Positions 1-64,000 of a DNA stretch of 64,000 nt are shown here, piece after piece. Origin of the DNA: Azolla caroliniana (lineage: Eukaryota; Plantae; Polypodiophyta); the NCBI GenBank assembly GCA_043228905.1, contig JBHGNT010000008.1, positions 7,440,001 to 7,504,000 of the forward strand, read 5' to 3'. A program made the position numbers and the translations under genes. The stretch's first letter is position 1. Each line of letters begins with the position of its first letter. The notes below the pieces were generated by a model. The model did no database searches and was not told the DNA's origin. It worked only from the letters and a program-made list of their open reading frames with translations.

Positions 1-58
1 CAGATTGACCCTGATCTCTCCATACCTTTCTTATCTATTTTTGATTGATTGATTGCAG

Positions 59-2411
59 GCGCCTGAGCCAAAGGCTAAGGCTCCAAAGCCGAAGCTGAGG
101 ACAGAAGACGGTATTTTTGGAACGTCGGGAGGTATTGGCTTCACCAAGCAGAATGAGTTGTTTGTTGGACGAGTTGCTATGATTGGATTTGCGGTAAGCT
201 ATGCCAAGTCAAGTTATCTCTAGATTTATATATTGTTGTAGCCTTTTAGGTTGAATCTCCGCTAGGTTTTTAAACTGCGTGTTTGGAGAAGAAACTGTGG
301 CATCTTGCATCCAAAATATCTCTAGAAATGTTGCTGTTTTTAGGCATTCATCTCAAGATTTCTCCATCCTTAGATTCCTCTAATGCTATGCAATGTTGTT
401 TGAGATAGACTTAATATTGCCTTCTATGCCAAATATCTCAGGATGTCATGGTTTCGCCATTGCATTCATTTCAAAAATTTCAAGATTTCTTCGTATTTAC
501 TACTATTGCATTCACCTCAGACAAGCCAAGGATTCACATCTATCTAGGCAATGTTGCTGCAAAAAGGCTTACCGTTGTACATTCATCTCCATGCTTTTTC
601 ATGGTTGTTAGACTTCTCTTGCAAGGGGTTAGTGGACGCTAAGAAAAGCATTGCTTACGCTTGTTTTACATGGGTTACGCTCAAATTGATTACTGGTTAT
701 TATACTTGTTTTATATAAGTTATGCTTAATTGATTACATATGGACTTGTTGCCAAGATTGTTTAAGAGGCATTCATTGGCATAGTAAAGAAAATCAATTG
801 ATTATACTTGTTTTATACATTGGTTAACATGAATTGATTAGTTATGGTAGTATGACTCTTGGTTTATATTTTGTCGGTATGATTATGACTTGTAATCATT
901 TATGTCTATCGGTTATGTATATTGCTGATGACCTTTATTGATTTATGTAAATGTTGGTCCGTATTTTGGTAGGCATCTCTACTCGGTGAGGCATTGACAG
1001 GGAAGGGAACTCTCGCTCAATTCGATCTCGAGACAGGCCTTCCCTTGACGGAGACAGAACCACTCCTTTTGTTCTTCATTCTCTTCACTCTACTAGGGGC
1101 CATTGGAGCTTTGGGAGACAGAGGCAAATTTGTGGATGAGCCTACTGGGTTGGACAAAGCCATTATTACACCCGGAAAAGGGCTCAAATCAACCCTAGGT
1201 TTGGCAGAAGGCGGTAAGCGAATAAATTGAGGGCATTTCCATTCTAGATCATCTGGTTTTATGTTAGGATTGATTGGTGTAGGGGTAGAGATATGTGTGT
1301 CCTTATCTTTTCATTTGCGTCTAAGATTGGATTTTACACACCTAATTTGATATCACTTAGAGGTTTGAATGGAGATCTTTGTGAAGAAGATCCTAGAGGA
1401 CATTGCCATTATAGCTCATTTAGTTTTTATGTTGTAAGTTATGCGTAAGTGTGAGTGGAGATCTATGTGAAGATCCTAGAGGACATTGCCATTGTAACTC
1501 ATTTAGATTTTATTTTGTAAGTTATGCATAAGAAGCTGCACAAATGGAATTTATCACTAGGGTTGTGGCAAACATTTTCCTCTCATTTGCACCTAGGGTT
1601 TGGATCCATAGAAGCCCATAGAAAAGGTTCACCATATATACATACTTCACACACTAGTATTGTACCACCATCATGATTTTCCATTGTATTGGGCAAAATG
1701 TTTGCATTTTGCCATAATATTAGAGAACAAGCTTTCTCTCTTCTCTCTTTATCGTGTTACACATATTGTCCCTCTTTCATGTAAATGGGGTATGTCACTA
1801 CCAGGGGAGGCCTGTGTTAGACAAACTTATTTTTCTTGCCGCTCAATGTAGTGTGAATCTTTCTCAAGCTTAAAATATTTAGTTAAGGTGAAGATTTTAA
1901 AAGAAAAGCACCAAAATACCCCAAACTTGTTGGGTATTCAAAGCATTACTAGAATCCTAAATTTCAAGACATTACTAGAATACACCTTTGCATTACAAAA
2001 TCATGGCAAGTGTACCTCTAGGCTTTCAAAAATGATTATAATATGCCTCCATATAGGAAATGTACCAGTACAAGGGTGTGTTTGTGTACATTTTTAATAC
2101 TTAGGAGTAACAGCCCAAGCAAACTCGATCGCCATAAGACTAAGCTTTAAATCGAAATTTGTACAGGTCCTACTTTCGGCTTTACCAAGGCAAATGAGCT
2201 CTTTGTGGGAAGGATGGCTCAACTTGGCATTGCCTTCTCCATTATCGGGGAGGTTATCACTGGCAAAGGAACATTGGCCCAACTCAACATTGAAACCGGT
2301 GTGCCCATCAATGAAATTGAGCCCCTCTTGCTTGTATGGATCGCATTCTTCTTTATTGCCGCCATCAACCCTGGCACTGGAAAGTTTGTCACCGATGAAG
2401 AGGAAGAGTGA
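59..2411 (+). CDS. PsbS: Photosystem II subunit S, 3' part; exons 59-193, 973-1213, 2167-2411; 5' exon(s) lie outside the window
   Basis: Spliced translation EDGIFGTSGGIGFTKQNELFVGRVAMIGFA / ASLLGEALTGKGTLAQFDLETG...GDRGKFVD / GPTFGFTKANELFVGRMAQLG...INPGTGKFVTDEEEE*. GT-AG introns have compatible phases (0, then 1). Shows the duplicated LHC-like helix pattern of PsbS. Confidence 0.96.
1370..1531. repeat. Imperfect ~85-bp tandem duplication in PsbS intron
   Basis: GGAGATCT.TGTGAAG...ATCCTAGAGGACATTGCCATT...TGTAAGTTATGC.TAAG occurs twice. Confidence 0.8.
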
Positions 2412-3255
2412 AACTATTAAGTTTTTGTTTTATTAATCCCTTCACCGTAGACAAACATGTAACTCTCTTTCTATTTTTTTCATTTGGAAAAAGAAAAAAG
2501 ATTGATTGTAAGAAGAGCAATTTGTATAAGTGTTTAAGTTAAGAGGTTTAGAATGTTGGAGGATGACATCTATGATTAGAGGACTTGCTTGTAAGCTTAC
2601 CATGCGCTTGGCCCTATCCTATAGTTTGTATTCGGTCTCATATTGGGCATTGAACATTCTAAGGAGAAAACATTTATCAACTTAAAATCAAAGATCTTAC
2701 CTACGTGTTGCAAATCTTTTTCAGTAAAAAGCCACATAAGTTTTCTTGTACTTCTTACTCCCATTGTCTAATTGTGTTTTTATTTCATATTGATTGTTGT
2801 CTTATTTGTTTGTATAAGGGAACCAAAGTCATGAGATTGGGAGAATCCAATAATCACATTTGGGCTCTCATGAATGTGGCAAATCAATAAACTATCTTTA
2901 TTAAATGTCATTGCTTAGAATGGTTCAATGTTGATGTAGGCATGATCATGATCACTTACATTGAACAAGTGGACTAAACCTTGATTGATCAATTATAATG
3001 ACCAAGGGTGGATTAAAGTTGGACACATCATTTGCTTGAAAATCAATAACATCATTAAATTGTTTGTGAGGATATAGAGAACTACGTAGGCAATTTTCAA
3101 AGTTACAATAAACAAGGGCGGAATAAAGATTGACATACCATTCACTTGAAAATCAATACCATCATTAAATTCCAAGTATATAGAGAGCTAGATAGGTAGT
3201 CTTCACACAATGGAAATAGATGGATTTTTATGTATGTCTCTGTGTGTGTGACAGA

Positions 3256-3720
3256 GTTAGATTGTGTAAAGATTACGTGCCAAAGCTAAAAAACAGAACA
3301 CAATCGGCTCAGCCGGACAGCAATAGAGAAAACACAGAAAGTATGAAGATACACAGTAAGGAAAAGAGAGACAGAGAGAACAAATGACTAGAAATCTCAA
3401 TTCAAAAAAATAATATGCTCTCTGTACATATGATTGTGCGCAGTAGGCACTTTTATACAATCCCTAAAAGCTGGCTGGCTGACACAAGCACCTTTAGTAC
3501 TTTAATGCTCACATGAAAGCATCTGACACTAGAGTAGGAGTGTAGGCTTCTAATGGCCAGCCAGCAGCTAGTCGATCCGCTTCACCATCGATCCGGCTCT
3601 CGGCTTCTTCAGCACATCCAGGCCTAGCCGATCAGTCCTTATCCGATCCGGCTCTCGACTTATTTAGCAGATTCAGTCCATGTTGAGCTTGCTTCAGAAT
3701 AGCCCCCTCAAGCTCAACTT
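3256..3720 (-). mobile_element. Probable Copia 3' LTR remnant with PPT
   Basis: 3701-3720 reverse-complemented is AAGTTGAGCTTGAGGGGGCT, nearly identical to the PPT of Copia G; left boundary uncertain. Confidence 0.4.
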
Positions 3721-4239
3721 GTGGTTCCTCCTGCTCAGCTAGTTCTTCACCTTGGCTCCTCCTTCCTGCTAGCTTGTCTCCCGGCACGCGCTCCTCAACC
3801 CGTTCGGTCTCGTGCTCTTCAACCTCTTCGGTCGGCTCGTCTGCTCCATAGGCCTACATCACCCTTCTTCTCGCCATTTCCATTACCTGAACCGACTGTC
3901 TCTCTCTGATTTGTCTTCTTCTCCGGCTCTCCCTCTTCCCTTTGACTGGTTCTTGTTTTGGCTCATCATTACATAGAAATTGCTAGACAAATTCGAGGAC
4001 AACCAACTCCAATTCGCTTTAGAATTGGGGGCGTATGAAAAGGAACAAGTTCAGGCGGAAGAAGAACAAGAGGAGGCGGTGCACATGGATCGGCTCGATG
4101 AAGAAGCAAGCGAGCAAGTCCAAGAACAAGCCGACCTAGTGCTGACTAACCTCACTGCAGTTGGACTGCCTCAACAACAAACAGAGCAAGCCGAACATGA
4201 AACGATTGGAAGAAAACGACCAACCGAGACTGAACCCCC

Positions 4240-5060
4240 TGTTAAATTTCACTCAGACAAATTCCGATATTAAACTTAGACAGAAACAGAAAAATGAAGA
4301 AGAGCACACGATTTACGTGGAAAACCCTGATTTCAAGGGAAAAACCATAGAACAAAGATTTCCACTATAATAGAGGACAAAATACAACCATAGAATGAAA
4401 GCACCTGATCTGATCTGAATGTTCTCTGAAACCACAATTTCTGATGAGCATTCCAAACCCTAACACGTAGATTTCTATTCCCCTTTGAAGCTTCCAAAGC
4501 TTCTCTGTCTTTCTCTCTATTTCTCTTAATTTCACTCTTCTTTCTTCTCTCACTTAGCTTCTCTGAGTATTCTCTCTTACACAACCACTACTGTCTGAGT
4601 CACGCTTATAAGACAACTAGTTTTTCACTCAACATATATGTATCTCTCACTTACTCACTTACGTTATGTATGTTTTTCCCCCTTTTATCTCACTGTTTAC
4701 TTCTAGTGAGTTATCCCACATACAGACGCACTACTAGGCTTGTTAGTATATATATACTAAGTCAATTCATACATATACATAAGAAGACATATGTATATAT
4801 ATATGTGTTTGAACTCTTATTTGACTTAGTTTGAATTTGGCTTGCTCTTTGAATTCGGTCAATTCCCCCAATTCGGTTCTTTAGCAATTCGACTATTCTT
4901 TTGCTCTCCGACCGATTTCGGCCAAATTCGGTCAGCCGCCTCATTTCGGCTAATTTCGGTCAGCTGACTCATTTCGGCTTCTCAACCGATTTCGACTAGC
5001 CGGCTCTTAAGTCGACTTTTCGACCGACTCCCCCGCAAGGAGGGACACCTTTACATAACA
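4240..5060. mobile_element. TG...CA insertion (solo LTR or composite) interrupting Z ORF2
   Basis: TGTTA...TAACA flanked by CCCCC on both sides; shares TTTACGTGGAAAACC...AGGGAAAAACCA with the LTRs at 45862 and 59754. Confidence 0.65.
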
Positions 5061-5342
5061 CCCCCAACGTATCTAGGAAGAAGGGGTAGGAGTCAAGCAA
5101 CTGAACCCGGCCAAATAGACCCGACAACAACAGCCGTTAAGAGCCAATAGCCGGAAGGGGGGAAGAAGGATCGACTGCGGAAATACCTCCGACAACGACC
5201 ACAGAAGAGGAGCCAACCAAAGATGAACAAACAGAGGAAGCCCCGGTACCTACCGGTAACAACACCACCGACAACGAAGAAACGACTCAATAGGATCCGA
5301 ACATTTTGCACATTTTTTGCGAAGCGTAGTCGGCAAATATTT

Positions 5343-5383
5343 GTGGGATCAACCATGAAAGGCATTGTCCCACGGGCGTGCCA
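5343..5383 (+). promoter_or_regulatory. tRNA-Arg-like hairpin/CCA module at the PPT position (Z)
   Basis: GTGGGATCAACCATGAAAGGCATTGTCCCACGGGCGTGCCA, then TG, then LTR. Confidence 0.8.
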
Positions 5384-6236
5384 TGTGTTGGTTGGTCAAG
5401 TCGGCCAAGGTGTGAAAGGGCCGTAGGGACAAGTGAGGGTTGAAACAAAGATAGGTGGGGCCGGACAAGAACCTGAGATGAAAGGAGCAAATGTAACGTA
5501 TGTACAATAATTAGAGGAAGTAGTAGCGGTTTACGTAAGCAATCATGCTCCCTTAAAAAGGGACATGAAGCCTTGTACAAAGTTTATCAGTTGTATTGAG
5601 TCAATCATTTTAATATAATTTTTTTTGCTTATACGTTGTGTCTGTGTTCTAGGTAACCCTGTTTAAACTGTGTACTATACTTAACCAGTCGGTTGTAGCC
5701 GCCTTAGATTTCGTGTTAAGATTATATTACAATCCGATCAAGTATAGTTCTGTGTGAATTTACCTTGTTACATTTGTGTTTATTGTATATAACCAGTCAA
5801 CATTTCCCATCCCCCAACCACAATACCTTGATTCAGATACTGAAGAAGCGAGTATCCGACCCCGTGTTATATGAAGGAGTATAACATCCCTAAACCTGTG
5901 TAGATTTAAAAAAAAAAAAACAATTTTGGTTCTTCGATAATGGAGCTTATAAAATAACTAAGCCAAGTAGGAGATTGTCCTTAATAGGGTTAAGCAATAC
6001 GAAAGGTATCTCAAGCGAATGTAAGATAATAGACAAAGAAGATATCATAAGCAATGCCATGTAGGCAGTCTCGTTTGGCTACACTCTTAAGGAGATAGAG
6101 AGCATAGTTGGTTCGAGCCTTAACAGAAGTAAAATCATTCTAGTCAACTCCGTTGACATGTATACCACCATTGAAGAGCTTGGGCGGTTAATTGAAGAAG
6201 AGACGACAATCGAGTGCACACAAAGTACAAGACCGT

Positions 6237-6959
6237 TGTCGTAGTGTATTTTGTACACTACGTGAAAAAGTAAAAATAATATAACCGATTTAATTACATA
6301 TAAATAAATAAAATAAGAATATCAAGATATTTATCACGTGCATAGGGCAAGATTCGAACCTTGTACCTCCACGTAGTCAAACCTCAACTTTACCATTATG
6401 CTACCTTATCTTTAGTGTTCTATAAATAGATTTAATAACTATAACTCCTTTATTTGCGCCTACCTTTATTAAAAGGTAAATCATGTATTTTTAGAGTGCG
6501 TGAATATTTTATAGAAAAACGCAAGCAACTAAAAAGTGACTCATGCACATCTAGCGTGCATGAGCACTATATTTAGCAAATAAAAGCAAGGATTAGAAAA
6601 GCATTACATGCACATATAGTGTGCATGAACATATTAGAAAAAAGCATGTAGCTATGCTTAGTCTCTCCCATCACTATATAAGGATGGGGAGCACATTGTA
6701 GTTTTTGTTGATTATTTTTCTATAATGATCAATCAATCTAAAATATTCGTGGGATTCACGAATTTGCTAAAATAATTCTCTCTTACTACCTAAATATTGA
6801 CTAAATATACTAAACTCGTGGGATTCACGAGATTCTCATCTTATAACTCTTTATACCTATTCTTTACTAGCCTTATTTGTATTTTTCTTTCTCCTAGTCC
6901 AAAACCTCGGCGGTTCCCACCCGACTCACGCAAACGATCCGGAGCCGAAAGGCACGACA
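6237..6959 (+). repeat. D 5' LTR
   Basis: Direct repeat of 11259-11981. Confidence 0.95.
6339..6410 (-). promoter_or_regulatory. Degenerate tRNA-like Pol III A/B-box cassette in D U3 (second copy at 11361-11432)
   Basis: Minus strand TAGCATAATGG...GGTTCGAATCT with tRNA-like spacing and partial T and acceptor stems. Confidence 0.6.
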
Positions 6960-6963
6960 CAGT

Positions 6964-6981
6964 TGGTGAACCTGACGTGAA
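6964..6981 (+). promoter_or_regulatory. D primer-binding site, tRNA-Trp type
   Basis: TGGTGAACCTGACGTGAA matches the complement of the recalled plant tRNA-Trp 3' end (...TTCACGTCGGGTTCACCA) at 17 of 18 nt. Confidence 0.75.
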
Positions 6982-6997
6982 GGCGGGTGGCAAGGAG

Positions 6998-7468
6998 ATG
7001 GAGAATCAACAAGAGGCAATGAGCATAACAATGATGATGATGTTCGAGCGGATGCTACAAGAACAACGAGCGATGTCGGAGATCACGGGGGCAGTAAAGC
7101 GGCTCGTACAACGAAATGGACAATTCAACGGAAATGATGTGTCACGCTATCTACGTGACTACAAGGCGGAGATGATACGATGTGGGATACCGGAAGGATT
7201 GCAAGTGACATCCTTCAATCGGGTAGCCACGGATGAGCTACAAGAGAGAATCCACAAGATACGGCAACAAAACTCGACATGGGGGTCCTTCGAAGAAGCT
7301 TTACGAGAGGCATATGATTACAAGAGATCGAAGGGAAAAGATCGGCGAGAATTCGACGAATGGGTGGCATCGGAGAAGACCCACCGAAGTGCAACACAAG
7401 CATTCCTAGAGTTCGAGCATCGTTTTGCTCGACTCTCGGAGCAGGAACAACGATTAGTGGGGAAGTGA
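6998..7468 (+). pseudogene. D truncated gag
   Basis: FNGNDVSRYLRDY...TWGSFEEALREAY gag-like segment; ends early; no zinc knuckle or protease follows. Confidence 0.65.
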
Positions 7469-7574
7469 TAGTCCGAGAAGCCCTGATACCCCACACAGGA
7501 AGAAAACTCTCGGAGCAAAACAAGTACGAATCGGCCCGGATGGGGCATCTACGTACACGGCCGTAACCGGAGGA

Positions 7575-10500
7575 ATGAAGAAACAATACCGACAAGTGGA
7601 GGATAAGTTACGGTCGGCATCAATAATAAAAGAAGACGAAGAAATCGTGGGAGTGATCGAGGAAGTGTTCTATGGGAATACACTACAACGGCTTGAAGAG
7701 CTTGCGGAAGATAAAAGCCAAGGGAATCAGGTAGTCCCGGTGGAATCGGTCGAGATGTACGAGATCGTTGCGAAAATGGGGCCGGATGCGCTCCGCAAAG
7801 AAGAAGCAATGGTAAGTACGAAATACAAGACCGTGGAGAAGAAGGTGAAACCGGCCGCGGGACCACTACCCGCCGATAGCGAACAAAAGAAGAAAGAAGT
7901 CTCGGGAGATCCGACACTTCGGAAGTCCGTGGATATCGGACATGCCTTCACAGATGAGACCCGGAAGAAACTTCGGATCGGTGGAGGTGGGTTCCTCTTA
8001 CAAGAAGAAGAAAAACGGTTTCGAGAGATGTTGGAGCAACATGGCAAAGCATTCGCGTTCACATCGAGGGAGATCGGATGCATTGATCCAAAGATAGTGG
8101 AGCCGATGGTGATTTTCACGATTGATCATGTACCGTGGAACCTGAAGCCGATTCCGGTGCCACGGGCGCATATTCCGAAAGTCATCGACTTGCTCAAGGA
8201 GAAGGTGGCGATGGGGATTCTAGAGCCATCAAGTGCTCCGTACTCAAATCGATGGTTTACGGTTCCGAAGAAGAATGGGTCACTCCGATTCATCCAAGAC
8301 TTGCAACCGGTGAACAAGGTCACGATCCGGAACTCGGGAGTCGGTCCGATAGTGGACGAATTCGCGGAAGCTTTTGCCGGACGTGCGATATACTCCATCG
8401 GGGACCTATACTCGGGGTATGACCAATTCCAACTAGCCGTGGAGAGCTGAGACATCACTACCATGCGGACACCGATAGGACTAGTTCGAATGTGCACACT
8501 ACCACAAGGAGCGACAAACTCGGTTGCACATATGATGAACGCGATGAACAAGGTGCTTCGAGATTGCATCCCGGAGATAACGATGCCGTTTCTAGATGAC
8601 ATTCCGATGAAAGGATGCGCGGTGGAAGAAAAAGATGAGACTATGGATGATCGGGGATGCCGAAAGTTCGTGGTCGACCATATTCATGATTACGAGAAAG
8701 TGTTGCGAAAGCTAGAAGATGTGCACCTAACACTTTCCGGGGAGAAATCGGCATTCGGGCAAGAAGAAATATTGGTGGTCGGACATCTATGTGGTCCCTA
8801 CGGCCGAAGACCGTCACCAACAAAGATCAATGCGATTCAAGCTATGAAGGAAGTATGTGAGTCAACATCGGAAGTCCGAAGGTTTCTGGGTGCGTGTGCA
8901 TTCTATCACATATGGATTCCGCACTATGCACATATAGCGGACCCGCTCTATCACTTGTTGCAGAAAGGTAAGAAATTCGAGTGGAAACCGGAACACACTA
9001 AAGCCATGAGGAAGCTCAAGAAGACACTATGGAGGGCGGAATCACTTAAGAAACCAAGCTACGAGCGGCCAATCATAGTAACGGTTGATACAAGTCCAAC
9101 CGGTATCGGGTGGGTCATCAATCAAGCCGACTCGGATGGTTCGCGGTATCCGATCCGATTTGGAGCAAAGGTCCTCAACGAAAGGCAACGCGGATATGCA
9201 CAAGTCAAAAGAGAATTGTGGGGAGTCGTGTCGGCGATAAAATCGGATCGGGATTATTTGATCGGAGCTGAAGTGGTGATCGAGACGGATTGTCTTCCGA
9301 TACTCGGGATGATGCGGTGTTGTACGATACTGGATGTGGCTATGCTAAGGTGGATTGCATATGTCAAGTCACTTAATCCGGAGGTTCGACACATCTTGGG
9401 GAAGGACAACGCGGTAGCGGACATGTTATCGAGGGCGCGGTTTGAAGACGACATAACCGAATCAGATAATGAAGAAGTTTCCGAAGACTACTTCACGTCA
9501 GAACACATATGCCGAGTGAACGTGATCCGAGAATTCCGGGAAAAAGAATACGAGGGGGAAACCTTGATGATCGGGAAGATGCTACAAGAGGTCGAGGATT
9601 CAACCAATGATAAAGAAAGGAGAGCCGAGATCCGAAGGAAGAAGAGGCAAGTCCAAAAGTTCTTCTTGAAAAACGGTTTAATATGGAGGATGCCGAAAAG
9701 ACCGGATGGGATACCACTTCGAGTAGTCGGGACGAAAGAGCAACGAAACCGGATAATGTCCGAGTTCCACGAATCCGATTGGGCTGGACATCGAGGAACA
9801 TGGGCAACTTTTGTGAAAATCAAGCAAAGATATTGGTGGAAGAACATGTATAAAGATGTCGCGGAGTTCACAGAAAGCTGCGAGAAATGTCAAGTCTACT
9901 CCGGGGTCCGACACCGAGATGAGCTGCATCCGACATTCTCACCAACAATCAACTTCAAGTGGATGGTCGACATTGTAGCTATGCCGACCGGGATTGGACA
10001 AAAGAAATACTTGGTGTTAGCTCGAGAAGATCTCACAAACCAAGTTGAAGGTCGAGCGCTTCGGAGGAAAACGTGTGCCGCGGTGTGCCAATTTCTTTTG
10101 GAAGAAGTGTTTTGTAGGTACGGCTGCGTAGGACAAGTGATTGCGGACCGGGGAGAACTCGACTCGGACAAAGCTAGGGGATTCTTCGCCACGAAAGATG
10201 ACATCGAATCGAAGGTGGCTATGGACGAATCAATGGCGGATGGCCATATCGAGACTTCCCCACCACTGATTCCAGAGACTCCGGCGGTTGCGTTCGAAAG
10301 GCAACGTGAGACCGAAGAGACGGAAGGTGGCGAAGAGAAAACAAAGGTCGAAGCCGATTCATACGACGGAGAGATAGCCGAGAAGGAGGCTATGGTTGAA
10401 ATGACGGAGGATGATAATACCAAGGATTCCTGCCCACTAATCCTAGAGACTTCCGCGGTTGTGTCCGAGAACGAACGTGAGACCGGAGAGACGGGAGGTG

Positions 10501-11306
10501 GCGGCAAGAAAGGTAAAGTCGGAAGCCGGTTCGGATGGAAGGTGATCCGGACGGGATTCCGACCCGAAAGAAAACCGAACCGGGCGAATGAGGATTCGAC
10601 CGAAAGTCGACCCGAAAGAAAGTTGAACCGGGCGAATGAGGATTCGGCCGAAAGACGACCCGAAAGAAAGCCGACCCGAAAAGGGGTCGACTCGGTCAAA
10701 ACCGATCGACCGAGTCTGACTTGGCCGAACGCGAATATGGATGGAAGCCGACCTAGCCGAAAGCCGAACGGACGAGACCGATCCAAAAAGAAGCTAATCC
10801 GACTCAACCGGAGGTTGGACCGGTCGAGGCTGGTGAAAACGAGGAAAAGAAAGCCAACCGAAACCGAAACCGATAGATCGAAACCGGGCCGGAAGGAGAC
10901 TGACTCAATCGAAACCAAACAACCGATTCCGATTCGGCCGAATATGAATCCGATCGGAAGCCGATCAAACCGAAAGTCGATCGGACGAGAGAGATCCGGA
11001 AAAAAGTCAAGGTTGATGAAGACAAGAAAGAGGCCAGTAAAAGACACTACCACGAATGACAAGGGCCAAGAATATGACGAGAGAGAACAAAGAATATGGT
11101 GGATCGGATGGCGACAATGGTTCGGGTGGAAAGAATGGGTCTACTCAAAATGGAGAGACAAAGTTGACATAGCGGGACAAACGGAGGATGAAGGGGAGAC
11201 AACGAGCATCGACAACTTCGGCACATACCGAAGGATGTGCGGGTTCGGAGGGGGCGAGTGTCGTAGTGTATTTCGTACACTACGTGAAAAAGTAAAAATA
11301 ATATAA
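7575..11306 (+). pseudogene. D pol (RT, RNase H, partial integrase) with in-frame stop at 8448-8450 and low-complexity tail
   Basis: DLYSGY, LPQGATNS, FLDD, VDTSPTGIG, HHCC zinc finger, WMVD, ADRG; third catalytic integrase residue region is missing. Confidence 0.88.
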
Positions 11307-11981
11307 CCGATTTAATTACATATAAATAAATAAAATAAGAATATCAAGATATTTATCACGTGCATAGGGCAAGATTCGAACCTTGTACCTCCACGTAGTC
11401 AAACCTCAACTTTACCATTATGCTACCTTATCTTTAGTGTTCTATAAATAGATTTAATAACTATAACTCCTTTATTTGCGCCTACCTTTATTAAAAGGTA
11501 AATCATGTATTTTTAGAGTGCGTGAATATTTTATAGAAAAACGCAAGCAACTAAAAAGTGACTCATGCACATCTAGCGTGCATGAGCACTATATTTAGCA
11601 AATAAAAGCAAGGATTAGAAAAGCATTACATGCACATATAGTGTGCATGAACATATTAGAAAAAAGCATGTAGCTATGCTTAGTCTCTCCCATCACTATA
11701 TAAGGATGGGGAGCACATTGTAGTTTTTGTTGATTATTTTTCTATAATGATCAATCAATCTAAAATATTCGTGGGATTCACGAATTTGCTAAAATAATTC
11801 TCTCTTACTACCTAAATATTGACTAAATATACTAAACTCGTGGGATTCACGAGATTCTCATCTTATAACTCTTTATACCTATTCTTTACTAGCCTTATTT
11901 GTATTTTTCTTTCTCCTAGTCCAAAACCTCGGCGGTTCCCACCTGACTCACGCAAACGATCCGGAGCCGAAAGGCACGACA
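11259..11981 (+). repeat. D 3' LTR
   Basis: Direct repeat of 6237-6959. Confidence 0.95.
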
Positions 11982-14085
11982 CCGTGGCCAAGAAGGTGAG
12001 CCTGTGGTTACTCCCTTGCTAAAAGGTAGTTGACGATGGAGAAAATGAATAGCAACCAATCCCAGCTCACGAGCCCCGTAGGGCATAAGACAATGATTCA
12101 ACGACGAGACGCAACAACAACTCTGGATTCGTGGGGGTGGCTTCCTATTTCTCAAAGAAGAGTCGAAATTTCGGATGCTCGAAAGCCATGGAAGAGCTTT
12201 CACCTTCTTGCCGAATGAAATAGGGCATGTGTAGAAACCATGATTGTGGAACTGATGGTAATATTCATGGTATTGCATGTACCATGGAATATCAAGCTGA
12301 TTCCAGTGCCGAGAGTTCACATCCTGAAGTTGATTAAGCTACTCAAGGAGAAAATTGACATGTGGGTTCTCAAACCTTCTAGTGTGACATTCTCGAATCG
12401 GTGGTTCACTATACTGAAAAAGAACACCTCAACAACAAAGACAAGCCAGACCTTGACAACCGCAACAACAAAGACGAAGATAGGCAAGAGTGGATCTTCA
12501 GGATGGTGAGGATTACGTTATCGAAGACTAACTACCTTTGTCCCCACCAATTGTTCTTTATTCTGGCACATGTCGGAGGATGCATAGTTTGGTGGGGATG
12601 GATGTTGTGATGTGGTGCGGCTAAAGGTAGAAAATGGGTTTGGTGGGGGTGAAAGTGTGGGGAAAAGGAGGGGAAGATATGTAAAAGAGGGGGAAAAGAA
12701 ACAGTTAGAGAGAGGGGAAAAAAGAGGGGCGAGACAATGTTCTATGCAAAGAGATAGAAGGGAATAAAAGATATGTTAGGACGACAAGGATTAAGGAGAG
12801 CATTGAATACAAAGGGCGTGCCCTTGTCCTATAAAAGTAGCAGAGGGCACATTTTCTTGAACTTGGAGGATTTTGGGGCATTTTAGTATTCTGCAAACAC
12901 TTTTGTGTTTTGAGGAGTTGGTTTTAGCACTTGGAGAAGTTTCAAGGAGTGGATTATGGAGCTTGTATGCCAGTCACACAAATAGAGAGTGGACTAGCCT
13001 CTGAACTCTACACCGATCATGGTGTCGAATCCATTGGTGGTAGGTACGATCTTGGCAGCCCACTCATCTTGTCTTCACTAGAAGCTTAATCCCTCCTCTC
13101 CTATCCTTCCTTCTTCTCGTTGTTGTATAATTCGTGGTTGGCTTTTCCACCACAATTGTAATAGCCCGTACAAAATGTTGTTTACTAGTAAAATATAAAG
13201 GGGTTCTCTTGTGTAATCAAATGTTTTTGATCAACTAATTAAGCTCCTCATTTTGTAGTATCTCTTATCGGTCCTTGATTAGTTTAATCAAACGTTCCTG
13301 ACCTAAAGAATAGACACTCCTTTCATAATCATGTGTTACTACTCTAACCCCACGTACTCATGGTCTAATATGATCAAAGTGCAATACTCAAACTCTCAAA
13401 CTTGTTTAGGGCAAAATATGCATAGTTGACCACTTTCATCACTTGTGCCCCAATGCCCTATCTCAAATCGTGATGCATGGAAGTAATGGCTCGAATGGCA
13501 GACAATTGAATGGGCTCTAACATATATTAATGTGTATGGTTTCCCCATTTGAGAAAGAATATGGTTTTGTAGTTAAGTGCAACATGTGTAGTATAATGTT
13601 TGAAGGTGTGAGCCTCCACATTTGTTTGATGATACATTGGCGTTGCAAAAAGGCCACATTTAGAGAGGAATCTAGAGATGCATCATGAAGCAAGGGGATT
13701 GTTGTACGTTTAGGGTTAGGGTTGATAATTTTGATAGTGATGATGATTAACATTGATGAAGATAAAAATGGTGGAATAGGGTTATGGATTGAATGTTGAT
13801 TATTGATCATGGAGATGGTGTTGAATGTTGATACACATTGCAGGGTAGTGATAACAATGAAGATGGAAATGGTGATGGCGACATTGATAAACATTTAGGG
13901 TTGATAGATTGATAAACATTGCGGGGTGGGGGATGGTGCTTAGAATGACTCCCACCCCCTCCCAAGGGGTTCAACGTAAAGGAGAGAATTAGAATTTTAG
14001 AATTAGAATTTTTATCGTCCATAAAGAGGCCAATTTTGACCTATGGGACCAGAGTATACATGTGTTCTTGATATATGTCTCCTTC

Positions 14086-14842
14086 CTAAGAAGGGGTATT
14101 CATATGTTGAAGCACAAAGTCTCTATGTGTTAATAAAGCATACACATATGAGCTCAACCTTCTAGGTGGTGTCTTAAGTATGGATCTTAAGTTATCACTC
14201 CCTCTTAGTATGTCAACATATCTTGAACGAATTGCACTATATGTCGAGCATGTGAAGAGCAAGTGACATTCATCTTCTACCATGCCTTCATTGCATACTT
14301 TACATGTCTTCAAATTCATTACATTTTGATACCATGATGCAACTTCAATACCTAACTTGTGAGATCGAGTGCGAAGTAGTGTAAGGGCTCTACGAGCATT
14401 GCTACTCATATTGGTAATGAGATAATATTGGATACGATCAATAGACATTCTTGCTTTATATTGAGACCAACATTCAGGGTTGACATTTGCAATGTAGTAT
14501 TCTAGCTTTGTCCTCTTAGCATCCTCCCACTTCATCCTTAATGATTCCACCAACCTTTCCTCAATCATTACATATTGCATAACATTGCTTGAAAGCCCTA
14601 AAAGATCATCCACACCCCATCTTCTAAACCATTTCTTTATGTCAACAACCCAACCAGATGAGAGAATCTTACTTTTATGATTCTTTTGTGGCTTACATCC
14701 AACATTCCAAGAAATGTGGTAATCGATGGTTCAACATATTCTTGACTTTTGTAATGTATTTATATACTCTTTGGAGTGCCAATAGTTCTATGGGTTGAAC
14801 ACCCGTTTCCAAGAGCATAACCTGATAAGAGGTAGTGCATTT
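14086..14842 (-). mobile_element. LINE, 3' part (post-RT region and CCHC domain)
   Basis: Reading frame continues across B (RRQLGVKC|TTSYQVMLLETG); CKVC...EDECHLLFTC. Confidence 0.85.
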
Positions 14843-15211
14843 TGTTGTCCAGAGGACAGAAATGTAAAATTAGGAAATTAGCAAACGCCGAGTCTGAGTA
14901 TCACGGGCCACCGATGGCTCGGCGGTGTGTTAGGGGAAAAGTTATTTAAACGAGGAGCAGTACCTCAGAAAGGGAGAGAAGAAAATTATAGGCGGAAGCA
15001 CTAGCTTAGTCATTCGAATTAGATAAACTCGTAAGGTCACCGGCCATAGGCCGTGTTCTGTAATCCTTTTCTGCCATAGTAATATATCTTAATTGTGCCT
15101 ATTTTGCTGCATGAGTTTGTGTTTCGATCTATACCTATGAGTTTCACGCCGCCACGTCTATCAAAACCTCGCTAGTGTTTTCTCTCTGAGCCCTGTATCT
15201 CTCTCGACGCC

Positions 15212-15631
15212 TGTTACCGGCCGGCAAGGAGTCCAAAATACGGAGTGAAGGAATTAATTATATATGGTTGTAAATGAGGATAGTGTGGACGGACGGACTG
15301 GAAACGGTATGCCGTTCCAGATCCGGACGGATCCCGAATAGGTGCGAGGGGCACCGTTTTGTACTACGGGCCGGAAACCTATTTAAAGGCCTGGACCCCA
15401 TTGTAATGACAGCGGATAATTAATTAAGCTTATGATGTGTATACTTCTGTCTTGATTTCCGTCCTGTAATCACTGTTATATCTTACGCGTGTAATTAACC
15501 AAAGCAATCTAATCGTGTAACCTACTTAAGTCGGTGTAATCGTTGAATCTTAATCCTATGCCGTAATCACCCTTTGGTGAAGTGTCTCCGTGACACCTTG
15601 TGTTAGGCCTTGTCCGGCTAAGAGAATAACA
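15212..15631 (+). repeat. A 5' LTR
   Basis: TGTTA...TAACA; TATA-like CCTATTTAAAGG near 15378 on the + strand. Confidence 0.95.
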
Positions 15632-15637
15632 CAGTTT

Positions 15638-15647
15638 TGGCGACCAC
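15638..15647 (+). promoter_or_regulatory. A primer-binding site, tRNA-Arg(UCG) type
   Basis: TGGCGACCAC, 6 nt after the LTR; complement of the recalled tRNA-Arg(UCG) end ...GTGGTCGCCA. Confidence 0.65.
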
Positions 15648-15682
15648 GATTCCTGCTTTCTCGCAGCGAACGACGGTAATGG

Positions 15683-18600
15683 ATGACTAGACCAACGCAC
15701 GACTTGGTTACAGACCGAGCTCGACGCCTCGCCGAACGGCAAAGACGGCGTGAGACTTTCCAGCAAGCAGCGCAGGAAATTCGCTCGGATCGTTCGTTCT
15801 CCAACGAGATCCGGAGAGTCGCGGAGGAATCTCTCCGGTTACGGCAAACTCGCGACCAGGACGACGGAAGCAGTCTAAGTAGTCTCCGGGAAACCGAACG
15901 CCTCCTGGAGGCACTAGCAAGCGGAGAAAACGAGGCAGAAGCCTTTTCAGCCTACGAATCGGATTCCGAAGGGGGATACAACGTGCACACGAACTACCGG
16001 AGCAGCAACGATACCCCCGGCGGCCCGGAGGACGACGGGTCGGATACCGTGCCGACTCCAGAACCGGAACCGCTCAACCAGGGTTATCCGGAACCACAAA
16101 CGGAAGCCGTCAACCCACCAACACCGGAAGTGGAAGAAGCAAAGCCACCAACACCAACGAAAGAGCCGGCAAAGGTACCGGAAGAAGCGCCGGTGAAGGA
16201 ACCGGAAAAAGAATCGGAAAAAGCACCGGAAGTGGAACCGGAGAGAAAACCGGAAAGATATCAACGAACGCCACTAAACCGCGGCCTAATACTGGACGAC
16301 GACATGCCGTTCCAATACTCAAAGTATCGCGATGATCCGGACGCGGAAGCGCATGTTGATGACTTCGAGCAGACATGGGAAGCAAATCACACGTCCCAGC
16401 GAATGACACCGGAGGAAGAAGAACGCTCGAAGATAGCGGAATTCGGAGTCACGTTGGAGGGACCAGCGACACGATGGCGGCGGTCGCAGGACCCGGCGAC
16501 CATCACAACATTTGCAGAATTAAAAGCAAAATTCTTGCATTTTTTCCACAAGGAGGTCGACCAGACGACAATGGTGGGCCTGTTTTATACGATCCGACAG
16601 GAGGCAGGGGAAAGCATTCCCCAATTCGTCATCCGTTTCCAACGAATGCATAGCCAGCTTGCCCGTGCACCTCCGGAGGAGGAATTACGGACGATATTTT
16701 TAAACGCACTCCGGGAACCGTTACGCACGGTGTGTACGGTAATCGACTTTCGAGGATGCACCATCGACCAGGTCATTGACCGGGTCAGAGAAATGGAAAA
16801 GACAAGCTCATGGCTTACGCTGGGAACACTGCAACGGGCGTTACCCACCGAGGAAGATCTCCGGTTCCGGCAGGCAATTCAATGCACAATCTGCTTGAAT
16901 GCCGGACACTCGGCAGTAGAGTGCACCATGCGCACTCAGTGTGTGATTTGTCAATCCAAGAGTCATACAACGGACCGGTGCGAGTACAACCTGTTAAATC
17001 GACAAGCACCACCCGTCCGACGGATCGAGCCAAGAAGCAGCCGAGACGAAGATGACGATCGTTGGCAAAGAGTGAACCGGTACCCACCGGCACAGGATGT
17101 CCGGTACGGGGACAGGCAAGAGAATGACGGCCGGTACGGGAATCGGCGTGATAACTACGACCGGTATGAGCGATCGGACCGTTATCGGGAGCCTAACAGA
17201 CGACACGAGCAATACGACAGAGACCATTCCCCGGGTTACCGAAGGCACCAGGAGGACTACGGCCGATTTTACGATCTACCACGACCGGACTATCGAAATA
17301 AAAACAAGAATAATAAGAAACGTAATTTCAAGAAAGGTGGTCACACTAGGGACCCGGAACATGGAGCCCCAAGGAGCCAACCGGCACAGAACGCACCACT
17401 CACTACGGGAACGACTCCGGCTACCAGCAATGCTGAATCCAGTAATACCCGTAAAGAGTACTGCTATTACTGCAGGCAGGAAGGCCACTACAGTAACCAG
17501 TGCCCGGTAAAGAGCTACGAGAAACGACCAGCAGTTAATATGGTGGTTCCGGAAGTGGCGGATATACAGCAAGTAACCACACGGTCGAAAGGCATGGCTA
17601 AAGAATGGGAAACACAAGAGGCCATACGAAAACAGGCGACGGAATGGGTGAAGGAAGCCAATGAAAGGAACGTCGCGGACGCGGAACGGCAAAAGGCGAA
17701 TACCATAGGGAGTGCCGGCGGTAGCCACCCAGAAAACGAGACATGGCAAGCACTGCAGGAATGTCAGATCACGTTGCCGTTAGGACGACTCTTGCAACTC
17801 GTGCCGCGATTTACGGAAGGACTAAAAACGGGCATGACAGACGGTATAGCTCCACCGGCACCAGTCCTTTTCTCGAATCCGGAGGAGGGACCGACGGTGG
17901 TGGACACTAGTAGTCCGGCGATTACAGCTATTGTCAAAGGGCACGAACTTCCCGGCACCGTAATCGATGGAGGTTCCGGGGTGAATGTAATAAGCCTACG
18001 TACGTGTGATACCTTGGGTATACATGAATGGGAGCCATGCCCGTTCTGGCTACGGATGGCGGATACGAGCTCGGTACGGCCGACGGGCTTAATACGGAAA
18101 TTGGAAGTCACCATAGGAGGTCACACATTTCACATCTCGGCTGTAGTGCTGCAGCTACAGGCGCAAGGCGCGTACCCTCTGTTGCTGGGCAGACCATGGT
18201 TGAAAACAGCACACATCAAGCAAAATTGGCGAAAAAATATGATTACCTTCCGTCGCGGAAAAGCCAAGATCCGGGTACCGACACAACCACGGACAAGCAA
18301 TGGTAAGGAATGCACACCGCTGTATGCGGAATGTGTGAACATGCTTGAAGGATTGGCAGACGACGAAGAAGCCCAGTACTTGGAGGAACACCCGAAGATC
18401 GTACCACTCTTCGAGATTGACGTAGCTGAAGCCGTAGCCTCATACTTGCCGCAGCGGGACGACACCGAAGCCGAACCAGACAAAGATGCGATTCGGGAAT
18501 TACGGCAAGCACAGGAAGCGCTGGAACGGGAAATGGCCGTTTCCCAACGGGTAAAAGCATCCCAGCTCGACGAAGTGAACCTAGGAAGCAAGGACGAATC

Positions 18601-21547
18601 AAAGCCGGTATACATCGCCAAAGAAATGAAGCCGGAAGATAAAGCGGCGATGATCAAACTTCTCACGGAGTTTCGCGACGTATTCGCCTGGTCATACGAA
18701 GACATGCGAGGGCTGGACCCTCAATTATATCAGCATCAGATCCACTTAGGCAAGGACGCGAAACCAGTGGCGCAACGACGTTACCGAATGAACCCCAACT
18801 ACGCCGCCAAACTGAAGGAGGAAATCGACAAACTCCTAAGAGTGGGCTTCATCCGACCGGTAAAGAAAGCGACGTGGCTGAGCCCCATCGTCGTCGTCCC
18901 CAAGAAGAACGGTAAAATCCGTGTGTGTGTAGATTACAGGAAACTAAATGCCGCCACAATTACGGATGCATTCCCTCTTCCGTTCACGGACGGAGTACTG
19001 GATGCCGTCGCCGGTCATGAAGTTTATAGCTTTCTAGACGGGTTCAGCGGGTACAATCAAATCCGGATGCACCCGGACGACCAGGAGAAGACAGCGTTCG
19101 TCACCGAATGGGGGGTGTTTGTGGCCGAAGTCATGATGTTCGGCCTAAAAACGGCACCAGCAACTTTCCAGCGAATCATCATGGAGATCTTCGGCGAATA
19201 CATTCCTGCCTTCATGCAAGTTTTCCTGGATGATTTTGCAGTCTATAGCCGGGGAAAAGACCATTTGCAGCACCTACGGTTATGCCTTGAAAAGTGTAGG
19301 TTATACCGGCTAAGCTTAAACCCAGCGAAATGCATCTTTGGAGTTTCAAGTGGAATATTGCTGGGACACATTGTAAGTAAGGAGGGCATTGCGGTCGACC
19401 CGGACAAAGTAAACGCCATACTAGGGGCACCGGCACCGAAAACAGCCAAAGCACTAAGCCGATTCTTAGGACAGATCCGGTGGCACAGCCGGATGCTCCG
19501 TCACTTGGCTGATTTGGCTACACCATTACACACCGCGGTACATCGGACACCGTTTCAATGGACGGATACGGAGGATAAGGCATACAATGCCCTGAAGGTA
19601 CTTTTGTCGCAAGCACCCGTCGTGCAGCCTCCGGATTGGAGCAAGGAATTTCACGTGTTCGTTGACGCATCCGACATCGCTATTGGCAGCGCCTTAATGC
19701 AACTTACGGAGCCTAAATGGTACCGGCCGGTCTATTACGCCAGCCGGAAGCTGTCCCAAGCGGAGAAGAACTATTCGACGACGGAACGGGAGGCCCTGGG
19801 CATGATCTATAGTGTAACAAAGTTTCGTCATTACCTATTGGGAAGGAAGTTCTCCTTCCATGTGGATCACTCGGCGCTCCTGTACTTAGTATCCAAGGCG
19901 TCCTTGACCGGTAAGTTGGCCCGTTGGACCTTGCTGTTGCAGGAGTTCGAATTCAAGATTTTCCACCGGCCCGGTATCCAGCATGCCGTAGCAGACTATC
20001 TAAGCCGATTAGAGTCCGGAGAACCAGGCGACGGAGTAGCGGATGAATTCCCGGACGCAGAGTTATTCCGTATCACCCCGGAAACGGCAGCGGACGACAC
20101 GGTGGCATCAGAAGATAGGTGGCTGACAAACATGCACCAGTTCCTAAGCACGGGCCTGCCACCGGAGGAAATGAACCGGGACGAGAGGAAACGACTGGCG
20201 GTGCAGAGCCGCAATTTCTGTCTGTTACGGGACACTCTCGACCACAAAGGAGCAGATGGAATATGGAGACGGGCAGTCCATAGTGACGAGAAAGAGGTAA
20301 TCTTACAGGAAGCACACTGTGGGGTTGCCGGAGGACACTATGCCGGGGAAGCGACGGCAAGGAAAGTATGGCAGAGCGGCTTATGGTGGCCCACGACGTT
20401 AAAAGACGCCGTCAAGTATGCTAAGGAATGTGACCTATGCCAACGAACGGGCCAGCCTACGGAGCAAGCACGGATGCCACACCAACCCGTACTTCCGCTA
20501 GAGCCATTCCAGAAGTGGGGGTTGGATTTTGTCGGACCGTTCAAGCCACCGGCAATGAGAACGGGTAATCGTTATGTCATCGTGGCAACGGATTATTGCA
20601 CTAAATGGGTGGAAGCTAAGGCCCTGAGAGACAACACCGCGTCATCCACAGCAAAATTCCTGTACGAAAACATTTGGTGCCGATATGGATGTCCGATTGA
20701 ATTAATCAGCGACCAAGGAGGGCACTTCCTCGGCCAGGTAGTGGAAAGCTTAACAACGTTCTATGCCGTGGTTCATAAACGAAGCACACCGTACTACCCA
20801 CAAGCGAACGGGTTAGCAGAGTCCACCAACAAAACGCTGCAGAACATTCTCCGCAAAATTGTCAATGAAAACCGGACGGACTGGGACACAAAGCTCCACA
20901 GCGCACTATGGGCGTACCGAACGGCATACAAAACAAGTATCCGGACAACGCCGTTCCGGTTACCGTTCGGCTTAGAAGCGGTCATGCCGATGGAATTTCA
21001 GGTACCAAGCTTACGGATCCAACTACGGGAACGGCTGAATGAAAAGAAGTCGGAGGAAATGCGGCTAGCAGCACTATGCGAACTGGAGGAGCAACGGCTG
21101 GCCAACATCCTCCACATGGAACTAGAGCAACGACGACGGAAAGCGTTCGTTGACCGTCACCGGAAAGGTAACGAAAAGATGTTCGAAATCGGAAAGCCGG
21201 TTCTAGTATTCCAAACGAGGATGGGCAAAATGCCGGGTAAACTCCGGTTCAGATGGACAGGCCCGTATTGGCTGACAAGGGAATACAACGGGTCCTATCA
21301 GATAGGGACACTTGCCGGTGAAGTACTAGGCAAGTGGGTGAACGGATTTCGACTAAAGCCCTATAGAGGACCGATGCCAAAGAACCCGTTTATGCAGCAA
21401 ACCGGCACTATACCGGGAACCTGTCCGGGATCGGTACGGATCGATCCGGAAGAAAAAGACGACGGGGAACCCGTAGCAGAGACGAAGGAAAATACGGCAA
21501 CCCGTAAGGAAAACGGTAAGGGTCCGAAGGGACCTACGGATGTGTAA
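15683..21547 (+). CDS. A gag-pol polyprotein, 1954 aa (Gag with 3 CCHC knuckles, PR, RT, RH, INT)
   Basis: IDGGSG protease; FLDGFSGY and VFLDD RT; VDASD RNase H; HHCC, WGLD, SDQG, AESTN integrase; GPY motif; no chromodomain. Confidence 0.96.
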   Translation: MTRPTHDLVTDRARRLAERQRRRETFQQAAQEIRSDRSFSNEIRRVAEESLRLRQTRDQDDGSSLSSLRETERLLEALASGENEAEAFSAYESDSEGGYNVHTNYRSSNDTPGGPEDDGSDTVPTPEPEPLNQGYPEPQTEAVNPPTPEVEEAKPPTPTKEPAKVPEEAPVKEPEKESEKAPEVEPERKPERYQRTPLNRGLILDDDMPFQYSKYRDDPDAEAHVDDFEQTWEANHTSQRMTPEEEERSKIAEFGVTLEGPATRWRRSQDPATITTFAELKAKFLHFFHKEVDQTTMVGLFYTIRQEAGESIPQFVIRFQRMHSQLARAPPEEELRTIFLNALREPLRTVCTVIDFRGCTIDQVIDRVREMEKTSSWLTLGTLQRALPTEEDLRFRQAIQCTICLNAGHSAVECTMRTQCVICQSKSHTTDRCEYNLLNRQAPPVRRIEPRSSRDEDDDRWQRVNRYPPAQDVRYGDRQENDGRYGNRRDNYDRYERSDRYREPNRRHEQYDRDHSPGYRRHQEDYGRFYDLPRPDYRNKNKNNKKRNFKKGGHTRDPEHGAPRSQPAQNAPLTTGTTPATSNAESSNTRKEYCYYCRQEGHYSNQCPVKSYEKRPAVNMVVPEVADIQQVTTRSKGMAKEWETQEAIRKQATEWVKEANERNVADAERQKANTIGSAGGSHPENETWQALQECQITLPLGRLLQLVPRFTEGLKTGMTDGIAPPAPVLFSNPEEGPTVVDTSSPAITAIVKGHELPGTVIDGGSGVNVISLRTCDTLGIHEWEPCPFWLRMADTSSVRPTGLIRKLEVTIGGHTFHISAVVLQLQAQGAYPLLLGRPWLKTAHIKQNWRKNMITFRRGKAKIRVPTQPRTSNGKECTPLYAECVNMLEGLADDEEAQYLEEHPKIVPLFEIDVAEAVASYLPQRDDTEAEPDKDAIRELRQAQEALEREMAVSQRVKASQLDEVNLGSKDESKPVYIAKEMKPEDKAAMIKLLTEFRDVFAWSYEDMRGLDPQLYQHQIHLGKDAKPVAQRRYRMNPNYAAKLKEEIDKLLRVGFIRPVKKATWLSPIVVVPKKNGKIRVCVDYRKLNAATITDAFPLPFTDGVLDAVAGHEVYSFLDGFSGYNQIRMHPDDQEKTAFVTEWGVFVAEVMMFGLKTAPATFQRIIMEIFGEYIPAFMQVFLDDFAVYSRGKDHLQHLRLCLEKCRLYRLSLNPAKCIFGVSSGILLGHIVSKEGIAVDPDKVNAILGAPAPKTAKALSRFLGQIRWHSRMLRHLADLATPLHTAVHRTPFQWTDTEDKAYNALKVLLSQAPVVQPPDWSKEFHVFVDASDIAIGSALMQLTEPKWYRPVYYASRKLSQAEKNYSTTEREALGMIYSVTKFRHYLLGRKFSFHVDHSALLYLVSKASLTGKLARWTLLLQEFEFKIFHRPGIQHAVADYLSRLESGEPGDGVADEFPDAELFRITPETAADDTVASEDRWLTNMHQFLSTGLPPEEMNRDERKRLAVQSRNFCLLRDTLDHKGADGIWRRAVHSDEKEVILQEAHCGVAGGHYAGEATARKVWQSGLWWPTTLKDAVKYAKECDLCQRTGQPTEQARMPHQPVLPLEPFQKWGLDFVGPFKPPAMRTGNRYVIVATDYCTKWVEAKALRDNTASSTAKFLYENIWCRYGCPIELISDQGGHFLGQVVESLTTFYAVVHKRSTPYYPQANGLAESTNKTLQNILRKIVNENRTDWDTKLHSALWAYRTAYKTSIRTTPFRLPFGLEAVMPMEFQVPSLRIQLRERLNEKKSEEMRLAALCELEEQRLANILHMELEQRRRKAFVDRHRKGNEKMFEIGKPVLVFQTRMGKMPGKLRFRWTGPYWLTREYNGSYQIGTLAGEVLGKWVNGFRLKPYRGPMPKNPFMQQTGTIPGTCPGSVRIDPEEKDDGEPVAETKENTATRKENGKGPKGPTDV

Positions 21548-21923
21548 GGTCACACACCGTCATTAAAAATTGAAAAAAAATAAAATAAAAAAAAAATCAT
21601 TAAAAATCGAGGTATGAACGGGTGTGAAAGCAAGGAGCGAAAAGGTACGTAGTGGGCATTTAAGAGCTGCCACGTACTTAATACTAAATAGGTACACGAC
21701 GTGCGCATGCTCGAAAAAAGGCGCCAAGACGCACAGAGAAAAAGAAGAGCGCATGGAGACCTTCTTTTTTCGCGAGCCAAGAAGCACAGAAGCACCAAGG
21801 CAGTGGAAGCTGAGCAAACGCGAACCTGTACGCAGAGAACCCCCACGTTCAGAACGATCTCTCTCTCGTCCTCACTCTCATCACCACTCTACCTCGCCAT
21901 CTTTCCTCGACCTCGAAGCAGAC

Positions 21924-24623
21924 ATGGAACCACAAACGCTGTCGGAAGCGGCCAGGAAATGGTTCAGGCAACACGGACTGGAGGGGTTCTTGGCCATCAT
22001 GGAGGCACCACCGCACAGAGAAGCCGACCAGGTCATCAAGGAGCTCGACAAGGAGGTCATCACCGAGGAAGCGATCCGCGCGCTAACAGGCCTTCCGGAG
22101 GGAGGAATCTTTCAGATCGATAACCCAACCTCGGAGCAACTCATCCGATATTTCGGTGAGTACTCTGTTGCCGGCAAAGGCTATCGGACGCAGGGCGGCG
22201 AAGATCCGCTATTCAGGGAGATAGCTCGAGTGCTCCATGAGTACGGCCACGTGTACCCCCGACCCCCTGTCATGCCAAAAAATCGGGCAGGGATGATCAT
22301 AGCCACCTATGAAGGGACCAAGGTGGATTGGCCGGTGTTGATTGCAGACGGTTTGTGCGTGGCAATCGACATGGTACGAGGAAAGGACGGCAAGGAGGGC
22401 CGGAAGCTGTGGCATGCCGTCGCTCAGTGGATAACATTGCTCGTGCCGCCGGTCGAGACCGTCCAGCCAAAGAAGCGGCCAAGAGTATCGGAAGGAAGCA
22501 CCTCGAAGCCGGCGTCCAAACGACAGCAGCTGCTGGCGTCAAAGGCGACGAAAGGGAAGAAATGGGTCCCAGAACCGGAGGAGGTGTCACCGGTCCCACC
22601 CGTCAAGATAACCATACGGAGACCGGGACAGAAGGAACCGGAACCCTTGACGGCACAGAAACATGCCGTGACACAGGAAGAGGAAACGGAGGAGCCAGAA
22701 GAGCACCTCCAACGACGGTCAAGAAGTAGGACCGCCGAGACAAGAGGGGAGCGGTCGTACCCGCGAGAGGCAGAAACGCCCCCAACTCAACCTGGGCAAA
22801 CCACAAGGGAAGAACCGGAACCGGTGCGTAGGGAACCGGTCTTGGCGACTTCTATAGAAGAAGTCATTCCAACGGCTCCGGAGACGGCGAGAACCGGAAC
22901 TCAACAGCCGGCGAGCACAGCCAGCACACACGGCGGCCAAGGAATAGAACCAGAACGGCATATGCAGGCACTCAGGCCAGACAATTCCACAGTGAATGAG
23001 CCGACCCGACCAGTACAGCAACAAGGCACCGGTAGCATGTGGCTACGGTGGGTAGGCGAGCAAATCGCCGGAGCGGTCGAGTATATAGAGGCGGAAGAGA
23101 GAGCGCACCAGGAACGGTTGCTCGTCACAACCGTAGATCTAGAGACGGCCCGGTCCAGAATCCGGAGCCTTGAACAAGACTTGGACAGGGTCACAAGGGA
23201 AATGGCTCAATTCGCTTTGACAACACAAGTCCAAGCACCGGTGACTCCGGGCAATGTACAGAATAAAGTGTCAAATCAACCTGTACATAGCAATCAGACC
23301 CCGGCAACGGAAACCGTTCCGGAAAGAAATGCGGCACAAGCCCAAGAGCTTGCGGATTTAAAGGATGAGCTAGCTGCCCAAGAAGCGCTGAGGAGCCGCG
23401 AAAGAGAATTGAAGACGGCAGCGGAGGCAGAACTCAAAAAGACTGCTGAGAATCTACGCCGGGCCGAGGAGAGCTTACGGAAAGGCCACCAAGCGTACGA
23501 CCGGCTCAAGGAGGAAAAGGAGAAAATGCTGCAAGAGAAGGACAGGCTCCGGAGGAACGCTGAAACAGAAGTAGAGCGCCTGAAAGAGGAACTCCGGCAG
23601 GTAAAGGACCGGGAAGACCGGAACCATCGCCAGATCAACGGCAAGCTCAAACAAAAAACGGAGGAATTTGAGCAATTGCACCGGGAGTATAAACGGTTGC
23701 AAACGGAGCACAAGGAACGGACGGATGAGCTCCGGCAAGCAGTTGATCGGACCGCAACCGCATTCGCCAAGGAACAAGCGGAAAACAGAAGACGGTTGGA
23801 AGAGGCGGAGAAGGTTCGGACAGAGCTCCTCAGGCAACAGCAGGCGGAAAAAGAAAGAGCGGCGGAGGTACTGCAGAGGCTGCAAACGACATATCAAGGG
23901 CAACTGACACGCTACAGGGAGCAGGCGGAGGATACGGCAAATCTCATCAAGCAGTTGAAGGAGGAGCGACAAGTGGTGGAAAGCAGAGCGCAAATGGGAG
24001 CAAGTCGCATCCAGGATATAATGCGGGCCTGGTTGAACCAGACCAAGAGCTTGATTGACAACGGGTCCGTCAAATGGTGGACCAAGTGGGCCACGAACGC
24101 GGCGGAACTCCCATTGCTCCGGGCTGACGTAGAGAACCGGCGGAAGGAGGGAGATGATTGCTATATGCTGAATTCTGAAGACTTCACCGGCATAAGAGAT
24201 GAGCTGGCCGAAGACTTTCAAGCCTTGGCGGAGGACCAACTAGAGCAAGTCCGGCAACTTGTAGCTCAGCTGGACGACGACAGGCTGGAGGCGCAGATCC
24301 AGTTTGAAAGTTACGAGAGGTCCCGGATCCGGGGAGAGAAAGAACGAGAACCGGTTACGGTCAACCTCAGTGATGAGGAACCGCTACTGGAAGGAGACCG
24401 GACCGGAAGCAGTCAAACAGAGATGCCGGAGTCAGCGAAACAAACGGAGCAGCAGCAGCAAGGAGAGCAGCCGGAGCAGCCTCAGTCCCAACCGCAACCA
24501 CAACAGCCTCAGTCCCAACCGCAACCACAGCAGCAGCAGCAAGCACAGCCGCAACAACCACAACAAGAAGAACAAGTGGAAATTCTTGAACAAAGTATTG
24601 TGGACAATTTGGGTGAACAATGA
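21924..24623 (+). CDS. A extra ORF2 (~900 aa): N-terminal globular domain, long coiled coil, conserved helical C-terminal domain; alternative ATG at 21753
   Basis: Frame is open from 21624; start chosen by alignment with F and H homologues (W...GLEG[FY]). Confidence 0.85.
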   Translation: MEPQTLSEAARKWFRQHGLEGFLAIMEAPPHREADQVIKELDKEVITEEAIRALTGLPEGGIFQIDNPTSEQLIRYFGEYSVAGKGYRTQGGEDPLFREIARVLHEYGHVYPRPPVMPKNRAGMIIATYEGTKVDWPVLIADGLCVAIDMVRGKDGKEGRKLWHAVAQWITLLVPPVETVQPKKRPRVSEGSTSKPASKRQQLLASKATKGKKWVPEPEEVSPVPPVKITIRRPGQKEPEPLTAQKHAVTQEEETEEPEEHLQRRSRSRTAETRGERSYPREAETPPTQPGQTTREEPEPVRREPVLATSIEEVIPTAPETARTGTQQPASTASTHGGQGIEPERHMQALRPDNSTVNEPTRPVQQQGTGSMWLRWVGEQIAGAVEYIEAEERAHQERLLVTTVDLETARSRIRSLEQDLDRVTREMAQFALTTQVQAPVTPGNVQNKVSNQPVHSNQTPATETVPERNAAQAQELADLKDELAAQEALRSRERELKTAAEAELKKTAENLRRAEESLRKGHQAYDRLKEEKEKMLQEKDRLRRNAETEVERLKEELRQVKDREDRNHRQINGKLKQKTEEFEQLHREYKRLQTEHKERTDELRQAVDRTATAFAKEQAENRRRLEEAEKVRTELLRQQQAEKERAAEVLQRLQTTYQGQLTRYREQAEDTANLIKQLKEERQVVESRAQMGASRIQDIMRAWLNQTKSLIDNGSVKWWTKWATNAAELPLLRADVENRRKEGDDCYMLNSEDFTGIRDELAEDFQALAEDQLEQVRQLVAQLDDDRLEAQIQFESYERSRIRGEKEREPVTVNLSDEEPLLEGDRTGSSQTEMPESAKQTEQQQQGEQPEQPQSQPQPQQPQSQPQPQQQQQAQPQQPQQEEQVEILEQSIVDNLGEQ

Positions 24624-24633
24624 AGGGGCCGAG

Positions 24634-24673
24634 AAGGGTTCGACGTACAAGGTACTGTCCCACGGGCGTGCCA
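24634..24673 (+). promoter_or_regulatory. tRNA-Arg-like hairpin/CCA module at the PPT position (A)
   Basis: AAGGGTTCGACGTACAAGGTACTGTCCCACGGGCGTGCCA, then TG, then LTR at 24676. Confidence 0.85.
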
Positions 24674-24675
24674 TG

Positions 24676-25095
24676 TGTTACCGGCCGGCAAGGAGTCCAA
24701 AATACGGAGTGAAGGAATTAATTATATATGGTTGTAAATGAGGATAGTGTGGACGGACGGACTGGAAACGGTATGCCGTTCCAGATCCGGACGGATCCCG
24801 AATAGGTGCGAGGGGCACCGTTTTGTACTACGAGCCGGAAACCTATTTAAAGGCCCGGACCCCATTGTAATGACAGCGGATAATTAATTAAGCTTATGAT
24901 GTGTATACTTCTGTCTTGATTTCCGTCCTGTAATCACTGTTATATCTTACGCGTGTAATTAACCAAAGCAATCTAATCGTGTAACCTACTTAAGTCGGTG
25001 TAATCGTTGAATCTTAATCCTATGCCGTAATCACCCTTTGGTGAAGTGTCTCCGTGACACCTTGTGTTAGGCCTTGTCCGGCTAAGAGAATAACA
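24676..25095 (+). repeat. A 3' LTR
   Basis: Direct repeat of 15212-15631. Confidence 0.95.
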
Positions 25096-25292
25096 ACGCC
25101 TCTGTACGAGCCTTCACGTACCACGCCCTTGAAGACCGATAGACGCAGATCTATCGAAGGTGTTCACCCAAAGGAACGGGTAACACAAAGGAACAGGTAG
25201 ACGCAGATCTATTTAACCCGGAGCCAGTCGAAGGAACTTCCGACTCGACGGTCACTAACCAATCCTTTCTAGATCAATCGGGGGCTTGTCCA

Positions 25293-28200
25293 GTGCAATC
25301 CTCGCCACCGGACACTCGATTGCGAGTGGATTCACCACCAGAACTCCCGTCGAGCCCTCCGGAGGTCAATCAACCGGAACTAAACCCTTTTCCGGTGCTA
25401 CCAGAAGAACCACAGTACGACATCATGCCGTACCCATACCCACGATATGCCGACGGACTTGACGCGGAGTCACACGTCCGTGCCTTCATATCCACGTGGC
25501 AGGCTAACCACTCCACACACCGCCTCACACCGGCCGAAATCGATGCCTCGAAGATTGCCGAGTTCACACTCTCCCTCGATGGACCGGCCGCACGATGGTA
25601 CTCTCGTCTCGAAATAGGAGAGGCCAACACTTTCCAAATCGTGCGCACAAAGTTCCTTGAACTTTTTAATCACGAGGTGCCTAAACGGGAACTGCTACGG
25701 AAATTCTTCTCTATATGCCAGGAACCACACGAAACGGTCACGCAGTTTACGATCCGGTTCCAGGATCTCTACAGACAAGTGGCCGATGATGTCTCGGCAC
25801 AACATATACCGGACACTTTCCTATCCAGTTTACGAGAGCCTCTACGAACGACTCTCACACTTACAAATTTCGCCAACCATACTATCGAACAAGTCATAGT
25901 GCGCGTTCTCGCCCTCGATCGGAACCAGCACGGCACGGCCTTCTCGATGACATCCTTGCAAAACGCTCTTCCCCAAGAGGACAATTGCTTTCGCCAAGCC
26001 CTCCAATGCACTGCGTGTTCAGGAGCAGGGCACCTGGTCCTCGAATGTCCCCACCGACCACAGTGTCCGATCTGTCAGTCTCGAGCTCACACGGTCGAGC
26101 AGTGTGAATATAATATGCTGAACCGCACAACGGCAGCACCGGTCCGCCAGATCGAGCCACATAATACATACTCTCGGTAGGACGAGCGATATATATACCG
26201 CGACCAGGATAAGGACCAACCGCGATCCCCAGATCGATGGCGCCGAAACGACGACTACCAACGTGATAATCGCCGTGATTATTATCGCGATGACCGGCAC
26301 GACAATTATGCTCGGTACGATGACGATCGCGATGATCGGTATGACCGAAGGAACTCACGTATGGATTGGCGAAACGGCAATCGCAACACACGCAACAACA
26401 GAAGACCTAATCACAACCGTCGACGGGACGCTCCTCAACATGACCAGCGCAACTCCAACGCACCTCGGAACAACCCACCACCAAACGAGACCGAGGATCA
26501 ACAACAACAGCTTCCACACACAGACCGAGCGGACACCAGCAGCTCAGCCAACGTGACATGTTTTAAATGTAACCAACCAGGCCACTACGCCACGCAATGT
26601 CCGACAACCAACCGTGCCAAGGCACCCGCGGTAAACAATATCATGGCCGATGTTCAAACGGTCACTACCCCGAGTAAAGCACAGACTACTCAGTGGCAAA
26701 TCCAGGATGAAGTACGACAGGCAGCAAAAGAATGGGTCGACACGGCCAATAAAAATAATGCCGCACGCATGCAAACTGACATGAGGGACGGGCCCAGTGA
26801 AGTACCACAAACCACGACACCACCCATGTCGTCGGAGGACGACCAACTATGGGATGTGCTTACCAATTCCTGCATCTCGCTGCCCCTACATAAACTGCTA
26901 CCACTCATGCCGAGATTTCGGGACACCCTGGCGGCACTACAGGCCAATACTAAGACCGTGACACCATCGGTACACCTCACCGAAGCAGGTACCGGTCCAT
27001 CACTCATGGATTCTCAGAACCCAGCCGTGTGAATCATCATTAAGGGACAAGACCTGCACGGATGCATCATCGACGGCGGATCCGGCGTAAACGTTATTAG
27101 CGAATCAACGTGTCTCAAACTCGGCCTGAATCAATGGGAACCATGCCCCTTTTGGCTTCGGATGGCCGACACCCGCTCCGTTCGCCCCATTGGTTTAATC
27201 CGCCATCTCGACTTCACACTCGGAGGCCACATGTTCATGATCTCGGCCGTCGTGCTACGACTGGAGACACAAGGCGCCTACCCAATGTTACTAGGTCGAC
27301 CATGGTTGCGTACAACGAATATCAAGCAACATTGGCAACGCAACATGATCTCGTTCCGAAGAGGGAAGACAAAAGTCTGAATCATCACTGAAGAACGAGT
27401 CCCCGTCGCCCTCAACACTTCGCCGTTATACGCGGAAGGGGTCCATATGCTCGACGGATTGGCCGATGAGGAGGTCGATGACTTCCTAGATGATCATCCC
27501 ACGATCATTCCTATCTTCGAAATCAATGCCTTACCAACCATCGAGCCATCTAAAGACGAGGAAGTCACGGAGGAGTCACCACCCCAGGATGAACCCGATG
27601 CAACCACAGTTGCCGAGCTACGTCATGCTCGGGAGGCTTTCGAACGCGAACTCACCATTTCACAAAGAGTGAAAGCATCAACCCTGGAAACAATAAACCT
27701 CGGTTCGGACGAGAATCCCCGTACGGTACAAATTGCCAATAATCTACCAACCGGCGAACGGGCATGTCTTGTAAAATTACTCACCGACTACCAGGATGTT
27801 TTCGCTTGGTCTTACACCGATATGAAGGGGCTGGATCCTCAATACTACCAACATCAAATTCACATCTTACCGGACACTCGGCCAGTTCAGCAGAGGCGCT
27901 ACAGGATGAACCCCAACTACGCCGCTAAAGTCAAAGAGGAAATTGACAAGTTACTCCAAGTGGGCTTCATTCACCTTGTTAAATGGGCTACATGGTTGAG
28001 CCCGATCGTAGTGGTCCCAAAGAAGAACGGAAAAATCCGTGTCTGCGTCCACTATCGGAAGCTTAACGCGGCAACGGTCACCGACGGTTTCCCTCTCCCA
28101 TTCACGGATAGCGTCCTCGACACGGTAGCCGGCCACGAATGCTATAGTTTCCTCGACGGGTTCAGCGGCTATAACCAGATAATAATGCACTCGGAGGATC

Positions 28201-30560
28201 AGGAGAAAATGGCTTTCGTCACGGAATGGGGAGTTTTTGTAGCAAAAGTTATGATGTTCGGTCTAAAAATAACACCGGCTACGTTCCAGCGCATCATCAC
28301 TGAAATCTTTCATGACTACATTCCGGCGTTCATGCAAGTTTTTCTTGACGATTTTGCCGTGTATGGCCATCGACGGGAACACATGACCCAGTTACGACTC
28401 TGCCTGGACCGATGTCGCCAACCTCGATTGAGTTTAAACCCGGCAAAATGCGCGTTCTTAGTCACCAGCGGCAACCTTCTCGGCCACATTTTTAGTCAAG
28501 AAGGCATCGCTATGGACCCGGATAAAGTAAAGGCAATCCTGGATGCCACCGCACCCTCGAATGCTAAGGCACTAAGCTGTTTTTTGGGATAGATGCGGTG
28601 GCACAGCCGAATGATACGACACCTGGCCGATTTCGCGACACCCTTACACGCGACAGTCCATCGCCTTCCTTTCCAATGGACGTCAGTCGAGGATACGGCT
28701 TATCAGACCCTGAAACGAATGTTGTCACATGTCCCGGTGGTCCAGTCTCCGGTTTGGTCTGAACCGTTTCACGTCTTCGTAGATGCTTCAGACATCGCCA
28801 TCGGAAGTGCTCTGATGCAATGCACACCCCCGAATTGGTATAGGCCCGTGTACTACGCCAGCCGATGGCTCTCGACCGCGGAAAAGAATTACTCCACCGA
28901 GCGGGAGGCCCTCGGTATGATTTATAGCATCAATAAATTTCGGCATTACCTCTTGGGCCGAAAATTTACCTTTCACGTGGATCACTCGGCCCTTATTTAT
29001 TTGGTCAATAAACAAGCCCTCACCGGACGGTTGGCTCGGTGGATGGTCCTACTACAAGAGTTTGATTTTCAGATTCAGCATCGACCCGGGGTACAACATG
29101 CCGTCGCCGATTACTTGAGTCGTCTTGAGTCAGGAGAACCGGCGAAAATAACGTACGATGAGCTACCGGACGCCAGCCTATTTAACCTAACCACGGTACC
29201 AAACGATAACGGAGATGAATGGATCACGGAGATGACCCATTTTCTCACTACCGGTGTACCTCCCGAGCACATGACCCTTGACACGAGAAAACGCCTAGCA
29301 GTGCGTAGTCAGAATTTTTGCCTCGTCTCGGACATTCTCTACCACAAAGGCTCGGACGGCATATGGCGCCGAGCGATTCGGCAGTTCGAGAAGAACGCCA
29401 TTCTTCAGGAAGCCCACCAGGGAGTAGTTGGGGGACACTACGCCGGGGATTCCACGGCAAGGAAAGTTTGGCAAAGTGGATTATGGTGGCCAACAACGAA
29501 GAAAGACGCTCACGAGTTTTGCAGGTAGTGCGATTTGTGCCAACGACTGGGGCAACCAATGGAACAGTCACGGATGCCACACCAGCCGATTCTTCCATTG
29601 GACCCATTTCAAAAATGGGGTTTGGATTTTGTAGGCCCTTTCAAACCACCCGCGGCCCGAACAGGGAATAGATATATTATCGTTGCCACGGATTACTGCA
29701 CCAAATGGGTTGAGGCTAAGGCACTCCGAGATAACACGGCGGCATCCACGGCTAAATTTGTGTACGAGCACCTCTGGTGCCGTTACGGATGTCCAATCGA
29801 GGTCGTTAGTGACCAAGGTGGGCACTTCATCAATCATATAATACGTGAGCTTACACACCACTACGCGGTGGTGCACAAGAAAAGCACACAATACTACCCG
29901 CAGGCGAACGGCTTGACAGAATCAACAAATAAAATCCTCCAAACCATACTGAAGAAGATCGTCAATGAGAACAGGACCGATTGGGATGACAAACTCCAGA
30001 GCGCGCTGTGGGCGTATCATACGACTTTCAAAACAAGCATCCAATCGACCCCCTTTCGAATGGCGTTCGGGTTAGAAGCCGTAATACCCGTCGAGTTCCA
30101 AGTCTCGAGCCTCCAAGTTCAAGTCAAAGCACGGCTCCCCGAGGCCGAATCCGAGCAATACCAGCTGGAACAACTCCTCGAACTCGGGGAAGATAGGATA
30201 GAGAGTATGGCCCAGCTCGAACAACGCCAACGGCAACGCAAGGCTTTCGTGGATCAACATTGACATGGGCTGGAGAAGGAGCTCACCATCGGCAAACCAG
30301 TTCTTCTTTTTCAAACATGACTCGGGTCAATGCCGGGAAAATTAAGATTTCGGTGGACCGGTCCATTCTGGATTATCGACGAGTTCAACGGGACGTTCCA
30401 GCTCGGCACACTCGCCAGCGACACAGTCAAAAGCTGGGCCAATGGTTTTCGGCTTAGACCATATCGAGGGACTATACCACCCAACCCGTTTACCGAGCCA
30501 CACGGCACCAACGAGACTCGGGAGATCACCACGGAGGACGCCACATGTCCCCCTGAATAA
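25293..30560 (+). pseudogene. B gag-pol, fragmented by stops and frameshifts
   Basis: ORF fragments are colinear with and highly similar to the A polyprotein. Confidence 0.92.
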
Positions 30561-33500
30561 GGACTCACCCACCTTCTTGAAATTAATAAAAGTAGTAGTA
30601 GGTAGGATTAACCATAGTTTAGACACTGTTTAGCTACACCTACACCACCCACCTAGGCACCACAATTTTAGGAGCACCCCTCACTTCCACTCTTAGTTCA
30701 AGTTACCTTCAACTCTCTATGCTCCACCCCTCGCCACCACTCAGTTAGTACCTATTTAAGCTGTTCACACATGCAAACCACATGCAAAGCACTAGAAGCA
30801 CCCCACTCACCTTCAGGACAGGTGGTGCTAGTCACTTATTATGGCACCCACGACTCAGAATCTTCAGGATTCGCTGCAGGCACAAAACCCTAGGAATAAG
30901 TTACCAAAACCGTTTCCAAAACGCAGCACAGACCATTATCGCTCTCCATCTCCATTGCTCTCAAGATCAGAAACCCCATCTCGCCCTTATCACGCGAAAC
31001 GCTCTTGCCCCCTGTCGCCGACCAGAAAACTGCATCTGCACCACCACCCGCCCAACCCCAACAAAAAAGGGTAGTTTCCGAGACCTGCCAAGAATGGGAG
31101 GAGGAGGTAGCCGCGGAAGACAACACGGACGATAACGTCACCATTCGACAGCCAACGTCGCGCCCCTCAGTAACGTCCCCAGGACCTAGCCCATGCTCCA
31201 ACACAAGCAGGCTGCACCACCACGACCCCAGAAAAGGAAGCAGGCGGAGGAAACGACACTACCGGCCCCGGAACCCCAAACACAGCCAAGCAAAAGAAGA
31301 CGACTCAACCGCGAGTCCTCAGAAGAACAGAAGGAGCCACATCAGGAGCAAGCCTTAGTGGTCACACAGAGCAACCTGGCCATCACCCCTGCGGAGGCAT
31401 CGCTGAACCAGGGAACGATCGAGCATGGGCAGACAACATAGATCTCGGAGGATGAAGTCCTCGGGTATAAGGACCTCCCCGCGGAGGCTTACGAATTTAG
31501 TGCGCTCTTACGCCTCGGTACGTCATTCGAGTTGGTCGACTTCCTCGCCAGAGCCCAAGTCGCGGCAGCCGCTCGGATGGCGGAAGAGCACGCCGAAACA
31601 AAAATGATTCAACGCGCGCTAATAGGTGAAATTGAGCCCTAGGAGGATAGGGCTTTACAAAAAATCGGGAGGAAGAAGCAGGCAAAACAGGCCGCTCTCC
31701 TCATGGAGATCCCCGAGTTGAACACAGCCCTTATCGAGGCATATCGGGACCTGGATCGCACTACGCGGGCAGCCAAAGACATGGCCCGAAAGATAAAAGT
31801 AGCCCAAAAACAGGCTAAGATGGCTACAGAACTATGGCACGCTGTGAACCAGAAGCTGGCAGCCTGGGAGCAAAACTGGTCGGAACAACAAGTCCCGAGC
31901 CTTCCGGTAACAACCACCAAGGCCCTCCCAGCGGCTCCACGCATAACAATGATGGATGAAAGCACCATCACCGACTCCATCCTGAAGGTACAGGCCAGTA
32001 CACAAATGGACTCGTTACAAATGGTCGATGCCTGCACAACAACCGAGGCGGCCACGGCCGTGGAGCAAACCGAACTACCCGTACCTCGTGCAACCAAGGA
32101 GGTGGCAACCTAGACAGAACCCCACCTCCGGGATTACCGTGCGGAGCTTAAAGAAGAACAACGGCGAACCGAGATACACTAACAACGGCATCAAGAGGCG
32201 ATGGCTCGCCTAAAAGAAGAAGCTTCCAAGCAGATGGCCGAGATAAGAGCCCAAGCCGACCAACGGACACACAAGTAGAACGAAGCACTGGGCTGGGTAC
32301 AAGCACAAGCCGCGACCAAGGAAGCCGAACTCAAAAGCAAGCTGGAGGAATACGCAGCCACAGTGGTGAAGAAAGAGACGGAGGTTCTAGACCCACAGGC
32401 CGCGCTCGACAATGCACACGACTGGAACCAGCGGCAGGAGGAAAGAAATCGCCAACGAGAGGAGAGGATGAACGCAGAGAATGCCGAGTTGCAGAGTCAG
32501 CGTACGACCCTTAAAGAGATGGCTGACGAGTTTTTCATCAAGTGCAAGCTACTTTCAGAGCAAAAAGACGCCTTATCGGATTCCTACTTCGCCCTACAAG
32601 AAGAGAGAATCGTTGAACGGGAACAAATCCGGGCCACGTGTCAGAAAGAACGGGAGCAGGCCACCGAAGAACTCACCAAGCGTTACGAGCAGGCTCTCCA
32701 GCTCGTAACCGCGGATGCAAAGAACAGTCAGGCCATCTATGAGTTAAGGACACAGAAGATTCAGACCGAGGTCAACGGCTTAAAACAGGAATTAGCAGCC
32801 ATCCGAGCACAGCCCAGCATGGATGAGACACGCATCCGCATACTGCTTGAGAAACAATGCCAACACCTTACCAAAAAGGTCGAGGAAACATTAAGTCGCG
32901 CAGGAGACGAATGGGCAGCCCAAGCTGCCGAATTGCATATTTTACGCGCCGACGCCGAGAACTGACGGAAGGAGGGCCGCGACTTCTACAAAATGGACGA
33001 AGCCAGCATTCAAAACCTGCGTGCAGATTTAACCGAGGATTACCAGTCCTGGGCAAAATCTCACACCGCAGCAATCGAGCAAATAATGGAGGACTTCAAT
33101 GATGGTCAGATGTTGTTTCGCCTGGAAGCAGAAGCCTTCGAACGAGAATGACTCGCAGCCATCCCCACCAACCCTCCAACGGCCACAGAGCAGAAAGAAG
33201 AACCTCCCAACAAGGAGATCACGGACATGGACCAGGAGGAACTTGCCCCGGCCAACAGACATCCCTTGGTCGCCCACACGGTACCAGAGCCTGTCGAAGG
33301 AGAGGTCAGCACCCACGAACCCACACCCCCACCAGAAGAATCGGCCGCACCCGAGGCGGACGCCCGAGAAGATATGCCACCCCCGGGCCAAACTCAACCC
33401 CCCGCACCGACAGTCCAACTAGACCACCCTTCCACCACCCCGGACCCCGAAAGTGTCAGGAACTCTATTAAGGCAGAGAAGGAATTAGTACTAAAAGAAG

Positions 33501-33586
33501 GATTAGTACTATTGTTGGGGAATAGTACTAAGACAGAGAAGGATTAGTACTATGAGAGGTGTCGAACTTTGAGAGAAGGAATGAGT

Positions 33587-33634
<48 letters not shown>

Positions 33635-33853
33635 TGATGCGAAAGATATATGTATTATATGACGGAAGATATACAACAGTAGTTAGAAGGCTTAAGACTG
33701 GCGTTGAACCGATTTGGTTCGAACTAATGCCTTGCACCTCCTTTTATAGTGTCTTCAGGAATACTCCTGAAGTTTCTAGAATGTTCCAGAGAAATCTGGA
33801 ATATACATCAATTTCCTAATAAAACCTAAATGAAAATAATATCCTTCAAATTA

Positions 33854-33924
33854 CAACTCATAACCTAATGGTAAAGTCTCGACCCGTGTAACAAAAGGTT
33901 ATGGGTTCGAGTCTAGTTATGACA
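33854..33924 (+). promoter_or_regulatory. Degenerate tRNA-like Pol III A/B-box cassette in C U3 (two per C1 LTR, one per C2 LTR)
   Basis: TAACCTAATGG...GGTTCGAGTCT with tRNA-like spacing; TCATAAC/GTTATGA flanking stem. Confidence 0.55.
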
Positions 33925-34094
33925 TAGTTATGACAAAAGTCTCTAGAATGTTCCAGAGAAATCTGGAATATACATCAATTTCCTAATAAAACCTAAATGA
34001 AAATAATATCCTTCAAATTACAACTCATAACCTAATGGTAAAGTCTCGACCCGTGTAACAAAAGGTTATGGGTTCGAGTCTAGTTATGACATAG

Positions 34095-37000
34095 TTATGA
34101 CACTATCCTCCCTTTAAAACGACGAGTTTCACGAGTCGTTTTGGATTGAGGACCCGGTTTCTCGGGATATCGTCGATGGAAGTCTTCTAGAAGAGCACGA
34201 GCATTGGTCACATTCTCGATCGGTTCCCAAGTACGCTCGCTGGGACTATATCCTAGCCAATCGACTAGATAGTAGAGCTTGTTGCGAACAATCTTGGAAT
34301 CGAGGATGGCAGCGACCTCATACTCAGGTCCATCTTCGAGCTCGATAGGAGGTGGAGGTTGTATAGTACGTCCTGGGATAGTGCTCTCGTGATAGGGTTC
34401 GAGGAGAGAACTATGAAACACCGGGTGTATCCGAAGTTGCGGAGGTAGCTCGAGACGAAAAGCGACATCATTAATCTTTCCGATAATACGGAAAGGACCT
34501 AATCGTCGATAATCCAACTTCTCACATGGGCGAGTAGTCTTGATGTGTCGTCGTAGCAGCCACACCCGATCTCCAATGTTAAAACTGGATGGAAGTCGAT
34601 GACGATCTGCGTAGTCCTTGTGTGATTGTTGAGCTTGCTGGAGTTGAGTAGATAAATCCGCTTGTATCTTGCGTAACCGCTCCAAACGATCCTCCGCGTA
34701 AGGATTTGTGGACACTTCTGGGGTTTCAAGGACACACCACCGGGGATGATATCCCGTATAAGCGTAGAATGGCGTGACTTTAGTCGATGCGTGGATAGCG
34801 TTATTATAGGCAAATTCGGCAAACGGAAGAATATCTGCCCAGTCATTCTGATGATAGTTGAGAAAGCACCGCAGATACTGCTCCAGTGTTTGATTTGTTC
34901 GTTCGGCTTGACCGTCGGTTTGTGGGTGGTAGCCGGAGGAGAGGTTACAAGTGACCTTCAGCATTTTAAAAAGGTGCTTCCAGAATTTTGACACAAACTG
35001 GGGTCCACGATCGCTGATGATATTATCAGGGAGTCCATGATGCCGACATACTTCCCGCATGACAATTTCGGCGGTGTCTTCACTAGATATTTCTTTAGTA
35101 CATGGTAAGAAATGAGCCATCTTCGTATATCGATCCACCACTGTGAGAATCGCACTGAATCCCTTAGAGACTGGAAGATCTGTAATGAAGTCAAGAGCAA
35201 TGGATTGCCATGGCTTGCTTGGAATTGGTAATGGTTCTAATAAACCATATGGATGATGTCTTGGCATTTTCGCTCTGCAGCATGTATCGCAAGTCCGAAC
35301 AAAATCTTCGACAAATTGTCGCATACGGGGCCACCAGAATGATCGTTGTACTAAATCTAATGTTTTAGTACTACCAAAATGTCCTGCTGTATATGTGTCA
35401 TGGCAGTTTTGTACTACTCGAAGGCGGCAAGAACCATTAGGAACATACAAAAGTTCTTTAAAGAAGAGTAATCCATCACAGTATTTGAATTGCCGATAAT
35501 CCGTACCTGGTGATTGTGATTGTGAACATGACGCTCGAGAGGGGTCAATTTGTGCTAGTATAGCTTGGGCGAAAGCGTCAGTCTTCAAGTCCTCACGTAT
35601 AGTATTGGTAATGTCGGAATCCACGGGCATGTCAAAGATCTGTGCTGCTTGCAGTCGTGCTGGACCCAAGATTACTTGCTTCTGGTTATCGAAAGCTGGC
35701 TCACCGGGACGTGGTGTTAGATACGAACGCCGTGATAATGCATCTGCCTTCCCTTGGTGCTTCCCCGGACGATATGTAATTTTGAAGTCGAAGCGTGTGA
35801 GGAAATGGGCCCACCGAGCTTGACGTCGATTCAGTACACGAGCATCTTGAAAGTAGGCAAGGTTCTTGTGGTCACTGAATACAGTGACCTGATGAGGAGA
35901 TCCCTCCAGGAAATGCCTCCATTGCATAAAAGAATCAACTATTGCTAATAGCTCTTTATCATGAATTTCGTAGTTGATTTCGGCGGCGTCAAACTTACGG
36001 GAGTGGAAAGCCACAGGATGTAGCTTCTCGTCGTTACCCTGTTGTGACAGAATGCTCCCCAATGCGAAATCCGATGCATCAGCTTCGATAATGAATGGTT
36101 TTTCCGGATCCACATGACCTAAAATTGGAGCTGATGTAAACGCCTTCTTAAGACTCTCGAAAGCCATGTCCGTCTCTTTAGACCAAATGAATGATTGTCC
36201 CTTCCTGGTGAGCTGTGTGAGAGGCAGCACAATTTTTGAGTAATTTTGTATGAACTTCCGGTAGAAATTTGCAAAGCCTAGGAAGCATTGCACATCCCGC
36301 ACCGAACGCGGAGTGTGCCATTCTATCACCGTTTTGACCTTGGCTGGGTCCATAGATATGCCTTCTGAGGAGATGACATAGCCGAGAAACTCCACTTGGT
36401 TGCACCCGAAACTACATTTCTCTAACTTTGCATACAGACCATGTTCTCGAAGTCGTTTTAGTACTAATAGTACATGAGAATCATGTTCTTCTTGGGTCTT
36501 TGAATAAACCAGTAGATCATCCAAATAGATGATCAAAAAATCATCCAAGAGGTCTCGAAATATATCATTCGCCATGTGCTGGAAGACTGCCGGCGCATTA
36601 GTGAGTCCGAACGGCATGACCGTATACTCGAAGTGCCCATATCTGGTGCGAAACGCGGTCTTCCATTCATCTCCTGGTCGGATCCGTACGAGGTTATAGG
36701 CTCCTCGTAAGTCGATCTTCGTGAAGAACCTGGCACCGTTGATCCGTTCTAAAAGACTTGAGATAAGGGGAAGAGCATACCTATTTCTTACTGTGACCTT
36801 ATTCAAGCCACGGTAATCTACAACGAGTCGAAGCGAGCCATCTTTTTTCTTGACGAAGAAAATGGGTGCGCCGGCTGGAGATTTCGAATGCCGAATGAAA
36901 CCGTTCTCCAAATTCTCCTCTATATAGGCTCGAAGGACTTCTAGCTCGGTTGGTGACAAATTGTAGATCGGCCCCCATGGCGGCTCTTTTCCCGGTTGTA

Positions 37001-37691
37001 AGTCGATGGCGCAGTCGTACGGCCGATGATGAGGAAGTGTGTTGGCTTGTACTTTATCGAACACATCAGCATACTGACGATACTTCTCGGGAAGTTGAAC
37101 GGTGGACTCCTCTTTGGTGGTGCTGGAGGGTTGTACTGATATTGCAAAGAGAAACATTTCCTCCTTGCGCCCTTCCTCACGCAACTGACGTAGCGAAATG
37201 GTTGCAACCTTCTGGGTAGATCCTTGGGTTTGTCGCAACCGGATTTCCCTTGTCCTCCAATCTATGTCTGGGTCATGTAACTCGAACCATGGTAATCCTA
37301 AAACTATGGGATGTTCTGGAATACTAATAATATTAAATGATACTACACATGTTAAGTTATCTAGGACAATATTAACGGGTTCCGACTCTTCTATGATATT
37401 ACCAGAAGCAATGGGACGACCATCAATGACTACTACTGAGGCTGGACATGGGAGCTTTCTTAGAGATATCTGATGAGCTCGGGCAAAATTCCTATCCATG
37501 AAGCAAGAATTAGCTCCGGAATCTAGAAGGGCTAAGGTATGTACTGGAGGGGTACTTTTAGTACTAACTGCTACTTGGACTACGAACACATCACTAACTT
37601 GCTTAGAGGGAATGGAACCACTAATGGGCTGCACAGATCTAGGGCTGTCCAACCAAACGGCTCCTATTTTGGCTGGACTTAGTCGTTTAAC
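34095..37691 (-). CDS. C1 pol (PR, RT, RH, INT, chromodomain), expressed by -1 frameshift
   Basis: LLDSGA, YLDD, ADASD, HHCC/DDE, GPF, YEVAAILD...YLVDWLGY...TWEP. Confidence 0.95.
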   Translation of the reverse strand, partial: VKRLSPAKIGAVWLDSPRSVQPISGSIPSKQVSDVFVVQVAVSTKSTPPVHTLALLDSGANSCFMDRNFARAHQISLRKLPCPASVVVIDGRPIASGNIIEESEPVNIVLDNLTCVVSFNIISIPEHPIVLGLPWFELHDPDIDWRTREIRLRQTQGSTQKVATISLRQLREEGRKEEMFLFAISVQPSSTTKEESTVQLPEKYRQYADVFDKVQANTLPHHRPYDCAIDLQPGKEPPWGPIYNLSPTELEVLRAYIEENLENGFIRHSKSPAGAPIFFVKKKDGSLRLVVDYRGLNKVTVRNRYALPLISSLLERINGARFFTKIDLRGAYNLVRIRPGDEWKTAFRTRYGHFEYTVMPFGLTNAPAVFQHMANDIFRDLLDDFLIIYLDDLLVYSKTQEEHDSHVLLVLKRLREHGLYAKLEKCSFGCNQVEFLGYVISSEGISMDPAKVKTVIEWHTPRSVRDVQCFLGFANFYRKFIQNYSKIVLPLTQLTRKGQSFIWSKETDMAFESLKKAFTSAPILGHVDPEKPFIIEADASDFALGSILSQQGNDEKLHPVAFHSRKFDAAEINYEIHDKELLAIVDSFMQWRHFLEGSPHQVTVFSDHKNLAYFQDARVLNRRQARWAHFLTRFDFKITYRPGKHQGKADALSRRSYLTPRPGEPAFDNQKQVILGPARLQAAQIFDMPVDSDITNTIREDLKTDAFAQAILAQIDPSRASCSQSQSPGTDYRQFKYCDGLLFFKELLYVPNGSCRLRVVQNCHDTYTAGHFGSTKTLDLVQRSFWWPRMRQFVEDFVRTCDTCCRAKMPRHHPYGLLEPLPIPSKPWQSIALDFITDLPVSKGFSAILTVVDRYTKMAHFLPCTKEISSEDTAEIVMREVCRHHGLPDNIISDRGPQFVSKFWKHLFKMLKVTCNLSSGYHPQTDGQAERTNQTLEQYLRCFLNYHQNDWADILPFAEFAYNNAIHASTKVTPFYAYTGYHPRWCVLETPEVSTNPYAEDRLERLRKIQADLSTQLQQAQQSHKDYADRHRLPSSFNIGDRVWLLRRHIKTTRPCEKLDYRRLGPFRIIGKINDVAFRLELPPQLRIHPVFHSSLLEPYHESTIPGRTIQPPPPIELEDGPEYEVAAILDSKIVRNKLYYLVDWLGYSPSERTWEPIENVTNARALLEDFHRRYPEKPGPQSKTTRETRRFKGRIVS
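37640..37691 (-). promoter_or_regulatory. -1 ribosomal frameshift signal (G UUA AAC plus pseudoknot); copy at 52263-52314
   Basis: pol is in the -1 frame; 6-nt spacer, then 11-bp stem GUCCAGCCAAA/UUUGGUUGGAC; loop can pair with downstream GCCCUA. Confidence 0.8.
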
Positions 37692-38848
37692 TCTTCTTCT
37701 AATTGGCTAAGGACATCAAATTTGTTTGCGAGATTCGGACTATTAGTACTATTAGGACTATTATGACTATGAGGATTATCAGAGATTCCTACTGACATAG
37801 ACTCGGGTTTAGTATAGTCAGAACTAACAATGACTTGGTTTACCTGCCTTCTTGGTCTATGGGGACAGTTTATCGCGATATGCCCTGGTCCACCGCAATA
37901 AAGGCATAATCGGTTTGTTCGGCGTCGTTGCTTTTCCTCCTCCGATAGCGGCCCACGACGACGTGTAGTGTCAATTTCCATTGGAGTTGGAGTACTTACT
38001 GGAGGCGCATTATGTGACTCCCTTTGAAAAGGTTTCGCTACCATTGAGGCATAGGTAGGCTCGGATCTTGCCCTCGGCATCTGAAATTGTCGTTCCGAAC
38101 GTCGCTCGAAGAGGCGGTTGTCACATCTGACCGCTCGACTGATTGCTTCTGTTAATGATTTTGGCTCTTCAGGGAAAGTCAAGAGTAAATCCTTGACATC
38201 GTTGCGTAGACCATAGCGGAACTGCTCCATCAATGCTTGATCATCCCAGGGGATATCGGCGGCGAGTAGGCGGAAATCTGCAGCATATGCGGAGGCTGGA
38301 CGGTCACCTTGGCGTAATCGCCGGATTTTGTTGATTGCAGTCCTTATGCTGTCAGTATCTCCAAAACATGCTTTAAACTCACTTATGAATTCTTCAAAAT
38401 TATTTAGTACTGGAGATTCCTTTTCTAGTAGCGGTGCGAACCATGCTAATGCTGAGCCAGTTAACAACGTGCCTACTAAACCCACTCGTGATGCATCGGT
38501 GGGATATCGGGACGGATGCATTTGAATAACTAACCGTACCTGGTTAAGAAACCCTCTAAACTGCGATCGCGTTCCATCGAACTTCGTGGGAAGGCCAATC
38601 TTGGGTTCTTTATGAATCCCTTGTGCTCCGTGCCCTTGTTGTTGCATTGCTACGATGGTTGCTTCGAGTTGTTGCACGCGTAACGCAAGTTCCCCATGCT
38701 GTTGTTGCGTTTGCTGCTTTTCTAAGGAAATTTGCTGAAGATCCCCCAACAAGCGTTGATTTTCTTGTTCCAAAGCATGAAACTTCTCTTTCAAGCATTG
38801 AAATTCCGAGAAAACGGATTGATACTCTTCAGCGCTAACGGTGGCCAT
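37679..38848 (-). CDS. C1 gag, 389 aa
   Basis: PTKFDG...FLNQ, LRQG..ASAYAADF, PMEID, CLYCGGPGHIAINC. Confidence 0.95.
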   Translation of the reverse strand: MATVSAEEYQSVFSEFQCLKEKFHALEQENQRLLGDLQQISLEKQQTQQQHGELALRVQQLEATIVAMQQQGHGAQGIHKEPKIGLPTKFDGTRSQFRGFLNQVRLVIQMHPSRYPTDASRVGLVGTLLTGSALAWFAPLLEKESPVLNNFEEFISEFKACFGDTDSIRTAINKIRRLRQGDRPASAYAADFRLLAADIPWDDQALMEQFRYGLRNDVKDLLLTFPEEPKSLTEAISRAVRCDNRLFERRSERQFQMPRARSEPTYASMVAKPFQRESHNAPPVSTPTPMEIDTTRRRGPLSEEEKQRRRTNRLCLYCGGPGHIAINCPHRPRRQVNQVIVSSDYTKPESMSVGISDNPHSHNSPNSTNSPNLANKFDVLSQLEEELND

Positions 38849-38926
38849 GGGATGAAGGAAAAGGGAAATAAGAGACTAGTAGGAAAGGAGAGAGACAGAA
38901 GGAAGAGGGAGACTAGTAGGAGGAAA

Positions 38927-38938
38927 AAATCGGTTCAA
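38927..38938 (-). promoter_or_regulatory. C1 self-priming PBS
   Basis: TTGAACCGATTT (minus strand), 2 nt from the LTR, is complementary to LTR segment 39201-39212 located ~33 nt past TATAAAA. Confidence 0.8.
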
Positions 38939-39073
38939 ACTGTCAGGAACTCTATTAAGGCAGAGAAGGAATTAGTACTAAAAGAAGGATTAGTACTATT
39001 GTTGGGGAATAGTACTAAGACAGAGAAGGATTAGTACTATGAGAGGTGTCGAACTTTGAGAGAAGGAATGAGT

Positions 39074-39131
<58 letters not shown>

Positions 39132-39699
39132 TGATGCGAAAGATATATGTATTATATGACGGAAGATATACAACAGTAGTTAGAAGGCTTAAGACTGGCG
39201 TTGAACCGATTTGGTTCGAACTAATGCCTTGCACCTCCTTTTATAGTGTCTTCAGGAATACTCCTGAAGTTTCTAGAATGTTCCAGAGAAATCTGGAATA
39301 TACATCAATTTCCTAATAAAACCTAAATGAAAATAATATCCTTCAAATTACAACTCATAACCTAATGGTAAAGTCTCGACCCGTGTAACAAAAGGTTATG
39401 GGTTCGAGTCTAGTTATGACATAGTTATGACAAAAGTCTCTAGAATGTTTCTAGAATGTTCCAGAGAAATCTGGAATATACATCAATTTCCTAATAAAAC
39501 CTAAATGAAAATAATATCCTTCAAATTACAACTCATAACCTAATGGTAAAGTCTCGACCCGTGTAACAAAAGGTTATGGGTTCGAGTCTAGTTATGACAT
39601 AGTTATGACAGAAAGCATCCTCGACATCTTAAAGGAGGAATGAAACGAGGATCACGCCTAAAAGGCAATTTTTGTAATATTGTTAGTATTTTGTAAGTC

Positions 39700-39739
39700 G
39701 TGGGTCCGACGGACAAGGTCCTGTCCCACGGGCGTGCCA
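39700..39739 (+). promoter_or_regulatory. tRNA-Arg-like hairpin/CCA module at the PPT position (B)
   Basis: GTGGGTCCGACGGACAAGGTCCTGTCCCACGGGCGTGCCA, then GG, then LTR at 39742. Confidence 0.85.
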
Positions 39740-39741
39740 GG

Positions 39742-40195
39742 TGTTGTCCAGAGGACATAAATGTAAAATTAGGAAATTAGCAAACGCCGAGTCCGAGTAT
39801 CACGAGCCACCGATGGCTCGACGGTGTGTTAGGGGAAAAGTTATTTAAACGAGGAGCAGTACCTCAGAAAGGGAGAGAAGAAAATTATAGGCGGAAGCAC
39901 TAGCTTAGTCATTCGAATTAGATAAACTCGTAAGGTCACCGGCCATAGGCCGTGTTCTGTAATCCTTTTCTGCCATAGTAATATATCTTAATTGTGCCTA
40001 TTTTGCTGCATGAGTTTGTGTTTCGATCTATACCTATGAGTTTCACGCCGCCACGTCTATCAAAACCTCGCTAGTGTTTTCTCTCTGAGCCCTGTATCTC
40101 TCTCGACGCCTCTGTACGAGCCTTCATGTACGACGCCCTTGAAGACCGATAGACGCAGATCTATCGAAGGTGTTCACCCAAAGGAACGGGTAACA
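39742..40195 (+). repeat. B 3' LTR
   Basis: Matches the split 5' LTR. Confidence 0.93.
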
Positions 40196-42495
40196 CATTT
40201 AACTCCTAATTGCCTCCTTAAAAACATCTTTTGAATTTTCTCAATCTTGTTCCATGCATTAAGAGAGATGGTGCCACCACATACTTCTACTCCATAAAGC
40301 AATACTTGAGTTACCATGGCATTGAACAACATTAATTTTACTTCCCATCCACACGTATCACTTTGGTTGCATTGGTTCTCCAAAAGGTAATATGATTTCC
40401 AACCAGCTTGGAGTCTAGAATCAAAGCATGCACTCCATTTATTTGTGGCGGGTACATCAATACCAAGATATTTAAAGCTTTGAACAAATTGTATATGTTC
40501 ACCTTTATATGTGAGCATAGGGTAATGATGAGGTTGGATGGTTTGCACTACCATCATTTTTGTTTTCTCCACATTCACTGCTAGTCCACTACTATGGCAA
40601 CATTCTTCTAATACCCCAAGTAAATGTTGCATACTATCAACATCATATGAGAAGAGTACCCCATCATCCACATATAGAAGCGATAAGATAACATGTTGCA
40701 TGAAATTGGGGCCATTCAATCCTTCTTCTCTTGCAACCTTATTCACCACTTCTTCTAATTTATCAATACATAAGCCAAAGAGTGTGGGTGATAGTGGACA
40801 TCCATGTTACTTAAAAAGCTCTTTGAGAATCCACTATCCATTTTTAGTTGGCATTTAACTTGTTCATATAGGCGTGCAACCGAAACTCGGTACTCTAATG
40901 GCATGTCAATGTCAACCATTCTATTCCAAAGCTCACTTCGTGGTACAATATCAAAAGCTTTCTTGAAATCAACAAAACAACAATAAAGTGTTTTTCCTCG
41001 TAGTCGACTCTCTTCCATGATTACTCTTAATGTGAACAAATGATCCACGGTGGAGTGTTTTGGTCTAAATCCGGCTTGCCCAAGTGCTCTTTTGCTTGTA
41101 CTTTCAGCCCATGTGCTTATCTTTTGCTCCATAATAGTACTATATAATTTAGCAATAGTTGAGCTCACCATTATTGTACGATAATTTGCTACTTGATTCT
41201 TATCTCCGCCTTTAAATATTGGTTTAATCCAATTCATAAGACAATCGTTTGGAAATCCTTGTTTTATAGCTTGCTCTAAAATTGTCATTATCCAATCACG
41301 AGTGTGTGGCATTGTCCATTTTAAAAGCTCACTTGAGACGTAGGTGGAATCTGCTGCTTTCCCACTTGCCATCTTCTTTATTCCCTTATTGACATCATCA
41401 ATATCGATACATGTAGTGCATGGAGTTTCCATTTTCTTAACCATAGGAGCCACACCTTCATGCATATATAACCTTTGTACATAGTCTAGCATCTCTTCAT
41501 TTGTAAAGTGACCTTTCACATCTTGTTTCTTACCCTTGAGTTGTCCCCATGCTAATTTTGGTTTGAGCTTAAACAAGTTTTTCTTTTTCATCTCTTGCAT
41601 TTGGAAATATCTTCTTTTCTTTCTCCTCACTACTTTCTTGTATATGTGCCATGCAACAATCTTTTCATTCCCCCCTTCTATGGACTTAAACCATTTGAGA
41701 TACATCTTACATTCATCGTCGAACCAAGAATTACATGGAAAACTACACACCTTATGCCCACCCACATGTCTCTTAAAGCATTGATATCCAACCTTAAGGA
41801 TTATATCCCTCAAATGTTGCCAATTTTCTTTAACATCGTTGCTTAGAGAAAAATTTAACAAATGGTTCTCCACTTCATTTGCATACATCTTAGCTTTTTC
41901 ATAGCAAGGTTGGATGATACATCTCTTTTCGTCTTTCACTTCACGACATCTAGTGGAATGTGGAATTGCAAGCTCTAAGTACAATGGCTAGTGGTCTGAG
42001 TCTTGAGAGAGAGAACCAACTTTAAACACATTCACCAATGATAGATCACATGCCAACATTAATGCATAATCAACCACACTTCCTCCACCCGAGGATGGTA
42101 AACATGTGAGCACATTTGTCAATGCGAATGCCTTTATACCATTTAGGATAATCAAGTTTGTGCAATTTAGCATATGTATCAAAAGTTTTCCATAATCTGA
42201 CATGACACAATCCTTTGAGTCACGCAATAGACAATGTTCTACTACATTTTCTTCAAATGTCTCCACGTTTTGGAAATTTCCAACTCTTGCATTGAAGTCT
42301 CCCATAATTAAAACTTTACCAAGGTTCTCAAATGAAAGTATATCATGGCATAACTCTGTAAAAGGATCATCACAATCTAACCCAAACCTACTATAGTAGT
42401 TTGAGTCTTTGTGAGGAATGTAACATGCAACTATATACAACTTCTCTTTCCCCAAATTAACCTCTATCCATATGTATCTCTTATAGTCATCATAT

Positions 42496-42498
<3 letters not shown>
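40196..42498 (-). mobile_element. LINE, 5' part: APE endonuclease and RT, frameshifted, 5' truncated
   Basis: MGDFNAR, VVDY, DSDH (APE); NYRTI, QAGFR, FVDFKKAFD, LLYVDD, KYLG (RT). Confidence 0.9.

Positions 42499-42538
<40 letters not shown>
42499..42538. repeat. (GA)n microsatellite
   Basis: Seen directly; other (GA/CT)n runs lie in the C LTRs and near 45218-45256. Confidence 0.9.
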
Positions 42539-42539
<1 letters not shown>

Positions 42540-42542
<3 letters not shown>

Positions 42543-43483
42543 TTTTCTTATATTTCATTCATTCCCCATAAGGGTGTTAAATAGTACAAGAGGGGGGCAG
42601 ATACATAGGGGTGCAAGCCCCCTTGGCCATTCACACTAATCACTCACAGTCTCATACCTCTTCTTATCTATCCACTCATACTTACATTCATGCTCATAAT
42701 TGTATACATTACACATACATACAACAACATTAAGTTTCTTCACCCTCACTCAACTCTCCGTACATCTCGTACGGTAACACATTATGGCATGCTCGTGGGA
42801 CAATACCTTGCACGTCGATCCCACATGCCTTGATCATCATCTCTATTCGACCAGAACTTCCATCGGTCCTCTCATTGATCAACTCCCTCGATCGGAATGC
42901 TTGACTCGAAAATCTCCTTTGGTTAGCAAATCTTTCTCGACATGAACATTCTTGTTTTGTCAGCACACGATCTTCATCATGGGTCGAAAATCGCGTTGTG
43001 TGTATGTGTTCTTCCTTGTATTTTGTGTAAGAAGTTTCGTATTTTCAAAATTTTGGATGGCCTTGGGTTTTTAAAATTCTATTATATACCCTCGTGTTTT
43101 TACATTTCTCCCTATGCCCCTCATGTTTGTGAAATTTTTCAAATGCCCTTGTCTCTCTCTTTTTTCTTATGATTATTATTATTATTTCCTGTTTTATTTT
43201 ATTCATACTTTCGTTATTTTGTGTTGTTATGTTTAGGTCATATTTTTTTCCCTCCCTTTTCTATGTCTATCTCCATCTACTTCGATTTCTTCCTCTTGTC
43301 TGTTTCTTTATTTTCTTCTTTTCCAAAAATTTCCCCTGTTTGTCTATGTGTGCATCTTCTTTTTCTCTACTTTTCTCTTTCTTCCTTGCTTCTTATTGCA
43401 TCTCTTTCTCCGACTGTTTTGTATTTTTCTTCGTCGTCCATTTATCCTCTCTTCTTCCTCTATTTCTTCTTCTTCTTTTCTTT
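42540..43483 (-). mobile_element. Element E: old 3' remnant (partial LTR ending at 42779 plus module at 42785-42824)
   Basis: Minus strand GTGGGATCGACGTGCAAGGTATTGTCCCACGAGCATGCCA, then TAATG, then TGTTACC; outer limits uncertain. Confidence 0.55.
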
Positions 43484-43980
43484 TGTTATGCTAGTGTCTT
43501 TACTCTGGGCTGGACTTAGCCTCAAACACAGGGTGTCCATTCCGAAACACTTCACCAAAGGGGTGGTTAAGGGATGAATGTTATTCGGTTATCCGATTCC
43601 GATCCGACTAACTCGGGTTACTTCCAGATTGTTAAGACAAAGCAGATTAGATATAACACGCATAAGGTTAACAATTGAAGCGCAGAACGACAAGTACACC
43701 AGAGACCCAATAGAATTAAAAAAGAACACTGAAACTGGTATTACGTCCTCTAACAATTACATCAATTGTGGATCCTTTTATAGGCATTTGGTAGGAATTA
43801 CAAAACAGTGCCTTACCGGCTACCGACACTATTAATCGGTGTGGATCCGGATCGGTACAACTATCCAGATACGCCCGTTCTTATAATATTTCCTAACTAA
43901 TAATTATGCTTCTAATAATATTATTCTCTGAATCATCCTTGTATACATTATCCCTCCGGATCATACTCTAGGCTAACACA

Positions 43981-44020
43981 TGGCACGCCCGTGGGACAGT
44001 GCCTTGCACGTCAAACCCAC
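43981..44020 (-). promoter_or_regulatory. tRNA-Arg-like hairpin/CCA module at the PPT position (F)
   Basis: Minus strand GTGGGTTTGACGTGCAAGGCACTGTCCCACGGGCGTGCCA, then TG, then LTR. Confidence 0.85.
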
Positions 44021-45215
44021 AGGTATGTCCAGTATGTCTAGGATGTCCAAGATACTTTGATCCAAAAGCTCGAGTGGTTCTTCTATCCGCAACAGGTGCT
44101 CCTTCGACTGTTGTTGTTGCTCCACTTCAGCACCTTCCTGCTGGTCTGTTCCGGCTCCTTCCCTTTGCTCATTTTCGGCCCTCTCCGGTTGTAACTCAGG
44201 TTGTGGCTGTGGTTGTGGTTGTTGCTCCTCATCACTAATGTTAATGGCCTCTACTCGCCTTTCCGCTTCCTTCCGCTGGCACTCGCGTTCATATCTCTCA
44301 AACTGCAGTTGTGTGTCGAGCTGATCATCTTCAAGCCTTTCGATGATCTTCCGGACAACCTCAATTTGTGTTTTGGCCAAGGCATAAAAGTCATCTGACA
44401 ACTCTTCCCGGATGGTCACAATGCTTTCTCATCCATTTTGTAAAAATGGTCGCCGACCTTCTTTCGGTTCTCCGCATCTGCCCGGAGTATCTGGAGTTTT
44501 GCCACTTGTTGCGACCATTGATTCCACACTATCGCCAAACAATCTTCTATCTTTGTCTTGTCCGGTTCCCCATGCCATGACGATCATCCGGATTCTATCG
44601 ATGCCCAACTTTGTTTTGTCGTTCATGGCCTCTTTTTCATTCTTAAGCAGTTTGATGAGGTCGGCAACAACGATTACTTGCACTTCATACGAGCCCTCAA
44701 TTTGGTTTGATAGGTTGTTTGCACCCTATCCAAAACCACCTTCTAACATTCCAACCCCTGGTAGTGTTGCAATGTGAGCTCCATCCTTTCTTTTGCCGCT
44801 TGCTCCATCACCTTCGTCGTCATCTCAACCATCATCTTCCCTTGATCTGTCAGTGCCTCTGTTTTTTTCTTTAACTCTGTGTGGGCCTCCTTTAGCTTCT
44901 CTTGTTGCCGGTCATAATCGGACCCCAGCTTCTTATGTTCCACCTCCAGCTGCTGATGGTCCTGGTACAACTTCCCGAAGTCCTCTGTTTTCCGTTTTAG
45001 GTACTAGTTGACCTGTGACCGCAACTAATCATCCCGATCCTTCTACTGCCGGACTTCTTCCTTGAGCCTTTCTGTTTCTGTCTCCGCCATTCTCTGCAGC
45101 TTATCCTTCTCTTGTAGCAAGTTCTCTCTTTCCTCCTTCAGACGATCATTGTTTGCTTGAATCTTCCAGAGACTTTCCTTGGTTCTTCGTTTTTCTTCCT
45201 CAGTTGTCTTCCTGT

Positions 45216-45258
<43 letters not shown>

Positions 45259-45861
45259 GTGCTTCTTTATTGGCCAACTTCTCCCTTAACGTTTGCAGTT
45301 CTTTCTCTTGCTCACTTTCTTTTTCCGGTTCTCCTGGCTCTGTTCTTGAGCTTGTGCTCTAGCCCATATTTGACATGAGCACTGCGAACTCCTTGGCCCT
45401 TGCCAGCTCTTCCTCCAGACACCGGATCCACTTCTAGGCCTTATCCAGTTCTTCGATTGTTGCCAACAACCGTTCTGTATGTTTCCGCTCTAGTCGTTGT
45501 TCTTCTTCCATCCGGTTAGCCACACTGAAAACCTGCTTTCCGAGCCACTCCAACCATTGCCGGCAGATTTCATGTTGTGCACGTACAACAAACTGTTGCA
45601 CTGGCTTCGACATCGGTTCTTGCTCCACCCCGAGCCTCTATCTAACCGGCTCCTCTCGTTCCGGTTGGCGTTCATTGTGTTATTGTTGTATTTAAAGACC
45701 CGATGATATATGTCTTTCTTTCTCCGGTTCTTGTTGAACCATCTTCACCACTTTCGATCTTTCCGTTGGTTCTTTCTCCGGTCTGGGCTCCACCACCGTT
45801 GAGTGGGGAATCGATATATTGTCCTTCCCCGGACTTGATCCTTCCCCATGTTGCTCAGTTT

Positions 45862-46372
45862 TGATGAGAAAAACGTGGAATATTGGTCGGCCACAACCGA
45901 GTCTTGAACACCTCGATGAAAACGAAGAACACAGAAATGGGAACTAAAGAGAGAACATAGCAATGAGACAGGATGTTTACGTGGAAAACCCTAATAGGGA
46001 AAAACCACGGGGGCCCACGGACTCCAACTATCACTATATGAGAGGAAATACAAAGTGGAGGCACAAACGACGGTTACAACAGAGAGTGCTCATAGCTACT
46101 CTCTCTTTCTCTCTCTCTCTCTGTCGCTCTTTGTACAACAGTTCCAACAACACTAATAACAACAGTTCCTTGCTCTACTATTTTTATTTAAAGTGATTGC
46201 CCTAAGTCAGATTTATACTTATATGAACTTAGGGCTATTTACAAATATAGCCTCAATAGGCTTACTCAAAACTTATTTACAGATATGTCTTCTCTTCTGG
46301 TTCTCTTCCGGTTCTCACCGGGTCCTCTTTATTCATCACCGGATCCCATCCGAAGAGACAGATTTCCCAACA
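45862..46372. mobile_element. Solo LTR in F ORF2
   Basis: TGATGAGAAA...TTTCCCAACA, TSD AGTTT; similar to 59754-60288. Confidence 0.85.
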
Positions 46373-48368
46373 AGTTTTGCGTCTCCTCGGCCGACGCTGG
46401 AGGGTTTCTTCTTCTTCCTCCTCTTCCACGGTTTCCTGGTGTGCTTGTCTCACTGGTTCCGCCTGCTCTCTTTCCTGCCAGTGCAACTTAAACTTGATTG
46501 GCTTCGTCGTCTTCTTCGGAACTTTTTCCGCTGTCTCTTGTCTCTGTGTATCTTGTTATGAAGGCGCTCCGACTCTTCTTTGTGCACATCGGATCATGAT
46601 CTTCTGGATCGTTAGTCGTGCTCAAGATAGAAAAGGAAGGGGAAGGAGACTTACCTTTGTAGCAAACCAAAAAGCTTCTATTTCGTTACACGCAGAGAAA
46701 CCTCTCTCGTTTGTTTTTTCTTACAATGACACTCTCTCATTTCTCCTACTACTCTCTTACTTTTTTTTACCTAAGTATATAAGTGACATATATATGCAGC
46801 TAATTAGCCGTGAGTAGCTAAATAGTTGCGAATAGCTAAATAGTAGTTGTACTTATATGTCCACTAGTAGCTAATTTCCTAATAGCTACTATAGGAGGTC
46901 TCACTTACCAATATGCAACATATGCTTTTGTTGAGCTTGTTTCTCAACACTCCCTCTCAAGCTCAACTTAACCTTTCTTGAGGCCATCTTCAATCTTCTT
47001 TTCTTCATGCTTTTCAACTATCATACCAATGCTTATAACTCCCATCATGTTCCGAAACTGTGTATGTTTTTCTATGCTCAGTCCCTTCGTAAGAATATCA
47101 GCCACTTGCTTATTTGTGCCTACATACAACATATCCACTTCTCCATCAATCAATTTTTCCCTAACAAAGTAATAATGCACTTCAATGTGCTTTGTTCTTG
47201 CATGGAACACTGGGTTTTTTGGGAGCTGAATGTTGCTCATATTGTCATACCAAATTGTGATTGCACCATCTATATACTCTCCCAAATCAGCAAGCAATCT
47301 TCTGATCCATACCTCTTCACACGTGGCTATTGTAGCTCCTCTATATTCAGCTTCAATACTTGATAATGCAACAATAGCTTGTTTCTTGCTACCGCATGAA
47401 ATAACTGCACTTCCCAATGTAAACATAAATCCACTTGTGGATCTTCTATCAGTTTGTCTTCCAGCCCAATCAACATCTGTATATCCTTCCATCTTTATGT
47501 CCAGATCAGCCCGGTAAAACAGTCCATAGTTTTGAGTAGCTTTTACATACCTCAAAATTCTTCTAATGCAGTCCAAATGTGGCTTTGTTGGTTGTTGCAT
47601 AAACTGGCTGACTAATCCAACATCATAACTCAAATCAGGTCTTGTTATAGTCGATTATATGAGGTTGCCCACCATAGACCTGTACATGTTTACATCTTCT
47701 ATTTTGGCTCCCAAATCAGCCCTCAATTTGCAGTTCTTATCTAGTGGTACATCAATAGGTTTGCATCCAAGCATACCATACTTCTTCACATAGTTGTTGC
47801 ATACTGTTTTTGCAACATATATATACCACTTTCAGATATGATCATCTCAATACCAAGAAAGTATCTCAACTCTCCTAAATCCTTCATATGAAATTGCATT
47901 TCAAGGTTTTTCTTAAGCTTCCTTATTTCATCCATAGAATCACATCCAATGATTAAGTCATCAGCATATATCAAGATAACAACAATGCAATCATTTATCT
48001 TCTTTACATACAGTGATGGATCAACTTTTGACATTTTGAAGGCAATTTTTTTCAGAGATTCTGAAAGTTCTTTTTGCCATGATCTCGGTGCTTGTTTCAA
48101 TCCATAGAGAGCCCTTTTCAGCTTACCAACATACTCTGGATGCTTCTTATCTTCAAAACTTGGTGGTTGACAAATATACAATTCGTCTTCCAAGTTACCA
48201 TGTAAAAAAGCATTTTTTATATCCATATGGTGCAGAATCTGTCAGGAACTCTATTAAGGCAGAGAAGGAATTAGTACTAAAAGAAGGATTAGTACTATTG
48301 TTGGGGAATAGTACTAAGACAGAGAAGGATTAGTACTATGAGAGGTGTCGAACTTTGAGAGAAGGAAT

Positions 48369-48424
<56 letters not shown>

Positions 48425-48717
48425 TGATGCGAAAGATATATGTATTATATGACGGAAGATATACAACAGTAGTTAGAAGGCTTAAGACTGGCGTTGAACC
48501 GATTTGGTTCGAACTAATGCCTTGCACCTCCTTTTATAGTGTCTTCAGGAATACTCCTGAAGTTTCTAGAATGTTCCAGAGAAATCTGGAATATACATCA
48601 ATTTCCTAATAAAACCTAAATGAAAATAATATCCTTCAAATTACAACTCATAACCTAATGGTAAAGTCTCGACCCGTGTAACAAAAGGTTATGGGTTCGA
48701 GTCTAGTTATGACATAG

Positions 48718-51700
48718 TTATGACACTATCCTCCCTTTAAAACGACGAGTTTCACGAGTCGTTTTGGATTGAGGACCCGGTTTCTCGGGATATCGTCGAT
48801 GGAAGTCTTCTAGAAGAGCACGAGCATTGGTCACATTCTCGATCGGTTCCCAAGTACGCTCGCTGGGACTATATCCTAGCCAATCGACTAGATAGTAGAG
48901 CTTGTTGCGAACAATCTTGGAATCGAGGATGGCAGCGACCTCATACTCAGGTCCATCTTCGAGCTCGATAGGAGGTGGAGGTTGTATAGTACGTCCTGGG
49001 ATAGTGCTCTCGTGATAGGGTTCGAGGAGAGAACTATGAAACACCGGGTGTATCCGAAGTTGCGGAGGTAGCTCGAGACGAAAAGCGACATCATTAATCT
49101 TTCCGATAATACGGAAAGGACCTAATCGTCGATAATCCAACTTCTCACATGGGCGAGTAGTCTTGATGTGTCGTCGTAGCAGCCACACCCGATCTCCAAT
49201 GTTAAAACTGGATGGAAGTCGATGACGATCTGCGTAGTCCTTGTGTGATTGTTGAGCTTGCTGGAGTTGAGTAGATAAATCCGCTTGTATCTTGCGTAAC
49301 CGCTCCAAACGATCCTCCGCGTAAGGATTTGTGGACACTTCTGGGGTTTCAAGGACACACCACCGGGGATGATATCCCGTATAAGCGTAGAATGGCGTGA
49401 CTTTAGTCGATGCGTGGATAGCGTTATTATAGGCAAATTCGGCAAACGGAAGAATATCTGCCCAGTCATTCTGATGATAGTTGAGAAAGCACCGCAGATA
49501 CTGCTCCAGTGTTTGATTTGTTCGTTCGGCTTGACCGTCGGTTTGTGGGTGGTAGCCGGAGGAGAGGTTACAAGTGACCTTCAGCATTTTAAAAAGGTGC
49601 TTCCAGAATTTTGACACAAACTGGGGTCCACGATCGCTGATGATATTATCAGGGAGTCCATGATGCCGACATACTTCCCGCATGACAATTTCGGCGGTGT
49701 CTTCACTAGATATTTCTTTAGTACATGGTAAGAAATGAGCCATCTTCGTATATCGATCCACCACTGTGAGAATCGCACTGAATCCCTTAGAGACTGGAAG
49801 ATCTGTAATGAAGTCAAGAGCAATGGATTGCCATGGCTTGCTTGGAATTGGTAATGGTTCTAATAAACCATATGGATGATGTCTTGGCATTTTCGCTCTG
49901 CAGCATGTATCGCAAGTCCGAACAAAATCTTCGACAAATTGTCGCATACGGGGCCACCAGAATGATCGTTGTACTAAATCTAATGTTTTAGTACTACCAA
50001 AATGTCCTGCTGTATATGTGTCATGGCAGTTTTGTACTACTCGAAGGCGGCAAGAACCATTAGGAACATACAAAAGTTCTTTAAAGAAGAGTAATCCATC
50101 ACAGTATTTGAATTGCCGATAATCCGTACCTGGTGATTGTGATTGTGAACATGACGCTCGAGAGGGGTCAATTTGTGCTAGTATAGCTTGGGCGAAAGCG
50201 TCAGTCTTCAAGTCCTCACGTATAGTATTGGTAATGTCGGAATCCACGGGCATGTCAAAGATCTGTGCTGCTTGCAGTCGTGCTGGACCCAAGATTACTT
50301 GCTTCTGGTTATCGAAAGCTGGCTCACCGGGACGTGGTGTTAGATACGAACGCCGTGATAATGCATCTGCCTTCCCTTGGTGCTTCCCCGGACGATATGT
50401 AATTTTGAAGTCGAAGCGTGTGAGGAAATGGGCCCACCGAGCTTGACGTCGATTCAGTACACGAGCATCTTGAAAGTAGGCAAGGTTCTTGTGGTCACTG
50501 AATACAGTGACCTGATGAGGAGATCCCTCCAGGAAATGCCTCCATTGCATAAAAGAATCAACTATTGCTAATAGCTCTTTATCATGAATTTCGTAGTTGA
50601 TTTCGGCGGCGTCAAACTTACGGGAGTGGAAAGCCACAGGATGTAGCTTCTCGTCGTTACCCTGTTGTGACAGAATGCTCCCCAATGCGAAATCCGATGC
50701 ATCAGCTTCGATAATGAATGGTTTTTCCGGATCCACATGACCTAAAATTGGAGCTGATGTAAACGCCTTCTTAAGACTCTCGAAAGCCATGTCCGTCTCT
50801 TTAGACCAAATGAATGATTGTCCCTTCCTGGTGAGCTGTGTGAGAGGCAGCACAATTTTTGAGTAATTTTGTATGAACTTCCGGTAGAAATTTGCAAAGC
50901 CTAGGAAGCATTGCACATCCCGCACCGAACGCGGAGTGTGCCATTCTATCACCGTTTTGACCTTGGCTGGGTCCATAGATATGCCTTCTGAGGAGATGAC
51001 ATAGCCGAGAAACTCCACTTGGTTGCACCCGAAACTACATTTCTCTAACTTTGCATACAGACCATGTTCTCGAAGTCGTTTTAGTACTAATAGTACATGA
51101 GAATCATGTTCTTCTTGGGTCTTTGAATAAACCAGTAGATCATCCAAATAGATGATCAAAAAATCATCCAAGAGGTCTCGAAATATATCATTCGCCATGT
51201 GCTGGAAGACTGCCGGCGCATTAGTGAGTCCGAACGGCATGACCGTATACTCGAAGTGCCCATATCTGGTGCGAAACGCGGTCTTCCATTCATCTCCTGG
51301 TCGGATCCGTACGAGGTTATAGGCTCCTCGTAAGTCGATCTTCGTGAAGAACCTGGCACCGTTGATCCGTTCTAAAAGACTTGAGATAAGGGGAAGAGCA
51401 TACCTATTTCTTACTGTGACCTTATTCAAGCCACGGTAATCTACAACGAGTCGAAGCGAGCCATCTTTTTTCTTGACGAAGAAAATGGGTGCGCCGGCTG
51501 GAGATTTCGAATGCCGAATGAAACCGTTCTCCAAATTCTCCTCTATATAGGCTCGAAGGACTTCTAGCTCGGTTGGTGACAAATTGTAGATCGGCCCCCA
51601 TGGCGGCTCTTTTCCCGGTTGTAAGTCGATGGCGCAGTCGTACGGCCGATGATGAGGAAGTGTGTTGGCTTGTACTTTATCGAACACATCAGCATACTGA

Positions 51701-52314
51701 CGATACTTCTCGGGAAGTTGAACGGTGGACTCCTCTTTGGTGGTGCTGGAGGGTTGTACTGATATTGCAAAGAGAAACATTTCCTCCTTGCGCCCTTCCT
51801 CACGCAACTGACGTAGCGAAATGGTTGCAACCTTCTGGGTAGATCCTTGGGTTTGTCGCAACCGGATTTCCCTTGTCCTCCAATCTATGTCTGGGTCATG
51901 TAACTCGAACCATGGTAATCCTAAAACTATGGGATGTTCTGGAATACTAATAATATTAAATGATACTACACATGTTAAGTTATCTAGGACAATATTAACG
52001 GGTTCCGACTCTTCTATGATATTACCAGAAGCAATGGGACGACCATCAATGACTACTACTGAGGCTGGACATGGGAGCTTTCTTAGAGATATCTGATGAG
52101 CTCGGGCAAAATTCCTATCCATGAAGCAAGAATTAGCTCCGGAATCTAGAAGGGCTAAGGTATGTACTGGAGGGGTACTTTTAGTACTAACTGCTACTTG
52201 GACTACGAACACATCACTAACTTGCTTAGAGGGAATGGAACCACTAATGGGCTGCACAGATCTAGGGCTGTCCAACCAAACGGCTCCTATTTTGGCTGGA
52301 CTTAGTCGTTTAAC
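48718..52314 (-). CDS. C2 pol with chromodomain
   Basis: Translation identical to C1 pol in the ORF track. Confidence 0.95.
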   Translation of the reverse strand, partial: VKRLSPAKIGAVWLDSPRSVQPISGSIPSKQVSDVFVVQVAVSTKSTPPVHTLALLDSGANSCFMDRNFARAHQISLRKLPCPASVVVIDGRPIASGNIIEESEPVNIVLDNLTCVVSFNIISIPEHPIVLGLPWFELHDPDIDWRTREIRLRQTQGSTQKVATISLRQLREEGRKEEMFLFAISVQPSSTTKEESTVQLPEKYRQYADVFDKVQANTLPHHRPYDCAIDLQPGKEPPWGPIYNLSPTELEVLRAYIEENLENGFIRHSKSPAGAPIFFVKKKDGSLRLVVDYRGLNKVTVRNRYALPLISSLLERINGARFFTKIDLRGAYNLVRIRPGDEWKTAFRTRYGHFEYTVMPFGLTNAPAVFQHMANDIFRDLLDDFLIIYLDDLLVYSKTQEEHDSHVLLVLKRLREHGLYAKLEKCSFGCNQVEFLGYVISSEGISMDPAKVKTVIEWHTPRSVRDVQCFLGFANFYRKFIQNYSKIVLPLTQLTRKGQSFIWSKETDMAFESLKKAFTSAPILGHVDPEKPFIIEADASDFALGSILSQQGNDEKLHPVAFHSRKFDAAEINYEIHDKELLAIVDSFMQWRHFLEGSPHQVTVFSDHKNLAYFQDARVLNRRQARWAHFLTRFDFKITYRPGKHQGKADALSRRSYLTPRPGEPAFDNQKQVILGPARLQAAQIFDMPVDSDITNTIREDLKTDAFAQAILAQIDPSRASCSQSQSPGTDYRQFKYCDGLLFFKELLYVPNGSCRLRVVQNCHDTYTAGHFGSTKTLDLVQRSFWWPRMRQFVEDFVRTCDTCCRAKMPRHHPYGLLEPLPIPSKPWQSIALDFITDLPVSKGFSAILTVVDRYTKMAHFLPCTKEISSEDTAEIVMREVCRHHGLPDNIISDRGPQFVSKFWKHLFKMLKVTCNLSSGYHPQTDGQAERTNQTLEQYLRCFLNYHQNDWADILPFAEFAYNNAIHASTKVTPFYAYTGYHPRWCVLETPEVSTNPYAEDRLERLRKIQADLSTQLQQAQQSHKDYADRHRLPSSFNIGDRVWLLRRHIKTTRPCEKLDYRRLGPFRIIGKINDVAFRLELPPQLRIHPVFHSSLLEPYHESTIPGRTIQPPPPIELEDGPEYEVAAILDSKIVRNKLYYLVDWLGYSPSERTWEPIENVTNARALLEDFHRRYPEKPGPQSKTTRETRRFKGRIVS

Positions 52315-53471
52315 TCTTCTTCTAATTGGCTAAGGACATCAAATTTGTTTGCGAGATTCGGACTATTAGTACTATTAGGACTATTATGACTATGAGGATT
52401 ATCAGAGATTCCTACTGACATAGACTCGGGTTTAGTATAGTCAGAACTAACAATGACTTGGTTTACCTGCCTTCTTGGTCTATGGGGACAGTTTATCGCG
52501 ATATGCCCTGGTCCACCGCAATAAAGGCATAATCGGTTTGTTCGGCGTCGTTGCTTTTCCTCCTCCGATAGCGGCCCACGACGACGTGTAGTGTCAATTT
52601 CCATTGGAGTTGGAGTACTTACTGGAGGCGCATTATGTGACTCCCTTTGAAAAGGTTTCGCTACCATTGAGGCATAGGTAGGCTCGGATCTTGCCCTCGG
52701 CATCTGAAATTGTCGTTCCGAACGTCGCTCGAAGAGGCGGTTGTCACATCTGACCGCTCGACTGATTGCTTCTGTTAATGATTTTGGCTCTTCAGGGAAA
52801 GTCAAGAGTAAATCCTTGACATCGTTGCGTAGACCATAGCGGAACTGCTCCATCAATGCTTGATCATCCCAGGGGATATCGGCGGCGAGTAGGCGGAAAT
52901 CTGCAGCATATGCGGAGGCTGGACGGTCACCTTGGCGTAATCGCCGGATTTTGTTGATTGCAGTCCTTATGCTGTCAGTATCTCCAAAACATGCTTTAAA
53001 CTCACTTATGAATTCTTCAAAATTATTTAGTACTGGAGATTCCTTTTCTAGTAGCGGTGCGAACCATGCTAATGCTGAGCCAGTTAACAACGTGCCTACT
53101 AAACCCACTCGTGATGCATCGGTGGGATATCGGGACGGATGCATTTGAATAACTAACCGTACCTGGTTAAGAAACCCTCTAAACTGCGATCGCGTTCCAT
53201 CGAACTTCGTGGGAAGGCCAATCTTGGGTTCTTTATGAATCCCTTGTGCTCCGTGCCCTTGTTGTTGCATTGCTACGATGGTTGCTTCGAGTTGTTGCAC
53301 GCGTAACGCAAGTTCCCCATGCTGTTGTTGCGTTTGCTGCTTTTCTAAGGAAATTTGCTGAAGATCCCCCAACAAGCGTTGATTTTCTTGTTCCAAAGCA
53401 TGAAACTTCTCTTTCAAGCATTGAAATTCCGAGAAAACGGATTGATACTCTTCAGCGCTAACGGTGGCCAT
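52302..53471 (-). CDS. C2 gag
   Basis: Translation identical to C1 gag. Confidence 0.95.
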   Translation of the reverse strand: MATVSAEEYQSVFSEFQCLKEKFHALEQENQRLLGDLQQISLEKQQTQQQHGELALRVQQLEATIVAMQQQGHGAQGIHKEPKIGLPTKFDGTRSQFRGFLNQVRLVIQMHPSRYPTDASRVGLVGTLLTGSALAWFAPLLEKESPVLNNFEEFISEFKACFGDTDSIRTAINKIRRLRQGDRPASAYAADFRLLAADIPWDDQALMEQFRYGLRNDVKDLLLTFPEEPKSLTEAISRAVRCDNRLFERRSERQFQMPRARSEPTYASMVAKPFQRESHNAPPVSTPTPMEIDTTRRRGPLSEEEKQRRRTNRLCLYCGGPGHIAINCPHRPRRQVNQVIVSSDYTKPESMSVGISDNPHSHNSPNSTNSPNLANKFDVLSQLEEELND

Positions 53472-53696
53472 GGGATGAAGGAAAAGGGAAATAAGAGACT
53501 AGTAGGAAAGGAGAGAGACAGAAGGAAGAGGGAGACTAGTAGGAGGAAGAAATCGGTTCAAACTGTCAGGAACTCTATTAAGGCAGAGAAGGAATTAGTA
53601 CTAAAAGAAGGATTAGTACTATTGTTGGGGAATAGTACTAAGACAGAGAAGGATTAGTACTATGAGAGGTGTCGAACTTTGAGAGAAGGAATGAGT

Positions 53697-53740
<44 letters not shown>

Positions 53741-55573
53741 TGATGCGAAAGATATATGTATTATATGACGGAAGATATACAACAGTAGTTAGAAGGCTTA
53801 AGAGTGGCGTTGAACCGATTTGGTTCGAACTAATGCCTTGCACCTCCTTTTATAGTGTCTTCAGGAATACTCCTGAAGTTTCTAGAATGTTCCAGAGAAA
53901 TCTGGAATATACATCAATTTCCTAATAAAACCTAAATGAAAATAATATCCTTCAAATTACAACTCATAACCTAATGGTAAAGTCTCGACCCGTGTAACAA
54001 AAGGTTATGGGTTCGAGTCTAGTTATGACATAGTTATGACAGAATCCATCGTTTGGCTGCACTCACAGCAAGTAGTGTCCTTAATGTTGCCATCTTGGCA
54101 ACCTGTGCAAATGTTTCATCATAATCAATTCCTTGCATCTGGGCATATCCCTTTGCAACAAGTCTTGCTTTATGTCTATTAACATTTCCATTTGAATCCT
54201 GCTTTTTCTTGTAGACCCATTTGCAACCTACGACATTTTTTCTTTTCGGTAACTTTACCAAATCCCATGTTCTGTTTTCAGCCAATGCATCTATTTCTTC
54301 TTGCATTGCATTCACCCATTTCTTATCAGATTTTGCTTCATCAAAACTATTTGGATCAGGGATATGTACCACTTTAGACATATATGCATAATGCATAGCC
54401 ATGTATGTATCATAACCAAATCTTTCAACATTTTTTTTTACCTTATCTGATCTTCTTAGTTTTTGATTTGCATCTTTGATTGCTTTTTCCATACCAGGGA
54501 TTTTCAAGCCTCGTATACCCAGCTCATCATCCAATGATGTATCTAAATCTACATCTTCCATGTTTCTAGATCCATCATCAAGCATTTCATATTCTAACAT
54601 CTTCTATTTCCCCTTTCTATCATCATATTTTGTGTCCTGCATTTTTTCCACTCCATGTATTTGAATCAGATTTACTACCAAAGTTTTTAGATGGTCCAGA
54701 ACATTCTATTGATGTTGAACTTTGCTGTCCAACATTGTTTCCATCTCTATGGCAATCTCTTCCTTTTTCAGATTTATTAGTGTCTTCATTTTCATAGTCT
54801 TCATCAGTTTCTACATTTTCTTTTGGGTTGTACCAGCTGCCCAACTCATCACGGCTCACTAAAATCTTTTTTTTCAACGGGCTATAACATATATACCCTT
54901 TTTGCTCCTCTAAATATCCAACAAGAACACATTTTTCAGCTTTTGGATCAAGCTTACTTCTTACTTCAGCAGGTACATGGACATAACCAAGGCATCCAAA
55001 CACTTTTAAGTGTCCTAAACTAGGTTTCCTTCCATAGAAACATTCTTCAGGGGTTACTTCATGTACTCCAGATGTTATACATCTATTTAGAATAAAGTTT
55101 GTTGTGTTTACAGCTTCTGCCCAGTAATACAATGTCATATTTTTTTCAGTCATCATGACTCTTGTTATGTTCACCAGAGTTCTGTTTTTTCTCTCAAAAA
55201 CTTCATTTTGTTGTGGAGTATATCTACATGTAAACTGTCTCCTTATTCCTTGATTACATAGAAAATCAGAAAATTCATTTGAGAAATATTCTCCTCCATC
55301 AGATCTTAAACACTTTATTCTAGTCCCGACTTGTTTTTCTACCATGCATTTGAACTTACGCAAGCAATCAAATATTTCACTTTTCTCTTTCATGAAGTAA
55401 ACCCATGTTTTCCTTGAGCAATTCATCAATAAAAGTTACATAGAACCTGCAACCACCAATTGATTGATTTTTTGTTGGTCCCCATACATCCGTATGTACC
55501 AAATCCAACAAATTTTTGCTTACATGTCTTTCATGCGGGAAAGGCAACCTGTTTTGCTTTCCATATTGGCATG

Positions 55574-56192
55574 TGTGAAAGTGTTTTTAGAATTCAAAGT
55601 ATTGAACACTACAAGAATATAAGGTATGGAGCATTCACATCCGGAGGTCAACAACATGAACCAAGGTCTTGAGGATAAGTCAAACAAAAAGCAAGACACA
55701 TGGAGAAAAGTAAAAGAAGAAAAAAGTGGGCCACCAAAACATAGTCTAAAACGAACGCTTATAACTCTTTCTTTTGGAAGCCAAATATCATGTTCAAATA
55801 TAGGATTAGAAAGATTATGAAGAGAGCTATCACAGCTTTTTAAAGCTCTAAATTTGGAGCTTGGATATGGGAGATATGACGATTAGAAGATCATTGTGTC
55901 ATGGCTAAGAATAGGAGATGGAAAACTTCTAAAAAAAGCGTAAAAAAGAAAGCAAGGGAAAGTTATCTAGTTGAGAAGACTTTTATGTAAAGGAAGAAGA
56001 GTAAGGTAGTGAGGGAGGAGTCTCTTTCTTGTGATGTTTTCTTTCCAATTCGTGTAGTGTTGTTTGAATTCTTATCAATAGATATTTGTAGTTGTATCTT
56101 CTTTCTCTCTTCCTTCTTTCATGATCAATAGATCTTTGTAGTTTTAGATTTATATATCTTCTTTATCTTTTCTTTCTATCATCACTCTTTCA
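55574..56192. mobile_element. Solo LTR in the G integrase zinc-finger region
   Basis: TG...CA, TSD GCATG; ICEAC|QYGKQ rejoins across it. Confidence 0.8.
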
Positions 56193-56630
56193 GCATGCTT
56201 CACATATTTTGCTCATCTTACAATCTTTCAACTTAGACAATCCAACCACTACATTCTTCCTCAACATATTTTTCAAGGTTTGCATACTTATGTGACCGAT
56301 TCTTTTATGCCACATTTCCACATATGAGATTACACTCATTCCTTCTACAGACATGGTTGTAATCTTTTTTGGCATATCCACATTCAACACAAACATCCTT
56401 CCTTGTCGTTTTCCTTTTGCTATTAGCTTTCCTTGTTTCTCTATAAAGCACCCATTTTGCTTAAACTTAACTTGCATTCCTTGCTCTACTATTTGTCCAA
56501 CAGTTTGCTTACCTCTGCCTCAATTGCTCCCCCTGCCTCTGATGTTGTTTCTTCCACTTGTAGCTTGTTGTCCTCTTCCTTGATAATTATTGTTGGTTCT
56601 AGCTGAACCAAATTTTCCATGGCCTCTTCG

Positions 56631-57185
56631 TCGGCCTCTTCCAGCACTATTGTAAAGGGCTTGCTCCTCAGTCTCAGAGTTTCCTTTGTTTACATCATCC
56701 ATCTGATTTCTTTCTTCCACTACGAGCATTGAAACTAGATCTGGAAAGCTTGGGATGTTATCCCTCTTCGTCAGCCTCTTCCAGCACTATTGTAAAGGGC
56801 TTGCTCCTCAGTCTCAGAGTTTCCTTTGTTTACATCATCCATCTGATTTCTTTCTTCCACTACGAGCATTGAAACTAGATCTGGAAAGCTTGGGATGCTA
56901 TCCCTCTTCGTCAGCCTCTTCCAGCACTATTGTAAAGGGCTTGCTCCTCAGTCTCAGAGTTTCCTTTGTTTACATCATCCATCTAATTTCTTTCTTCCAC
57001 TACGAGCATTGAAACTAGATCTGGAAAGCTTGGGATGCTATCCCTCTTCATCGGCCTCTTCCAGTACTATTGTAAAGGGCTTGCCCCTTAGTCTCTGAGT
57101 TTCCTTTGTTTACATCATCCATCTGATTTCTTTCTTCCACTACAAGCATTGAAACTAGATCTAGAAAGCTTGGGATGTTATCCCT
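56631..57185. repeat. Four 140-bp tandem units in G gag
   Basis: Units start at ~56631, 56771, 56911 and 57051. Confidence 0.9.
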
Positions 57186-59753
57186 TGTGAGAATAGATGT
57201 TTTGAAGCTTTTATATTGAGGTCCTAAGCCTCTTAAGCATATTTCCACCTTATCATCATCTTCTACCTTTACATTAATAGAAGCAAGTGACTCGCATATG
57301 CTCTTTATTTTTAGAGGATACTCATTAACTGACATATTACCTTTTTCCAAGGTATTTAGCTCAGTCTTCAACTGAAGCTTTCTAGCCTCTGTGTTTACTG
57401 CAAACAGTTTCACCAAACTGTCCCAAGCTTCTTTTGGAAGCAAAGCATCTTGTATGTGTCCAAGCATCGAATCTGAGATGTTAAGTGACAACCAATGCAA
57501 TACTTTCCTTGCTCCTTGATTCCATTCCTTAAATGCTTTGATCTGTGCAGCAGTTGCATTTTCTTCAGGGATCTCTGGAGCCTCATCTAGGTCTCCTTCA
57601 ATGTAATCCCAGATCCTTTTCCCATCAGGAAGTTTGTCATTCTGAATTTCCACGCAGGGAAATAATTGTTTTTGTCCAACTTTTCTATGACTATTTGGCT
57701 TCCATTCTCTCTTTCAAATTAGGGCTTTTGCTACGATTAACTTCACATAAAACTCTCTGATTCAGATCAGCAACCAAAACCAAACTTCTCAGATTTGTAT
57801 TGTTCCTCTTTACGAGCAACTCTGCTCTGATACCATGTTATGAAGGCGCTCCGGCTCTTCTTCGTGCGTAGCGGATCGTGATGTGCTGGATCATTAGTTG
57901 TGCTCAAGACAAAAAAAGAAGGGGAAGGGGACTTACCTCTGTAGCAAACCAAAAAGCTTTTAATTCATTACATGCATAGAAACCTCTCTCGTCTGTTTTT
58001 CTTACAACGACACTCTCTCACTACTCTCCCACTACTCTCTTACTTTTTTTTACCTAAGTATATAAGTGACTTATATATGCAGCTAATTAGCTATGACTAG
58101 CTAAATAGTTGTTTTACTTATATATCCACTAGTATCTAATTTCCTAATAGCTACTATAGGAGATCTCACTTACCAATATGCATCATATGCTTTTGTTGAG
58201 CTTGTTTCTCAACATATTTGGGACACGTTGTTCCTGTCAAGAAAATTCCCCAGCATCCCATCCCGGGGTGTGTTTTGCTAGGAGATGTTGCCGTTTTGAT
58301 GGTTTATTTGGCGTGGTCTTCGGCCAGACCCGCTACTTCGGTTTGATGGTGCTTGGTGGAAGCAACACCGTCAGCCACTGTGCCAATCCAACCGAAGCTT
58401 TCTTGCGACAACTGCAATCGTCGTCCATAAGGAGTCGGCCACTATTATGAACCAATCAACCTATAGGCCCTCAAATGTTGCGATGATGAAGCCGACCCTG
58501 TTTTTTGGCACGGTGAGTGGCCGGGGATGAATAAATCTATACTTGAGTAACACCCGAGCCACTTCCTGGAACATGAGATCTTCTCCACCATGCGTCCGGT
58601 ACGCCTTGCTTGCGATTGAGAACTCCCCAAAATAGTCTATCAAGATTTGGGTCAAGGGATTCTCGATGGAATATAGGCCTCCAGAAGATAATCTGATGAC
58701 CGCCTACACTATTCCTTCGGAGAGTTCTTCGAGGTCAATTGTCGTTGCAACCTTCTCCGGTTCTTCGTGCGGTTGTGCCTCAGCTACCTAGATGAAGCCT
58801 TCGAGGCCGTTCTTCATCAGCCAATCCCATGTTGCATTCGAGAGCGCCATGGGTTCGGTTTGTTCTTCTTCAAGGGCTTCTAAAGTTGAGCACTAGGGTT
58901 TTGCAGAAGCCTGCGCACTCTGTGCTCGTAAGATCTTTCTTTCATGAAATAAGAGTCCCTCGTGTGTCATTCAAAACCGCCTACTTTGCTTCCCGCGCAT
59001 GCACGTCGTGTACTATAATAGCATTATTACTCCGCGTGGTGTGCGTTAAATAGGCTGACGTCACGCATTTTCATGGTGACCATTCAAAATCTGGAAGAAT
59101 ATCTTTCTTTTCTTTTCTTTTCTTTTCTTTTCTTGTGCGTCCCGGGTTCCCTTGCCATACCAAGTGCCGTTGGGTCATCCAAGACATTTCGGTTGTACTA
59201 GCTCCGGTGTAATTGGAATTTCTCTGGTTGCCTTCTGCTCCTCTAGTGTCGTCGGAATTTCGCCGGTTGCCTAGTCCTTCTGTTCTTCCGGTATCGTCGG
59301 GATTTCGCCAGTTTTCTGGTCCTTATGATCCTCCAGTTGCTTCAACGGGTTTGCTGGCATTGGTCTTTTGTAATGTTTCAATAGGAATACGTTGACCCAT
59401 TTCTCTAGTAATTCCTCAGCTAGAGTACCAAGCTGATAGGACCCCTTGAACTCCCTTGTGATCCAAAATGGTCCTGTCCACCAGAACCTCAGCTTTCCTA
59501 GCATGCTGCCCATCCGAGTCTAGAATACCAATACCGGTTTGCCTATTCCGAAGTCTTTTACGTTGCGCCTTCGGTGTTGGTCCACAAAAGCTTTCCGCCA
59601 TCGTAACTCTAGCTCTAATTGCAGTAGATTGATGATCCAGTGTTCCTCCAATTCACATAATGTTTCCAACTGTATTCTTTCGGATTCTTTCTTGGTCAAT
59701 CGCTCCTGGACCTGTATCCGTTGTTGTGAAAATCCGTCACTATGTGCAGATCA

Positions 59754-60288
59754 TGACGAGAATAGCGCGGAATATTGTCTGGCTACAACAGAGTCTTGAA
59801 TCACTTCTATTAGAATGAAACACAGTAATGGGAAATGGAGAGTACACAAGGAAATACATAGGATGTTTACGTGGAAAACCATAATAGGGAAAAACCACGG
59901 GAGCCCACAGACTCTGAACTATCACTATATGAGAAAGGTACATTTAGAGCCTCAGAGGCAATGACCTTGAGCTCTATATCTTCACCAACCAGCGGTTACA
60001 GTAGAGTATCTTTCTGTATCTCACACTCTCTCTCTTTATCGCTCTCTGTACAACAGTTACAATAGTATGACAACAACACTATGTACTCACTATACTAAGT
60101 GATTGCCCTAAGTCATATTTATACTTATATGAACTTAGGGCTATTTACAAATATAGCCACAATAGGCTTACTCAAAACATATTTACAGATATGTCTTCTC
60201 TTCCGGTTCTCACCATGTCTCCTCCAGTTCTCACCGGGTCCTCTTTATTCATCACTAGATCCCATCCGGAGAGACCGATTTCCCAACA
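59754..60288. mobile_element. LTR of the same family as 45862-46372
   Basis: TGACGAGAAT...TTTCCCAACA; flanks GATCA/TACCA are imperfect. Confidence 0.75.
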
Positions 60289-60384
60289 TACCATGAGGTG
60301 GAACCGCCGGGGTAATGGACGGGAAGGAAATAGGGTTCACACGCACAACACAAGGAAGGCTTACACAAAAAAGGCACGAGTATT

Positions 60385-61360
60385 CGAACGTGTTTGTGAA
60401 AAGGAGAGGTGCATGGGCAAGCCCGAATCAACCCCTAGTCACAAGGCGAACGAATGCACGTGAGGAAGGCTTACACACGGACACACAAGGAAAAGGCTAA
60501 CTTACACACACGAGAGATAGAGTTTCGAATGACTTTGTGAAAAGAGAGGTGCATGGGCAAGCCCGAACGCTCCCTTGTTACAAGACACGCGAACACACAA
60601 GGAAAAGGCTTACTTACACACACGAGAGACAGAGTTTCGAATGCCTTTGTGAAAAGAGAGGTACATGGGCAAGCCCGAATGCTCCCTTGTTACAAGACAC
60701 ACGAACACACAAGCAAGGTTACACACGGGAGACACAATTTCGAACTCCTTTGTCAAAGGAGAGGTGCATGGGCAAGCCCGAACGTTCCCTTGCCACAAGT
60801 CGCACGAACACACAAGGAAGATTTACACTAACACACAAGACACGAAAGTTTGAACGCCTTTGTGAAAGGAGAGGTGCATGGGCAAGCCCAAACGCTCCCT
60901 TGCACAAGTCGCACGAACACACAAGCAAGATTTACACTAACACGCAAGACACGAAAGTTTGAATGCATTTGTGAAAGGAGAGGTGCATGGGCAAGCCCGA
61001 ACGCTCCCTTGCCACAAGTCGCACGAACACACAAGCAAGATTTACACTAACACGCAAGACACGAAAGTTTGAATGCATTTGTGAAAGGAGAGGTGCATGG
61101 GCAAGCCCGAACGCTCCCTTGCCACAAGTCGCACGAACACACAAGCAAGATTTACACTAACACATAAGACATGAAAGTTTGAATGCCTTTGTGAAAGGAG
61201 ACGTGCATGGGCAAGCCCGAAACGCTCCCTTGTCACAAGATACACAAACAAACAAGCACAAATGACAATAACATATAAGATACGTAAGTTTGAATGTCTT
61301 TGTGAAAGGAGAGGTGCATGGGCAAGCCTGAAATGCTCCCTTGTCACAAGACACACAAAC
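60385..61360. repeat. Tandem array, ~9 units of ~110 bp
   Basis: TTTGTGAAAGGAGAGGTGCATGGGCAAGCCCGAACGCTCCCTTG recurs; period is exactly 110 bp in the core. Confidence 0.92.
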
Positions 61361-62099
61361 AAATAAGCACAAATAACGATAACATATAAGACACATAGGT
61401 GAAACCAAACATTAGTTTATTACAATATAATAGATTTACATACGTAGCCCTCATGGGATGCACACTTAGACTATTTACAAATATAGTCTCCCAAGTTGGC
61501 TATTTACACGATTCCGGATTCGGCCTCGGCCGAGTCACTCATCAACTCGGCTCCTATTTTCCGACTCTTCAACTGTCAATTGAGTAGAGCTACCGCGTTC
61601 CTTCTCCCTCCCCCCCTTGTTCACTAGAATAGGCTCTTCTTATTTACAGATTTAGGATTGCTTGCCTTTTTCCCCTAAAAAAAAAGCTTGTCTATATGAG
61701 TCGACTTTTCTTTTCCTCAATATTTCTGTTTTCTAGCCCCAAATTTCACATGCTTTGGGTTAGCTTTCTTATGCATCTTTTCTTTTCTAATTTGGACATC
61801 TGACGAGGAAATTATGAGCTTTTCTCTCTACTATGCTCCTCATATCCACGCATGCTTTTTTTTTCTCTCCATCTTTTTGTCTACTTTTGAAAACCGCCTC
61901 TAACTTAATATTCATCATTATTTATTGTATGGTTCAATCCTTTGACCATTTATTTATAAGGAATTATCTTTGGCAAACGAAAAAGTATTTTTGCTACCAA
62001 TAAAGTTGACTTCACAGTACTAGTTTATTTGAACTACTATTTTACTTCTTTTGGAGGGTGGTTTCACAGTATGTGTAAGAAACATCACGACACCATAGA

Positions 62100-64000
62100 C
62101 TAGGAACCTGAAATTTTATGGGCATGACCGCCTCTAGCCTGAATGTTAATTGGTACGGTGTTATCTAGATACTTGTTTTGTACGTCGTCCGATATGCCCA
62201 CAACACACTGTGCAATTTTGTATCCCAATCCGTCCAGATTTTGTTCACAATCTTCCGGAGGATGTTTTGAAGCGTCTTGTTGTTGTTCCTCAAGCTCGAC
62301 AGTGCCAATCAATGATTTTTGGATAATCACTCGATCCTTGTGTTCTTGGGCCAGCAACCACGATACTTACTGTAGACGTTGGGCAAGCCATTCAACTAGT
62401 TCATATGATGTGTCGAATTGCATAATGGCTGCCAATTCATGTGTTGTTGGTGGAAGTTTGGGTACGCCTAATACTTCTCTGAGATGCATCAATGATGATT
62501 TTCCTTTCTCTACCCTGCTTGTGTCACTTGGATCGACACATCTTTGCTTTTCTGCTTGCTTCTGTTGTGTTTCCACTCTCTATCATTTCTCAGTTGGTGC
62601 TTCTTTGTCCAATTGTGGGTATCGTTGAGCTTTCTGCTTTGTTCGTCCCATTTGTTGCGTTGCGTTTGGATTCTGAACGTGTTCTCTAACAAGTGGAGGT
62701 GTTGGAGTCTGTGTCGACTCTAGCACTGTGGTGTTAGGCATAGGAGTCGTTATTGGCTCCTATTGTTGCTTGGGTACAGCTTCTAAATGTCAGAACGATT
62801 CCGACTATTGTGTGTCGATAGTTGTCGGCTCCGGTTCCTGCCATTCTTCTCGTGACACTTCTCTCCGGGTCCTTGATGTTGTCTGTGGCATTGATTGCCC
62901 CCTTGTCCTTGGGGTGCTACGCTGACCCTCCAAACTAGGTATCGGGCAGAGTATTGTAAGCCATCTAGCGAATATATGCTTCATGGGTTTGCCATTTTGA
63001 ACCGCTCTCTGAGTGTCTCCCCGTCATGTAGCCCCAGTCGAACACATCCCCTTCATATGTAGATATAATAAAACCTGCCCATTTTTAAGGCATACAATAG
63101 AATCGGGGACTGATGAATGCGACCTCTAACAGAAACTTGGCGACCTTGTGAAAGAATTCATCTTGACCACCTTGAGTTTGATACGCTTTGGTCGATGGCG
63201 AATAATCACCGAAATATGACCGCAACACTTTCGGTTCTAGCTTTTCCATTGCATCAAATCCTTCTCTTCTAAGATTAAGGAAGCGACGTACCTGTTTGTT
63301 GGTGATTTTGGCGACGTCGATTTGATGGATTATTTCTACGGCACGTGGGTGTGGTTCGGCCTCTGCAACTTGCAAATACCCTTCCAATCCTTTATTGTGC
63401 AACCACTATCGCAGTCTATCTGATACAGGGATCGGCATGTTCTCATCTTGGGAGATGTCAAAACTATTGACCAATGGATAGTTGTATTGTTATGTGCAGA
63501 GAGAAGAAAATATATGTACTCTGTGCACTCAAAATGTTTTCTGTTTTTATGAGATAGAAAGTGTGAAGGTAGGGTTTTGAGGGAATAGACATTTCATTTT
63601 TTCGAGGAAAACATAATATACTATTTATGACAGTATGCTATTTATGACAATGATAGTACGAATATAGTAATAAAAGCTCCACCACTCATAATGAATGTTG
63701 CATGATTTTGTGGCTTGTCCATATATAGTCTGAAAAAGACAATGCCAAGAAGTCATCATGCTTTTTCTGTTATCTATTTGCCAAGACTAATTTTCTGGGT
63801 TTTTTTATTTTAGATTTACATTCATGAGTTTGCCACGTCACGGTGGGGTTGGTTGACAATCGGTGTCGACTCCGTCTTGAAATGGATTTGTTGGCATTGA
63901 TCCCTTATATGGTTTTAGTTGAAAACCATTTACCCATTTCGGCATGATTTCTCCTGAGAGTGTGCCGACCTGATATGTACCATTATTGTTGTCGACTATC
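62100..64000 (-). mobile_element. Element H: degenerate A-group gypsy element (integrase tail and ORF2), continues beyond the window
   Basis: KWVNGFQLKPYKG at the right edge; WLHNKGLEGYL...YFGDYSPSTKAYQTQGGQD is an ORF2 homologue. Confidence 0.8.

Follow-up and report, generated by a model that had tools for sequence, protein, structure and literature searches.

In retroviruses and LTR retrotransposons, the rule is that a tRNA primes the first DNA strand and a purine tract primes the second (PMC5371799). Canonical elements with a primer-binding site and a polypurine tract (PPT), such as Ty3 and HIV-1, have an LTR pair, a 5' tRNA primer site, and gag-pol, and their plus-strand origin is expected before the 3' LTR (PMC5371799, PMC1785368). 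The elements analyzed here share this organization but, unlike the canonical ones, have the 3' end of a tRNA copied in sense, with CCA and an inserted hairpin, where the PPT is expected; we refer to this sequence as the module. To our knowledge, exceptions to the tRNA/purine-tract rule concern the first strand only.

tRNA-related sites near the 3' end have been described in Ty1, Ty3, and Drosophila gypsy (PMC5371799, PMC1635307), and the Ty1 site is split by a looped-out segment, as the module is. These sites pair with the tRNA in the sense RNA, serve minus-strand priming, and occur in elements that have a PPT. In contrast, the module could pair with a tRNA on the minus strand only, and its match includes the CCA end. 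Small-RNA-derived sequences are also found in LTR retrotransposons of the TRIM type, namely, Helenus, Cassandra, and Ajax (PMC10886601), where, however, the sequence lies within the LTR, has been proposed to be a Pol III promoter, and belongs to non-autonomous elements that keep their PPT. Finally, several features of the module elements (no chromodomain, great length, an extra ORF, and a non-Met primer site) recur among Athila, Tat (TatI-III, Ogre, and Retand), Phygy, and Selgy, and a 5-bp target duplication is common to the module elements, Athila, TatIII, Ogre, and Retand (PMC6317226).

The module and its copies in the window

The window, that is, the whole stretch of DNA that was analyzed, comprises 64 kb. 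At 39700 to 39739 (+ strand) it reads GTGGG TCC GAC GGAC AAG GTCC T GTC CCAC GGGCGTGCCA, and direct reading of the letters bears out the way in which the initial annotation had parsed this segment. The first 10 nt (39700 to 39709, +) form a tRNA-like block made up of a T-stem 5' strand and T-loop-like letters; judged by its sequence and by position counts over 70 placed blocks of 72 distinct ones, this block would correspond to tRNA positions 49 to 58. It is followed by a 13-nt insert (39710 to 39722, +), a covarying hairpin that consists of C, the arm GGAC (39711 to 39714), the loop AAG (39715 to 39717), the arm GTCC (39718 to 39721), and T. The remainder (39723 to 39739, +) is a near-invariant 17-nt block ending in CCA, at which read depth is maximal. 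This block repeats, in sense, the 3' end of a tRNA and complements the primer site of family B elements (see below), and it probably represents tRNA positions 59 to 76 with one C absent. The numbering from 49 to 76 is one that we assume for the module, the letters of positions 49 to 63 being presumed. Removal of the 13 nt does leave a T-arm-like stem-loop and an acceptor-like strand, as had been noted, but the strand lacks one C that the family B primer site predicts for the tRNA end.

Five copies of the module exist in the window (chance expectation for the 17-nt tail, 0.03), and their sequences confirm the inner stems assigned to them earlier. Copy A (24634 to 24673, +) has the stem GTAC/GTAC, starts with AAGGG at its 5' end, and lies 2 nt before a 3' LTR, with no purine tract. 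The stem is GGAC/GTCC in copy B (39700 to 39739, +) and ATG/CAT in copy Z (5343 to 5383, +), the latter being followed by 2 nt and TGTTG. On the opposite strand, copy F (43981 to 44020, -; GTGC/GCAC) sits 3' of a decayed homologue of the extra ORF described below and 2 nt before an LTR-like TGTTA, while copy E (42785 to 42824, -; GTGC/GTAT) is decayed and has two changes in the tail. In four of the five window copies, and also in a deep relative, L122 (see below), 2 nt separate CCA from the 3' LTR. A covariance model run across the window recovered the five known copies and no sixth one above chance.

The initial annotation had called the tRNA in question tRNA-Arg. This label found no backing in our searches: ARAGORN reported 0 tRNAs in the window, and Rfam gave no tRNA match and no family at the cutoff for either the window or the isolated module. 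Arg is a presumed name for the tRNA of the module tail. Likewise, neither the cloverleaf of a tRNA gene nor the A box and intact B box of a tRNA-derived SINE was found, and the 5' acceptor strand is not conserved upstream of the module (27/124).

Elements A and B and their classification

Element A has a 5' LTR at 15212 to 15631 (+) and a 3' LTR at 24676 to 25095 (+), which are identical at 418 of 420 positions, and is flanked by the target duplication ACGCC. Its minus-strand primer-binding site, TGGCGACCAC (15638 to 15647, +), is directed at another tRNA end than the one found in the module and is common to six A-type loci (L010, L012, L022, L044, L047, and L058). The amino-acid label of this type of site is disputed in human retroviruses (PMC4724089). 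A single open frame of 1955 aa (15680 to 21547, +) encodes gag-pol, with the domains arranged as in Ty3/gypsy elements; Pfam searches of 15680 to 21544 identified gag, RT, RNase H, and integrase, in this order, and gave no match for a protease, a chromodomain, or a second RNase H. An extra 3' ORF of 1001 aa, counted from stop to stop (21618 to 24623, +), ends 10 nt before the module. It has no Pfam match; an extended coiled region is predicted in it, and its end is rich in Q and P. In most families, homologues of this ORF are located upstream of the module.

Element B is split by element A, so that its 5' LTR exists in two pieces (14843 to 15211 and 25101 to 25185, +), of which 365/369 and 82/84 positions, respectively, are identical to the 3' LTR (39742 to 40195, +). 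The latter begins 2 nt after the CCA of the module, and the 5-bp target duplication CATTT is found at 14838 to 14842 and 40196 to 40200. A stop-interrupted gag-pol (25143 to 30509, +) with gag, a zinc knuckle, RT, RNase H, and integrase was detected by Pfam and tblastn. The primer site is lost in this copy and retained by its relatives L017, L025, and L074; a short repeat of the nearby LTR, at 25186 to 25220, replaces the site together with about 100 nt. A chromovirus (33454 to 39610, -; target duplication GAAAG) is nested in element B 89 nt before the module. It has an ordinary purine tract, AAAGGGAGGATAG (34103 to 34115, -), before its 3' LTR and serves as an internal control.

Because gag-pol (+), the module, 2 nt, and the 3' LTR follow one another in elements A and B, the module occupies the place proper to the polypurine tract; it lies at the PPT site of non-chromovirus Ty3/gypsy elements, in sense to gag-pol and 2 nt before the 3' LTR. 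The earlier suggestion that it could position a primer was right as to direction, although this location had not been stated. A reversed element in which the module is an ordinary primer site was considered and is excluded by the orientation of the genes.

TG...CA LTRs, target duplications, the domain order, and a 5' primer site (at 15638 in element A, in six A-type and six B-type loci, and in L122) assign the module elements to Ty3/gypsy. Canonical PPT priming does not describe them: the longest purine run within 60 nt before the LTR is at most 8 in 126 of 127 copies, and L122 has no purine tract before its 3' LTR. They are not chromoviruses either, as there is no Chromo match in element A and its RT falls outside the chromovirus rows of our tree. 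The archaeal-type RNase H that distinguishes Tat was not found in element A or L122 (no PF00075 or PF13456 match), and tree rows carrying an additional RNase H fall outside the module clade. Phygy and Selgy, which we compared through their published descriptions (PMC6317226) rather than by placement in the tree, are short and have a 4-bp duplication and no extra ORF, unlike the module elements with their 5-bp duplication and 1001-aa extra ORF. Athila fits in that it has no extra RNase H, but the module elements differ from it in their forward 3' extra ORF and in a primer site other than the Asp/Asn site of Athila. The angiosperm and pine rows of the tree, which we take to be Athila-like, form another branch, the backbone being unresolved. 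The module elements themselves form their own supported RT-RNase H clade, the named relatives of which are liverwort and fern proteins (about 50% or less). They appear to fit none of the lineages of Neumann et al. (PMC6317226) cleanly.

Copies outside the window and a deep relative

When metagenome contigs were scanned for the tail together with an LTR start, 126 stretches in 121 loci were obtained; they contain 128 copies, and all 121 loci come from one series of assemblies. Combined with the five copies of the window, 127 had enough upstream sequence; 90 of these were distinct, and 89 were aligned, L066 being left out for a microsatellite in place of the hairpin. Of 57 matches to the extra ORF (50 oriented loci with matches), 55 are located upstream of the module and on the same strand as it, and the order pol, extra ORF, module, LTR is seen in L004, L056, and L074. 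Contigs from four runs (organisms A and B) gave 535 to 1014 pieces each, which are stacked on the module and have unlike flanks on both sides; organism C (301 pieces) and organism D (25 pieces) show the same stacking. No pieces were obtained from the runs of organisms E and F, a result that is uninformative. Neither an RT relative nor a module nor a tRNA-like motif without the insert was found in viral contigs, and in a 401-genome phylum sample a relative was present in one genome only, the one already known. On L033, a high-coverage contig that begins with the module and LTR, ARAGORN predicted two tRNA-Lys genes (1062 to 1137 and 2756 to 2828).

L122 was found by a search of genome contigs with the element A integrase, independently of the module. 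It is a whole element with gag, pol, a primer site of 18 nt, and LTRs at 2891 to 4532 and 14997 to 16651 (93%); its RT-RNase H is 65% identical and forms a deep branch of the same clade (support 99/94). At its 3' end, GGGTT is followed by a hairpin with 7 bp, all of them matched, and a loop of 4 nt; next come a 17-nt tail that terminates in CCA, 2 nt, and the LTR. The sequence of this hairpin is unrelated to those of the window hairpins and its position is the same, while the tail differs from the window tail at three places. A hairpin of this kind appeared in 43 of 20,000 shuffles, and the evidence from L122 is that of one copy. The covariance model scores L122 at chance level (E 4.7), and its extra region gave no match to the extra ORF of element A. 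Twelve matches to the L122 tail in viral contigs were dismissed as chance, having neither a hairpin nor an LTR start. In L123, the second match of the integrase search (32% identity), no module was seen. The L122 contig belongs to a bacterial genome bin, and its positions 1 to 2900 are a bacterial flank with a frameshifted sugar-binding transporter gene beside the element (2891 to 16651). Because of this bacterial left flank, the contig is probably chimeric or misbinned.

Covariation of the inner hairpin

Among the 89 distinct copies, the middle pairs of the inner stem switch on both arms (T-A in 40 and G-C in 37; A-T in 41 and G-C in 38), pair 1 is G-C in 59, G-T in 13, and A-T in 5, and pair 4 is C-G in 78. 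All four stem combinations are present: GTGC/GCAC, GTAC/GTAC, GGGC/GCCC, and GGAC/GTCC. Cells changed on both sides number 82, compared with 35.4 +/- 10.6 in shuffled alignments, and the covariation score is 0.207 versus 0.111; in 500 shuffles, neither the double-change count nor the score was reached once (0/500 each). Slid registers of the stem score at most 0.067 each. Measures of pair count and pair type are unexceptional (reached by 41/500 and 96/500 shuffles).

Related sequences may exceed shuffles in a test of this kind. As a control for kinship, a tree of the extra-ORF protein was built from 38 distinct pieces representing 46 of 77 copies. A-T at pair 3 is split between two separate clades of this tree, and G-C at pair 2 likewise occurs in two clades, one of which adjoins the mismatch state GTGC/GCCC; pair 2 seems to pass via this state (L046 and L049). 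In a quicker, 33-row tree, from which five indel rows were left out, pair 3 tops 91 column pairs, with 4/4 changes coinciding on both arms; pair 1 shares the second rank with 2 coincident changes, and pairs 2 and 4 have none. RNAalifold retained three inner pairs and dropped the outer ones. The inner hairpin is genuine, and what is conserved in it is the pairing. The covariation that the initial annotation saw in the window copies holds up in the larger alignment, and its claim of a structure under selection stands for the inner hairpin of 4 to 5 bp, on the basis of covariation, trees, and L122, but not for the long extended hairpin.

These results also bear on a relic hypothesis, according to which the module is left over from a captured piece of a tRNA or from a Pol III promoter box, as in Helenus and SINEs, in which case the covariation would reflect a few inherited changes. 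The copies are indeed related, and the 5' block resembles half of the B box motif. However, the insert splits the B box, and an A-box-like match upstream, with one mismatch allowed, is present in only 21 of 127 copies. The first rank of pair 3 and the rebuilding of the hairpin from other letters in L122 speak against a handful of inherited changes, and we consider the relic explanation very improbable. Furthermore, CCA is added post-transcriptionally in eukaryotes, so that a gene copy would lack it (PMC6317226), and the tRNA-like part of Helenus is described as lying within the LTR of an element with a PPT (PMC10886601).

Outer pairs, folding, and the possibility of a primer in cis

The AAG loop, which had been described as invariant, is present in 5/5 window copies; among 81 distinct upstream 24-mers, however, it is found in only 35, the others having AAT (21), ATT (7), AAA (6), or another loop (12). 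An extension of the hairpin by GAC/GTC and GTGG/CCAC pairing, also put forward, is contradicted by frequent breakage: none of the 7/7 outer pairs shows a compensatory change in the 89 copies, and GAC/GTC is broken from the 5' side, with the G-C pair open in 26/89 and the A-T pair in 18/89. Because the search pattern fixed the 3' letters TGTCCCAC, outer compensation would be invisible, and outer-pair breakage alone is informative.

Single copies fold no better than shuffles (z from -0.08 to -1.37 for RNA and from -0.32 to +0.80 for DNA), and the long hairpin is the exact minimum-energy fold of the free RNA in 0/5 window copies, copy E coming nearest. In the free RNA folds of copies A, F, and Z, the CCA tail pairs with the 3' arm. 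This alternative fold shows no covariation (its score is reached by 211/500 shuffles), and it is therefore rejected as a selected structure; for two of its pairs, roughly half of the copies show a break. Pair probabilities were computed for 72 copies in which both middle pairs are intact. The median probability of the covarying pairs is 0.10 in the free plus RNA (above 0.5 in 20/72), which disfavors the free RNA hairpin with about 10 single-stranded nt that had been envisaged, and 0.76 when the last ten bases are held unpaired (52/72). It is 0.72 in the free minus-strand DNA (44/72) and reaches 0.96 when both tRNA-like blocks of that DNA are kept from pairing, a value that is partly trivial, as any additional restraint of this kind favors the hairpin. 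Nonstandard stem pairs on the plus strand are G-T in 18 cases and A-C in 7; they do not favor the minus strand, and 13/18 of the G-T pairs are at one likely methylation hot spot.

The excess of G-T over A-C would suit a primer that acts in cis, in which the element's own RNA, ending in the tRNA-like CCA and capped by the hairpin, would survive RNase H, be cut after CCA, and prime the plus strand. The position and the 2-nt spacing of the module fit such a primer equally well, unwinding of a host tRNA would be unnecessary, and the near-invariant GGG/CCC of the T-stem (70, 65, and 69 of 70) is able to pair in cis. That such an RNA primer would be spared by RNase H keeps some plausibility because the hairpin probability rises to 0.76 when the last ten bases are held, as they would be by DNA. 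On the other hand, exact identity to a host tRNA would not be needed, yet the tail is kept across families whose LTRs do not align. In addition, the outer cis stem is often broken and uncompensated, the competing fold of the free RNA buries the CCA tail, and RT would presumably copy the hairpin first, so that the RNA would already be a hybrid on meeting RNase H. All things considered, a primer in cis is the main alternative to priming by a host tRNA (see below) but appears rather unlikely.

The 5' primer sites and the candidate tRNA

A 5' primer site, TGGCACGCCCGGT, is found in L004, L017, L025, L034, and L074 and, with one mismatch, in L054 (six B-type loci). It is the complement of the module tail plus one C, and the tail therefore copies an RNA end that is already used as a primer-site partner. 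The last 13 nt of the tRNA were deduced from these family B sites; a search for the corresponding host tRNA gene did not find it. Family A and L122 have other 5' sites and retain the module, indicating that the module is not tied to the 5' site of the element that carries it. Pairing between the two, which could make the minus strand self-priming, is possible in family B and not in family A or L122, and for this reason self-priming was rejected as a general mechanism. The gap between the 5' LTR and the primer site ranges from 2 to 7 nt across families (window, 15632 to 15637; L025, L012, and L122).

In retroviruses, the primer site is 18 nt long and bounded by methylated A58 (PMC1785368). With respect to sequence, the invariant block of the module would have this length less one and end at A58, and the hairpin appears to be inserted exactly at the tRNA 58/59 junction. 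In the 5' block, position 54 is T in 67/70, and position 55 is only T or C (46/24). This constraint fits pairing with a tRNA, whereas a cis hairpin leaves both positions unpaired; tolerance of T/C or G/A is equally expected from plain transition bias. Changes that would break tRNA pairing also occur in this block, namely, C56 to T (11/70), which does not fit tRNA pairing, an inserted A (9), and AAGGG in element A. A literature search with the module motifs returned what appear to be unrelated primers, and no paper was found on two primer sites in Drosophila micropia.

Proposed plus-strand priming

Whether by a tRNA or in cis, the module very probably serves as the plus-strand origin. The folding of the minus DNA and the constrained positions 54/55 favor priming by a host tRNA or its 3' fragment, and we give somewhat better than even chances to a mechanism in which this RNA anneals to minus-strand DNA, with the hairpin looped out, and primes the plus strand. 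After minus-strand synthesis, RNase H would strip the RNA and expose the DNA TGGCACGCCC GTGGGAC - hairpin - TCGAACCCAC. The first 17 nt of the minus DNA would then pair with tRNA positions 59 to 76, one tRNA C being bulged. The hairpin would be extruded at 58/59, beside the methylated A58 that is unable to pair normally, and the block beyond it would pair with positions 49 to 57. From the CCA end of the tRNA, the plus strand would start 2 nt outside the LTR, which is the usual spacing for integrase end processing. A 3' tRNA fragment of 17 to 19 nt might substitute for the whole tRNA, and fragments of this kind have been described (PMC7472051).

The same complementarity could be read in the opposite direction. 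Viewed on the minus strand, the LTR end CA, 2 nt, and TGG follow one another as in a primer-binding site, and second, 3' tRNA-binding sites are known from Ty3 and Drosophila gypsy (PMC5371799, PMC1635307). The module might accordingly be an antisense first-strand primer site or a site of tRNA capture or packaging, with the plus strand primed otherwise and the hairpin pausing RT or shaping the RNA. Yet the Ty3 and gypsy sites complement the tRNA in the sense RNA beside a PPT, while the module is identical to the tRNA in sense. Moreover, an antisense element would have no purine tract at its opposite end either, which is occupied by a normal primer site; the antisense route thus leads to two tRNA primers again, and we regard this family of explanations as quite improbable.

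Extending the host tRNA model, we tentatively propose, with a little less than even confidence, that an old plant Ty3/gypsy clade, found in four or more host organisms, has given up the PPT and uses host tRNA to prime both strands. The hairpin of the minus DNA would loop out at m1A58 in a DNA-tRNA three-way junction across the whole T arm, and its sequence and length would be free to turn over. In the literature that we searched, mostly open-access papers, no description of a tRNA-primed plus strand was found. A high-copy clade without a purine tract is a natural system for studying plus-strand primer requirements. It also offers a route to how RNase H selects and removes the primer and to whether tRNA fragments aid rather than hinder a retroelement, and the hairpin, being small and precisely defined, is a substrate that lends itself to tests. 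Programs that include a PPT in their annotation score would be expected to misjudge or mis-orient the module elements.

Other elements in the window

The chromovirus nested in element B (33454 to 39610, -) has a second copy at 48236 to 54050 (-). The two are 99.7% identical, encode gag and a separate pol with a chromodomain, and have tandem duplications of 167 to 178 nt at their LTR ends. A gypsy-like element at 6237 to 11985 (+) has 727-nt LTRs (99.6%) and the primer site TGGTGAACCTGACGTG; the branch of its RT is very long (25% to element A), a frame of 951 aa extends into its 3' LTR, and a purine tract is not obvious. Directly 3' of element B is a broken LINE (40174 to 42554, -) with endonuclease and RT. 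Tandem arrays at 56483 to 57322 (about 140 nt, 5 copies) and 60337 to 61400 (about 110 nt, 8 to 9 copies) lie amid decayed retroelement pieces.
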